A stretch of DNA of 64,000 nt from Ostrea edulis. Lineage: Eukaryota. A model generated the notes under the pieces. That model ran no database searches. It was not told the DNA's origin and saw only the letters and a list, made by a program, of their open reading frames with translations. Of the stretch, positions 1-64,000 are shown in pieces; position 1 is the first letter of the stretch, and every line of letters starts with the position of its first letter. The stretch covers positions 48,856,001-48,920,000 of the forward strand of contig NC_079171.1 in NCBI RefSeq assembly GCF_947568905.1. Reading direction: 5' to 3'. The translations under genes and the position numbers were made by a program.

Positions 1-766
1 CTCATTACAACAAAGACACCCCTTGAATGTACATAATTCCTCTCTCATTAAAATCAATTGCTGAAATATTCTGAGAAGCAATTTCTTCCTCTGTAACATC
101 AGGTTCAAACTGATATCCCATATTTAATTCACTTTCTGCTGATGACATTTTAACGTTGATGCTTACAAGTTGCCAACAATACACAATGTGTCCTATTGAC
201 ATCAGCATCAGTGCTGCCCTCTAGTGAATGCTAAGAGATAAACCAGCAGGGAGGTAATCATTTTTTTTCCGATATGGCAACTCCCAAGGATTGAAAAGAT
301 TAGTTAATCTCTATGAAATATCTCCCTATTAAAGAAAGCTGCATCTTTCAGAATTCATTGTATACATCAAAATGACAAATTTAAACCCTTTGTCACTTTT
401 TTATGTTCACTTCCTTTAAGGTTGTATATAGAATGTAGCATACGGAATCTCGTGATGTAATGGAAACAATATAGCCCATAGATATGCTCCAAATTATGAA
501 ATGTACAATTACCTTGATTGATATAATCGTCAATCATGTTCAGGTAATGCATATTTATGAATGGAAGATTCAATCACTTGAATTGATAAATGTTTTTTTT
601 TTTTTATGCTTAAAACTGGCTTAAAGTTATAATTTTGAGATTGTACAAGTGTGTCACTATCGTTAGTATGTTTGTTTATTCCGTGGGTTGTTGCGAGTGC
701 AACTGGAAGCTTCGCTACATATATATTTCCAGTAGATCGGGGCAATAAAAGACCACTCAACACTTC

Positions 767-882
767 TTTTTTACCCACCTGAGCTGAAAGCACATACAAG
801 CTTTTCTGCTCAACTTTTCGAATTTTATCTTCTCCAGAATCACTGGGTCAGTTTAAGTCAAACTCGACATAAATCAAATTGA

Positions 883-917
<35 letters not shown>

Positions 918-1075
918 ATGCTCCATTCAAAGGGAAGAAAAGGCAAACCTGAGTGGGGTCATTACAAATCTCAAGAAGTGCTGGGCCAAAGAAGAAATTT
1001 ATACTAAAACTTTCTTATATAGTGTAGATTGAAGTTGATTGAAATCATGATGTGGGGGTTATTTTAACATTTATT
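767..1075. repeat. Helitron-related element with Cg170-like satellite remnants (relatives at about 49440-50200 and 55979-56685)
   Basis: Terminal TTTTTACCCACCTGAGCTGAAAGC and internal TTCAAATGAAGG / GAAATCATGAT motifs recalled from oyster satellite-bearing elements; not database-checked. Confidence 0.45.
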
Positions 1076-1584
1076 TAGTGGATCGTGTTTACCAACACAA
1101 ATCTTTGGGTTTTCCAGATTTTATTATAACTGCAGTCAACATCGAAGCGATACAGAACAAAGCAAACACAATTATTGGATTATTCATGAAGTAATTAGAT
1201 GTAATAACATTTTATGTTCAATAAAGCATACATAGATAGGAAATCATCAGCACTTCACTGGCCAAGAGTCCAAATTATTCCCATTATCTTTTTCTTTATA
1301 TACATCAGTTATGCCAATAATTTCTTGCATTCAGAATTTATACAAACAATTCTTGACAAATATATAAATAATGCGATCTGTCTACAAAAAAGATCTTGTC
1401 TGGTATACATTCATGTACATCTATGTTAAATTGGTAAAGGAAGCATTGGCATGGCTTCAAAACACACGTGTCATCAAACATGCTGATTAAATCAAAGTAT
1501 GTGTCATTAAATATAGGACATGAATTCCTTGTTTATCAAACACAATTGGATCACTGACACCAGCTTAACCCATTCAATATGCAA

Positions 1585-1985
1585 TATCTTGTCTGAGTAT
1601 GGTCAGTTTTTAAATCGAGGCAAACAAGTAGATGGTACAAGGGTTTCAACATTCTCGATAGAAATCAGCAATTCAAAAATTATATGGTCGTTATAACGAT
1701 CTAGTTCGTCAATAAAACCCATTATTTGGTCAGATGCTGTCTGATGTGTTTCATACCGATTGTTAGACCGTTCTTGGCACACTGATTTTGACTATGGTTA
1801 CCTCCGTTTACCTGATAAGATTTAGGGCTCACGGCGGATGTGACCCGTCGACAGGGAATGCTTACTCCTCCTAGGCACCTGATCCCACCTCTGGTGTGTC
1901 CAAGGGTCCGTGTTTACCCAACTTTCTATTTTGTATTGCTTATAGGGGTTATGAGATTGATCACTGTTAGTTATCTTCACATTTT
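1585..1985 (+). mobile_element. Naiad-type 3' fragment
   Basis: Matches the reverse complement of 3323-3720. Confidence 0.75.
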
Positions 1986-2004
1986 ATCTAACATGATCAT
2001 TAGT

Positions 2005-2183
2005 TTATTGATTGAATGTTTTGCTTTTTTCCGCCACACCCAACAAAATTTCAGTTATATGGTGGCGCCCAGTTTTTATTGGTGGAAGAGAGAACCCAGA
2101 TACAATTTACCTGGGAATAGACCACCGACCTTCCGAAAGTAAACTGGGAAACTTTCTCACTTATCGGCGCGAGCGGGATTCGA
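2005..2183 (-). mobile_element. SINE fragment (B-box remnant TTCGAATCCC, different body)
   Basis: B-box-like start and ...CCACCAATAAAAACTGGGCGCCACCATATAACTGAAAT... end, of the kind seen in mollusc SINEs. Confidence 0.5.
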
Positions 2184-2301
2184 AGTTTATCAAACCGACA
2201 TTTAAAAAACAAAACATTATTACATTGCATTAGTTCGTCGTATCTTCATATTGAAGATAGGTGTCTCAAACAGTGTCGCGGAATTACATACAATTTCAAG
2301 T

Positions 2302-3015
2302 TTATAACGCTGTACATCTGCTTTGCAATTTCGACAATTCAATGGATACCTTCTTCAGATCATCAAAGATGGTGTTCATCTTCCCCCGTTCTTCGTCGCT
2401 CATTTCTGATACCACGCCAAATTGTTCGAGTGTCGTGTGTACAACGTCATATCTTTTCAAATTAGCTCTGATTAAGTAATCTATCTTTGGGATGAAATAC
2501 AAAGTAAATATTCTTTTGAAACTTCGAACTAAGATTTCCTGAGAACATTTTTCTAACATTACATCGAGTATAGATCTTAGTTTTTCTTCTTTTCTTGAGG
2601 TGGTCGAAAAATACCATAACACTTTTGCAATAACATGAAAAGATACTGCCTTTGGAAAATCGCGCATAAATTTATCAACGATTCCTTTGAAATCAAATGG
2701 AGCATCTGGAAATTCTGTAGAAAGTCCTGTAATCCGGTCCAAAAAACTTTTCAATTCTTCTTGGGATTTCTTTGATAACTGACCAATTTTGAGATCAATC
2801 TCTGTTACTGTTGATGCTACATCTTCACTTTTACACCAGAGTTCAAGTTGATTGATGAACTCATCGTATAATGTCTGCTTTGGATTCGATGATCCTTTGG
2901 CAGTGACCGACTTCACTATTTCCCTTTTGAGAACTTCAGAAGACATATAAGCTTTACATTTGCGCGCAAGTTTCTCTGCTTCCTCATTAAGCAACATGCT
3001 GAACTCATTTGTCTT
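2302..3015 (-). CDS. Gene A exon 7, helical stalk-like C-terminus (KTNEFSMLLNEEA...SRCTAL*)
   Basis: tttcag| acceptor in frame with the 231-aa ORF; size and position match gene B exon 13. Confidence 0.85.
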   Translation of the reverse strand, partial: KTNEFSMLLNEEAEKLARKCKAYMSSEVLKREIVKSVTAKGSSNPKQTLYDEFINQLELWCKSEDVASTVTEIDLKIGQLSKKSQEELKSFLDRITGLSTEFPDAPFDFKGIVDKFMRDFPKAVSFHVIAKVLWYFSTTSRKEEKLRSILDVMLEKCSQEILVRSFKRIFTLYFIPKIDYLIRANLKRYDVVHTTLEQFGVVSEMSDEERGKMNTIFDDLKKVSIELSKLQSRCTAL

Positions 3016-6000
3016 CTGAAATAAATTAAACGCATTTTATTTAAATATCTTCATTCTAAACAAAGTCATTCGTGTTTCTAATTATTAACATAGTCGTAAG
3101 ACTCTTTAAACGACATATTGATGTTCAAACCGCGGTTAACTTATCTATCCTTGTTGAATATTAAATGTCCACTTATGATAAGATGAAATTTTCCTTTCTC
3201 ATTGCAAAAGCGATTGCCATCTTTTCTAAATTGAATAATATGTAACACATTTCCTCTCATACAGCTTATGCACATAAAGTACAAGAAAAAAGATTTTAAT
3301 AGAAGTTATATATGTTGATTGTATGCAAGGTGAAGATAACGAACAGTGATCAATCTCATAACTCCTACAAGCAATACAAAATAGATAGTTGGGCAAACAC
3401 GGACCCCTGGACACACCAGAGGTGGGATCAGGTGCCTAGGAGAAGTAAGCATCCCCTGTTGACCGGTCACACCCGCCGTGAGCCCCATATCCTGATCAGG
3501 TAAACGGAGTTATCCGCAGTCAAAATCAGTGTGCCAAGAACGGCTTAACAATCGGTATGAAACACGTCAGACAGCATTTGACCCAATGCGAGGTTGTATT
3601 GACGAACTAGATCGTTATAACGACCATAGAATTTGCGAAATGCTGACTTCAATCGAGACTCTTGAAATCCCTGTACCATCAACTTGTTTGTCAGTAGCTT
3701 ACCTCGATTTAAAAACTGACTATACCCAGAACAAGCTCTTGCATATCGAATCAGTTGAGATATATAAACACCATATGCAGGTGATAATGGAATATTGCTA
3801 CATAAATGTGGGAAGTTGACGATGGAGAAGCTGAAATCATCCCGTTTGTCATACAGTTGAGTTGTTAGTTTGCCGTTAATGTCTACTGTCAATAAAATAT
3901 GTAAGTATGAAGCAGAAGTGGACGACTCTGTGGTGTCCTTTATTTCCAGCTCACAGGGATATATCAAATCGACATATGAATGAAAGCTATCATTGTTAAT
4001 AGACAAAACGTCATCGATATATCTAAAAGTCGAATTGAAGGTCACAGCGAGAGATTTTTTCTTCTCACGTAGAAGTTTTTGAATAAATTGTGCTTCATAT
4101 GAATATAAAAACAGGTCAGCTAACGAAGGAGCACAATTCGTGCCCATGGGAATTCCAACAGACTGTTGGAAGACCTGATCACCAAAGACCACGAAGATAT
4201 TGTCAATGAGGAACTCTAGCCTATTTTTGATTTCAACTTCAGAGTACTTGTGCGTGGAATCAGAGTGGTGTTTAACAAAGTAAGTTTTTGAATGACTGAT
4301 CACTAGATATGAATATTTCCGTTTTCCGCTTTTGTTGAAGAAGCAACTGTCTATGATGTCAAAAAGTCTAGTCTTTAATTTATCGTGAGGAATGGTCGTG
4401 TATAGTGTTGAAAAGTCATAGGTTTTAATGTATTGATTTGGGGAAAATTCTGTGATTTCAAGTTTACTAAAAGTTCTTTAGAATTTTTTAGAATCCACAT
4501 TTGATTAACACCACTTCTGGCATATGTAGTCGCACAGTAAGTTTGAAGTTTCTCCTTCACAGCTGTTAACATTTTCGTGAGGAGCAAAGATAGGGGCTTG
4601 GTAGAGCACTTAATGGATCCAGCAATGTATCTTTGTTTGGAAGGGTTTTTATGTAGTTTAGGAATCCAGTATAGGTACGGTAACTCATATTCATTCGACC
4701 CATTGACTGGAATATTAAATGTGTCTAAAACTGAAGCATGGTTTTGAAGAATTTCGTCTTTTGAAAGGGCAGTTGGAGTATAAGTATGATTACCAAAAGT
4801 GGAATTAATGCCAAGTTCGTTTAAAATACAGTTGTAATAATGAGCCTTACAAACAAAGACAATGTTGTTACTAGCTTTGTCAGCTGGAATCAAAAGATAT
4901 TCCTCATGTAACCTATCTAATTCTTTTATCACTTCTGGTTTACTAAACACAGAAGGATAGATGGTACGTACTTTTGTTTTCATGTGTCTAATGCGGGATT
5001 TTGATATCCGTCTTATGCTTTTAACCCATTCTGACAATGTATCAAGTTCTTCTTTTTCATATTTAGCCCATCGTCTGGCATAATCTTCGACAGAACTCAT
5101 AATAGAGATGAAGTTCTGTCGCCAATTAAAAGACCGAGGTTCTCTGTATTTAGGACCTTTAAGAATAAGTGATTTGAGGTCCTCATTTTCAAACGAAAGT
5201 AATCAAGATGTATGAAATTAATCTACATATTTATTGACAATAGAAAGTACGCCGTGCATCAAACCGGAAAACAGAACAAATTTTTGCCTAACCTCACTAT
5301 ATTGTTGAAATATCTTTTAGGTTGTGACAATTTTCATTTACGAGAGACCCACACCGAGGGAACATCAAAACAAGAGGCAGGTCTTGTACAGGCATTGTTA
5401 TTTGAGAGGATTTAAATTCGTTGTAACATGTTCTCGATTTTGTATATTTTACAGGATTTATGAGACCTATCACTGTTCACTTGTTTTCATGCGGGAAATT
5501 GCACATTAGTATGCACATGTCCCAACTTGCATCCTTGTGATGTTTGAGAAGATTCTTAAAGAATATTCCTATGTAGAAATTAAACCGTTCTGTCGTCAGA
5601 GGATTTTGGTACAAAATCAAATAACATTAAATGTGTAATGTTTGGCTTCCCTAGGGAAGGCGTTCTTGAGAAGGATTTTTAATAATTGATTATCTTCTCT
5701 GTGGAAACTTACTTCACCATTCACCTAGGATAATATTTGGCAATTTAGTTAGTTGCAATAGGTTGATTTGTTGTATTTTGAGAAGTTTATATGTGGCATA
5801 AAACTAATTTACTTTGTCTAAAGAACCTCAATATCCTTACTATTTCTTCAAAAGAGACAAATATAATCTAAACATAATAATTTTGTTTAAATGAATAATC
5901 AACACATCTGAACTATCTAGATATGAACGGTTTGTATTACCTGATTTCCGAGTTCCAGTTCAGTGTTTACTTCATCTAATAATGACTTGGCTTCGCATTT

Positions 6001-6937
6001 CCATTGCTCGTAGTTCATAGCTGCGACAATAGAGCACTTTGCATCAAACAATAATCCCTCCAGGTATCTGACACACAAATATATGATATATCATTTGTAA
6101 TAAATGCAGTGGTTTCTCATGTGAATATATTACAATATCTTTAAATATTTGAGACATTTTATCTGTTCTTATGTTTAGTTTGAGTACCCCGATATGCATT
6201 TGCTCTCAACACTATTCATGTATATGATTTTTATTTATTTCTGAGTATATCAATAAAAATTCAGCTGTTTATCCGCATGAACCTAAACTTTTGTTTACAA
6301 GTAGGACCTTCCTGTTTTCCAAAAATAAAGTGTTACGTTAGCCATTCAAATTTGGCCTTAAAATCAAAAGTGATCCTTTAAGTCGTAATGAGTTATTATT
6401 GACAATTCCATGACAAGAGCTTGGGTATTTTCATGTATTGTACTCTGGAAACTAAAGCGTGAGAGAATGATATATATCTGGCATTGAATATTGATAAATT
6501 TTCGTTACTTTCGCCTTTTCTTTTAATTGTTCCTGTTATACGGAATGGGATTGATCCCAGTTCAGTTAACGTCATATCCACGTTTTCATATCTTAGAAAT
6601 AATCGTTTTTTTTAAATTCTAAAATGATTCATATATGTTAAATAACTCTTAACTTAGGTATATGCAGATATTTGAGACGTATATTTGATATGTTTATTTC
6701 TTCCACAAGCTTCTGAAAATGTAACAATATTTTGCAATAAATTTCGACCTTCCCATTCGCAAAGCATATTTTACCTATACGACAAATCATACAATCGGAG
6801 GCAAGAAGGAGGGTCTATGTGCATATCGAAACGCCAGATGACATTTCATTTGAATGTTTATTCAACATCTAGACGATTTAAACATAGGACTTTCTATAAT
6901 CAACTTGATTAAGTACCTATTTATAATAAATATTATA

Positions 6938-7021
<84 letters not shown>

Positions 7022-8086
7022 AAACCTACTTTTGAATATAAGATAATCAACCTTATCGCTGTCAATTCTGATCATATTGCAAGTGAATTGCTGATATATA
7101 TCATACATTGATTTTCTCTTTAAAAGCTTGAAATATGTTCCGAATCTAAAGAAATGTACATCTTTATATCCTAAAGTGTAAAGAAAACACATCAAATATG
7201 CGGTTCCAGGTTGATATCCTCGAGATGGAGAACTGTATGCCCAATTCTTGGATAAAAATAAATTCATAGCTCTTGTGTTGTGTAAATATGGGGCGGATAT
7301 CTTCGCTGTGTAAATCTGGGGTAGACATGTTCAACGAAGTATTTACTGGATTTAATTCATGATTTGCATCGGAATGATTTTTAGTTGTTTTCGTTACGTT
7401 ACATTACAGAAAAATATTTTTCAAGTCAGCATTGCGAAAAATCCCACAGAGAGCACCAGGAACTTGACATAGGAATAGTTACTACATGTATTTTGAACGT
7501 CTTTTGTTTCATTTGATGAAATCGTCACATACCTTGAATGCGCCTTTAATCGTTTATTAGAATTTTTGGCAATCATCTTATCGAGAGTTTCCTTAAATCT
7601 GTCCAATTCTACCCTAAAAGAATTTGTTGAATCCTCTTCCCCTTTTATCTGAAAAGGACAGTATTCCATAAGATACATTTGATGTAAAACATCTTATCGG
7701 CCGCTAAAACTTTAGATATTCTACACTTTTTCCAAGAAACACACGAATATTGTAATATGAAATAATTTATTCAAGAAGGGAAACAACATTAAAAAACAAA
7801 CTAATTTCAAGTAATGGAATAGCGTAAAATGAAATTGAGTGAACATTTAGACGCGTGTGAATATTGACATTTAAACGGTTTTCCTTTTCATAAACTTTTC
7901 ACGGACAATTTAGTGGAAAGGAGAGAAAAAGAAAAAAATATTTAATTCGCTCATTTAGACCTACGCTTTAAAATTGTTTAATGTAAATTCTTTGTTTTAC
8001 CTCACAATAATGCCCTCCAAATGACTCCCTTTGTATTGTAGTCATAACAACATAATTTGTTTTCATAATGTAAAACGTCTGGAGAG

Positions 8087-8123
<37 letters not shown>

Positions 8124-8425
8124 CACTAAAGTTCCAACAACACCCGATACTTCAAACGTATTACTACATGTTTTTTGGATCAGCTCTTTGGTCGAATAAA
8201 GCCTGTCCTAATTCGCTCCTCTTTTATCATTGATTGGCAAGCCCAAAGACCAAAACACATGTAGTCTGCGTTTTAAATACCTTTGTAGATTAGTGTAGTT
8301 GTAGTGCTAGATGTATTTATATGTAGTTTTTGATATTATACTCTGTTGATATTGGCCACATTATGTAATTCTTTTCGTTTGTCCTGAAGATGGGACAGGA
8401 CGTCCCGAAAATTTGACAAACTGGT

Positions 8426-8484
<59 letters not shown>

Positions 8485-11400
8485 ACTAAAAATTAGTATA
8501 ATATTAAAATCAACAGGTGTGCCACAAAGATCTTAAACTTAGCAGGGGCTTTGTCCCATTTTAGCGCACATCTGGGCGAACTGGGGACCTAAAAGCCACT
8601 AACAGACCCTGTATATCTCAGATGTTTCGGACGCCAAGGGCGGATCCAGAGGGTGGGGGTAGGGTCCAGGGGTTCTGACACCGCCCCCGTTTTGCGGACC
8701 AAAAAGTTTAAGAGTTGTTCAATTCTAATGAGTCTTTAAGAAAAAATGACGTCAAAGGTGGATACTTACATCATTCAATTTATCAATACCTGTATATCAT
8801 TTAATTCATGGATAGATAAGGTCACTGATATGTATATTTAAATGCTGTGATAAAATTTAGAAATTCATTTCAAAAATAAGGATTATCTCCCTCATGCATC
8901 TCTTATCCTTAGACGAATTTGACTCCAGTTTTTCTTTTTCTTCTGGCACTTAGTTTTTCCCCAAAATAGCTCTTATAAGTTTATTATTTCGGATTTCAAA
9001 AATGTCGGTTGAGCATCACTGAAGAGACATTATTTGTCGAAATGCGCATCTGGTGCATGAAAATTGGTACTGTATGAATTCTACATTATGACCCCTGGAT
9101 CGAGGCCTCTGTTGGTTGACTGTTAGTACCCGAGGGTCTCTACAGCCTAGTAGCTAAGTACTTCATTACTAGCTTGAAAATACGGATGTATAATTAAATG
9201 CTGTGATAAAATTTAGAAATTTATTTCAAAATTATGGATTATCTCCCTCATGCATAGTTCTTATCCTTAGACGAATTTGAATTCTTTTCATCTTTTTTTT
9301 TTTTTTTTGGCACTTTGTTTTTCCCTAAAATAGCTCTTTCAAGTTTAATAATACGGATTTCAAAAATTTCGGTTGAGCATCACTGAAGAGACATTGTTTG
9401 TCGAAATGCGCATCTGGTGCATGAAATTTGGTACCGTATAAATTCTAAATATACACGATATTTTCGTCAGATATAAGAATCACTTTTAAAAAATTCTTAA
9501 CAAGTACATATTACATAGTATGGAGATTTGAATTATTAGAACTTTAGAAAGAAGTAGTAAATAAAATTAAACATTTAACTGCCTTACGATCTCCCTAAGA
9601 TGTTATGTACACCAGCAAAGGGTGTAGATAAGGTAGGGTTGAAGGTTGTAAAATTATGTAAAAGATTAAGTTGTAGACCGCCCCTTTCACAACTTTCTGA
9701 ATCCGCCTATCTTTCACTTGCGCCTCAAAATTCAAATTCTAAATCCGTCCATGCTAATAAAGGCAGTCTGCATTAAAGAACCGAGATTGATTTATAATTT
9801 GTTATGAATGTTATTTGGTTTTGAGTTTCAGTAAATTGCATAATCCAAACATGTTTCAGAGATGTACTTAATGATTGTAAACATGATACAATGACATCGC
9901 ATACGCAGGATCTACATCATATGATATTATTGCTGGATTGGCTATATTGTGCAGGTCTGGAATTCTGATTTGCACGTACAAATATTTGCAGCTGTAGGTT
10001 ATTCAAACCAAAAGAATTTTTAGTTATATTAATTCATTTGTTTGATGAATATATGGGAAGACATGATTATTTGATTCTATATTTCACACACTCAATAAAA
10101 CTTAAACGTATTGATTACAGTAATCAAAACTTATATTTATATATATTTTCAAAATATTTTATTCAGAATTTTTATACCTGTACATGTTATTATTTTCGAA
10201 CACAACCACAAATAGACAAATAGATCGGACGCCTGGACTGCGGCCGATAATGATTTCTTTTTCAATATATTGTTTCAACTGCAAATTTTGAAAGCTAGTT
10301 ATCCATACCTCTTTAAGGCTTACATGAAATGTGTTTCTTGGTGCCATGGAAACAAAACACCATTCCTCAAGAAGAATGTTGGTTGCATTTCGAATGATTT
10401 CATCGCGTTCGTGCTCTTCGATACGGTCCCATTTATTCATGAGAAACAAGACATCCTTTGGGTCAAAACATGGCATTTCTTCAAGCTTCTCCTTAATATA
10501 TTTGAAAACGTCCAACAGCTGAAATAAAATCGTTAATATGTGTACGCAACTACATAGTTCATCTAAGCACGGGTTTGCATACGTTTGATGAATGTATATT
10601 CTCAAAATCAAATTAATACTCTCATGTTGATTTGAGAAAAGTTTTGCGATTTCAAATTTATTATTACTACTACTTATAATGATACTGAAAGTTCTTTAGA
10701 TTTTTTTATAATCCACATTTGTAATACGCTACATCTGGCATATGTTGTGACACAGTACGTTTGAAGTTTCTCCTTCATACAGTGGCGAGTTTAGGGGGCT
10801 TGGGGGGGGGGGGGGTCCTTTTGTTTACCACACACAAACCTATAGGCCTAAACGATGTGGTGACTATAAATGAAAGGAAGACAGAACAAGAAGAATTTCA
10901 GTAAAAAATGCATTAAAATGCACCATTTTAAATCATTCTTTTTCAAATTTTCCCGGGGGAGGACCCCCCCCCCCTACATACTCTCATTATGGAGACGTCA
11001 CCATTGGCGATGAAGGGCTGCAAAATTGAGGCCTATTATCGACTCTTTCGGTCGTTGAGCAGGGAGGGATCTTTAATGTACCACACCTGCTGTAACACGG
11101 GACCTCAGTTTTTACGGTCTCATTCGAAGGACCACCCCATTTTGTCGCCTCTTACGACAAGCAAGGGGTATGGTGGAACTATACTAACTCGAATCCCAAC
11201 GGGACTATTGTGACTGAAACTGACAATGACTTACAGAATGTATTGTACGTATATTTTTTTTTATTTGTGTTTAACAGAAACTTAAAAGTTAACGTTAACA
11301 CTTTAAAATTTTTAGTTTTTACGAAAGGGCTCCAGTAACCAATCAGTTTAATGAGGATGTTATTGAAAAAGTGAACTAATTCAAGTATTTTAGTAAGATA

Positions 11401-14283
11401 ATTTTCCAAACTAGGTTTTGTGTGTGAAATGACACCAGTGACCAAGCACAGGAAAGCATATGTGGTGCATATAATTACAATTCAAAAATATCTTTGACAA
11501 TTGAAACAACAATTAAACCAAAAGTTTTCACTAAAGTTTAACTAACTAGCTCTAATTAAAGTTTTAACAATTGAACTCCAAGGTAGCCATTCTCATTAAC
11601 TTTTAATGAAAGACATCACCGTACGATATCTTCACCTTTTCATGTATAGGCCTATGGCGTAACAGATATGGCATAAAACATACATATACGTGTCGAATCT
11701 GTTTAAAACATAACTGGCACTTTAAAGGTGCTACAACTAGTTTTACTTATATGTATGATAGAATGGGTTCATTCTTATATACTTTTCATGTTTTGCGATA
11801 CGTTTTGTAAGAGTCTTCTGGTTTTTCAATCACATCGTAGATGGTGTACAGAAGCAATTCATATAGGATTTTTTTAAATTATTTAATCTGTCAAATTCAT
11901 GATAATTAAACATGTTATTTCTAGTACAATTATAGTAATAGTCTATCCACAAATCAAAATACAATGTATATTGATCATTTCCAAATCCCCTCTCTTCCCC
12001 AATCTTTCCACTATATGTATATCATTTCAGCCATTGAGCATCGAGGGTTCTTTAGCTTGCCACAATTACTGCGACATCTCCGGTCATCTTCGAGGACCCG
12101 TGCCATTCATACATTATGCCGAGAGTTTGACGATGGAACTGCCACTACCTGTATTAATGATTTAGTTATGTCGCGGCCGGGATTCAAACCCCGGCCTTCT
12201 GCATGCGGGGCGAACGCTCTACCTCTAGATCCCCAAGGCGGTTCACTCTTTCGATTGTGAAATCATACTTCATATGAGGTGTTTAACAAGCTATTAAACA
12301 AACTTTTGGTGTAATGAGCTACCTTAAAAACAAGATCCAACATTTGTATTTTGAGATCAAGCATTAATTTTTCATTATCTTCATCTTTTTCAATTTCAAA
12401 AGGCATGAGAATATCATTTTTACCCGCCCTCTTTGAAAACCTCCAGCATTGGCGACGTTAACGACGAAGACAAAAGCAACAGCATGCGGAATGTAAGACA
12501 GTAATGGTTCATTTTGTTCTTTGGAAACTCCAACACCTGGCGTGTCAACCAGTACAACATTGTCCTGCAGCAAACATTATTATTCTGAATGTAAATTATG
12601 ATTAAAATCACCATAGTGGCATGGTAGTGCATATAAAGGAATTCATTCTGAAATGTTCTGTATCAACAGTGTCTTTATAAATATATTCTATACTATATAC
12701 ATTCTTCCTGCATATGTCAAAATGCATTGAGTTGTTCAAGTACACTAGGGCCATCCAAAATCATATTTCATAATTTTTAACATATTTAAAACAATTGAGC
12801 TGATAACGCCTAAACGATATATGTATTTCTGCTTCGCATTGTCAAGATGCATTAAATATTCTACTGGATAAGTGCCCCGGGTTCATCCCAACACCCGTCA
12901 TTTTTAATTGTTTGAGTTTCTTTAAAATGGTTGAGATCCCACCTTAAAGCAAATATATTCTTTTACACATCGCACAACTGAGCACCAGTTTTTTCACGTC
13001 ATTTTCCATCTCATTTGTCCTTCAAGGTGAAAAGGGAAATTTTGAAAACTTATACATGTAAAGGACACAATCGTCTCTGGCTGCAGAATAAAATAAAAAA
13101 GATGTTATGGGAACCAGGTTTTTCTATACAAAAACGTGATTTTCAACCCTCGATTGACCCGTAGGGTAAAAATGAAACACGTCATTTTCCTAAATATTAT
13201 TTGGCTATTACGTATAATGTAAGAAAAATTCTGGGAGCCAGGGTTGTTTTAGTTGAAAAACTTTTTATCTCCATTTGGCCTCCAGGATGAAAATAGAAAT
13301 TCCGAAAACTTATTGCACATCTACAGTGTACAAGATACAATCAATCACCTTCCAAAAGATGATATGGCTACAGTGTAAATTGTAAGAGTATAAGAACCAG
13401 GTTTTAAAATGAAAAATGTAGTTTTGACCCCATTTCGGCCCTAGGGTGAACGGAAAATTGCTACGCCTCATTGCACATCTACATGGCACCATATATCATA
13501 TTCCAAAAAGATTAATGGGTTAGTGCTCAAAATGAAAGAATAGTTTAAGAAATAAGGTAGTGTGACGAACGGACCAGGGTAACAACAATATACCCGATAT
13601 TTCTTTAGAAGTGCGGGATAAATATGATTATTTACAATTACCTTAAGTGTAGATTTTGGAAGAAATATATCAACATATAACATCTCTGGTAAGTCTACTT
13701 TCTTCAAGGCTGATTTCAAGGATTCCTCACTCCCAAACGTGGAGTTTTGGAGTTCTTTTCCCTCTTTACTTGTGCATATCAATCTCAATTCTTCACCTTT
13801 GTGCACCCTATATATTGTGTCAGACGTTGACTTTTTAGAAACTTTAACTAGTTTCAACCCCAACAGTTCATTGATCAATGATGATTTGCCAGCACTTGCC
13901 TCCCCTATAATACAATTTACAGAGGATGTTTTCATACCCATATGAACAAATTTCATGTAAGGATCTGCACTTCTGATGGGGTGACCAAAAACATTATGAA
14001 CTCTGTACCGAGAATATTGTCTCATAATGAAACATTTTGAAGACTGGTCATTTCATGTTTCAGAGTATGAGAGAAAAGAGGAAAAAAAAAAGAAATTGAC
14101 ACCTGCAATAACAACCGATTCGTATTTCCTTTCAAGATCCAGTGTGCGAAATTTAACCTGATCATCAAAGTGAGGGTGTAACATGTCGAGCTTTTTACAA
14201 TGTTCTGCATTAATGTCCCTCCTTATTCTACTGAATTTATCATATAACTCCCGGAGCTCCCGGCATCTCTCTGGAGTGTCCAT
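2302..14283 (-). CDS. Gene A: dynamin-like GTPase (Dynamin_N / bacterial-DLP-like), 7 coding exons, ~583 aa. complement(join(2302..3015,5941..6067,7533..7648,10309..10518,12424..12564,13642..13904,14103..14283))
   Basis: All introns are GT-AG with matching phases (1,0,0,0,2,0), giving 1752 nt with no internal stop. Motifs: G1 GEASAGKSS, G2 region KSTSDT, G3 LVDTPG, NAGG, G4 FLMNKWD, then a long helical C-terminal exon. The start Met (MDTPER) is inferred; an acceptor at 14294 suggests an upstream exon. Confidence 0.85.
3323..5195 (-). mobile_element. Penelope-like retroelement with C-terminal RT (Naiad-type), 5'-truncated, one frameshift near 4430
   Basis: RT motifs LYWIPKLHK, KTYDFSTLYTTIPH (after the frameshift), QQSVGIPMGTNCAP, FRYIDD. 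The ORF ends at SDVFHTDC* with no C-terminal endonuclease, followed by a ~220-bp 3' terminus repeated throughout the window. Confidence 0.85.
5941..6067 (-). CDS. Gene A exon 6 (YLEGLLFDAKCSIVAAMNYEQWKCEAKSLLDEVNTELELGNQ)
   Basis: Not in the ORF track. gtgtcag| acceptor, CAG|gtaata donor; 127 nt, same length and phases (2->0) as gene B exon 12. Confidence 0.8.
6941..7018. repeat. Compound microsatellite (AC)n(AT)n
   Basis: Read directly. Confidence 0.95.
7533..7648 (-). CDS. Gene A exon 5 (IKGEEDSTNSFRVELDRFKETLDKMIAKNSNKRLKAHS-R)
   Basis: ttttcag| acceptor, AG|gtatgt donor; phase 0->2. Confidence 0.85.
8088..8121. repeat. (TA)n microsatellite
   Basis: Read directly. Confidence 0.95.
8121..8427 (+). 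mobile_element. Penelope-like pseudo-LTR fragment inserted in a (TA)n tract
   Basis: Flanked by (TA)n on both sides, ends in a hammerhead; 8171-8388 is homologous to 18087-18300. Confidence 0.7.
8378..8420 (+). ncRNA. Minimal type-I hammerhead ribozyme (family 1, Penelope pseudo-LTR)
   Basis: TTTGTC-CTGAAGA-T-GGGAC(AGGAC)GTCCC-GAAA-AT-T-T-GACAAA: stem I TTTGTC/GACAAA, core CUGANGA/GAAA, 5-bp stem II, palindromic AAUU in place of stem III. Confidence 0.75.
8428..8480. repeat. (TA)n microsatellite
   Basis: Read directly. Confidence 0.95.
9013..9056 (+). ncRNA. Minimal type-I hammerhead ribozyme (family 2, copy 1); predicted cleavage after 9050
   Basis: GCATCA-CTGAAGA-GACA(TTATT)TGTC-GAAA-TGCGCA-TC-TGGTGC: stem I, conserved core, stem II, palindromic stem III, AUC cleavage triplet. 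Confidence 0.9.
9377..9420 (+). ncRNA. Minimal type-I hammerhead ribozyme (family 2, copy 2); predicted cleavage after 9414
   Basis: Same fold as copy 1; the only difference is in the stem II loop (TTGTT). Confidence 0.9.
10309..10518 (-). CDS. Gene A exon 4, G4 (LLDVFKY...FDPKDVLFLMNKWD...VSLKE)
   Basis: tttcag| acceptor, GAG|gtatgg donor, NKWD motif. Confidence 0.9.
10984..11204 (-). mobile_element. SINE-like repeat, alternative 5' body (CTTGTCGTAAGAGGCGAC), shared 3' half
   Basis: Second copy at 53315-53572; 3' half matches the tail of the 23998 and 32589 SINEs. Confidence 0.7.
12031..12242 (-). mobile_element. tRNA-head SINE, same family, reverse strand
   Basis: Reverse complement of the 23998 copy. 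Confidence 0.75.
12424..12564 (-). CDS. Gene A exon 3, G3 (DNVVLVDTPG...NAGGFQRGR)
   Basis: ctgcag| acceptor, CGG|gtaaaa donor; 141 nt, same length as gene B exon 9. Confidence 0.9.
12760..13620. repeat. Helitron/HINE-like element with ~150-170-bp diverged tandem units, ending ~20 bp from gene A exon 2
   Basis: Recurring ...CCAGGTTTT... units; terminal GTGACGAACGGA...CAATATACCCG...GCGGGATAA. A similar end is at 60340-60450. Confidence 0.5.
13642..13904 (-). CDS. Gene A exon 2, P-loop (GEASAGKSSLINELLG...FLPKSTLK)
   Basis: ttatag| acceptor, AAG|gtaatt donor, Walker A motif. Confidence 0.9.
14103..14283 (-). CDS. Gene A exon 1 (MDTPERCRE...YESVVIA-G)
   Basis: Ends GCA G|gtgtc (phase 1, inside the G1 glycine); homologous to gene B exon 7 (...WFIVVAG). 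Confidence 0.8.
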
Positions 14284-16239
14284 GGGAAATGACTCTATAA
14301 AATACATTCAAAATATCAAAATGTCAATTTCGTACCTTATTTCGTCTATAAAGTAAATTACCTTATACATTGTATATGTATTTGCATTAGTTATTACGTA
14401 AAGCATACAATCTATGATTTTTCTGCATGTCACAGTTGCTAAAGATGGCAACAGTTTCAAATGATCAGCTACCATGGGATTATTTAAATTCGCCAAACCC
14501 AATTTCACTTAAATTTTGATTGGAGGATTGCCTATCATATTGTAAATCGAGTACATGTAAACCCACAATGCTGATATGTGAATCGATTATCACAAAGAGT
14601 GTACAACAACTATTATTAAACCTTTCATTTTGCGTAATAATAGATACTGAAGTAAGAAAATCATATCATACGTTACACATGCACTGTCTTGAACGCTTGG
14701 AAAGTACTGTTGAAAATAGGGCGAGGGGGGGGGGGGGGGCACTCACATCACGCAATATGATTTGCATTACATAATAACAAATAGCGTCAATACTCTCGAT
14801 ATCCTCTTGGGTTTACATAGCCATAGCGTCTTTCGGAACTCGAGATTAATTCGGATATCCCTTATTCCGTTTCGAATTTTGAACTGTTTACGCACTTCCG
14901 TGATTAGAGATTTGAATGAAATGACTCTGGACAGAAAAAAAACTATTAAAAATATACAACGGATAGACAGTTGTTATTAGAGGATTTTAATTATTAAAGA
15001 AAAATTACCGGGAGTGAATGGGGCCCTGAAACTAGCTTGTAAGCAGTGTAAATAACTTTTAATCGACAAATATCTCTCATGGGATACGGAAAGGGGTAGA
15101 TTGAGTTGCAAGCCTTGTAATATATTATGAATCAGTGGGATGAGATATTTTTTTAAAACATGGATAAATCAGTGTTCTGTGATAATGACAAGTGTATTTA
15201 GGCTTCCTGGAACATGAAAAAAAAAATGTATAAAGAGACACCATAGATCACAGAGAAATATTTATTCGTGGTTCGAATTTTCTTCATTGTTTACATATAG
15301 GTTATAGTGCAATATCCGTGACCCAAGCGCCTATGGTCTTAAAGGATCAATTCAGGATACCCACAGAAAAACAACAACTGTTTTTCAAGTTTCCAGATAT
15401 TGTCACATAGTTTTATCACGTTTCTTTAATAATTTTGTGTCGTACATATTTATGATTTTTTTTTCATTTCGAACCTTTAATATATTACACGTATCTACAA
15501 TGTTGAAGTTAACCTTCAGTGTTGCCTAAACAGCATTTTCTCTATTTATGCACTCATTTTAACATGAAGTTTTGTTCTGAAGTCCTCCAAGGCAGGCCTG
15601 ATGCTAATTTTGTTTTATATCTTGACATGTTAAAATCCTATGAATAATTTACAATAGTACTTTTTATGGACACTCTTGCCTTGGGATAGACATTTTCGAA
15701 AACCCGACAAACATAGGGCTACTGTTTTCGAAAATCTGTTTCAGTCAGATGCACTGCTAGAAGTACATACTGTTATTATTTTGTCATCCAGCTCAGGCAC
15801 ATTTTTTTTTCATTTCGCACTTTCAACACATTTGTTATACCTTAAAGAAAAGAGATTAAATATAAACACAGTCAAATGGAACTATCTTTATCGTGTATGG
15901 AAAACCAACGGGGTTAAATTCTATCCCTGTAATTATGTACTTGCAACTTGGCAATGCATCATTTTCTAAAAGTAAATGTAGAAATGTTAAATGTAAATGT
16001 AGAAATGTTAAATGTAATTTGACCGTTGCAGTCCTTATATTTAGCACAATGTCAATTCGGTGAGTATTTTTTGTTGAATGTTTAAATACAAATGCGTATT
16101 CGAGTATTTACGGTGTCAGCGTGTAATGTGTTTTTTTAAAGTATAAATGCAAAACTTATTTTGAGTAATAGGTAATCCATCATTTGAATTTGAATCATCA
16201 TGGTTTATTATCAATGTTTACATAACTCGCAAAGTATCA

Positions 16240-16452
16240 CAAGAAAGGTGAAGATAACGAACAGTGATCAATCTCATATTTCCTATCAAGACGATTAGGG
16301 CAAGTACGAACCCCGAGACACATCTGAGGAGGGATCATGTTCTTAGCAGAAGTAAATACACGTACCTCCTGTTCACCGGTCACACCCGGCGTGAGCCACA
16401 TATCTTGATCAGCTAAATGGAAGAATCCGTTGTCAAAATACGTATGTAAAGA
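16240..16452 (-). mobile_element. Naiad-type 3' terminus (further copies at about 22548-22712, 28342-28410, 37288-37497, 38480-38668, 42575-42780, 46868-47100, 51880-52030, 59690-59970; internal piece 10618-10778)
   Basis: Shared motifs GGCACCTGATCCCACCTCTGGTG and GAGATTGATCACTGTTCGTTATCTTCACC; coordinates approximate. Confidence 0.7.
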
Positions 16453-16823
16453 ACGACATAACACATATGGCTGTTAAAATTGGCATATCACCCCCTTCCG
16501 TTTTAGCCCCGTCGTATAAATTTAAAGGTCCAAATTCTTTACCATACCTTGTGAACAGTACATGACTTGTATTTTACATGACAATTTCCAGGTCTGAACC
16601 TCGATTCTTAAAATTTTACATTCACGCATGTGTACGGGAAGTTTATGGAAATTTTGTATATGTCTGGAAAAAAAATGCTATGCACTATATTTGCGGTAAC
16701 TTACACAAGCATACATGTACATACATATAATTCAATGTAAAGTGTTCCTCTTTATTATTTCTTTCAATGGCTTTGGTAAAGTCTGGAAGCTTTTCTTAAT
16801 CAACTCGACAAAAGTGGCATAGC

Positions 16824-17265
16824 CTGTTGTTTACCTCACTTATACAATAGGACCCCTGGATTTTAAGAAGAAAACATTGACCCTGACCTATTTCTGTTGT
16901 GACGACTGCAACCGAATGTGCACACAGGTGTATGCAGTGTTTTGAAATAGCAGTGTTAATTTCAAATACAGTAAAGCAGGTATCATTCAGATAATTATCT
17001 TTTTATTTGTGAAATTTTGTCCCCTACGTGAGAAATAAAATGTTGCATACGTAAACAAGACATTTTAAACTGGAACTTTGATGTGCACAAAGGCGTGTGC
17101 AGTGTTAATTTAAACACACTAAATCAGGTATCATTCAGATGATAATCTTTTTAATTGTGAAATGTTGAATCCTGGGTGAGGATAAAAATGTTGTATGCGT
17201 AAACAAGATAATTTAAACTGGAACTTGTGTAAGATGTCTATATAAACTCAAGGAAGAACGTTATA
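16824..17265. repeat. Segment duplicated at 18637-18908, with an internal ~140-bp tandem duplication in this copy
   Basis: Shared GAAGAAAACATTGACCCTGACCTATTTCTGTTGTGACGA and downstream blocks. Confidence 0.7.
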
Positions 17266-17290
17266 TCATCATTATTTATATCACACATAC

Positions 17291-18300
17291 ACTACTGTAA
17301 TGTCCTCCCATCGGTGGTTATTGCCATTGAAATGTGTTGCTACTGGCAAATCTTTTTTGGCAGGTTGAAGTCATTTGAACAGTAGTGGTTATTGATCCTG
17401 ACCCTAGTTGGTGAGATACCGCAAGAAAGCAGAAGGAAAAATTCTGGATGCACAGGTTGAAGTCATTTGAACTGCATGGTATCAACAAACCTACTGACTT
17501 CACCAGGATGAATACGGGCTAAACCCTTACTAGATTTTAAGCTTCATCTAGACCTACTCGTCTGATCATGTCCCTAACAGTGGTACTATGACCATTTTTG
17601 AACACATTTTTTTTCCTTTCAATTCTGTTTACAATCAGCCCATCCCTTTTAATTACCTTGAACTTTATAACCGATTGCTTACATGTAAAACCCATTTATC
17701 AGTTTTCGTGATTCTATGTTTTTTGCACATCTACCCTAGACATGATCAGCACGGGAATGTCTGATGTTGATTCAATATCCTGGGCTGCTTATTCTTTGTT
17801 TTTGTTTGGAGTTGGTCCATTTTGTTAACTTATTCAAACTTGTTGTTTACATTATCTTTCTCTCAAACTTTGTTCATTTCTTACTTCGTTTACATAGCTT
17901 ATTTTCATTTATTTATTTATTTTTTATTTTTGTTTTTGTATTTGTTACTTATTATAACTTTTATAAATTATGCATGGTTAAAATAGAATCTCTCTGGGTA
18001 CGAGTTAGCTTTACTATTTGTCAACGTAATTGGGTTAACTCGTTCCACTTGAGATTAATGAAGTTTATTGTTTTTCTTTTCGGACATTTTGGATCAGCTC
18101 TTTGGACGAATAAGGCATGTCCTAATTCGCTCCACTTTTAACATTGATTGGCAAGCCTAAAGACCAAAAACATGTAGTTTGCGTTGTAAATACGTTAGTA
18201 GATTAGTGTAGTTCTAGTGCCAGATGTATTTATATGTAGTTTTTGTTATTATGCTCTGTTGATATTGACCACATTGTATAATTATTTTCGTTTGTCCTGA
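17291..18300 (+). mobile_element. 5'-truncated Penelope-like element with C-terminal GIY-YIG remnant, 3' UTR and pseudo-LTR
   Basis: Plus frame VVVIDPDPSW*DTARKQKEKFWMHRLKSFELHGIN (17382-17522); inverted piece KKDLPVATHFNGNNHRWEDITV (17291-17358); 3' part matches the hammerhead pLTR at 8171-8388. Confidence 0.7.
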
Positions 18301-18319
18301 ATCTCGTTGTTCGTGTCGT

Positions 18320-18452
18320 NNNNNNNNNNNNNNNNNNNNNNNNNNNNNNNNNNNNNNNNNNNNNNNNNNNNNNNNNNNNNNNNNNNNNNNNNNNNNNNNN
18401 NNNNNNNNNNNNNNNNNNNNNNNNNNNNNNNNNNNNNNNNNNNNNNNNNNNN
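18320..18452. other. Assembly gap (133 N)
   Basis: Run of n. Confidence 1.
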
Positions 18453-19916
18453 NCAAGAAATACCTTTTAGAAATGCATTCTATAAATAGAACACATGGAA
18501 TCGATTAGACTGACAAGAGATGCATCTGATACAATCCGAAAAAAAGTTATTCTGGTACCCACGGCATGTTATAATTATGTTTTCGCTGGGCAACGCTGTA
18601 AACCTACAGTATAAATACAAGCTAAAATTGTATAGACTGTTGTTTACCGCACTTGTTTTTTTTAATTTTGAGAAGAAAACATTGACCCTGACCTATTTCT
18701 GTTGTGACGAGTGCACCCGAATGTGCACAATTTGACGTGTGTAGTGTTGATTTAAATGCAGTAAAGCAGATATCATTCCGATGATTATCTTTTTAATTAT
18801 GAAATCCTGTCCGCAAGGTGAGAAATAAAATGCTGCATACATAAACAAGATATTTTAAACTGGGACTTATTTAAGATGTCTATATTAACAAATCGAAGAA
18901 CGTTTTATCGAGAAGCTGTTTCAAGAGATCAAATATTTGTTTGACCCCAGGTCACTTGAGACTGCTGGGTGTCAACAACAAGCTTTAACAATATCCCACC
19001 CTTCTTCAAATGAAATATCAGAGTGATTTTAAATGCAGATATTTTGATGAAATATGAAACACTTTACACATATCATTCTAAAAGGAAATAGGACCTTTTA
19101 AAAGAACAAACTCTAGCCGTGTGTTGTTTCGATCATTCCAGATGAATAGATGAAAAAAAATAGTATGTTTTAAAAGGATATCACATAACGTCTTTAAGGT
19201 CCCGGGATAAAATTAGAAGAAAAAAACCCTGACATAACCCTATTTAATTTAATTTTCAGAGACTGTTAGAGAACGCTATATTGTTATCTAATCTAAATCA
19301 AATTTTATTTAATTGTAAAAATTTCTCATTTGTTTGTTTAACGCTTAACCTCTGCACAGAGCAATATCAAAAAGTTGTCACGATCATGAAAGATGTTGAG
19401 AAATTTTGAGATTTTTTGAAGATATATCCAAAGTATTTTGATAGTTTTATCTGATTATATCAAGTTATACGATATTTCTGCACAATCATATTCGAAACGT
19501 GTTACTAAGGCAAGATTCTAGTTAAATTATATGAGAAGAAATATATTAAATTATCTACCTTATGTAGAATCACATTCGATTAAGTCGTTACCCCGAACGG
19601 CTAGGATTGGATTAAACGTTTGTCGCTGGAATAAAGCCGATTAAAAAAAATGTTTTTCTAATCAACAACATGACCAGAGTGACTCGGACGAATGTCGTGG
19701 GCTTTGAGCATTTTGGTTTATATATTCAACTGATAATAGACGAAAACACTCTGTAATTGTAAACTTTAAGGCAATTTTCTGAATGCTACATGGTTTGCTG
19801 TAATTTAAACCCGTTCTGCTATTTCAATTACGCACTCTTGTGCACAGTCGTGTTGACTGTATTCAATATTTGTTACTACTTGGATAGATCCATCATTTGT
19901 TCAGAGAGATTTGGAA

Positions 19917-19945
19917 ATGGATTCCAGTGTCTACCAATCGTCAAG
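19917..19945 (+). CDS. Gene B exon 1, coding part (MDSSVYQSS-S)
   Basis: tgttcag| acceptor at 19904, ATG at 19917, AG|gtattg donor; phase 2 fits exon 2. Confidence 0.55.
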
Positions 19946-22900
19946 GTATTGTAAACATTGCTATGATATAACATAATATTCAGTAGGCACTTATACTTTG
20001 TCTGTACAACGTTTCGTATCATCATTGATGATAGGTTTCGAAATATTGTTGTTTGTTCCTTTTTTTCTTTTTAAAAAGATCTTTATCGTTTGAAAAGACG
20101 GTAACCATGGCCCATAGACATACACTACTTATAGAAACCTGATAATGCACTTTGAAATATGGATTTGTTTAAAATAGCTTTTGTCTGAACATGAAACATT
20201 TTTGAAACTTGAAAATAATTCATTAAAATGAAATTGCAGGAGTAGTAGTTATATGAAATGTATACTGGAGAATCTAGTATTCATTTAATTTATGGGTTAT
20301 TCTTGGATTTTATTTGGACTTCGAAGTTCAGATTTATCAGGAATCTCAATTTGATCTAGTCATGAACGTTTGAGGTGCATACCTTAATGCAATGATATTA
20401 CTATGGAAACAAAAGACCATAATTCAATGACACTAAATTGATGCTACAAGGCTGAATACCTTTTTCATTCAGCTAGTCCAGTTTTCCCAGCAATATCCAT
20501 TTAAAGATACTGTTGTCGTGTAATTTGTGTGTAACCAATATGAATATAAACTGATGACGTCATAAGTATACATCGAGCGACACATATAAAAAAGAAATTA
20601 ACAGTGCCATGTAAATATCGACAAAATGTGGATGTTTGAAATATATTTCATGATGAAACACCGAGAATGTATTGATATTATGAAGGTATGTTGCTTTTAT
20701 TCATTGACAATTTTGTTTACGAAAAAACATTTGATTTACCATGTCCATCCGATTTTCCTCTGTCAAACACTGAATTAAAAAAATCTTTAAAAGTAAGAAC
20801 CTACATTGGGTGTTTAACCTAATCATATATATCTATATATATCCTATGTCAATATCTATTTGTTTCTTTTTTCAACAGCGTACCTGAATTGGAACCTACA
20901 GAATATGACTTTATGGTTGGCGAAGAGTTCAAAATTGTAATCATAGGTGAAAATCTCTTTGATTCAAAACTTATTTCTTATCATAAATTAAAACTTTCAA
21001 ACAAAACATTTTTCTATATTAAATGTAATAATTGGAGTGTAAATCACTTTTAAAATTTGAAGTTTTGTATCGATCGATTTCTTTATTTATTTAAAGTGCC
21101 AATACAGTACACATGTCTATAATCAATAAATCTGTAAAATTGTCCAGTTTAAGGACGGCTAATTTGAATCGTGACTTTGAGACTATAATGTAGTTTCATT
21201 TAAGATTGAGTAGAAGTACTAGCACTAGAAATTACACCAAATATACCCTCATTGTTAATAGTAGTGTTATCAAATACCATTTCCACTTCTAATTTATCAT
21301 TTTAATTAGGTCCAACAAAATCTGGGAAGACATCATTCATTAACAAATTAGTACAGTTTCCATTGTACAAACCTGGTCTGTTGTGTGCAACGACTTCAGT
21401 CATTAAAACCCATTGCTGGAAGGAGGACGGTATTGAGATTGTAAACAATAACAAAAGAACAAGTCACAAAAAATTATTTACCTCTAGAAAAGCGTTACAG
21501 GATTTCATGGATTCACACAGCGATGAAATCCATTTATCATTCTCTGTAGATGTTTATATCAAAACTGAAAGGAGACAGGTTTGTATAATATATTTCTCCA
21601 TAATTTGATTGTAGGGATTGATTGTTGAAATTCAATATCCAAAACTATATGATTTTTATTTCATATAAGTTTTTGGAATTCAAAGTGGAGTCGGTACCGT
21701 AAAGGTGTTTCAATCCGGAAGCATGTTCTGTGAAAGGTGCATTATCATTTTTAAATCGAGGTACGATACTGATAAATAAATTTGTTGTTACAGAACTTCA
21801 TGTGTTTTCGGAATAAATTATTGTAAACAAAATATTACATTATCTCCATGTACTCTCAGATTGATTAATTGATTGTTTTACGTCCCATCAAGAAATGTTC
21901 ACTCATATTGACACGTCACCAGCTGTATGTACATGTACACACAATTAGACTCATGCTTAGCGCTCAGGGTCGCAATCGTGAGTGTTCTTTATCGTGCCAA
22001 CGCCTACCTCGACACGAGAACTTCGCTTTAAGGTCATATCCGAAAGACCCATTATTCTCACATCTAAATGCCAAACGTTAAGCGAAGGGATATTCGTTCT
22101 TATTTTGACGTTCTAGGTATGTTGCAGCCATGGCACAAGCGGGGCGAAAACTCACGACCTTCTGCTTACGAAGTAAACGCTCTACCACTGAGCTACCGCG
22201 ACAAGTTTGTACTCTTAGATTACCACGTGTTATAAAGTGGTGTGATCTTACATATCAAAAGAAATATAAGGCCCATAACTCTGTACAAACCCAGATGTAT
22301 ACTAAGAGAAAACATAACGGTATGAAATGATTCTTGCACTGAATGGTTTGCACGATACATTGAACGATTAGCATGGAACGCTTCGCACGGAATGCCAACC
22401 ACTTTTATGTGTAACTTGCACGCTTTGTGATCGATCTGTACAAATGACACTCTTCGAGATGTTCGGCATTATTCGGTTCTAGGGTAGTTCAAACACAAAC
22501 TAATTTCAATGCAATGAAAATATTTTTGATATTAGAAAAGATTAAGAAAGAATGGTGACGATAACGAACAATGATCAATCTCATAACTCCTACAATGTAT
22601 AAGCAATATAAAATAGCTAATTGGACAGAGACGGACTCCTGGGTACACCAGAGGTGGGATCAGGTGCCTAGAAGGAGTAAGCATTCCCTGTCAACAGGTC
22701 AAACCGATCATGCCTGACGTGGTAAAATCAACCCCTTTTATTCATCAATAACTATACGAAAACAAATCATTGAATAAATCTAAATTTTCATTTTTACTTC
22801 TTAGCTCAATGATATGAACACGTTGTGATAATAAAAACAAGATTTTTTTAAACATCACAAATAAAAGAAAAAAAGATGTGATTTTCTATTGTGGAATATT

Positions 22901-25900
22901 AATTATTCGACATACACTGTCAGTGATTCCTTTACTGTATTAAATTCATTCAAACTGGAAATGAATTACAGTAGTCATGTCTGTTTCGCTATTCTTGCAC
23001 ATTCCATCTCTGTCCGTGATAGAAGACGTAAAAGGATGCCCCGTGTTAAGGATCACAATCCCCTTGGTATGCAAGGAATCAATTTCTAGATTTTTGAAAC
23101 AAAATGTATACTCACTGGGGCCGTCTTGAAAACTCGAAAACACTTACAGCCAAACACATTTTCCACCGTAAAATAGCGGAAATATTGCAAGACGGTGTTA
23201 AGCCATAATCAATCAATCTAAATGTCGTTAAAATGCAAATTCTAGGTCTCTATTCAAATACAGATATCAAACAGCCTATTCTTTCTTATATACATTTATA
23301 ACAACCGATTAAACAATTAAAAAGACTTCTCGTTAGGCAAGAATAAAACATATTCTCGGTCGTGGGAAGGGTGCATCTAGGCATGGCTGTTAATTTCAAA
23401 TACCCGAATTGTCTGACATATATTGTAGTAAAACGCATCTTTGAATCCGCATAGAATATACAAGTTATACACAGATCGGTGTTTGCTTTATCCCAACATT
23501 TGCGATAAACAAATTTGATGATAATAGCTTTATTAAAAAAAAACCACGTGATCAAACACACATAACAAGACATATTATTCATACATACAAAAGAAGAAAA
23601 AAAAACAACTACCGAGAACGGAGATGTATCAAGTTTCCCTGAAAATCAATAGCGTCTCCCTCGTCTTAATCCTAGCATATGTTACCACACCAGTGCCAAA
23701 TTTTCCCAAAATAATTTCAAGTTACTGTTTGTCATTACAAACAAATTATCATCGTGTTGATATCAAAACACTTTAAAATCCCCGACTCAGTAACGACGAA
23801 ACCGATTGGATCTTTCTTGGGCTAATCAAAGTATCATGGATACCATTGATGAAAATCCATCCAAGTTTTCACGTGTCGTAAGAAGTGCTACGGGCGGCCA
23901 AATGAACGGACATAATGTTTATTAAACGGTATCCACCATATGTCGGGATCCTTATGACGACATAATTTGACATCAAATATTGCTTCCTTTAGAGATAACC
24001 GCTGCGATGGTCTAGGGTAGAGCGTTCGCCCCGCAAGCGGAAGGTCAGGGTTTGAATCTAGGCCGCGACATAATTTAGTCGCTAAAACAGGTAGTGACAG
24101 TTCCATCGGCAAACGCTCAGAATCAGGTGTCAATTTCACGGATCCTCGGAGATGACCTTAAAAACGGATGTCCCGTGTCCTAGTATTTGTGACACGCTAA
24201 AGAACCCTCCCTGCTCAATGGCCATAAGAGTCGAACATAGGCCAAAATTTGAAACCTTTCGCCGGTATTTATGACGTCTTCACATGAGTGAACAATTCTC
24301 GAGAGGGACATTAAACAAGATACAATTAATACCTTAGAGGAAATATAACACTACATGCATCATCAATTCGGATCCAGCGCAAAATATACCTTAGTCTACC
24401 AAAGCACAACATATTTGAGATAAGAAAAGCATGACTTTAAATCCAACGTGTAATTGCTTTGTAAATATCATTACTTAAGTAGCGAATAAAATATTTCACA
24501 TATGTTATTAAAATACACTGATTTACATCATTTACTTTAAGCTTGTTAGGCCTTTCTTTGCATTATGAATGCATACTGACTACGAGTTTATCTGACCATG
24601 ATGCATAACTAAATGCGGGTGTGGCCTGTCATTAGGTAAAGCGTACAAACCCCTATATATAGGTCATTGTTCGTAATCTTCACTTGTTCGTTGAACAAAG
24701 TCATCATGTATAAACTATGTAGCACTAATTTCAAATTAGATGCTAGTCCACTTTATCTTTGTCAAACATTTCCTCAAGCGTGTTTTTATGCTTGATTCTT
24801 TTAGCATAAATTAGAATTCTGCAGCCCGACGTGACAAGTTGCCCTCGGATCATTATTTATAAGTCTGGTTTAAAAAGACATTTTGTTTCGTTGATTTCCA
24901 GTGTTATTGAAACACCTATATGGGACATTAGTGTAAACGTACCTACCTAGATGTATTGATTTTTCGTAACCAATTATGTATTTCAACTAATATTTTGTGT
25001 ACAGGAAACATAATAACGATTTTCTATAGTAAAGTTTACCAAGAAGTCATTTACAATTGTTTCTTATAATACCTTTATCAAAGATATATAGCGTAAACTG
25101 TGTACATATAATTTATCATCAATATATACAGATTGATTTTCCTACTTTTTAAAGATGGGATGCGTTTTCATTGAAATTCCGGAGAACCTTATTAAGACGG
25201 AATGGGAACCAGGTTTCTCAACAGATGTTTTGATAGTGTTTGCTAGCATTACTGATAGCTTGATAACACAACCAGAAACGGTAAGTAGACATATCTGTAT
25301 TTGGTAGTGACTGTAGTCAGGACATTATTAGTGCTGCGACTTAGTATTATATCAAAAATAATTCTTAGATCTATAGATTGTTATCAACATGTCATCAAGA
25401 GTTAGAGTTCTTGGACTATGATAAAGATCTAAATTTTGAAACAACTTCACACTTTAAAAATTCGAATTGTGTCATTTTAGGCTATATGGCTATATCCGAT
25501 TTCGATGTTATCCATTTTACTATTGTCATCCTTTACTAAAATGTTGACTTTGTTCGATTACTTTATGCACAGGTAATGTTAAAGAGAAATTCATTTTGTA
25601 CAGGTATTACAGATATTTTTGTAACCTTTAATCAAGGGCTAATATAGATATACAAATGTTCATTGCAGTGTCAATAGTACGTCAAACCGTTTCAAATTTT
25701 TATTTATATGCATATTCATAATATATGTATCCAAAATGAATAGATCAATACATGTACATGCAATTCAATAATTAAGAAAAATTAAGAATTGTCATTTCAA
25801 AGCTGGTAATAGTTATTTTCAATAAACATGATTTGGCTTGCGATTAAACCTGATAAAGGGATACCCGCATTGTTTCAGTATTATGGTGACTTATCATGAT

Positions 25901-28900
25901 GGTACTCCTAAAGTTACCCATTCCATACACATACATTAAAAAGGCATTGGAGACACATACCAAACTTGAAAAAAAGGATGTCAAGGAAGCCACTGTCACC
26001 TGATACGGGGACCTATAGTGGGGATTTCCGTGTCCTCACTCCCATATACTAGTACATATACACCACTACTCTAGCACTTCCTACCTTCTTTCGAAAATCG
26101 CATCACGTTGCTTAGAATTCTAACAAGTAATTAAGTTTAATTTTCCAACATTTCACCATTTTGAAACAGGTGAAATTCATATTAGTGTAAGGGTTATGCA
26201 TTCTTAAATCAGATCTCATAATTTGGCATTTTGTTTACTTCGAAACCCAATATTGACAAAAACTTCACACTGCACGATTTTTTGGTATCATCAACCGTAA
26301 CATTGTCGTTACTTGCGTATTCATTGATTAGATTGAAGATGAATAATCCCTTTTCACATAATTTCGCCTTCAGTGGGATGAAATCCATTCACAATGTCGA
26401 TGAAAGTAAATTTGCGGTTCGCACCAAAATAAAAGTATGCTCTGTCAGGTTGTGATGAACTGGTATTACGTCAGTAAACTTTTCACGCTTCTGAACTGTA
26501 GAACGCTCCACCTTTGTACAACTTTAAGATACTATGTCGAATTCTATGCCATATTCTTCTTCCATCTCGACCAACCGTAATGTTGGCCTACAAAGTTCGA
26601 AATAATGGTGATAATGGAATATTGCTACATAAATATGGGAAGTTGACAATGGAGAAGCTGAAATCATCCCGTTTGTCATAAAGTTGAGTTGTCAGTTTGC
26701 CGTTAATGTCTACTTTCAATAAAATATCTCATATTAATCTGATCCATTGACTGGGATATCAAATGTGTCTAAAACTGAAGCATGGTTTTGAAGAATGTCG
26801 TCTTTTGAAAGGGCAGTTAAAGTAAAAGTACGATTACCAAAAGTGGAAGTAATGCCAAGTTCAATGAAGGTGTTTGTGAAGTTTCGGAAACCAATATTGG
26901 TAACTCATATTCATTCCTACTGTTGGTATATAATGTGGATAAGTTTGGAGAATTTCATCACCTGAAAAGGGATTTGAAATTTGTATAAGGAGGATTCCCA
27001 AAAGTGGAATGTATGCCAAATTTGTTTGAAATAGAGTTGTAATAATGATTATATGAAAAAAGAATATTGCATGAAAATATGAATTTTGCTTTCTGTAACA
27101 TTTTACAGATGAAATGCACGTTATCAGTCTATCATGAGAAACTAGTATTTGATACAACTAAGACATACTTTGTCACAAACAAATGGGATACCCTTAATGG
27201 TGACGAGGATAATGTTCTACATGAAGAGGATAACATTAAACCTCTTTTCGAATCTTCGGTGAAAAATGTCTGGCCAGTACCAATCAAGAAAGACCACTTT
27301 TTTTGTATCAGTTTACGGCGGGTATGTTGCATATACTTTCTTTTAATTTATTTACAACGATTAATAATTACAAATGCACGCATATCTAAATGTTCTAAAT
27401 TAATATACTAATAACTGTTTTCAATAATAGACTTCCAGATTCAGCAAGGGGCTAGACATGTTGATAGAGGACGTTGAGAATACTGCAACAAAATACTTTC
27501 AGTAAATCATTATTCATCATTTAATCTTAAAGTGTTGTATATTCTAAATCGTTATACCTATTGCAAATTAACTGTATGTATGTTTCATTTGTTATATGAT
27601 CATGCTGTTTTTTTTTCGTGTTTTTCAGCTTTACAGCAGACGACGCGATCGAGAAAACCATATCGCTCACTCAACAATTATTGAAGCTTCTACAGATGGA
27701 GGAATTTCCAGGGCGTTTAAAAGATGAGCTTTCAAACTCTTCTCCAAAATTGTTGGAAAATCTCAAGACAAAAGGCGAGGAGCTGAAAACAATTGAATGG
27801 TTTATAGTTGTAGCAGGTAAAAAAAAATCCTTAAATGACTTCTGTTTCCCTTAATTGGTTATCATATTTCTGTATCGAGATATATATGTTGGAATCAATG
27901 TGGTTTTAAACAATGGTTTTATAGTATCTGAACAAAATCATCTATGTTAAACAGTTTCGATTAAAATGTAAAATGCATTTGTAGATCTGCTATTTTGTCA
28001 CTAATATTTACAATAATGATGAAGAAAACATTACTTTCGTTATTTCCTCTTTTTCATCTTTAGTTTGATTGGTGGTTAATTTAAAACTAAATCTATATTT
28101 CATTCAAACAGTTCTGAAATCATGTTCCTAGCAAAAAAGGTCCTTAAGTATCTTAGTGCTAAACTATAGAGAAAAAGCCATCAAAATATTCGAGTAATAT
28201 TGATTGCCGTTAAAATATTACAGTCAATCAAAGATAACAACCAACTCGTGATTGATAACCGTGACCTTTTTTCTTTACAAGTATACAAAGAATGATGTCG
28301 TGTTTTTGACTATGACATATTTTGAAGGGAAAAAAGTGAAATAAGATGAAAGGTGGAGATAAAGAACAGTGACCAATCTCATAATTCCCATAAGCAATAC
28401 AAAATAGATAGTTGGGCAATCATTTCTATAATAATAATAATATCCTTTATTTATACAGGATTGCACAATTTGTTGTATAAACTAGTTTACATTGTGGTCC
28501 TTTCTATTTCTGCTAGGAACTGCTAATTCTATATGCATCACATTTATTTGTAATAATAAAACGTTAACTGTTTTACCAGACATGAGGAAAGGACATATTT
28601 TTCTGACCTTAGTGTGATTTCGCTGTACGTTGTAATTAATACTTTTTGAGATATACACGATCTGTATTACTGCGTTTTATTTATACTCGTATACGGTCCT
28701 TATCGGTATCTAACTTCTGCTTTCTTTCAGGTGACACAAGCGCTGGAAAAACAACATTAATAAATCGATTAGTTGGGCATCATATTTTGGTTCCAAGAAC
28801 ACTTGCATCGACAGCAGCTGTGTGTAGAATTCGAAAATCAGAAAAAATGCAAATCAATCTCTACAACAAAGAAAACGAATTGCTGGAAAGAAAGGGCTTT

Positions 28901-31900
28901 AAGGATGTCTCATCATTGCATGATGCTCTTCGAAACTACACAGAACTGGATAAAAAGAAGAAAGTCAACGACAGAAACATACATTTTGTCGATATCAACC
29001 TGCCTTCGGAAACGTTGCAGGTAATTATTTTGCATGGTGACGAAAATATACTACTACTTACAGTACCTGTAATAAACTACTACTTTCATACTTATAAACC
29101 GCCGCATTGGTCTAGAGGTAGAGCGTTTGCCCCGCAAGCGGAAGGTCGGGATTCGAATCCCGGCCGCGACAGACCTAAGTCGTTAAAATAAGTAGTGACA
29201 GATCCATCGCCAAACGCTCGGCTGTCACGGGTCTTCAGATATGACCTTGTCAATGTAAACAAGGCTCAGTACTATTTTAGAATATGTGTATTAAAATGTT
29301 GGATTAACCAATTACATTTTTATTATAAAGCCAATACATAGTCTATTATAAAATCTGCGTAAATTCCAGAGAATGTTAGTGTTCAATATCCTGAGAATTT
29401 ATTGAACGCTAACTTTGCATTGCGTAAATTGTGTGTGCCCAAAACATTCCAAATATGAGCATTCAATATTGACCTTACCGTACATAACGATGTAAACAAG
29501 CCAAGATGGCAGACGACAGTCCTCCGAATCTGACAGAGCCGGTATTTGAAATCATATTCATTTACTTAAACAAAATGTTTTACTGTACATAAATTATGAT
29601 GTTCCCATTCACAAAATCAGTTTGCTTCATGCATTAATGACGGGTTTAATATTGAACAGTTAAGAAACACATGCTGATATTGCACACTTTAACCTTTGGT
29701 GTCAATATTGATGTATTCTCGTCTATTTTGGAGTATTTTGAGTGAAAAGGGATATAATTTAACAACTAAATACTCACAAGCTCGTGCATTTTCACAGCCA
29801 ACTTGCCAATATTCACCAATATAAGTTAAATAACCCTATAATATTGGCATTATTATTACATATTTATGATTATATCAGCGACAGGAACATTTCATTTGTA
29901 CACATTTATAGAAAAGAAGATTTCGTGTACAACTGTGCATCATAGCTGGCCTACTACATCTTTTTTGGCCCGGTTGCTGTCTGCATTTCAATGACTCGAA
30001 CTGGATTTGTTCATGAACTGATATTATTTAGAATGTAACTATCAGTACAGTTTACCATTGTGGTTCCAAAAACAATATCAAGTACATTAAGTTGTGATTC
30101 ATTTTCTTATATCACTGTACAATATTCGTTGCTATGTGCTATGACGATACGCCTGTGCTCAAACGTCAAAAAAAAAAAATGGCCAACGGCCAGATTGAAA
30201 CAGGCACAGTTACTTCTTTTAAAGATAATCTATCTCTAGTTTACTGATTTTTGTGGCCGATGCATGTGGCCACATGGGGTTTTCTCCTAAAAGGTAGAAA
30301 AAGGTAAGAAAATCGTCCATTTTCCGGATTCTGGATAGGTTTGCATAGTACTCAACATTACAAGAGACCTAGATCCGCCAATATGTTTGTATATATACAT
30401 ACTAAGGATCATCAACTTCGTATATATCAATGGTTTGTACTAATAATCATTAGTAAAGTATTTTCATGGCCTAGTTATGATAACAAACGTACCTAGTTCA
30501 TTGTGACGTTATCTACAGAAAATCATCACATTATTAAAAATATTTCATTAATACCATTCAACAAAACAGCTGAAAATGAAGTTTCCAGTCATATTATGTA
30601 CAGTTTCCACCCATCTACTTGCAGAACCGCACAGTACTTGTGGATACTCCTGGCATTGGACACGATCATATATTGGATGATGTTCTTTTGGATTACCTTC
30701 CCAATGCGTCGTCCTTCATTTTTCTGGTCGATGCAGCAAACGCAGGAGGAACACATGAGGACAGAGTAAGTATTTTCTAATTAGAACTATCGCCATTTTG
30801 CAAATACTCTGAGCGTTATAATGATCTTGTTTTAAAATGAAAGCTGTCGTGAAGTTAAGTGATAGCTGACATGTTTCATCCTAATTGTCAGGATGTTTGT
30901 GTTTTGTTTATCTTCACCTTTTCATATATCAGTTTAAGATTACGAATTTAAAGTTCTGTAATTCTGTAATTAAGTTATATGTATGCATGCCTTTAACATA
31001 ATTTTCATGTTTCTGTGACTGATCAATATATATGTAAACAAAATTGCAAGGGACAATAATTCATGTGCTAGTACTTTCTCTATTATATGTTAATCATACA
31101 ATGACATCTCTAATATTTACATTTATTGTAGAGTTTATATAGTGGTGAATTTTAACTAGCCATTTTAACAAGTTTTTATGTATTTTGATCATGTAGAACC
31201 AGGCTCTGGTTTATGATCCTTTCCTTTAAACGTCCTTTTCTTTCAACCTAGTTGATGAAAATTATGAGAGTCGTGGTGGAAAAACAAGAGAAAATGCCAT
31301 ATTTCAACTTAAAAGATGTACTGTTTTTGACAAACAAATGGGACAGCGTGGAAAGCGACAGCGACAGTTCTGAAGATGAAGCAGAGGGGGAAGGAGAAAA
31401 TAATCAGAAAACAAGGATGTATGATTTTATCATAGGGTCATTATCACGGGAATGGCCTGCTGTGTCGAAAGATACTGTTTTTCAAGTATGTTTGAAAAAG
31501 GTAGGTTTGTCATAAAAATTGAAAGTTTTCTGCATAATTCAACTGAAAATGTTAAAAATCTATTAGACGCGTTTTTTTGTTATAAATCTGACGGAAAATG
31601 TGGTAGACATATTTACTACTGTGAATCATGTTTGCATCATCTCTTCGATTTTTCCCAATAGAACCATAGTTTTCATTTTAGATCAAATAACAAAATAAAT
31701 GGTCATACACTATAATGTATCATAACAAGTTATTTCAAATAACTTGTAACTTTCCTACAAAGATCCAATGTTAGGTATCATAATCAATTATTAAAACAGT
31801 GATATCTCAATATTTGTAGGATGAAAGTGAATATAAGTCTGAGTTCAAGCGTTTCCAAAGAAAATTCATCGAAGTACTGGAGAAAAACAAGTCTGTTAGG

Positions 31901-34900
31901 ATGTGTGATGACTTCAGGTAGACACCTGTTTTTTAATGAGCTTGTCAATCTGTTGTTTCTTTAACTAACACATTTGTCAGTAAGTCAATATATAAGATGA
32001 TTTTGTATAATTTTTTAATTAATCGAAGTATCGCTAGGTTTTTATTTTATTTTTATTAGCATAACACGTTTTGTCAAAGTAGCAAAAAGTAAAACACTTG
32101 AAAAGTAAGATAACAAGCAGTCAGCAATCTCATAATTAACTTCTACGTAAAAAGAAAAATATATTTTGCCATGGCCTTCAATTCGACATTTAGATATATC
32201 GACGACGTGTTATTTATTAACAATAATAATTTTCATTCATATGTCGATTCCGTATATCCAAGTGAACTCTAAATAAAAGAAACCACAGAGTCGTTCACTT
32301 GTGCTTCATACTTAGATATTTTCTTGAAAGTAGATTTGAACGGCAAAGTGACAACTCAACTTTATGACAAACGGGATGATTTCAGCTTCTCCATCATCAA
32401 CTTCTCATATTTATGGAGCAATATTCCATTATCACCTGCATATGGTGTTTATAACTTTCAACTGATTCGATACACAAGAGGTTGTTCTGCGTATAGCAGT
32501 TTATAAATTGAGGCAGGCTACTGACAAATAAGTTGATGGCACATGGATTTCAACAGTCTCGTTTAAAGTCAGCATTTCGCAAATTTTAAACCAACGCGGT
32601 GGTCTAGAGATTAGAACGTTCGTCCCGCATGCGGAAGGCCGGGGTGCGTATCTCGGCCACAACAGACCAAAGTCGTTAAAACAGGTAGTGCCATTCCATC
32701 GCCAAACGCTGGACATTAGATGTAAATGTTATGAAAAGGACCTTAAAATGGATGTTCCATGTCACAGTAGGTTTGGAGCACTAAAGAACTCTCACTGCAC
32801 AATGGCGGTAAGCGCCGAGCACAGATCTAAATTTGAAGCCCTTCACCGGTCATAATGACGTCTCCATATGAGTGAAAAAAGAGGTGTTAAACAAAATACA
32901 GTCGGTCAATCAATCGCAATTTTATGGTCGTTACAACCTATCATTATGTCAAAGCTGTCTGACGTATTTCATACCGATTGTTAGACCGTTCTTGGCACTC
33001 TGATTTTGACTACGGATAACTCCGCAAGATTGAGGGTATTACCGGTCGACAGGGGATGCTTATTCCTCCTACATATCTGATATACTATCTGGTGTTTCCA
33101 GAGGTCCGTGTTTGCTAGAATATCTATTTTGTATTGCTTGTAGGAGTTATGAGATTGATCACTGTTCGTCATCTTCACCTCTCCTAAAGGAATACACAAT
33201 AAACATAGTGCGAATTGTTGTCTGTCCTTTAAATGTAGGCTTTTACATCTTGGTTGTGTATTTTTTATGCGATTTAGGCCTCTGCTGGTGGACTGTTAGT
33301 CCCCGAGGGTCTCTACAGCCCAGTAGCTAAGTACTTCGTTACTAGCTTGAAAATACGGATGTATATTTAATTGCTGTTATAAAATTTAGAAATTCATTTC
33401 AAAATTAAGGATTATCTCCCTCATGCATAGCTCTTATCCTTGGACGAATTTGGCTCCACTTTTTTGGCACGCTGTTTTTGGCTATATTTAGCTCTAAAAC
33501 TTCATTGATATTCCGGATTTCAAAGATTTCGGTTGAGCATCACTGAAGAGACATTATTTGTCGAAATGCGCATCTGGTGTATCAAAATTGGTACCGTATA
33601 AGTTTTAAATCCAAAGTGTTTCGTTTCGTTCCGTGCAAACCATTTACCGTTCCGTGCAGACCGTTCAGCGTTTCGTGGAAACCGTTCACCGTTCGGTGCA
33701 AATCGTTTCGTGCAAGAATCGTTCCATGCATGATTAAGCCATGCTCCAAGAATTGTGCCGATCGTTCCAACCATGCCCTTAGAAACGTATATACCGTGAA
33801 AATCATTTCGGCATGGGTGCACTGAACGAAACGAAACGCTTTGGAGGTGAAATAGCACGCTTCAGGGTGTGTAGCTGTTATGTCAGTGATCCTCAATAAA
33901 CTTGTAAGAACTAAAAAGACAGTGTCAATGACTGGAGTCAAATTCGTTTAAGGATCAGATATATGCATGAGGGAGATAATCCTTAATTTTCAAATTAATT
34001 TCAAATTTTTATCACATCAATTAAATATACATCCGTATTTTCAAGCTAGTATTTAAGTTAGCTATTTGGCTGCAGAGACCCTCGGGAACTAACAATCCAC
34101 CAGCAGAGGCCTTGACCTAGGGGTCGTAATGTAAAACTTATACGGTACCAATTTTGATGCAACAGATGCGCATTTCGACAAATAGTCTCTTCAGTGAAGC
34201 TCAAGCCAAAATATTGGAAATGCATAATATCATTAATCCCGATTCATTATATTTATTTCATTAGATTCGTCTGGGAAGCATTTACCAACATTGAAAGAGT
34301 AGTATGTGCAAGACTTGATATGCAGAGAAAAGGCGAGAAACAACCAGAGAGGAGAAACGTCTCTCCTGAATTCCAAACAAAGTTCTCAGAGGTACAGTGT
34401 ATAACCTCCGTAACTTTTATTTCGGTGGTAGAAGGGTATTCACATCACAACCGAGAGTCATGGGCTTCAATTCCAGTGGGCGTATCAATTCAAAGATATA
34501 GTTTTATAATATGCCTTCGTGAGCAATATGGTGGGTATATATTTTTGACTGGTTTGTCTGGTTGGCTGTCAGAAACTTGATCCATGGTGTGGCTTTTGAT
34601 CATTCCTTGCGACAAGATATTTGTGATCCCCAAACTCCGTGACCTTGAATTTTCACATACTTTTAAAAATTCCAACATATATATTACACGTATCTCCTGA
34701 ACTATTTAGGTAGGACTTTCAAATGTTGTGGCATCGACGTTTGACCTAGTTTTAAGAAAGAAAAGAACATTGGTAATATTCTCTCAACTGTTTAAGGTAG
34801 GGCTTTAATTTCATCCTAACATTGGAGTTTAACTCAAATTTCTTTTAAGCAACCCTGAATCTTTTTTGTTTTGTTTTACAAAAATAAATTCTTCTTTTTA

Positions 34901-37900
34901 TCATTCTTTATTACCACCCGGAGTATAGTATTTCCAAAACACATCTTTGTTTGTAATTTTGTATTTTTACCATCCGAAAATTTTGTATTTGTTTAGAGAT
35001 GTTATTAGCTATCGTTGAAGTTGTAATATGCAAAGGCGGATCCAGTAACGACACATCGGGAGTAGGTCCCAATTTTTATATCACGTTGATCACTCAGGTG
35101 ACCTATTGATATCGCTTTGTTTCCACCGCCGTGTCGTCATCCGTCGTGCATTAAAAACTGAATATTTTAACTACTAAATGATTAGCATTCCAATTATTTT
35201 CGTATTTGGTATGACGCATTTTTTTTTTAGCGGGGGGGGGGGGGGGGTGTTGTTGTCTGAATTGAAAAAAAAATACAGTATATTCCCCCGTGGATTTGGA
35301 GTATTGCTAAAACTGCCACAATTTCAAACATTTTCAGAGACATTTTCTGTTCATCTAGATAAACTGATTTTGACTACGGATGATGTTGATATACTTGAAA
35401 ATGAGGACCTCAAATTAGCTATTCGAAAAGGTTTAATATACGATAATATACAGAGAAAATCGGTCTTTCAACTGAAGGCAGAACCTCATCTCTATAATAA
35501 ATTCTGTCAAAGATTATGCCAAACGATGGGCTATATATGAAAAAGAAGAACTTGATACAGAATGGATTAAAAGTGTTAGAGGAATATTAAAATCCCTCAT
35601 TAGGAAGAGCAAAACAAAAGTACGCAGCAATGAACCTTCTGTTTTAGTAAACCAGAAGTGATAAAATAATTAAATAGGTCACATCAGGAATATGTTTTGG
35701 TTCCAGCTGACATTCAAAGCCTGATTGTTACAAATGTATTTTAAACGAACGTGACATTAATTCCACTTTTGGTAATCGTACTTCTGCTCCAACTGCCCCT
35801 TCAAAAGACGAAATTCTTTAAAACCATGCCTCAGTTTTAAACACAATTAATATTCCAATCAATGGGTCGGATAAATATGAGTTACTGTACCTGTACTGAA
35901 TTCCTAAACTACATAAAACTCCTTTCGAACAAACATACAAAGCAGGATCCAGTAAATGTTCTACCAAGCCACTATCTTTGCTCCTCACGAAAATATTAAC
36001 AGCTGTGAAAGAGAAACTTCAAACGTACTAGAATTATCAATCAAATACTAAACTTATTGACATTATTGACAGTTACTTCTGCAACAAAATGGAAAACGGG
36101 AATATTCATATCTAGTGATCAGTCATTCAAAAATTACTTTGTTAAACACCAATTTGATTCCATGAACACAAACTATGAAGTCGACGTAAAATATCTTCGT
36201 GGTCTTTAATGATCAGGTTTTCCAACAGTCTGATGGAGTTACTATGGACACGAATTATGCTCCTTTCAGAGCAGACCTGTTTTCATATTCTTATGAAACA
36301 AAATTTATTGAAATAGTTCTACGTGAGAAGAAACTATATCTTGCTGTGCCCTTCAATGATACATTTAGATCTATTGACGACGTTTTATCTATGAACATCA
36401 ATAACGTCCATTGATATGTCTATTCGATATATCCATGTGAACTAGAAATAAAAGACGCAAGAAAGTCGTCCACTTCTGGTTCATTCTTGAATATTCTATG
36501 AACAATACATATCGACGGCAGACTAACAACTCAACTTTATGATAAACGGAAAGATTTCAGCTTCTCCATTGTCAAGTTTCAATATTGATGTAGTTGAATT
36601 CCAGATCACTTGCATATGGTGTTGATATCTCTCAACTGATTCGATACACAAAGGCTTGTTTTGCATATGATCACTATCTTAATCGAAGCAGGCCATTGAC
36701 AAAACAAGTTAATGGTGCAAGGGTTTTAGCAGTTTCTTTTAAAGTCGTTACTTCGTAAATTCCATCTAGGTTGTCAATAAAAGCTATCATTGGGTCAAAT
36801 GCTGCCTGACTTGTTTCATACTACTTGTTAGGCCGTTATTGGTACACTGATTTTGACTACGGATAACTCCGTTTACCTGATCAAGAGTTAGGGCTGACCG
36901 GTCGACATGGGATGCTTACTTCTCGTAAGGCACCAGATCCCACGTATTATATTCAGGGGTCAGTGTTTGCCCAACTCTCTAATTTGTATTGCTTTTAGGA
37001 GTGATGAGATTGATCACTGTTCGTTATGTTCACCGTTCATGTATGTCAAGGGGTCCGTGTTTGCCTTACTCTTAATGATGTATTCTTGATAGGGATTGAA
37101 AAATTGGTCATCGTTCGCTATTTTTACCTTTTGCGAAGATTTGTTTGTGCATTTGTGTGCTTATGGTCCTTCCGAAATTTACCATTCATATTAATGAAAT
37201 TTGAATTATAATCGATTAAAACGTTGAAAACATTATTTTGATCTTCGTATCTTTAAATAGAGTAAATTAGAAAACGAAATATTTTCATGAAAAAGTGAAG
37301 ATAACAAACAGTGATCGATCTTATAATTCCTTTACGGAATACAAAATAGGGATTTGGGCAAACACGGAACCCTCGATATACCAGAGGTGGGATCAGGTAC
37401 CTGAAAAAAGTAAGCATCCCCTGCCAACGGGCTACATCGATCATAAGCCCTATATCTTGATCAGGTAAATGGAGCAATCCATAGTCAAAATCAGTGGAGC
37501 TCTAAATAAGCGTAAATACTCATTAATTTTGACAAAATAAGCAATCAATTTGAAGTTCAGGCATACAATTACGCATTAGCAATATCTATCTGTTTTACGC
37601 TACTTAAGTAATGCTTACTTGTGATGGCATAAGTACGAATTATCTATTCATACCAATTTAAGTTAGCTAAGCGCTTAAACTTCCATGAAATAATCGCTAT
37701 GAGAAAAAAAACCCGTTTAGATAGCAGGCAATGACATTCTTCAAAGATGGCTTAAAGATAACTCAAAACAACTGTGTGAGCCGTCTTGTTATAATTCTTT
37801 CTTAAAGAGATAGAATGCGGTCAAAGGCTCCGAAATCATTATCAATCGTGGAGGTTTTATTGCTGCTACAAACATGGCACAGAAAATGTCACGGGGCAAA

Positions 37901-39521
37901 CGATATTTGTTCTGTAAAATTTACTTGAAAGCTTTTCACTGAAAGTCCACTCCTACAGCATTGTCTTAATAAGTATTTAAAACATTTGCGGGAATTGGGG
38001 TCATTTATTTACCGACTTCCATCATGCATATACTAGTTTTACAGAAGTGGAAAAAATCAATTCTTTGTTAATGGTAGAAAGTGTGAGGAATCCAACAGTA
38101 ACTTGCAGTAAAAACAAAGTGGAAAAATTATGTACGGACATAATTAGGTTTATTTAAGTTTTAAAACATGCTATAAGACACAGAATCTAATGATTTTGAA
38201 ACTGATAGTTTTTAGCCAAAATGCTTTTAGATTCGCATTTATAACAGTATAATTTACAATATGACAAATAGTTTTGTTCTTTGATAAGTGCTTATGAAAT
38301 GTGTTCAATACTGTACAATAAGAACTCCAATCTACGGGTGAAAATCCTTTGTAGTTTGTTTTATTATAAACTCTTCATTATCATTGGGATTTTGAAATTT
38401 ACCATGGGGGTATTAGATTATGATATGTCAAACTTATCGAATTCTGTATTGGTGACAAAACAGCAAAGAAAATCGAATGTTAGACCGTTCATGGCACACT
38501 ATTTTTTGACTACGGATAACTCTGTTTACCCGACCAAGATATAGGGCTTACAGCGGGTGAGACCGGTCGACAGGGGATGCTTATTCCTCCTAGGCACCCG
38601 GTCCCATCTCTGGTATTTCCAGGGCTCCGTGTTTGCCCAACTCTGTGTTTTGTATTGGTTATAAGAATCAGGAGCCAATCTCTCTAAGTCCCATGTATAT
38701 CTGTCTTTAATCTTTTTTTTTTTAAGTTATATAAGTCTGCACTATTCATTTTGGTATGATCGTTTCCTAGGAAAAGAAAACCTTTATCTCTTTTTCAGAT
38801 GAAAGAACAATTGCAGCTAGAGATCAAATGGGTAACATCAACTTTTGCGACAAGATGTCACAACTATCTTCAAAGCGAAAGAGGAAAAGAAGAAATTTTG
38901 CTGAAAGTGCCAAGTCGATCAGTTACCACAATCCATGCCCTAAAAAGTGAAATAGCTTCACTTTTGATGAATGCTGTTCAGCTGTGGCTAACTGGTGACC
39001 AAATGAGAACTTTGATTAGCGGTATAAACAAAAAGATTAGAAGCTACGTACACGATCTGGAGAAAGAGTTACTAAAGATGCAGCACGAAATATTTGATGT
39101 GAATACACCCTACTTTACTGGGTTAAATGATCACAATGCCAATATATCTGCAGTTTACAGAGCTCTTCTTCCTTGCACTATATCCATGGATTTGACAGAC
39201 AGGGTTATCTTGCTATTGGGTGATTCAGTTATGGAAGGTTTAAAAGAAAATATCTATGGATTTTTGCTAGACAAGCTGGATACAGATGCTATAGAAAAGT
39301 GTTTGGAAATGTCCATTCAGCGTAAATACGATAGTATCATCGAGCGAATCCACGATGCATATTTGAGAAAAGGCAAAAGCATTCAAGAGACAATGGAGAA
39401 CATAAATCTAGAGGGATCAACGATGTTACATTCATGCAAAGAACTGGCAAAGAAGCTCGGCGATATTCGAAGAAGTTACAGACCTCTTCTAATGAACATG
39501 GCACGATGGGATCGTTTGTAA
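19917..39521 (+). CDS. Gene B: tandem double-GTPase dynamin-like protein, 13 coding exons, ~863 aa. join(19917..19945,20879..20946,21310..21578,25155..25280,27109..27321,27431..27501,27629..27816,28731..29020,30625..30765,31252..31500,31820..31917,34265..34391,38799..39521)
   Basis: All introns are GT-AG; phases 2,1,0,0,0,2,1,0,0,0,2,0 give 2592 nt with no internal stop. Module 1: GPTKSGKT / ATT / EIPE / TNKWD. Module 2: GDTSAGKT / ST / DTPG / NAGG / TNKWD. Exon 1 and the start codon are the least certain parts. Confidence 0.8.
20879..20946 (+). CDS. Gene B exon 2 (VPELEPTEYDFMVGEEFKIVII-G)
   Basis: caacag| acceptor, G|gtgaaa donor; beta strand leading into the P-loop. Confidence 0.75.
21310..21578 (+). 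CDS. Gene B exon 3, module-1 P-loop (GPTKSGKTSFINKLV...CATTSVIK...ERRQ)
   Basis: attag| acceptor, CAG|gtttgt donor, Walker A motif. Confidence 0.85.
21858..22200 (-). mobile_element. SINE with a different tRNA head (GGTAGCTCAGTGGTAGAGCG) and the shared tail
   Basis: tRNA D-arm/A box on the minus strand; tail similar to 53315-53380. Confidence 0.7.
23998..24330 (+). mobile_element. tRNA-head SINE, same family as 32589-32913
   Basis: TGGTCTAGGGTAGAGCG ... GGGTTTGAATC head; shared body and tail. Confidence 0.8.
25155..25280 (+). CDS. Gene B exon 4, module-1 degenerate G3 (MGCVFIEIPENL...QPET)
   Basis: Not in the ORF track. tttaaag| acceptor, ACG|gtaagt donor; phase 0-0; occupies the position of the DTPG exon. 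Confidence 0.75.
26596..27045 (-). mobile_element. Rearranged internal Naiad-type RT debris
   Basis: Segments matching 3780-3900 and 4695-4825, then a more diverged HYYN...STFGNP...YWFPKLHK segment. Confidence 0.65.
27109..27321 (+). CDS. Gene B exon 5, module-1 G4 (MKCTL...YFVTNKWD...ISLRR)
   Basis: ttacag| acceptor, CGG|gtatgt donor, NKWD motif. Confidence 0.85.
27431..27501 (+). CDS. Gene B exon 6 (TSRFSKGLDMLIEDVENTATKYF-H)
   Basis: aatag| acceptor, CA|gtaaat donor; RFSKGLDMLI aligns with gene A RFKETLDKMI; phase 0->2. Confidence 0.7.
27629..27816 (+). CDS. Gene B exon 7, start of module 2 (FTADDAIEK...IEWFIVVA-G)
   Basis: tttttcag| acceptor, G|gtaaaa donor; phase 2->1. Confidence 0.85.
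28731..29020 (+). CDS. Gene B exon 8, module-2 P-loop (GDTSAGKTTLINRLVG...LPSETLQ)
   Basis: ctttcag| acceptor, CAG|gtaatt donor. Confidence 0.9.
29098..29248 (+). mobile_element. tRNA-head SINE, 3'-truncated
   Basis: A box TGGTCTAGAGG, B box GGATTCGAATCC. Confidence 0.8.
30625..30765 (+). CDS. Gene B exon 9, G3 (NRTVLVDTPGIG...YLPNASSFIFLVDAANAGGTHEDR)
   Basis: ttgcag| acceptor, AGA|gtaagt donor; the ORF track shows a different frame here. Confidence 0.9.
31252..31500 (+). CDS. Gene B exon 10, G4 (LMKIMR...VLFLTNKWD + acidic insert...VCLKK)
   Basis: acctag| acceptor, AAG|gtaggt donor. Confidence 0.9.
31820..31917 (+). CDS. Gene B exon 11 (DESEYKSEFKRFQRKFIEVLEKNKSVRMCDDF-R)
   Basis: tttgtag| acceptor, AG|gtagac donor; homologous to gene A exon 5. 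Confidence 0.8.
32165..33183 (+). mobile_element. Naiad-type RT C-terminus and 3' end, interrupted by a SINE
   Basis: [15 protein letters not shown]...PAYGVY; sequence resumes after the SINE at 32925. Confidence 0.8.
32589..32913 (+). mobile_element. Full-length tRNA-head SINE with (CAAT)n tail and TSD
   Basis: A-box-like TGGTCTAGAG; TSD TCGCAAATTTTA (32577-32588) / TCGCAATTTTA (32914-32924). Confidence 0.8.
33276..33606 (+). mobile_element. Retrozyme-family monomer
   Basis: Highly similar to the 8829-9447 unit, with different end points. Confidence 0.8.
33537..33580 (+). ncRNA. Minimal type-I hammerhead ribozyme (family 2, copy 3), sense strand of gene B intron 11
   Basis: GCATCA-CTGAAGA-GACATTATTTGTC-GAAA-TGCGCA-TC-TGGTGT. 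Confidence 0.85.
33610..33845. mobile_element. MITE with 28-bp TIRs and internal 21-bp-period repeats
   Basis: TCCAAAGTGTTTCGTTTCGTTCCGTGCA ... TGCACTGAACGAAACGAAACGCTTTGGA (2 mismatches); no TSD seen. Confidence 0.7.
33922..34212 (-). mobile_element. Retrozyme-family partial monomer, inverted and permuted
   Basis: Reverse complement of the same unit, starting at the hammerhead. Confidence 0.75.
34159..34200 (-). ncRNA. Hammerhead motif (family 2, copy 4), stem I partly degenerate
   Basis: Reverse strand GCTTCA-CTGAAGA-GACTATTTGTC-GAAA-TGCGCA-TC-TGTTGC; two stem I mismatches. Confidence 0.65.
34265..34391 (+). CDS. Gene B exon 12 (FVWEAFTNIERVVCARLD...TKFSE)
   Basis: cattag| acceptor, GAG|gtacag donor; 127 nt. 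Confidence 0.8.
35360..37120 (+). mobile_element. Older, degenerate copy of the same Naiad-type element
   Basis: Colinear with 3323-5195, with many stops and frameshifts (e.g. QQSDGVTMDTNYAP, FRSIDD). Confidence 0.8.
38799..39521 (+). CDS. Gene B exon 13, helical C-terminus (MKEQLQ...WDRL*)
   Basis: tttttcag| directly precedes the 240-aa ORF. Confidence 0.85.
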   Translation: MKEQLQLEIKWVTSTFATRCHNYLQSERGKEEILLKVPSRSVTTIHALKSEIASLLMNAVQLWLTGDQMRTLISGINKKIRSYVHDLEKELLKMQHEIFDVNTPYFTGLNDHNANISAVYRALLPCTISMDLTDRVILLLGDSVMEGLKENIYGFLLDKLDTDAIEKCLEMSIQRKYDSIIERIHDAYLRKGKSIQETMENINLEGSTMLHSCKELAKKLGDIRRSYRPLLMNMARWDRL

Positions 39522-39754
39522 GCATGGATAACATCTCTTTGAAAGACAGTTTATGTTACTTTGATTTTTCTTTGTACAGTTTATTCAAGATTTAGCATTC
39601 CACTGTTAGAACATCCATTCATTTTTCAATATTACATTTATAGTGGCACTGTGGCTCTATTAGATATCAGTTTAGGGAGGACTTTTAAATTGTTTTATTG
39701 TTTTCCACTTTTCATATAACCGATTATCGATCCTTTTGTGATGTGAGAAGCATT

Positions 39755-39756
<2 letters not shown>

Positions 39757-39832
<76 letters not shown>
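39757..39832. repeat. Compound microsatellite (CT)n(AT)n downstream of gene B
   Basis: Read directly. Confidence 0.95.
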
Positions 39833-39838
<6 letters not shown>

Positions 39839-40689
39839 CTTGAATTGTATATTCTCTTGTCTGTACTGCTTATTCTAACAAGTGTAATACGTACATAGAA
39901 ATAATTAATCATAAAAATTGAAAAAAAAAATCTCAATGTGTTCTTTATTTTATCTACAGCACTTGGAACCAACATTGGAAAATTTCAAAACTTCTGTGAA
40001 TTGTTTAATGTTGCAGTACATGTGGTACATTATGTGCTTCGGAACAAAATCAAAAATTGTAGAAGTGAAATTAACTTTCAGTAATATAATGTGTGCGTGT
40101 GACAAACATGCTGTGCATGTGGCGATTCAGAAACTATATTTAAGAGGACAAAGTTTAAGGAAGTTCGTTTAGATTTATGAAATTAAGTAAGTTATGTGGA
40201 AGGGTGGCGCATTCAGTATCCCTTTACATATAGTATGGTTGACACTCTACAAGGGATGAAACTAAGTCGACTGAACGTTTACTGACATGTCTGGAAAGGT
40301 GACTTAATAACAAAGCTCTGTAATTCAATCACCTTTCAGTAACCATTCAGTCCTCTTATAGTAACCATTCAGTCCACCATTTCACTAACCATTCAGTCGC
40401 CTTTCAGTTGACGGAATGGTATGGTTTCATTCCATGCTAACTAGTCTGAGTTTAGCAGGATTTTGACCCCCGAATTTAAAATTAAAAAGCAAATTATTTT
40501 GGATGGATCAACTTGGAGGTTTTTCCTTCCATACATATATTTTTTTTAAATATAGAAACAACAATTCTTATTTAGCTTCTTTTTACCCTTGCATATACAT
40601 TTATGCTTTATCAGTCTGTGTAAAACGATATAAAATTATATGTAGTTTATATATCGATTCTTAATGTGGGGGAGGGTTCCAATGACATG

Positions 40690-41130
40690 GTGAAAGGTAA
40701 AGATAACAAACAGTGATCAATGAAAGGTGGATATAACGAACAGTGATCAATCTCATAACTCCAACAAGCAATACAAAATAGTTGAGCAAACACGGACCTC
40801 TGGACACACCAGAGGTGGGATCAGGTGCCTAGGAGGAGTAAGCATCACCTGTCGACCGGTCACACCCGCCGTGAGCCCTATATCCCGATCAGGTAAACGG
40901 AGATATCCGTAGTCAAAATCAGTGTCCCAACAATGGCCTAACAATCGGTATGAAATGCGTCAGACAACATTTGACCCAATGATAGGTGGTATTGACGAAA
41001 TTTCGAAATGACGAATCTCATAAATCCTATAAACAATACAAAATAGATAGTTGGGCAAACACGGACCCCTGGACACACCAGAAATGGAATAAGGTGCCTA
41101 GGAGGAGTAAACATCGGCCGCCGACCGGTC
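40690..41130 (-). mobile_element. Tandem Naiad-type 3' fragments
   Basis: Two to three overlapping copies of the shared 3' terminus. Confidence 0.75.
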
Positions 41131-41635
41131 ACACCGTGGCGAAAGAGGAGGGACACAGCCGGGAATGTGATAGTGAGGAGAATGTTAAGGAGAGAAGATT
41201 TATGCCGTTTCTTATCTTCGCCTTTCATGATAGAGACAACGATTGTCGGAACAAAGTTTGAATTCGCTCCTGATTATTTTCCGTGGTTTGTTTTTGGTCT
41301 AAATGGATCTTGAAGAAGTGTTAAAGACACGGGATTTAGTTTCATTCCATATAAATGATATTGCGTAGACATATTCAGTGCAGTTCAAATGAAATACATT
41401 TCATAAATCAAATTTCACATCTTACAGTAGATATATTATTTACAAAAAGGGAGATGTAGCTCAAAATATTGACTTGTAGATTATGATACTTTAACATATA
41501 CTGATATGATATATTTGAAAATTAATCGTGTTTAATAAAAGTAATTTCGTTGGTCAAGTTAGACGCCATTGAAACATTTTTCTCATACTGTACAAAGATG
41601 CAACAATAACAATTCGTCTACAAAATAAAATGCGT

Positions 41636-41774
41636 TTATTCGCCTGTCAGCATAACCATTACAACAATATTGTTATGCATTTATTATAGTAAAGTAGTAG
41701 TCATGTTTCAATACATATTGTACTCGCCTTTGTCTCTTGTACATAAGAGTTTAATTAGTTGAATTGCCTAATTT

Positions 41775-41826
<52 letters not shown>

Positions 41827-44800
41827 TAAATGTATCTGCTATATTTCTAGACTGTGGTTTCCATTTTCCTATCATCCAATCAATTGATTCGATGATTGGG
41901 TACCCTTGATTTGATCTGGAAAAAAAATCAAAATTATAAATAATAGTTGCAAATAAAGGCAAATAAATCTTGATAATATTGATGATATATGAATTAATTA
42001 CCTGGGCATTGGTCAGTGTTACACGATACTGCGTGAACAGATTGACCTGGACAGGGAATTCCCCCGTGAGATGGCGGAGGGTTGTTACATTCCCTCAGTC
42101 GTAACTGTAGTCCACCACCACAGGACATGTCACATGGGCGGGTGTGACCCCATTCTCCCCAGTTTCCATTCACTAAATGAAAACCGCATGTTGATTGTTT
42201 GAATTTACAGATCTAAAGTGGTTCAATTTGTAATTTTCAGTTTCGGTTTTCAAAATTGTGACAGACTGTTGTAATTTTCTAGCTGAATTAAAATAAACCT
42301 GGACATTCTCCACGTTGACAGGATTTGAAAGCATTGGCCAGTCCTATACAGTCCTGCCCTCCATAACGCGGGATTGGCTTGGTGCAGGTGCGCGATTTTA
42401 TTTGGACACCCTGGCCACAGGTTTCACTACATTGACCAAAGTCTGACCAGGTCGACCAACCACCGTCAACTACAAATACATAATTCGAATGTAGTATAAT
42501 GATAAAGTCAATGCTGATTGCATTAAAGCGTTCAGTTTAAACAATATGTATGCCGTAATTTAAAGCATATAAGTATGAAAGGTGAACATAACGAACAGTG
42601 ATCAATCTCATAACTCCTATAGGAGATACAAAATAGAGAGTTGGGCAAACAATGAACCATGGACACACCAGAGGTGGAATGATGTGCCAAGGGGGAGTAA
42701 GCATCCCCTGTCGAGCAAGTACACCCGCCGTGAACCCTATATCTTGATCAGATAAACGGAGTTATCCGTCGTCAAATCAGTATATAATTATATCAAATTC
42801 TCACACATTTAAAATAGCACCATAAATGTGGATTAATCATGCCAATACAATATGCAAATCAAAATAATGTATTTTCTTTAGTCAACTGTTATGAAATATA
42901 CATGGAATTACTGTGAATTTTGCACACGAATATGCTGTCCATAACAAATCCTGGAATTTCTTTCTGATTAACTAAGCGTGTTTTAGGAAGAAAGTTTTAT
43001 ATTTTTTAAATAAATCTTTTATCCACCTATGGTGCCATGGGTATACCTCATCATTGCCAAACATACTGTAGCTATTGCTTACGAAAAATATCAGTTATAA
43101 GTTAAGTCGTTCACGTAATGTTATATGTTCGGTTCCCTTGAAATTCCAATGGTATTGCTTTTGCATTTTCTTAAGTTTTGATCTTCTATTTCAAGTTCTA
43201 TTGCTGTTAGAAACAACCTCAGCAGCATAAAATCGCCCTGCAGTATTATGTACAATGAAGCGTGTAAAGATCTACATTTTTGCTTCCAAGGGACGTCTGC
43301 AACAATCACAACTTTCAACTTGCGTTTCAGTCGACACCTAATGTCTAGATATCATGTGTATTTAAATACAATTTGAAATATTTGTAATCATGTAATCATA
43401 TATTTTTGGACAACCGGGTGCAAATATTTTTTCGTAGCAGAAATATAAGGATATCGATCTCCTATAATACAAATGCTTTGAATCAGGTGAAGTTGATGAT
43501 AAATTTGAATGCCTTAGGTAGATTTCGCATGATACAGAAATACAAAGAACTAGACAGAGTACAACAATTAATTGAGCAAACCATTAGACTAAATTTTACA
43601 TTTTTGTTAGAATAATTAAACTCTAATGAAATTGAACCATAATGCATATCTACATATTTAATGACCACATACTGAATTTCAGATTTCTAAAAAAAAAGTC
43701 CTAAAAACTACACTCAGCACAAAGATTGACATATCTCGTAAATTTCACTTAATTATTACGAAACATAAACTTGCGCTATAAACATGTAGTAGTAAACAAA
43801 AGTTTCAGCTTCCTAAATCTTACGATAGTGAAAAAAGGTCCGTGGAAAATGAATACCACTCAACCATGGAACAATATTTGTTAGAATAGGTCAACCATAG
43901 CAAAAGTAAAGTTTAATTAAGAAACAACATATTAATTTTCAGATTCCTAAGTTACATACATGACAAAGTCTGGAATTTTGTTGGGGGGGGGGGGGGCAAA
44001 CACAAAGTCTCATGAATGCCGTGTATATCAGTCAACTGAGACGAATTTTAAACTTGATATGTCAACAAACAATAATAAATGCAAGGTGAAAATAACGAAA
44101 AGTGATCAATCTCATAACTCCTACAAGCAATACAAAATAGACAGTTGGGCAAACACGGACTCCTTGACACACCAGAGGTGGGATCAGGTGCCTAGGAGGC
44201 GTAAGCATCCCCTGTTGACCGGTCACACCCGCCGTGAGCCCCATATCCTGATCAGGTAAACGGAGTTATCCGCAGTCAAATAACATACCGAATCTCAAAT
44301 TGAAAATTAAAGTTCATTCAACCATGAAACACAGTCTGACAGTTTTCGTTTAAAAAGGTCAACCAAAAAGTTAAAATCTGATCTGTATCTACTAACCATT
44401 AACCAAACATCAAATTTCAGATTCCTTAGTTAAAACACTGTGGGGAAAAAATAAAGTTAGAAAGGGCTTCGTAACGGTGCCTGACACATGAAAATCTTCC
44501 AAAGGACACTTCAGTTTCTTATGACATAGAAGCCCTTATCGGACAGAAACCTGAAAGGGAAATGAAGCTTTCCCTTGCCCAAAAGGAGTATTACATAATA
44601 ATTTACTAACATCTGTTCATGTAATACCAAATATATCGTAGAATAAAGAGTGTTATTATCGTCTTAATATTTAAAAAGAAATCAAGTCTCACAACTCCGT
44701 GATGAAAAAGCCTAAAAATTTGAAATTATTCAGGAAACTCCCTCTCTAATCCAAATATTATATTAAAAAAATATGAAAATAGAAAACGCTGACGGATAAC

Positions 44801-47800
44801 GATTACTATAGAAGTCTGAGCATTATCATTAAATTAAGAAAGTCTTCTGTAGAAATCACGTTATTACGTGCCAAAAGAATCGTTGATGAATGGATATAGT
44901 GTCTAATATACGGGTTCCGCAATAAGAATGGGCGCTAATGGGGAAGGGGTAAACATGTGTATCCCTCCTATAGAATTAGTACAATACAACTCCTAAACGG
45001 ACTCTTACTGGGACAATGGACCATCGCGCATCCTGTAGGCTGCACCGAATCACCATAACAAGGTTGACCACCGTGGGAAGGAGGGGGACTGCTACACGCC
45101 CTGAACCGTAGTTTCCAGCCGCCTCCACAGGACTTGTCACAAGTGCTGTATCCTCCCCACGCGCCCCATGATCCGTCAACTGAAATTATTGACACACAGT
45201 CAACTACAATGGAAATGTATGGTGTGATATGGAAATTTACACGTAATTATTAATTTGGGTACAATGGAAATGTAGATTTCAATCTGAAATATTTTGTGTG
45301 AAATAGCATTTTACGATTTCGGGTCAAAATGATCTACCGGTATTTATATTAGTTGTATCAAAATAACGCAAATAATTGCTGCTTCAATGGTCAAATTAAA
45401 ACATCGCTGTCAGAACATTTAAACAGCATGATATAGAAAACCCTGCGCAAAACATTTCTGTGAATTGCACAGATGCGTATATTTGTTAAATATTGATATA
45501 CAGCGAAATTGTAACCATATTTGTTGGTATTTTTCACAATTAATAAACGAAGTACCCTTCATACTCTGCGTAAACAAGACATCAATTTATATAGACGATT
45601 ACAGAATCCGCAGTGCTATCATATATATCTATTAGCTCTGAAATAATACCAGTTAAATGAGCGTAAATTTTGTAAACAAACATGTACATTATGGAATATA
45701 TGAAATATCTCGTCAGTTCATAAAAATTATATTGTGACGTACCATTGAATGCTAGGGTTCTACACAGGATGTACACGAAAGGATTATCTCGGAACAAAAG
45801 GCAAACATGTGGAACATCAAGGTATAAAAGTTTCAGGACTGCGTTCAAGATCGTAGCGGCTCGTCTGGGGGCTAGGTGTGGTGACTGATGTGTGCCATTT
45901 TACACTTTATCGTCCGTTTATTATTTCGAGGCGAAATTATAAATAAAACGTTATTTAGCGACTTTCCCTCCCCAAATAACGAAAAGATGACAAAATGATG
46001 ATATTAGCTACCTTTCACCTCAAAATAAAGAAAACATGACAAACTGTAAACTGGTACAAATCCGTCACCATACCTAGCGCCTAGGCGAGCCGCTACGATG
46101 TTAAGCACAGCCCAGGAATGTTTATATTGTTTCAAAACGTGTAGACATGTCATTTCTAACCAACCTTCGTAAAATTAAAGAGAACGCTGTTAATGTATAT
46201 CACACCGTACATACTTGGGCATTGTTGATCACCACATTTTCCAGTCTCGTTTATAGCAATATGTATGCAGACACCCATAGAAGTCCTGAACCTGTGTCGA
46301 ACGCCGTTATCCCCACATGTGGCGCTGCATGCCGTCCATTCACTCCAATCAGATACTTTAGATACTGTAACGATATGAATTAAGATAATATAAAGCTGAA
46401 ACAACATAACTTTTATGAAAGAATTGAGTGATTGAAGTAAGGAACCAACGTTTGTGGTCTGTGGTATATGCATATCCGTTGTAAAGTGTTTGTGAATTTC
46501 TACATATACAACCATTGTGCAAATAACCGTTTCTATTGAACATGCTATAGTGTACATACACATGACCTCTTTGAAAAATACTACAAATATCCACTTCATA
46601 TGAGAACAGTTATCCATACGACGTTCATTCGTTTTGAGAAAATTACAAGTATTAGGCAATATAATGTGTAATATCTAGCGCGAGAGAACTCTAATGGTAA
46701 CGCATGCATTAGATATAATTAAAGAAGAAAAGCAATACAAATTTTCTTCGACCCATCTTGAGCGACGCCATCTTGATTCCCTCAAATTAAGTCTGTATAT
46801 GCGGTGAGCTTCGCGTACTTTGTCAAGATCCCCGGTGACTCTAATCGAACTCATTACTTATGTAGATAATTATATTTATTTTGTATTGCTTATAGGAGTT
46901 ATGAGATTGATCACTGTTCGTTATCTTCACCTTGCATCGACGCCTTATTCGTTCGTCGATTCGATATATCCATGTGGATTCTACAAAAAAGACACAAAGT
47001 TGTCCACTTCTGATTTATGTTTGAGTATGTTATTGAACAGAAATGTTAACGACAAATTAGCTCAGCTTTATGAAAAACGGGATGACTTCAGCTATTTCAT
47101 CGCCGGTGCGTATTGTCTACAATATTCTCTATATAACTTTGATCCAGACATCTAGGACTTGTCTTCAATAATATCATTTTTATACACTGTATACCTTGGT
47201 ATTTTCTGTGTTGCTGCAATTCCAGTTTCGTTTAAATTCAGGAACCATTAACGCATGTGAAAATTTCATTTATATCCACTCAAAATTACCTTAATGAAGG
47301 ACTCTGGATCACCTAGAAATATCAGCATCGCCACATTTATTTTAATTATAAATTTTGTTCAAAACAGTAATACATGTACGAGGCACTGTCAAGTTCTGCT
47401 CCACACTGTATGAAATGCATGTACGTACATTGTTTACATGTACCTGTGTACGACAATCGCTCCATAGTATACATTATTTATCCCGTATTTACTGCTTTAT
47501 CCAGTGAATATCAATTGTTACATGTATTTCAATTATTACAATATGGTTTTCTATGCCATTAGTGATGTAAAAAATAGACGCCAATTTACAATATGCCAGG
47601 AAGCAAAATTCCCAACAACACAGTGACGCAAATGAATAACAGAGTGTTAACATGTGATAAAAAGAATCCCCCAGGGTCAGTGGCCTCGCAAAGGCTCGGG
47701 GATAGAAAACACACAACTCGTTGGATATAACTCATATAAAACGACTAACTATGGGATATCCTATATGTATATTGGTTACATGTACCATGGAGAGGCCCCT

Positions 47801-50800
47801 TCAACTCTTTGGTACAGTTACTGTGTCTTGAATTGGAAATTAAAGTAACAAAGTTATTTACCAGTACCACAGAGAGGCCCGCTCCACCCCTCCGCGCAGC
47901 CACCGTCACATACACCGGTGATCCGGTCACAGGTACCGTTTCTCCCACAGTAAGTAGTACAGCTGTTCTCGCAGTTTATTCCAAAATATCCTCTGGGACA
48001 CACTGATGAAGAAGCTTAATTATTAAAACGTCTATCATTCTTGTGAGAATGCAACATTTTGTGAATATGTTTGACATCAAAGATCGTAATGCATGTGTTA
48101 TTATCACTGAATGCGTGCACGTATTTGTGTAAGATTACGTGTGATAGCGCTTGTTGATGAAATTCTATTTCGTTCGTTTACATGACATTTACCACCAGTT
48201 GATACACGGTTTTGTTCAGTGAGTAGAGTGATTCTCCTATGTGCAATACATGATAGAAACGTGTCTTGTCTGAACCTCTGAAATTGGAAAACGGGTGCGG
48301 TGGACATGATTCCTAATTGTATGGATTCATAGCACGTATCAATCTTTGATACAACGCGTATTTTGGGATCATTCCTAATAAGATTGCAGTTATCATGCTG
48401 CGATATGATGATTCACATATTGAGATAGCTATATAATTCAACACAAATCACGCCCGTGGTTACAAACTAATTTTATCGATCAATAACTTTAAATATTGCA
48501 GTGTAACGATAGTTTTATCGTAGTCACTTTCCAGACATCCCCTTTTAATTAGTGTTATGGGTAGTCCAATGTGATGGATCCATTTCAATACGTGATAAAC
48601 ATCATACAAAAACATTCTTTCTATAGCAAATTCTTAGCAAATTACAAGTGAAAATATTAAGTCGTTGGTCAGTCTGTGCACGGAAATCATATCTAACTTA
48701 TACAGGTTTCTTTCTTGCTTGTTTTCAATAATTTTTCTTGTTTAACAGAATCCGTTAACAGTTACCTTCCTGACAGTTTGGTGGCTTCCATCCCGGTTTA
48801 CAGCCCCCGTCACACTCCCCTGTAAATCTGTCACAGCGGTTTGTCACGTTACAGTTATGACTACATCTCTGTCCACAGTTCTTTCCATAAAATCCAGGTT
48901 GGCAGTCTATTATTGGAAATACATAGGGTTGACGTTTATATCTGTGCTTTCCCTATTAAATATCTTATACAAACAATACTATTGTAATTGAGCTTTATTA
49001 ATTATGTAATCACATTCTTCTGCCAGTTCCTTCCTTAGCCTGTTTTATCAAATTATTAACCCAGCCAAACAAAGGAAATACAAGGATTGAAAACATCTTA
49101 TGTTTCTTAGTTCTGAAACTTCAAGGCTGCCTAGTTATGACAATTATTCGTTTGAAACTTATGATTTATTACGAGAATTTTGAGAACATGCATCTCCATT
49201 AGTTGAGTTAGTATACACTTTCTTAAAAATTGAATTAAATAAAAAGTTTAAAAAGCAATTTCCACCAAATATTCGCAAAATTTACTTCTCACATAGTTTA
49301 GCTTATCAATACGGTTACCCAGTAGCATTAGATCTACACGACGTTGGTCAAATTAATTCTCAAGCGTGTAGTAGTCAAAGTAAAAACGGAGTTTTAGTTC
49401 AAATCTGGGTATTGTTACGGCACTATATAAAATCAAAGTTCTACAGCAAGGCCATGATTTGTCATATTGATATAGAGACTTCCCCAGTTGTTGCAAATTG
49501 ACGTTTGTTCAAATTGTGGTCCTTAGGATGAAGATGGTGTGCCAATTTGAAATCAAACTTTTACATAGGAATATATAAAGAAACATTTAAAAACCATTAG
49601 CTTAATAAAAGAAGGCATGAAAGGCAATATTAATACGCACGCCTATCCAGGTAGTTCATAGTCATGTTTATTCATCCAGGGCCCCAAGGGCAAGGTAAGT
49701 CAAAAAGAAATAGAAAAATGGGAATATACAGTAAATTATATAAAATTAATTCTTTTCAAAACTAGAAGTGCCACATTAGATCATACCAAAATACAATTGA
49801 ACCTAATTTGTGTGGATTCATGTTTTCTTTTATTATAATTATTAATATGGGGTTAGGATGGATCAAATTTAAAATGCATGTACAAAGGAAAGAAAACCTG
49901 AGAAAAGTTTCAATCTCCAGAACGACAAGGTCATGTGTTAGTCATATCTGAATCAAGGCATCCCCATGTTAAGTTAATTCAAGGTCGGTTATGACGTCAG
50001 TGATCCTTAACAGTTTAGTTGGGGTCGCAATATGGGATTAAAAGTTTTCATAATAATAAAGATAAAAACTTTTTTAAAAATCACAACAGTTAAACAGCAG
50101 CAGGGCAGGGTGACGGGTGTAAAATGTGGCCAATGTGCCTCTTGTTAAGGTGACTTGGGTGTGATGTGTGACCTATGTGCCTCTTGTTGCGATAAAGATC
50201 AATTATGCAGCATTCAAACCACTAAAGATTTATGAACTAAATCAAGAAGTCAATTTTCGTTATAGAAAAATGTCATTACCTTGAATTATTAAAGGCAGTA
50301 TTCTTTCCTACAGTAAATGTTTTATTTCTTGGGAAGAAAATTTAAAATTGGGCAAAGACGAAAACTTTAGGTTCCATTGAATTGATATTTAGTTATCTCT
50401 GTGTTGAAGGATTGATATTTGGCAGACAGAATATTGAAATGAAATTAATGATTAAGGATATTGTCAGCAAATAATTATATGTTGCTTGAAATATAGTGCA
50501 ATATATTCAAGCAAGAAACCGATGTTCAGAAATCCAAAACGAATTGCTTATAGAAGAGCAAGTCTGCAAAGACAAAATTAGGAACCTTCAACACACATAG
50601 GCAGTCAGGATAAAGAAAATTGAGTAGCAATAAAAGGTTTTGCTCAATGTTCTATATATAATACCTAATTTTTCCACCAATTTGATATTTTACATAATAT
50701 ATATCTGATGTATTATCTAATTATTTTGTCTAATATATATCAGAACATTACGCAAATGAAGAAAACAAAATACCAAATACATTGTTGTAGACTTCCTACG

Positions 50801-53800
50801 TAACTATATTCAATAATAAAAATTTTTTTTTATGACAACATAAGACGCACGTGTCTGACATTTATCCCCCTCTACTCCTACATCGCATCCATTTAGACAC
50901 GTGCCGTTGACATGGTGACAGGTTTCTCCATCGCTACAGTTGCCGCACTGTAACGGACAATGCTGCCCGTACTTGTGTTGATCACATACTGAAATAGCGA
51001 TCCAAGTGTGAGTTACATTCATAATCTTATTGTATAATACATATATCAATATTAAACTAGTAATAGGGATCAAATTACAAAAACATACACAATAGCGTTG
51101 TGTGATATATAAAAGAAGAGCTGTCTTGGGGTATGTATAAAAAGACAAAATAGCATGGTTCAAAATACATGTTCCATATCTTGATACATGTAGATGTTAA
51201 CATTATGAATGAATTTAAGCAACTTTCAATGACCGATGCGAATTCTAATAGTACTTGCATGTTCTTGTCAATTTCTTCAATTGTCTTTCTATCATTATCA
51301 TTAACAAGAAGGAGGGCGATCATATGTTTTAGTTTTAGAAAGACGACTATGCTTTACTACAGGCCTATATTATAAACTTCATCATACATATCTAAACCTT
51401 CATTTTCATTCTATTAAATTGAAATAGGGTATTTACATACATTTAATCACAATTTTGATGAATGCCAATTTTGATCACAAACATATGACTTTCCGTATAC
51501 CGAATCTGAATTCGTACAATTTATTTTCGCACTGAAAGATACAATTTAACTCTATGTTTTTGTTTCAACTAATTAGAGTTTGTTGTGTTTTCTATTTGTT
51601 GTACATTTTCATTTTATATCTATATTCATACGTTTAGTTTTTAAAACAATAAGCATTAAAAAGTGATATACATAATCTATAATTATCTACACATGAGTAT
51701 TTTTATTTCTTTAGATATTAAAGCTATTTAAGATAATATAATATTATATAAAATGCTTGCCGGAATGAACAATAATGCATAAGGACTAATGCATGAAATA
51801 ATAAGCTTCGATAGAAAAACATAAAGATTTATTTCACATAGTTTTGATTGTGTTTTGAACGACCCGTCATTCATGTTGTCATAGTTTTGATAGTTGACAG
51901 GGAAGTCTTACTCTTAGGCACCTAAGTTCACTTCTGATGATTCCGGGGGTTCGTATTTGTCCTATTCTCAATTTCATTTTTTTAGTATTACTGACAATGA
52001 TCTTTGTTTGTTTATCTTCAATTTTTCATTTTACATACCTTTCATAATGATGAAGAATTGGGGTCGAATTTACGCTTGTACCGATACGTTTAATTGTATC
52101 TAATGTATTTGCTACACCAAAAAGTCACATTCAGCATGTCAAAGAAAGACAATATATTTATTAACTGTAGGTTTAAGGTATATGTATGGTATTTCAAAGT
52201 TGAGATTTTCGACCAGAAGAGTAATTACAGTTAACAAATTTGAATATAACTTTGTTTTTGTACTATAAGTATTACACAATGTAACTGTTTTGGTGTTGTG
52301 TGGTTTATCACTGCAGCTTGCGATCCTCCCAACAAAGATTGATTTACACGATCCGTATTAATCCTGTCCCGACTTTGTACGGGTATGTCATACACTACCA
52401 ATAGTAAGGTTATTTGAAATGGACTATACCTTAAACATTGAATATATGTTACACACCTTGATCACACCGAAGACCCTGATATCCTGGTAAACAGTTCAGA
52501 CAGTTACCCGTGATGGCGTCACACTTTTTCTCTGGACAACCCTCTGAGCAAACTTGGTCACAATTATCTCCATAATAATTTGGGTTGTGACATCCTATTT
52601 CAATGAAACCAAGAAAATATCATCGTATGCTTTCTTTCGCCAGATTTATATCGACAATTGATAACATTTTCCAACGAAATTTTATCAGCATCTAAATCAT
52701 TTTTAATAATAATCATGATGATGTTTTTAGTGAGAAAAAGTTGTGATGCTTTGAGATCAGCAGTTTTTTTGTTAATCTGACAGTTAAAGTTCATTTTCCA
52801 CTGGGGATTTCAGCGCATGCTAGTGTATTTGACCACTGTTTCCATGGTTCATATGTTTAAAGTTATCTTTATCCAAATAAGATCATACGTTGTTCAGCTT
52901 CAAGTTCCCAATAATACCTTAGCAAATCAATAACAATAGGCGTTGACACGATGCGGGACCTTCACCGCTGCAACCGTAACCATCATGTATAATTAATAAA
53001 ACACACACTCTCTATCTACCCTTTGTTCTCCATTATGTTCTCTTGACTGTGATCAGTTTGCATTAGGTTTTCTAAGTCTTTTAAACTTTAACGCTCAAAT
53101 CCAGTTTCTCCCTCGAATTTACTTGACACTGTTCGCTATAACCATCGTACATATTTGCACGATGCGAATTCCTAATATTGTTCTTCATTGTCGTGTTTGT
53201 GTTTTTGAATTTCCTCAGTATCGTCTTTCGTCGTACTTTTGTTTTTATGAGTTTACATATCAGATTGTGTAGAATTACACACTTCGTCTTCATCCCCGGA
53301 CAGCATTTTTGTTTATGATTGATTAGTTGAAAATTGTTTTACGTCCCTCTCGATAATAATTCACTCATATGGAGACGTCACTACTGTCGGTGAAGGGCTG
53401 CAAAATTTAGGCCTATGCTCGAAACTTACGGCTATTGAGCAGGGGGATCTTTATTATGCTATACCTGTTACGACACGGGACCTCGGTCTCATCCGAAGGA
53501 CCGCCCCATTTAGTCGCCTCTTAAGACAAGCAAGGGGGTACTGATGACCTATTCTAACCCGGATACCTCTGGGGTTTTTGTTTTTGAAACAAAACCTTTA
53601 CATATATCCGTATTATATATTTTATTGAACATATCTGATAACGGCAAACTAAGAAACAAAACTAATGACAAACGGGACGATTTCAGCTTCTCCATCGCCA
53701 TCTGTCCATATTCATTTAGCAATAATCCATTATCACCTGCATATTATGTTTATGTCTCTCAAATGATTCGATAAACAGGAACTTGTTCTGATCAGCTTTT

Positions 53801-56800
53801 AAATCAAGGTAGCCTACTGAATAACAAGTTTATGCTACAGGAGTTTCAGGAGTGTCGCCTAAAGTCAGCATATCGCAAATTGTATGGTCGTTATACCGAT
53901 CTAGTTTGCTAATATAACCTGTCATTGTGTCAAATGCTGTCTGAGGTGTTTGATACAAATTGTTAATTCATTCTTTACATATTGGTTTCTAATGCGATTT
54001 TCTCTTTTTACCCGATGAAGAAATATGACCCACGGCGGGTGTGACCGGTCGACAGGCGATGCTTACTCTTCCAAGGCACCTGACTCCACCTATGATATAG
54101 TCAGGACTTCGTGTTTGTCCAACCCTTAAATTTGTATTTCCTATAGGAGTTATGAGATTGATCACTGCTCGCTATCTTCACCTTTTCATTGATCGGTTAT
54201 CTGCATGATGACCCCTTTCACAATTATATATGCAAAAGAAAACTCCGATGGGATCAATCCACATGCAATGGCAACAGACCCAAAAAATCTCGTAGAATGT
54301 TCTGGTTAACATGTACAATTTAAATTGCATAAAAAACTACATTATGCTTAGGTATTAAATGTCTTTTAATGGATCTCAATATTCCAAAGACCGCAAACGT
54401 TAATCACTACAGTCATTTGTGTCATGGTTTTACCACAAAAGCTTGGTTTGTCATGGCAGATTTTGTTTTTTAAATTTCTATCTGGAGTTAAATGAAGCTG
54501 ATAAACCTATTTGTTAAGACACTCATCTAAGACCAAAACAATTATGGCTGGTGTATACACAAGCATATAATAATTCTAGCTAAAAGAAAGTTGGGTTGAC
54601 TCACCATATACTTCCAATTCACACACATCGGCAAATGCATATTGAGAATAATAACTGGGATAGTTAACACCCGGCCTCCGCTCGTTGTAGAATATGACAT
54701 ATCGTCCATGAACATAACATTTTATTCTCTGGTCCTCTGATGGTGTACCGTTTACATTTTGTATTTCATGGAAACAAAGATGACCATCATCTTTTGACGT
54801 TGTGTTAGAAACGTAAAGGAAGAATCCAGCAAATCGATCATAAAACGCTCCGGGGCCTACAAGTCATTGAAATATAAGACAGTTATTAACAAAGATAAAA
54901 TACCTCTTCATTTCAGTACATAAATACATAGGGGACGGTTTACCTATCAATATACACGTTTTCATGCATATGTTGATCCCATTGCAACAGACGTAAACAG
55001 CAAACTAACAACTCAACTTTGTGACAAACTGAAATACTTGAGTTTTTCCGTCGTCAACTTTTCATATTTACAATTGTGAAAAGAAGTTAGATCCCCCCCC
55101 CCCCCTCTCCCTCTCGATACAGCATTTAAAATATGAGGAGATTAGTAGTGATGATTTTTGAAAGACATTTTAATAATGCCTTACTTTCGAATTTTATTCG
55201 AAAGAGCGTTGTTTTGCTGGCACATGACTGGTAAACATCACCACATTTGAATTCAGTGGCGGTCACCAAGACGCTAATCATTATGGGGTCTATATAGAGC
55301 TAAGCGTTTTAATAATCAATTAGTTGCATATATAACATTAAACTGGTGCCGATAGGATAAGAAGATTCAAGAAAATAAAAAGACCGTTTTCGGAGGCTTA
55401 AATAAGTTTTCAGTCTGGTTGCTCTTGCCAGTGGGTTGGGAGAGTACAAAAAGACAATTTTCTAAAAGCGGCCTTATCACCTGCATATGGCTGATTCGAT
55501 GGAAAGCTTAATTTGTTGCTACTCCAGTTTTAGAAATCTCGTTTAAAGTGAGTACTTTTCAAATTCCATGGTCATTTAATGATCTTTTTATTTTTGATCA
55601 AGTGTCTAGGAGGAGTAAAATCCCCGTTGGCCGATCACACACGCCGTGAACTCTCTCTTTATCAGGTAAACATAGTTAGGCAAAGTCAATGAATATTAGA
55701 AAATCGGGCTAACAATTGTCATTAAACAGACAGCATTCAGCGTAAGTATTGACCAGCCAGAAACAGAACGCGTTTAAATGAAAATTGAAGCAGAACGTAA
55801 CTGATGTCCCCTTTTGACTAGAAAACTAGATTTTGCAGACCCAAATTTTCATTGTGTGTTTTAGAGATGTTTTACTAAAAAATACAATGCTCCATTTCAT
55901 TGACCCTGGGATGCTTTAAGGCTTCTTAAATTATCTCATTGCACATGGATCTTCACAACATATGGCGTTATGCATGATTACAAGAGGCCAATGGGCCGCA
56001 TCGTACACCTGGATCACATTGACCCTGCCATTGTTCAGCTGTTGTGAATATATTTTTCTGTATAAAAAATTTCGTGGTTTGTAATCTTGCTCATATCGAA
56101 AATTAATTAAATAGTTGTTATTATGGAAACAATTTATAAAATCAAAATTGTGTAAACGGGCCGGATTCAGCGGCACGAATTTTTTCCAAACAACAAACGA
56201 GAAACGTTTTTCTTCCAGATTCCAGGGTTATTAGGTAAGTGATTAGATTTTATTTCCTAAAAACATGCATAATCATGTTATTCGATTCGCGAACTTTACG
56301 ATAGCATCATCTAACGACTTGACTGTATGTAAACATATGATCAACAAAGTATACTATGCAGATCCGCCACTGCTTTGACAGATCGCCGCGCGCGTCAACA
56401 TGTCGTGTTCAGTACACGGAGTAGTTTTATGATCATCGAATAATTATATTTTGATGTCATGAGTAAAGTACAGTATCGTATTTTCCCCATGTTTAATACC
56501 CATCCTCATATATAGAACATAAAGAGTTAATGTACATAAAGATTTCCCTCAGGGATTATTTGCACCAAGTTTGATTGAAATTGGTCCAGTGGTTCAGGAG
56601 AAGAAGATGAAAATGTGAAATGTTTACGAACAGACAGACGATAAAAAAAAATGCGATCAGAATAGATCACTGAAGGTGAGCTAAGATGGAAGTCACGACA
56701 TACATATGATGTGCGTATGATAAGTTTTTTTAAACAAGACAGCTTACTGAAAAACGAATGAGATTAGTCACCGTTCGTTATATTTACCCTTTCATGCATG

Positions 56801-58461
56801 CATAAGGTGGTGGAAATATCGGCATATTTTGTCGTTATTTAGTACCGCTGTCAAGTGACAAGTGGTAATCTCATATTCATTTGATCATATAGGGAAACCT
56901 CTCTAATCTGACGTGCTGTGCAAAATGTTATCAACGTCGGTTTAGACAGCGTGTCGGATTACTCAGTGTTGAATATCTTCTGTTACATTTGATATATGAA
57001 TGGTTACACTGAATTAAAGTTTAAATAAGAAGTAATTTTAAATCACTTAACACTTTATTACCTTGGCAGCAGTGTTTTATTGTGCTACTTTGAGTTAAAC
57101 AACTGGCACCTTATAACGGGTTCATTTCGCGAAAATCCAATTTTCGCTGTCTTTGTGAGTGTGTTTGAATCACAAACACCCAAATTCGCATAAAATGTAC
57201 ACCAATTATGTACCATATCTTACAAAATACGAATACATCAATGAGTGGAAACTAACCACCTCTAGTATGGTATTTTAAAATTATCCTAAACGGTGGTCGG
57301 GCGTTATCACTGTACACGCACCTGTTAACTTGTTGAGTGATAACACAAGTAGCAGTAATGTATATTCTGTATAAAATTTAAACCCGTCAATTGATTTGTA
57401 AGTCTAAAATTCCACTTGGAAAACCACAAACAAAATTTGTGATACGCAAAAAACAACAACTGATTATACGGTGATATGTTTACGGTACTACATTGTACCA
57501 CTGGCGCGAACGTACCCAGTGTATACTTTTATGTATGAATGTATTCCGACACAAGGAATAAGACCATTCCGAAAGTATCAGGACGTGTACGGACAACTGT
57601 CAAAACATATTTCAAAACATTTTGCAACACGACTTTTGACATTTGATTCGCCTATTCATTGAACAGGGGTAACATAACGCAGTTAATGTAAACAGGACAT
57701 TTTGACATCATATTTAGCTTAGCTGTTTAAACAATTATCAAAAAAACTCACAAATGTGTTACAATTAGAGCCTTGCTTCGCGGATGAGCTTTAATTATAC
57801 CTTTTAATTGGAGGTATAATTTGACACCAAAATCATAACACTCTTTGCTATGGAAATTCGTATCCTAATTACTGATAGTCTACGTTCAATTATTGATCCT
57901 GTCACTGCATAAAACTCGAGATGTTTTAAGTAGTGGCAAAAAGTATTACCTTGTCATGCGCCGTGGGGCTTGATTGTGTGGAAAGTCTCAACTGAAAGTT
58001 GTCTCTTCCTAATGAGCATGCGTAGTAGCTACGTCTGCGGTTTGTCATGGACAAGGTTCCAGAAAAGAACCCTAAGGCAATAATACACTTTGTGACCAAT
58101 GAGCGACGGGATGGAGTGATCTTTGAGTTCATTACTGAGTTAGATGACATCTAATTTCTCCTATTCACTCCAAAAAAAATAGTGTTGATCTTCTTAAAAG
58201 AAAACTATGTTTTATATACTGAACACCTACTCGGAAAATTGTCTGTCCTGTAGTAGATGTTGATCATGCTGATGCTGACCACACTTTCTAAGTCCACCCT
58301 CAACGTCGCTGTTGTTTGGTCCCCGACAGATATAGTGCATTGGTTTCCTAATGCCTCACGATCAGAGTACTGGCCGTCCACCGCCTTCGCTGCTCCCCAT
58401 TCTGTTTCTTTACCAGGCCAGATATTTTCTTCCCACGCTGGTTTCCCCAGTGCTAGATTTT
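41636..58461 (-). CDS. Gene C: galactose-binding/fucolectin-like domain + 4 EGF/laminin-EGF (MEGF10/SREC-like) repeats + 3 TSP1 repeats, 5'-incomplete. complement(join(41636..41643,42002..42172,45009..45179,46215..46364,47862..48002,48766..48906,50851..50988,52457..52594,54605..54856,58231..58461))
   Basis: All internal exons are phase 1-1 with GT-AG sites and join in frame (~510 aa). The signal-peptide exon was not resolved (candidate 60889..60950). The terminal exon (G-E-stop overlapping AATAAA) is tentative. Confidence 0.75.
41777..41823. repeat. (AT)n microsatellite
   Basis: Read directly. Confidence 0.95.
42002..42172 (-). CDS. Gene C TSP1 exon 3 ([40 protein letters not shown]...CNTDQCP)
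   Basis: Translated by hand; canonical TSR; tttag| acceptor, G|gtaatt donor. Confidence 0.9.
44079..44280 (-). mobile_element. Naiad-type 3' terminus, nearly identical to 3323-3523
   Basis: Only a few substitutions by eye over ~200 bp, suggesting a young subfamily. Confidence 0.8.
45009..45179 (-). CDS. Gene C TSP1 exon 2 ([40 protein letters not shown]...CP)
   Basis: Canonical TSR; 171-nt phase 1-1 exon. Confidence 0.9.
46215..46364 (-). CDS. Gene C TSP1 exon 1 ([27 protein letters not shown]...CGDQQCP)
   Basis: WSxW, CSxTCG and RxRxR motifs. Confidence 0.8.
47862..48002 (-). CDS. Gene C EGF-like exon 4 ([46 protein letters not shown])
   Basis: Cys pattern; catcag| acceptor, G|gtaaat donor. 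Confidence 0.85.
48766..48906 (-). CDS. Gene C EGF-like exon 3 ([46 protein letters not shown])
   Basis: Cys pattern; aatag| acceptor, G|gtaact donor. Confidence 0.85.
50851..50988 (-). CDS. Gene C EGF-like exon 2 ([45 protein letters not shown])
   Basis: Cys pattern; ttcag| acceptor, C|gtgcgt donor. Confidence 0.85.
52457..52594 (-). CDS. Gene C EGF-like exon 1 ([45 protein letters not shown])
   Basis: Cys pattern; phase 1-1 splice sites. Confidence 0.85.
53315..53572 (-). mobile_element. SINE-like repeat, same family as 10984-11204
   Basis: Colinear similarity; (CAAT)n-like tail. Confidence 0.7.
53615..54188 (+). mobile_element. Naiad-type 3' fragment
   Basis: [10 protein letters not shown]...SPAY plus the shared 3' terminus. 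Confidence 0.75.
54605..54856 (-). CDS. Gene C lectin-like exon b ([30 protein letters not shown]...[10 protein letters not shown]...CELEVY-G)
   Basis: Translated by hand; GRYV and CELEVYG mark the domain end; tag| acceptor, G|gtgagt donor. Confidence 0.85.
58231..58461 (-). CDS. Gene C lectin-like exon a ([12 protein letters not shown]...AVDG...[24 protein letters not shown])
   Basis: [12 protein letters not shown] and RVDL are hallmarks of the F-type lectin / galactose-binding-like fold; ctatag| acceptor, A|gtaggt donor. Confidence 0.85.
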
Positions 58462-61400
58462 CTATAGAAAACAAGCTTAACTGATCTAAACTTCATAAAC
58501 TATATAATTATTTTTCAAATAAACTGATGAGTAATTCATTTCTTCTACTATGACAATATTTGCGGAAGTATTATAATGGAATAATGAATGTATGCCTATC
58601 AAAATTGATCTTTTTGCTAGTTTTAAAATGTTTGAGCATAAATCTCGATGTATTATTCTTTATTTTATATAGAACAATGACCTAAATCCAGGGATATGAC
58701 ATAAGCCTGATGTTGATATGTCATTGTTGATATGATCACATCTAATTGTTATATTTACGTAGTTTATCTTCAAAGATACATCGAGCAAGGGTTAGCCAAA
58801 TGTTTCACTATGGAACTTTTGCATTACACAAATATGTGATCTAATTTATTTCTTTGTTTAAAGCTGTACTCTAGATTTTGTGAAGGAAACAAGATATGTG
58901 TTGGGAAAACACAAAATACAGAATGGAAAATGAAAACTCTATCATTAACCATTTTAAAGTCATGAGCAAGGTTAAAGTTTTGCACAAACAAGACAAAAAA
59001 GTACCCCCCCCCCCCCCCCCGACTTTATTCACGGAGCATAACAATGAAGAAAATGTTGAATAGATATTGTGAATTATTGCGGTATTTCGTACCCCAAAGG
59101 GAATTCATCACAATATATCTAATTTCATTACACATATAGTGGAAGTGTAAATATTGTTATCCCTTTGGCAATGATTATATCTTAGATTGTTTTAATCAAA
59201 TTAAAAACTTTACTGTGAACTGGCAAACATGGAGATTTAATTCTATTTGAAATACCTACATGAGTAAACATTAGTCCGTTTTTGATCTACTTGCACGATA
59301 TCTTGAAGAGCTTTACGCAAAAGAACACGGCATGTATAATATAGAATGGGAGGGAGATATATTTTACCAAAAGCTCCTGTGTATATTACAAACAGCATAA
59401 ACTGGAGGAGGATGAGTATCATTGTAACATTTGCTCACTTTGGAAAAAATTTTCCTACCTGCAAGTAAAAACAGAGCTTAGTTTCAAGTAATCTTTCAAG
59501 AAGCCAGGTGGTATAACACTGCACACCAAGTCGAAGCAGATAAATCAATATGAGGTATCAATCAGATAAAAATATACACCAATGGTATTAAATAAACAAT
59601 CAACGACAAAAAAAGGAAAATGAGGTACTCTACTGTACATTAAATGTTTCTTAATAAAAAATCATGGAATATGAATTCATGACCAGAAGGGACATGCTCG
59701 CGGTGGGAATGACCAGTCAGCCGGGTATACTTACACTTAGGTACCTGCTCCCATCTTTGGCGTTTAAAGGAGTTTCATTTTTGCCCTAATATCCTCCTAG
59801 GTACCTGATCCCACCTCTGGTGTGTCCAGGGATCCGTGTTTACCCAACTATCTTTTTAGTATTGCTTATAGGAGTTATGAGATTGATCGCTGTTCGTTAT
59901 CACCTTGCATCAATTTGGCATTCTTTTTTGGATTCATGACATTGATCACTGTTTTGTCCTTATCTTCACTTTTTTATGTAATAATGCATGCATAAATATA
60001 AACTAAGATTAAAATAAACAAACCCAAATTGGGCCTTCGAATTAGTAAAATGAATTTAGGTGGGTATAAGATAAAATGCAACATGACATTGTATTGCCAT
60101 TTTAGGAATGTATCTTGTAAGTATAATATATTTTCCAAAAGATGATTTTGTTATTGCATAACATGAATCTGGAGGGTTTTTTTGAAAGAAAAAAAACATC
60201 GTTTGTTAACCCCATTTAACCTCCATGGTAAAATTTAAAATTCTGAAAACTTATTGCATATCACCAAGACATAAATTTTCATAATCCAAAATATTAATTG
60301 GTTACTCCTTAAAATAAAGTATGAATTTGAGGAAGAAGAAAGTGTGACGGTCAGACCGAAGGAGGGACGGACGAATGGGCATATCAAGATAACAACAACA
60401 TATACACGAACTTTACACGAACTTTCTCTAGAAAGTGTTGGTATAATGAAAACAAATCAAATTTGGTGTAAGTTGTATGAAGGTATGCTTTCCTCACTAA
60501 GAGAAATGAAATAACAGAAAGCAATAAGGTTTTTCGTCTTTCGCTTGCTTGGATATCCTAAACCTATATTAATTATCAAAATTGATATTCATAAGAGAGG
60601 TCAATACCATGTTCACCTATTTTCAAAAGTAAAGCAGGTTTTTGTTAGAAAAATGTGTTTATTTATTTTAAAGCACATACTAGGGAGTAAGAAATAAAAT
60701 ATAGATGAGTTGACGAGATGTTCAGATTAAAACAAACCGAAATTATTGGTACTAAACAAAAGTAATAAGGTTTTTGTGACTAATGTTCATGTTACAAACT
60801 TTGCATTAAACACATTGGTGATAACGTATACATAGTATTCAGTTGAAATTATTCTGAACTTTACACAGGTATTGCATGATATTCTTACCTGCAGAAGGTA
60901 AAATCAACAAACAAAATAAATCCTTTGTCTCCAGTACACACAGTTTATTTCTGGGACGGTTGATTTTGATGCGATAACACAGAGGTTATTTTATCAATCG
61001 TATGCACAATACAAAACGTAAGATTCCTTCACTCAGATACACCTCACACTGGGAAGTTTATTTTCTCAAGGCTGATCCGATAAAACAGAGGTCAATTTAT
61101 TTCGGTGAGGTATTTCGTATCTATGCACTACCCTTACCAATGATTTTGATTAAGGTATTCCGCTTTTAAAAAAGGGATCGGTGATTATGATGTTAATCTT
61201 TTTCTCTTTATCATGTCTTAGTGTATATCAAAACGACTGGATAGATTTTCTTATTTTTGATATCTAAATGCCACGCGGTTATTTCATACTTTTCTCAAGA
61301 ATTACTTCAGGTTCAGACTAGTTCTCTTTTCTGTTTAATTATGTAAGGACTATTCTATCCATTAATTTTCTTCGAAGGGAATCAAGATATCGCTTCAAGA

Positions 61401-63886
61401 CTTTCCAGAATTGAAAAAAGAGTGAAAAGGTTTGTAAATATGTTTAATATATATCTTTTCAGAAGCCACTTTCCCGATTTAGAATTTTTCATCCTCCTTA
61501 CTCCAAATTGAACGATTTTCGAACACCATATTTCTATTGCATCTTTTACACAATATATGATTCTTTCATTTTAATTATATTTATGCCAAATGGAACACGA
61601 CCAGTGACTAGCTATTGACAAGGCGATAACGATATAATGATGGAGTAAGAGCACACGGGATTTAGAGAATATAATGATCCGAGTTGTAATCACTGATTCA
61701 TTGAACTTTGAAAGCACTGAATCTTTTGAGTTCACCTCAAGGTCATTTTGATAATATCAAGGTCATAAGAAGAAAGTATGATTTCCATGAAACCTGGTCA
61801 TCACATTTGTTGATTACACCACTGTCCTGATAAATGTGCAATTCAAATTGTAATTTCTCAATCAATTTTGTTAACGGAGCCACCATGTATAGGGCGCCCA
61901 TATCAAATTGTGACCCATATATCCATCGCGAGGTTATTGAGGGACCAGGAATCCATGATTGAAACTGAAATATTAATATGATGTATTTTCTTTATCAAAT
62001 GTTGTTGGTTAAAACAATGTTTAGAACAAAAGAACATAGCCCAAGTGTCATGGTTTGGTAACCGTGTTATAGTATTTATAATTATTAAACCAACAATTAT
62101 CAACCATTGGTAACAATAAAGGAAGGGCATTGCGCTTTCTGAATACGGTGTGTCAGTTATGGAGCATTGATTATTAAAACAAAAACACAAAAAGGGCGAC
62201 TTGGGCGACCAATAGAAACAAGAGAACAGACATGCTGATAGAACGATATAAATCAATTAAAGGTGTACTTTTGCTATCGTTCTCTATATATCTCTATGTC
62301 TGAGGTATCTGTTATGCTCCATCACTAACATTTCACGAAAATAGTATAAGATGTGTACTCACTATCTTGTGTTCCGGTTTGATTACCCAGCAATCCATCA
62401 TTTTAAAACAAATTAAAAAGACACAGCGACAGTTTTATATCACTCTATCAGCATATCTGATCCATTTTTGTTGGTCTCCAAAATTGTCTGTTTTCAAGAT
62501 CATTTTCAGAAAGGATATCTAGAAAACACATAGAAGTATTTTCTATCATGCCCGAAAATGCCCGTGAGTTCTTACCTTCAATCTATTTGAAAAGACATGA
62601 TAGACACTCTTGAAACATGACTTAAAATATATTAAATGTGTACAAAAAAGACTAATAATACTTGATAAATACCCACTCTGCACCTTCACTTCGTCGTTGA
62701 ATACAGCCAAACCCACCCTGAGGGCACAGATTATCAAATCTAGCAAATACGAAATAGCACCAATCAAGATATATGCTGATGATTTTGATTACCCCTTCTC
62801 TACTGTACCGGTCAATTTGACCGGTGACGCGTGAAAACAGGCCAACGCAAAAGGACTGCCTCTAAATCTTTGGAACTACGGTCATAAGATATATGATCTA
62901 TATATCATATTTTTGGAAATTTTCTCCATTTTTTAACAAGGTAAAAATCAGTTAAGTATATGAAGGAATTAAATTATACAAGCGTTTAAAGTGAAAGATG
63001 GCATCGTCTAAATATGAAGGAATGCTTTGTCGCAAGGCCATTTTCCCTCTCATACGATTTTTTTTAATTTTCCATATGAATGCATTATTTTTTGTATATT
63101 TTTGAAAGGCATTTATTCCCTGCTTTAGAACATATAAAATTAGTTTAATGCCTGGTAAAGTTATAAGAAAATATCATTGTTTGAACATGTACGCTTGCTT
63201 ACGGTTTTATTTCTCAATATTTAAACAGATCGGCGTTTTACCGATATCCATGTATGAAAATAGGGAAAAGTAAATACAGTCTGTAAAAATAGAGGAAATA
63301 TTCTTTTTGATGGGCCCTTATTCGTGTTATAATTCTTGGTAGTTTTTATATTACGATAAAATGAAATTCGGGCATGCTGATGGTTTTCTTTGATATTAGA
63401 GACAAAGCGTCGTCGCTGAAAGCGATCGTCGCGCGTCGCACAATAAAGTAATGAAAACTATTTGTATGCCCTATATTGGTAATTCAATACTTTTTGATAC
63501 ACTAAAACAATATACACATATGTATGGAAGAATCAGCCAGGTAATCTCTGCTTTTAAAAAAAGTATAAAACCATTATTGGTGAATAACAGTTACACCACC
63601 TACTTGTAACTCCATAAAACACCTAATGAGAATGTGACATCAGTAGAGTGAATTAAAAAATAATAATTCGGATATAAACGTTATGTAATATTTGTTCGGA
63701 ATAGTAGTCTTTTTTTTTTTGCCAAACAAAGAAAACAAAAAACCAGTTTGCTTATTTTATATACAGGTACTTTTTCTGTGATCCGGATCGCGGCCACGGG
63801 GTTTTCTGAAAGTGTCAACGGGCAACACACGGGTTTCCGTTTCAACGCGAACGCTTGTAATGTATTTTACATCTTCAAACGACCTG

Positions 63887-63960
63887 ATGACAGATGAAGA
63901 AGATGCACTGGATCTCATGTTGCAGGATGACCCAAACGATCATACATTCAGTATAAACAT
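63887..63960 (+). CDS. Possible first coding exon of a gene leaving the window (MTDEEDALDLMLQDDPNDHTFSIN...)
   Basis: ATG-initiated open frame ending at a strong donor |gtaagt; no homology recognised. Confidence 0.3.
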
Positions 63961-64000
63961 GTAAGTTGATGTAGCCACATAGGCCGACTAGAAAAAAAGA

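What the first reader, a model, noticed from the sequence alone, without database searches (positions are those of the whole stretch)
19917..39521. Animal dynamin-like gene with two GTPase modules fused in frame
Seen: 13 exons splice into one 863-aa frame with two P-loop modules (G1 at aa 33 and aa 322, each with NKWD) and a single helical tail. The intron phase series 2,[1,0,0,0,2],[1,0,0,0,2],0 repeats gene A's pattern (1,0,0,0,2,0) twice. Exons 2-6 are therefore a symmetric phase-2 cassette duplicated inside the gene. Known: animal dynamin-superfamily proteins (dynamin, Mx, GBP, mitofusin, atlastin, EHD) have one G domain and dimerise through it, whereas Bacillus subtilis DynA is a natural two-module fusion that protects against membrane stress and phage. 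Inference: this may be a convergent DynA-like covalent G-domain dimer in a mollusc. Module 1 lacks its own stalk, unlike DynA.
Basis: partly seen in the sequence, partly recalled or inferred. Interest (0 to 1): 0.85.

Follow-up and report, generated by a model that had tools for sequence, protein, structure and literature searches.

The report
Oyster dynamin-like gene, extra degenerate GTPase module
An oyster gene of a bacterial-dynamin-like family carries, just upstream and in frame, a second, badly diverged copy of its GTP-binding exons; the DNA layout is real and the extra copy has been kept as coding sequence, but no RNA data were available to show that the two halves are made as one protein.

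Summary
P-loops lie at aa 33 and 322, NKWD occurs twice, and the phases are 2,1,0,0,0,2,1,0,0,0,2,0. Gene A (minus strand) has 1,0,0,0,2,0.

The family is a bivalve group of BDLP/mitofusin-like proteins. About 45 relatives long enough to judge each have one G domain.

Module 1 (exons 2-6) has been kept as coding sequence. It has no stop in 249 codons (P about 8e-9) and coding-type codon composition. G1, the switch-I Thr and NKWD survive at about 22% identity. G3 is EIPE, so it is probably a nucleotide-binding but inactive pseudo-GTPase without a stalk.

The part of exon 7 before its first ATG encodes the family's conserved N-terminal helix. It therefore needs an upstream coding exon in phase 2, and exon 6, 127 nt away, offers that.

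The in-frame join is inherited, not selected. Relatives in Mytilus and Ostrea have the same phase-2 intron, and exon 1-to-7 and exon 6-to-12 joins are in frame too.

No RNA run or transcript-derived protein exists in the searchable data, so the fusion is plausible (about 0.55) but unproven. The DynA analogy is weak. Other notes of this scan cover this same stretch; none reports such a fusion on other DNA.

The parts
19917..19945 (+). Putative exon 1: ATG plus 29 coding nt, donor AG|gtattg, phase 2. Hypothetical.
   Evidence: Sequence only. Precedent: the O. edulis relative P0037 has a 47-nt first coding exon that ends AG|gt in phase 2 and joins the helix exon.
20879..20946 (+). Exon 2 (module 1): takes phase 2 and ends in the P-loop Gly at phase 1. 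It is the shortened counterpart of exon 7 and lacks the N-terminal helix.
21310..21578 (+). Exon 3 (module 1): G1 GPTKSGKT and the switch-I Thr.
   Evidence: Pfam Dynamin_N 21.3 bits, E 3e-4, below the cut-off on its own. Identical in DNA contigs of run X1.
25155..25280 (+). Exon 4 (module 1): G3 position reads EIPE instead of DTPG, switch II is shortened, and the AGG motif is lost.
   Evidence: Alignment. Family-invariant columns D168 T169 P170 G171 and A201 G202 G203. Contigs of X1-X3 cover it; the 1342-nt X2 and X3 contigs each carry one other letter at an unreported position.
27109..27321 (+). Exon 5 (module 1): G4 NKWD.
   Evidence: One synonymous SNP (27207) among five population contigs.
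27431..27501 (+). Exon 6 (module 1): start of the post-G 'neck' helix, donor CA|gtaaat, phase 2. Read-through gives CAG TAA.
   Evidence: Homologous to gene A exon 5 and to exon 11.
27502..27628 (+). 127-nt putative intron between the modules. It has a strong polypyrimidine tract plus cag, a 3-nt polymorphic indel in the T-run, and no ATG that reaches exon 7 in frame.
   Evidence: reading of the sequence
27629..27816 (+). Exon 7 (module 2): N-terminal helix exon, first in-frame ATG only at 27695. The 22 codons before it are homologous to the family's conserved N-terminal helix.
   Evidence: BLASTP alignments to nine relatives start at aa 261. N-termini of relatives. Phase-2 intron at nearly the same place in M. 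coruscus and O. edulis.
28731..29020 (+). Exon 8 (module 2): G1 GDTSAGKT and the switch-I Thr.
   Evidence: Pfam Dynamin_N 41.1 bits, E 2.5e-10
30625..30765 (+). Exon 9 (module 2): G3 DTPG and ANAGG.
   Evidence: Pfam Dynamin_N 20.6 bits
31252..31500 (+). Exon 10 (module 2): G4 NKWD and an acidic loop.
31820..31917 (+). Exon 11: post-G neck helix, donor AG|gtagac, phase 2.
37808..37913 (+). Exon 12: takes phase 2 and ends at phase 0.
   Evidence: counterpart of gene A exon 6
38799..39521 (+). Exon 13: 240-aa helical tail plus stop.
   Evidence: Exact ORF found in four other samples. A copy with 91% coding identity (L001) gives dN/dS 0.38.
2302..14283 (-). Gene A: head-to-head single-module paralogue, 7 coding exons, 583 aa, with its own ATG just before the N-terminal helix.

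Best explanation
Gene B is one transcription unit of a bivalve BDLP/mitofusin-like dynamin family. A block of five exons (helix exon to first neck-helix exon) was duplicated ahead of the original block. The block starts and ends in phase 2, so the copy reads through in frame. At least one mRNA isoform joins exon 6 to exon 7. It would give an ~856-aa protein with three parts in order: a divergent G-domain core, a helical linker, and a complete dynamin-like unit (N-terminal helix, active G domain, helical neck/trunk, weakly hydrophobic paddle).

Shown: the DNA layout, the homology and exon structure, the long-term coding constraint on module 1, the loss of G3 in module 1, and the BDLP-like fold of the family.

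Inferred: the upstream module keeps G1, the switch-I Thr and NKWD, so it may still bind guanine nucleotide. It lacks DxxG, a normal switch II and the AGG motif, so it probably cannot hydrolyse or switch. It would act as a built-in pseudo-GTPase partner that occupies or primes the dimerisation face of the active G domain in cis. That would gate the GTP-dependent G-G pairing that drives membrane tethering and remodelling in this superfamily.
For: All 13 exons are GT-AG and in frame.

Module 1 has the same intron positions and phases as module 2 and gene A.

Coding constraint on module 1:
- It has no stop in 249 codons, with P about 8e-9 for random sequence of that composition.
- Its codon-position composition is coding-like (G is 0.27 at position 1 and 0.13 at position 2), like module 2 and unlike the introns.
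- G1, the switch-I Thr and NKWD are retained although the domain sits on a branch of 4.3 substitutions per site.
- Only 2 of 20 SNPs in 26833-28229 fall in the 34% that is exon (p = 0.016). The one in exon 5 is synonymous.

Need for an upstream coding exon:
- Exon 7's first ATG is at aa 283, but aa 261-282 align with the conserved N-terminal helix in nine relatives.
- So a coding exon must be spliced on in phase 2, and exon 6 offers a phase-2 donor 127 nt upstream.
- Nothing in those 127 nt supplies an in-frame start.

No tail of its own: module 1 has no tail exons anywhere in the window.

Family habit: members often carry extra parts. These include a Cys-rich ectodomain plus TM segment or a coiled coil joined ahead of the helix exon, and a C-terminal kinase.

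The arrangement is present in independent samples.
Against: There is no RNA evidence at all. No RNA run holds the stretch, and no transcript-derived or annotated protein with this tail exists among 1.84 billion representatives.

The in-frame join follows automatically from inherited phases, so it is no argument in itself.

None of the ~45 family proteins long enough to judge has two G1 motifs.

Exon 1 and the transcription start are unknown.

The very long branch of module 1 could also mean relaxed constraint.

Exon 6 ends CA|gt rather than AG|gt, and several module 1 acceptors are modest (ttaattag, ttaaag, aataatag).

The cis-partner mechanism is pure inference, because no structure of the joined protein could be predicted here.
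Confidence: 0.55

Rival explanations
1. Two separate products. Exons (1)2-6 make a stand-alone, tail-less G-domain protein of ~260 aa that ends at the TAA reached by reading through the exon 6 donor (CAG TAA, 27500-27505). Exons 7-13 are a separate canonical gene translated from Met283 or from an undetected 5' exon.
For: Read-through of the exon 6 donor stops at once. A relative (M. trossulus isoform X2, P0015) starts at a Met inside the N-terminal helix. The coding constraint on module 1 is equally explained by a stand-alone protein.
Against: Only 127 nt separate exon 6 from exon 7. They hold no AATAAA or ATTAAA and leave no room for a promoter. Starting at Met283 would drop about 20 residues of a helix conserved across the family. 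The ancestral phase-2 donor of exon 6 is intact.
Confidence: 0.15
2. Skipped relic. The real mRNA joins a small 5' coding exon (for example 19917-19945) directly to exon 7, giving an ordinary single-G protein of ~607 aa. Exons 2-6 are a duplicated block stranded in the first intron. They are either recently dead or included only as noise.
For: Exon 1 to exon 7 is in frame (phase 2 to phase 2). It reproduces the layout of O. edulis P0037, which has a small phase-2 first exon followed by the helix exon. All ~45 relatives long enough to judge have one G domain. Module 1 sits on an extreme branch and has lost G3.
Against: An untranslated relic that diverged to about 22% identity would not keep 249 codons open, ten intact splice sites, coding-type codon composition and the G1/NKWD motifs. 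Polymorphism is depleted in exons.
Confidence: 0.15
3. Interchangeable G-domain blocks. Exons 2-6 or exons 7-11 are used alternatively, each joined to the shared tail exons 12-13, giving two single-G isoforms with different G domains.
For: Exon 6 to exon 12 is also phase 2 to phase 2 and in frame. Exon 6 is the counterpart of exon 11, which normally joins exon 12. Earlier notes of this scan report alternative P-loop exons in Rab genes of this genome (untested here).
Against: It would need five well-formed exons skipped as a block, and the module 1 isoform would lack the N-terminal helix of the neck bundle. I know of no precedent for mutually exclusive five-exon blocks.
Confidence: 0.07

Closest known systems
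Bivalve 'bacterial dynamin-like protein' / Dynamin_N family (for example Saccostrea LOC134260545 = P0022, Ostrea edulis LOC125662397 = P0037, Mytilus LOC134718824 = P0015); uncharacterised
   Same: Module 2 plus the tail aligns over its whole length at 28-32% identity. It shares the exon structure, including the phase-1 split of the P-loop Gly and the phase-2 intron before the helix exon, and carries the Dynamin_N domain.
   Different: Relatives have one G domain. Most have a strongly hydrophobic hairpin in the tail, whereas gene B's is weak (maximum 1.42 against 2.0-3.0) and gene A has none. Other family members carry a Cys-rich ectodomain with a TM segment or a coiled coil ahead of the helix exon, or a C-terminal kinase. 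Here the addition is a second G domain.
BDLP of Nostoc punctiforme (PDB 2j68/2j69), mitofusins and IniA
   Same: They are the best sequence match in the PDB (E 5e-10). They are also the best fold match over the full length for a model of the family member P0022 (Foldseek E 1.4e-15, 696 columns; then IniA, SynDLP and mitofusin).
   Different: Identity is only 14-17%. This is an animal lineage-specific family, not the mitofusin orthologue. Membrane activity is untested.
DynA of Bacillus subtilis (two dynamin-like units in one chain; from general knowledge)
   Same: If the two-module transcript is made, there would be two dynamin-type G domains in one polypeptide.
   Different: DynA has two complete units, each with its own stalk. 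Here module 1 is a G-domain core only, with a degenerate G3. The origin is independent: an intragenic exon-block duplication in an animal gene.
Tandem or multi-G-domain GTPases with one degenerate domain: EngA/Der, Miro, GIMAP8, mouse tandem IRGs such as Irgb2-b1 (from general knowledge, not tested here)
   Same: A covalent pairing of G domains in which one copy diverges and takes a regulatory or decoy role.
   Different: These are different GTPase families, and none is a BDLP/mitofusin-class protein.

Membership tests
Dynamin superfamily, BDLP/mitofusin-like class (module 2 + tail) | Dynamin_N-type G domain with G1 GxxxxGK[ST], switch-I Thr, G3 DxxG and G4 NKxD | tested here: met
   Pfam Dynamin_N scores 41.1 bits on exon 8 and 20.6 bits on exon 9. 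GDTSAGKT, DTPG and NKWD are present.
Dynamin superfamily, BDLP/mitofusin-like class (module 2 + tail) | N-terminal helix plus long helical neck/trunk after the G domain, with a BDLP-like overall fold | tested here: inconclusive
   Met for the relative P0022: AF2 pLDDT 79.5, and Foldseek's best hit is BDLP 2j69 at E 1.4e-15 over 696 columns. For the window's protein it is inferred only from full-length alignment at 28-32% identity. The spliced protein has no reference and could not be folded.
Dynamin superfamily, BDLP/mitofusin-like class (module 2 + tail) | Membrane-binding paddle or hydrophobic hairpin in the tail | tested here: inconclusive
   Relatives show hydropathy peaks of 2.0-3.0. Gene B reaches only 1.42 at the matching place (aa 738), and gene A has none.
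Dynamin superfamily, BDLP/mitofusin-like class (module 2 + tail) | GTP-dependent G-domain dimerisation and membrane remodelling | not testable with these tools
   Needs biochemistry.
DynA-type tandem dynamin-like protein | Two complete dynamin-like units, each with a G domain and its own stalk, in one chain | tested here: not met
   Module 1 ends 23 residues into the first neck helix and lacks the N-terminal helix. No second tail exists in the window.
DynA-type tandem dynamin-like protein | Both units expressed as a single polypeptide | not testable with these tools
   No RNA run holds the stretch, and no transcript-derived protein was found.
Pseudo-GTPase domain (module 1) | G-domain homology with at least one catalytic motif lost | tested here: met
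   Module 1 has the same exon structure as the family. Dynamin_N scores 21.3 bits on exon 3. G3 reads EIPE where the family has invariant DTPG, and the AGG motif is lost.
Pseudo-GTPase domain (module 1) | Kept under selection as protein, not a pseudogene | tested here: inconclusive
   Long-term constraint is clear: an open frame with P about 8e-9, coding-type codon composition and retained motifs. Present-day expression and between-species dN/dS could not be obtained.

The most novel reading that the evidence does not exclude
An animal BDLP/mitofusin-class protein carries a covalently attached pseudo-GTPase copy of its own G domain. This would make a built-in asymmetric G-G pair that gates GTP-driven membrane tethering. 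It would be the first tandem-G architecture in the dynamin superfamily of animals, born by duplication of a phase-symmetric five-exon block in a fast-evolving, possibly defence-related bivalve family.
Probability: 0.35. Interest if true: 0.7.

Novelty: new variant of a known kind. Interest (0 to 1): 0.5.

Why it matters
Dynamin-superfamily proteins work by pairing G domains between molecules. A natural protein with a second, inactive G domain tied on in cis would be a ready-made system for asking how G-G pairing is gated. It would also be a clean example of a new domain architecture arising from a phase-symmetric exon block.

The finding also draws attention to an undescribed bivalve family of bacterial-dynamin-like proteins. 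These have accreted ectodomains, kinases and now a G-domain copy. I found no paper on this family.

The value depends on one cheap experiment: showing that the exon 6-exon 7 junction exists in mRNA.

Tried and rejected
1. RNA evidence. The look-up of sequencing runs found only three DNA-type holders from one study. Read laying on them only confirmed the DNA of exons 3 and 4.

2. Annotated or transcript-derived protein of this gene. A phmmer search of 1.84 billion representatives with the 240-aa tail exon found only single-exon ORF fragments and one distant partial transcript.

3. Orthologous locus in another species. The only diverged copy available (L001, 86% identical overall, 91% in the coding part) is a 1.5-kb contig that covers the last exon only. 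A search with the exon 5 ORF found same-species contigs only. Between-species dN/dS for module 1 was therefore impossible.

4. Two-G relatives. The two family searches plus the representative search returned 53 proteins; of those long enough to judge (about 45), each has one G1. The N-terminal extensions of the long ones (P0046, P0044, P0025) are a Cys-rich ectodomain with a TM segment or a coiled coil, not degenerate G domains.

5. Origin of module 1 by phylogeny. Its branch is 4.3 substitutions per site and its placement is unresolved.

6. Poly(A) signals. None lies in the 127-nt gap, but none lies after the last exon either, so the test does not discriminate.

7. The ORF at 35178-35540, first taken for an exon, is transposon-derived.

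8. Folding the joined 856-aa protein or module 1. I left this out because the spliced sequence has no reference and long sequences may not be typed.

9. Literature. No paper was found on this bivalve family or on tandem-G dynamins in animals.
Full report
**What is in the sequence**

The window is AT-rich animal DNA with many transposon fragments. I did not verify that. Repeats in an Ostrea edulis locus match the window at 79-89%, whereas Saccostrea and Mytilus loci do not match at all.

The exons are:
- 19917-19945
- 20879-20946
- 21310-21578
- 25155-25280
- 27109-27321
- 27431-27501
- 27629-27816
- 28731-29020
- 30625-30765
- 31252-31500
- 31820-31917
- 37808-37913
- 38799-39521

Every border is AG/GT. 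The phases are 2,1,0,0,0,2,1,0,0,0,2,0.

Gene A lies head-to-head on the minus strand (14283-2302, 7 coding exons, 583 aa). It has phases 1,0,0,0,2,0 with introns at the same alignment positions.

An exon-like ORF at 35178-35540 is transposon-derived and not part of the gene. Its relatives lie next to a reverse-transcriptase-like ORF in an intron of gene A.

**Is the arrangement real DNA?**

Five Logan contigs from other samples of the same species (L002-L006, 98.8-99.9% identical) run colinearly through exon 5, exon 6, the 127-nt gap and exon 7. Three DNA runs carry exons 3 and 4 without change. The exact last-exon ORF is in four further samples. This is not an assembly artefact.

**What family is it?**

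Exon 8 alone scores 41 bits on Pfam Dynamin_N, and exon 3 of module 1 scores 21 bits.

Through a distant transcript-derived hit (P0010) I reached about 50 bivalve proteins of 600-720 aa. NCBI calls them 'uncharacterized', 'Dynamin N-terminal domain-containing' or 'bacterial dynamin-like protein'. Module 2 plus the tail aligns with them end to end at 28-32% identity.

One member, P0022 from Saccostrea, matches BDLP best in the PDB by sequence (E 5e-10). An AlphaFold2 model of it (pLDDT 79.5) matches BDLP 2j69 best by fold over its whole length (E 1.4e-15). IniA, SynDLP and the mitofusins follow.

Most members have a strongly hydrophobic hairpin in the tail. Gene B's is weak and gene A has none.

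The family is modular. Some members carry a signal peptide, a Cys-rich ectodomain and a TM segment ahead of the dynamin-like unit. Others carry a coiled coil there, and others a C-terminal protein kinase. Every relative long enough to judge has a single G1 motif. I found no paper on the family.

**Module 1**

Exons 2-6 have exactly the family's intron positions and phases, so they derive from this family and not from another GTPase.

The domain is extremely diverged. It shares about 22% identity with anything, and its terminal branch is 4.3 substitutions per site against 1.2-1.45 for module 2 and gene A. Its placement in the tree is unresolved.

Even so, several signs show it was translated for most of its history:
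- It has no stop in 249 codons, where random sequence of its composition would manage this with P about 8e-9.
- Its codon-position composition is coding-like and matches module 2, not the introns.
- It keeps GPTKSGKT, the switch-I Thr and NKWD.
- Among five population contigs, only 2 of 20 SNPs fall in the 34% of the stretch that is exon (p = 0.016). The single one in module 1 is synonymous.

No disabling lesion is visible. At the same time, G3 reads EIPE where 17 of 17 aligned relatives have DTPG. Switch II is 7 residues shorter, and the invariant AGG motif and several invariant Arg residues are gone. Module 1 also lacks the N-terminal helix and everything after the first 23 residues of the neck helix. 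It is best described as a G-domain core that may still bind guanine nucleotide but probably cannot hydrolyse or switch.

**The junction**

Exon 7's first in-frame ATG is at aa 283. BLASTP alignments to nine relatives nevertheless start at aa 261. Residues 261-282 align without gaps to the conserved N-terminal helix of the family, for example AIEK against AVEK in Mytilus coruscus.

Gene A and Saccostrea P0022 place their ATG just before this helix in the same exon. Gene B has a polypyrimidine tract plus cag acceptor there instead. No ATG in the 127 nt upstream reaches exon 7 in frame: the one in the right frame, at 27576, hits TGA at 27597.

The helix part of exon 7 therefore needs a coding exon spliced on in phase 2. 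Exon 6, 127 nt upstream, offers a phase-2 donor (CA|gtaaat).

This phase is a family habit. The M. coruscus gene for P0046 has AG|gt ... ag|T at nearly the same place. The O. edulis gene for P0037 has a 47-nt first coding exon ending AG|gt that joins the helix exon. The donor after the first neck-helix exon is also phase 2 in gene A, module 1 and module 2.

Two consequences follow:
- A duplicated block running from the helix exon to the neck-helix exon is automatically in frame. This explains the origin neatly, but the open frame across 27501/27629 is then no evidence of selection for a fusion.
- Exon 1 to exon 7 (an ordinary single-G protein) and exon 6 to exon 12 (module 1 on the shared tail) are in frame as well.

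**Weighing the readings**

For a two-module mRNA:
- Module 1 has been kept as protein.
- It has no tail, no visible terminator and no room for a promoter before exon 7.
- Exon 7 needs just the kind of donor that exon 6 supplies.
- If transcription starts upstream of exon 2, five well-formed exons lie in the pre-mRNA.

Against it:
- No RNA run holds the stretch.
- No transcript-derived or annotated protein with this tail exists in the searchable collections.
- No relative shows the layout.
- The 5' end is unknown.
- The long branch could reflect decay.

I put the two-module isoform at about 0.55, a stand-alone tail-less module 1 plus a separate gene at 0.15, a skipped relic at 0.15, and alternative G-domain blocks at 0.07.

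**Mechanism (inferred)**

BDLP-class proteins pair G domains in a GTP-dependent way and swing their helical neck and trunk to tether or remodel membranes; this is general knowledge of the family. In gene B, a pseudo-G domain would be tied to the neck through about 45 helical residues: the stub of its own neck helix, followed directly by module 2's N-terminal helix. It would then sit next to the active G domain. The simplest role is a cis partner that occupies or primes the dimer face and so gates activity.

The comparison with DynA is loose, because DynA joins two complete units. Tandem GTPases with one degenerate domain, such as Der, Miro, GIMAP8 and the mouse tandem IRGs, are the better functional analogy. 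That comparison is from memory and was not tested here.

**Other evidence**

A diverged copy of the last exon from another sample (L001) is 91% identical in the coding part and 82-83% in the flanks. It gives dN/dS 0.38, so the tail is under moderate constraint.

**Verdict**

The object is a new variant of a known kind: a dynamin-like gene with an extra, degenerate G-domain cassette. It is of moderate interest, and a single RT-PCR or one long-read transcriptome would decide it.

Noticed in passing
window 19945, 27501, 31917 (donors) and 20879, 27629, 37808 (acceptors): All three donors give phase 2 and all three acceptors take phase 2. Full inclusion, skipping of exons 2-6, and exon 6 to exon 12 are therefore all in frame. 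The locus could in principle yield three protein architectures.
   Followed up: partly
P0046 / L007 (Mytilus coruscus), P0025: Some family members look like receptors: a signal peptide, a Cys-rich ectodomain of about 200 aa and one TM segment, followed by the complete dynamin-like unit. Pfam finds no domain in the ectodomain.
   Followed up: partly
P0051-P0054 (Saccostrea, Ruditapes, Mytilus): Other members of ~1020-1070 aa carry a protein kinase domain; in P0051, the one scanned, it replaces the usual C-terminal tail.
   Followed up: partly
window 38799-39521 and 2302-3015 (tails of gene B and gene A): The hydrophobic hairpin that most relatives have in the tail (hydropathy 2.0-3.0) is weak in gene B (1.42) and absent in gene A. 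These two paralogues may not insert into membranes as the others would.
   Followed up: partly
L001 (sample ERR13868512) against window 38668-40119: A copy of the last exon and its flanks that is 86% identical, found in one sample only. The coding part is 91% identical with dN/dS 0.38. It could be a paralogue, a very divergent haplotype or a sister species; which one is unresolved.
   Followed up: partly
window 22450-22850, 24050-24450, 26450-26850 (and similar ORFs at about 1825-1983, 37271-37465, 38526-38678, 43960-44259): A short interspersed repeat of enormous copy number (summed contig depth in the millions in the DNA runs). It encodes a recurring '...[26 protein letters not shown]...' ORF and lies in several introns of both genes.
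   Followed up: no
window 3548-5202 (minus strand), 35178-36411 (+ strand): Retroelement fragments with a weak RVT_1 match (E 1e-5) sit in the large introns of gene A and gene B. The piece at 35178-35540 mimics an exon.
   Followed up: partly
window 18320-18453: A 134-N gap lies in the 5.6-kb spacer between the divergent starts of gene A and gene B. I left it untouched.
   Followed up: no
window 27608-27610: A 3-nt polymorphic indel lies in the T-run of the polypyrimidine tract before exon 7. It might alter acceptor strength between alleles.
   Followed up: no
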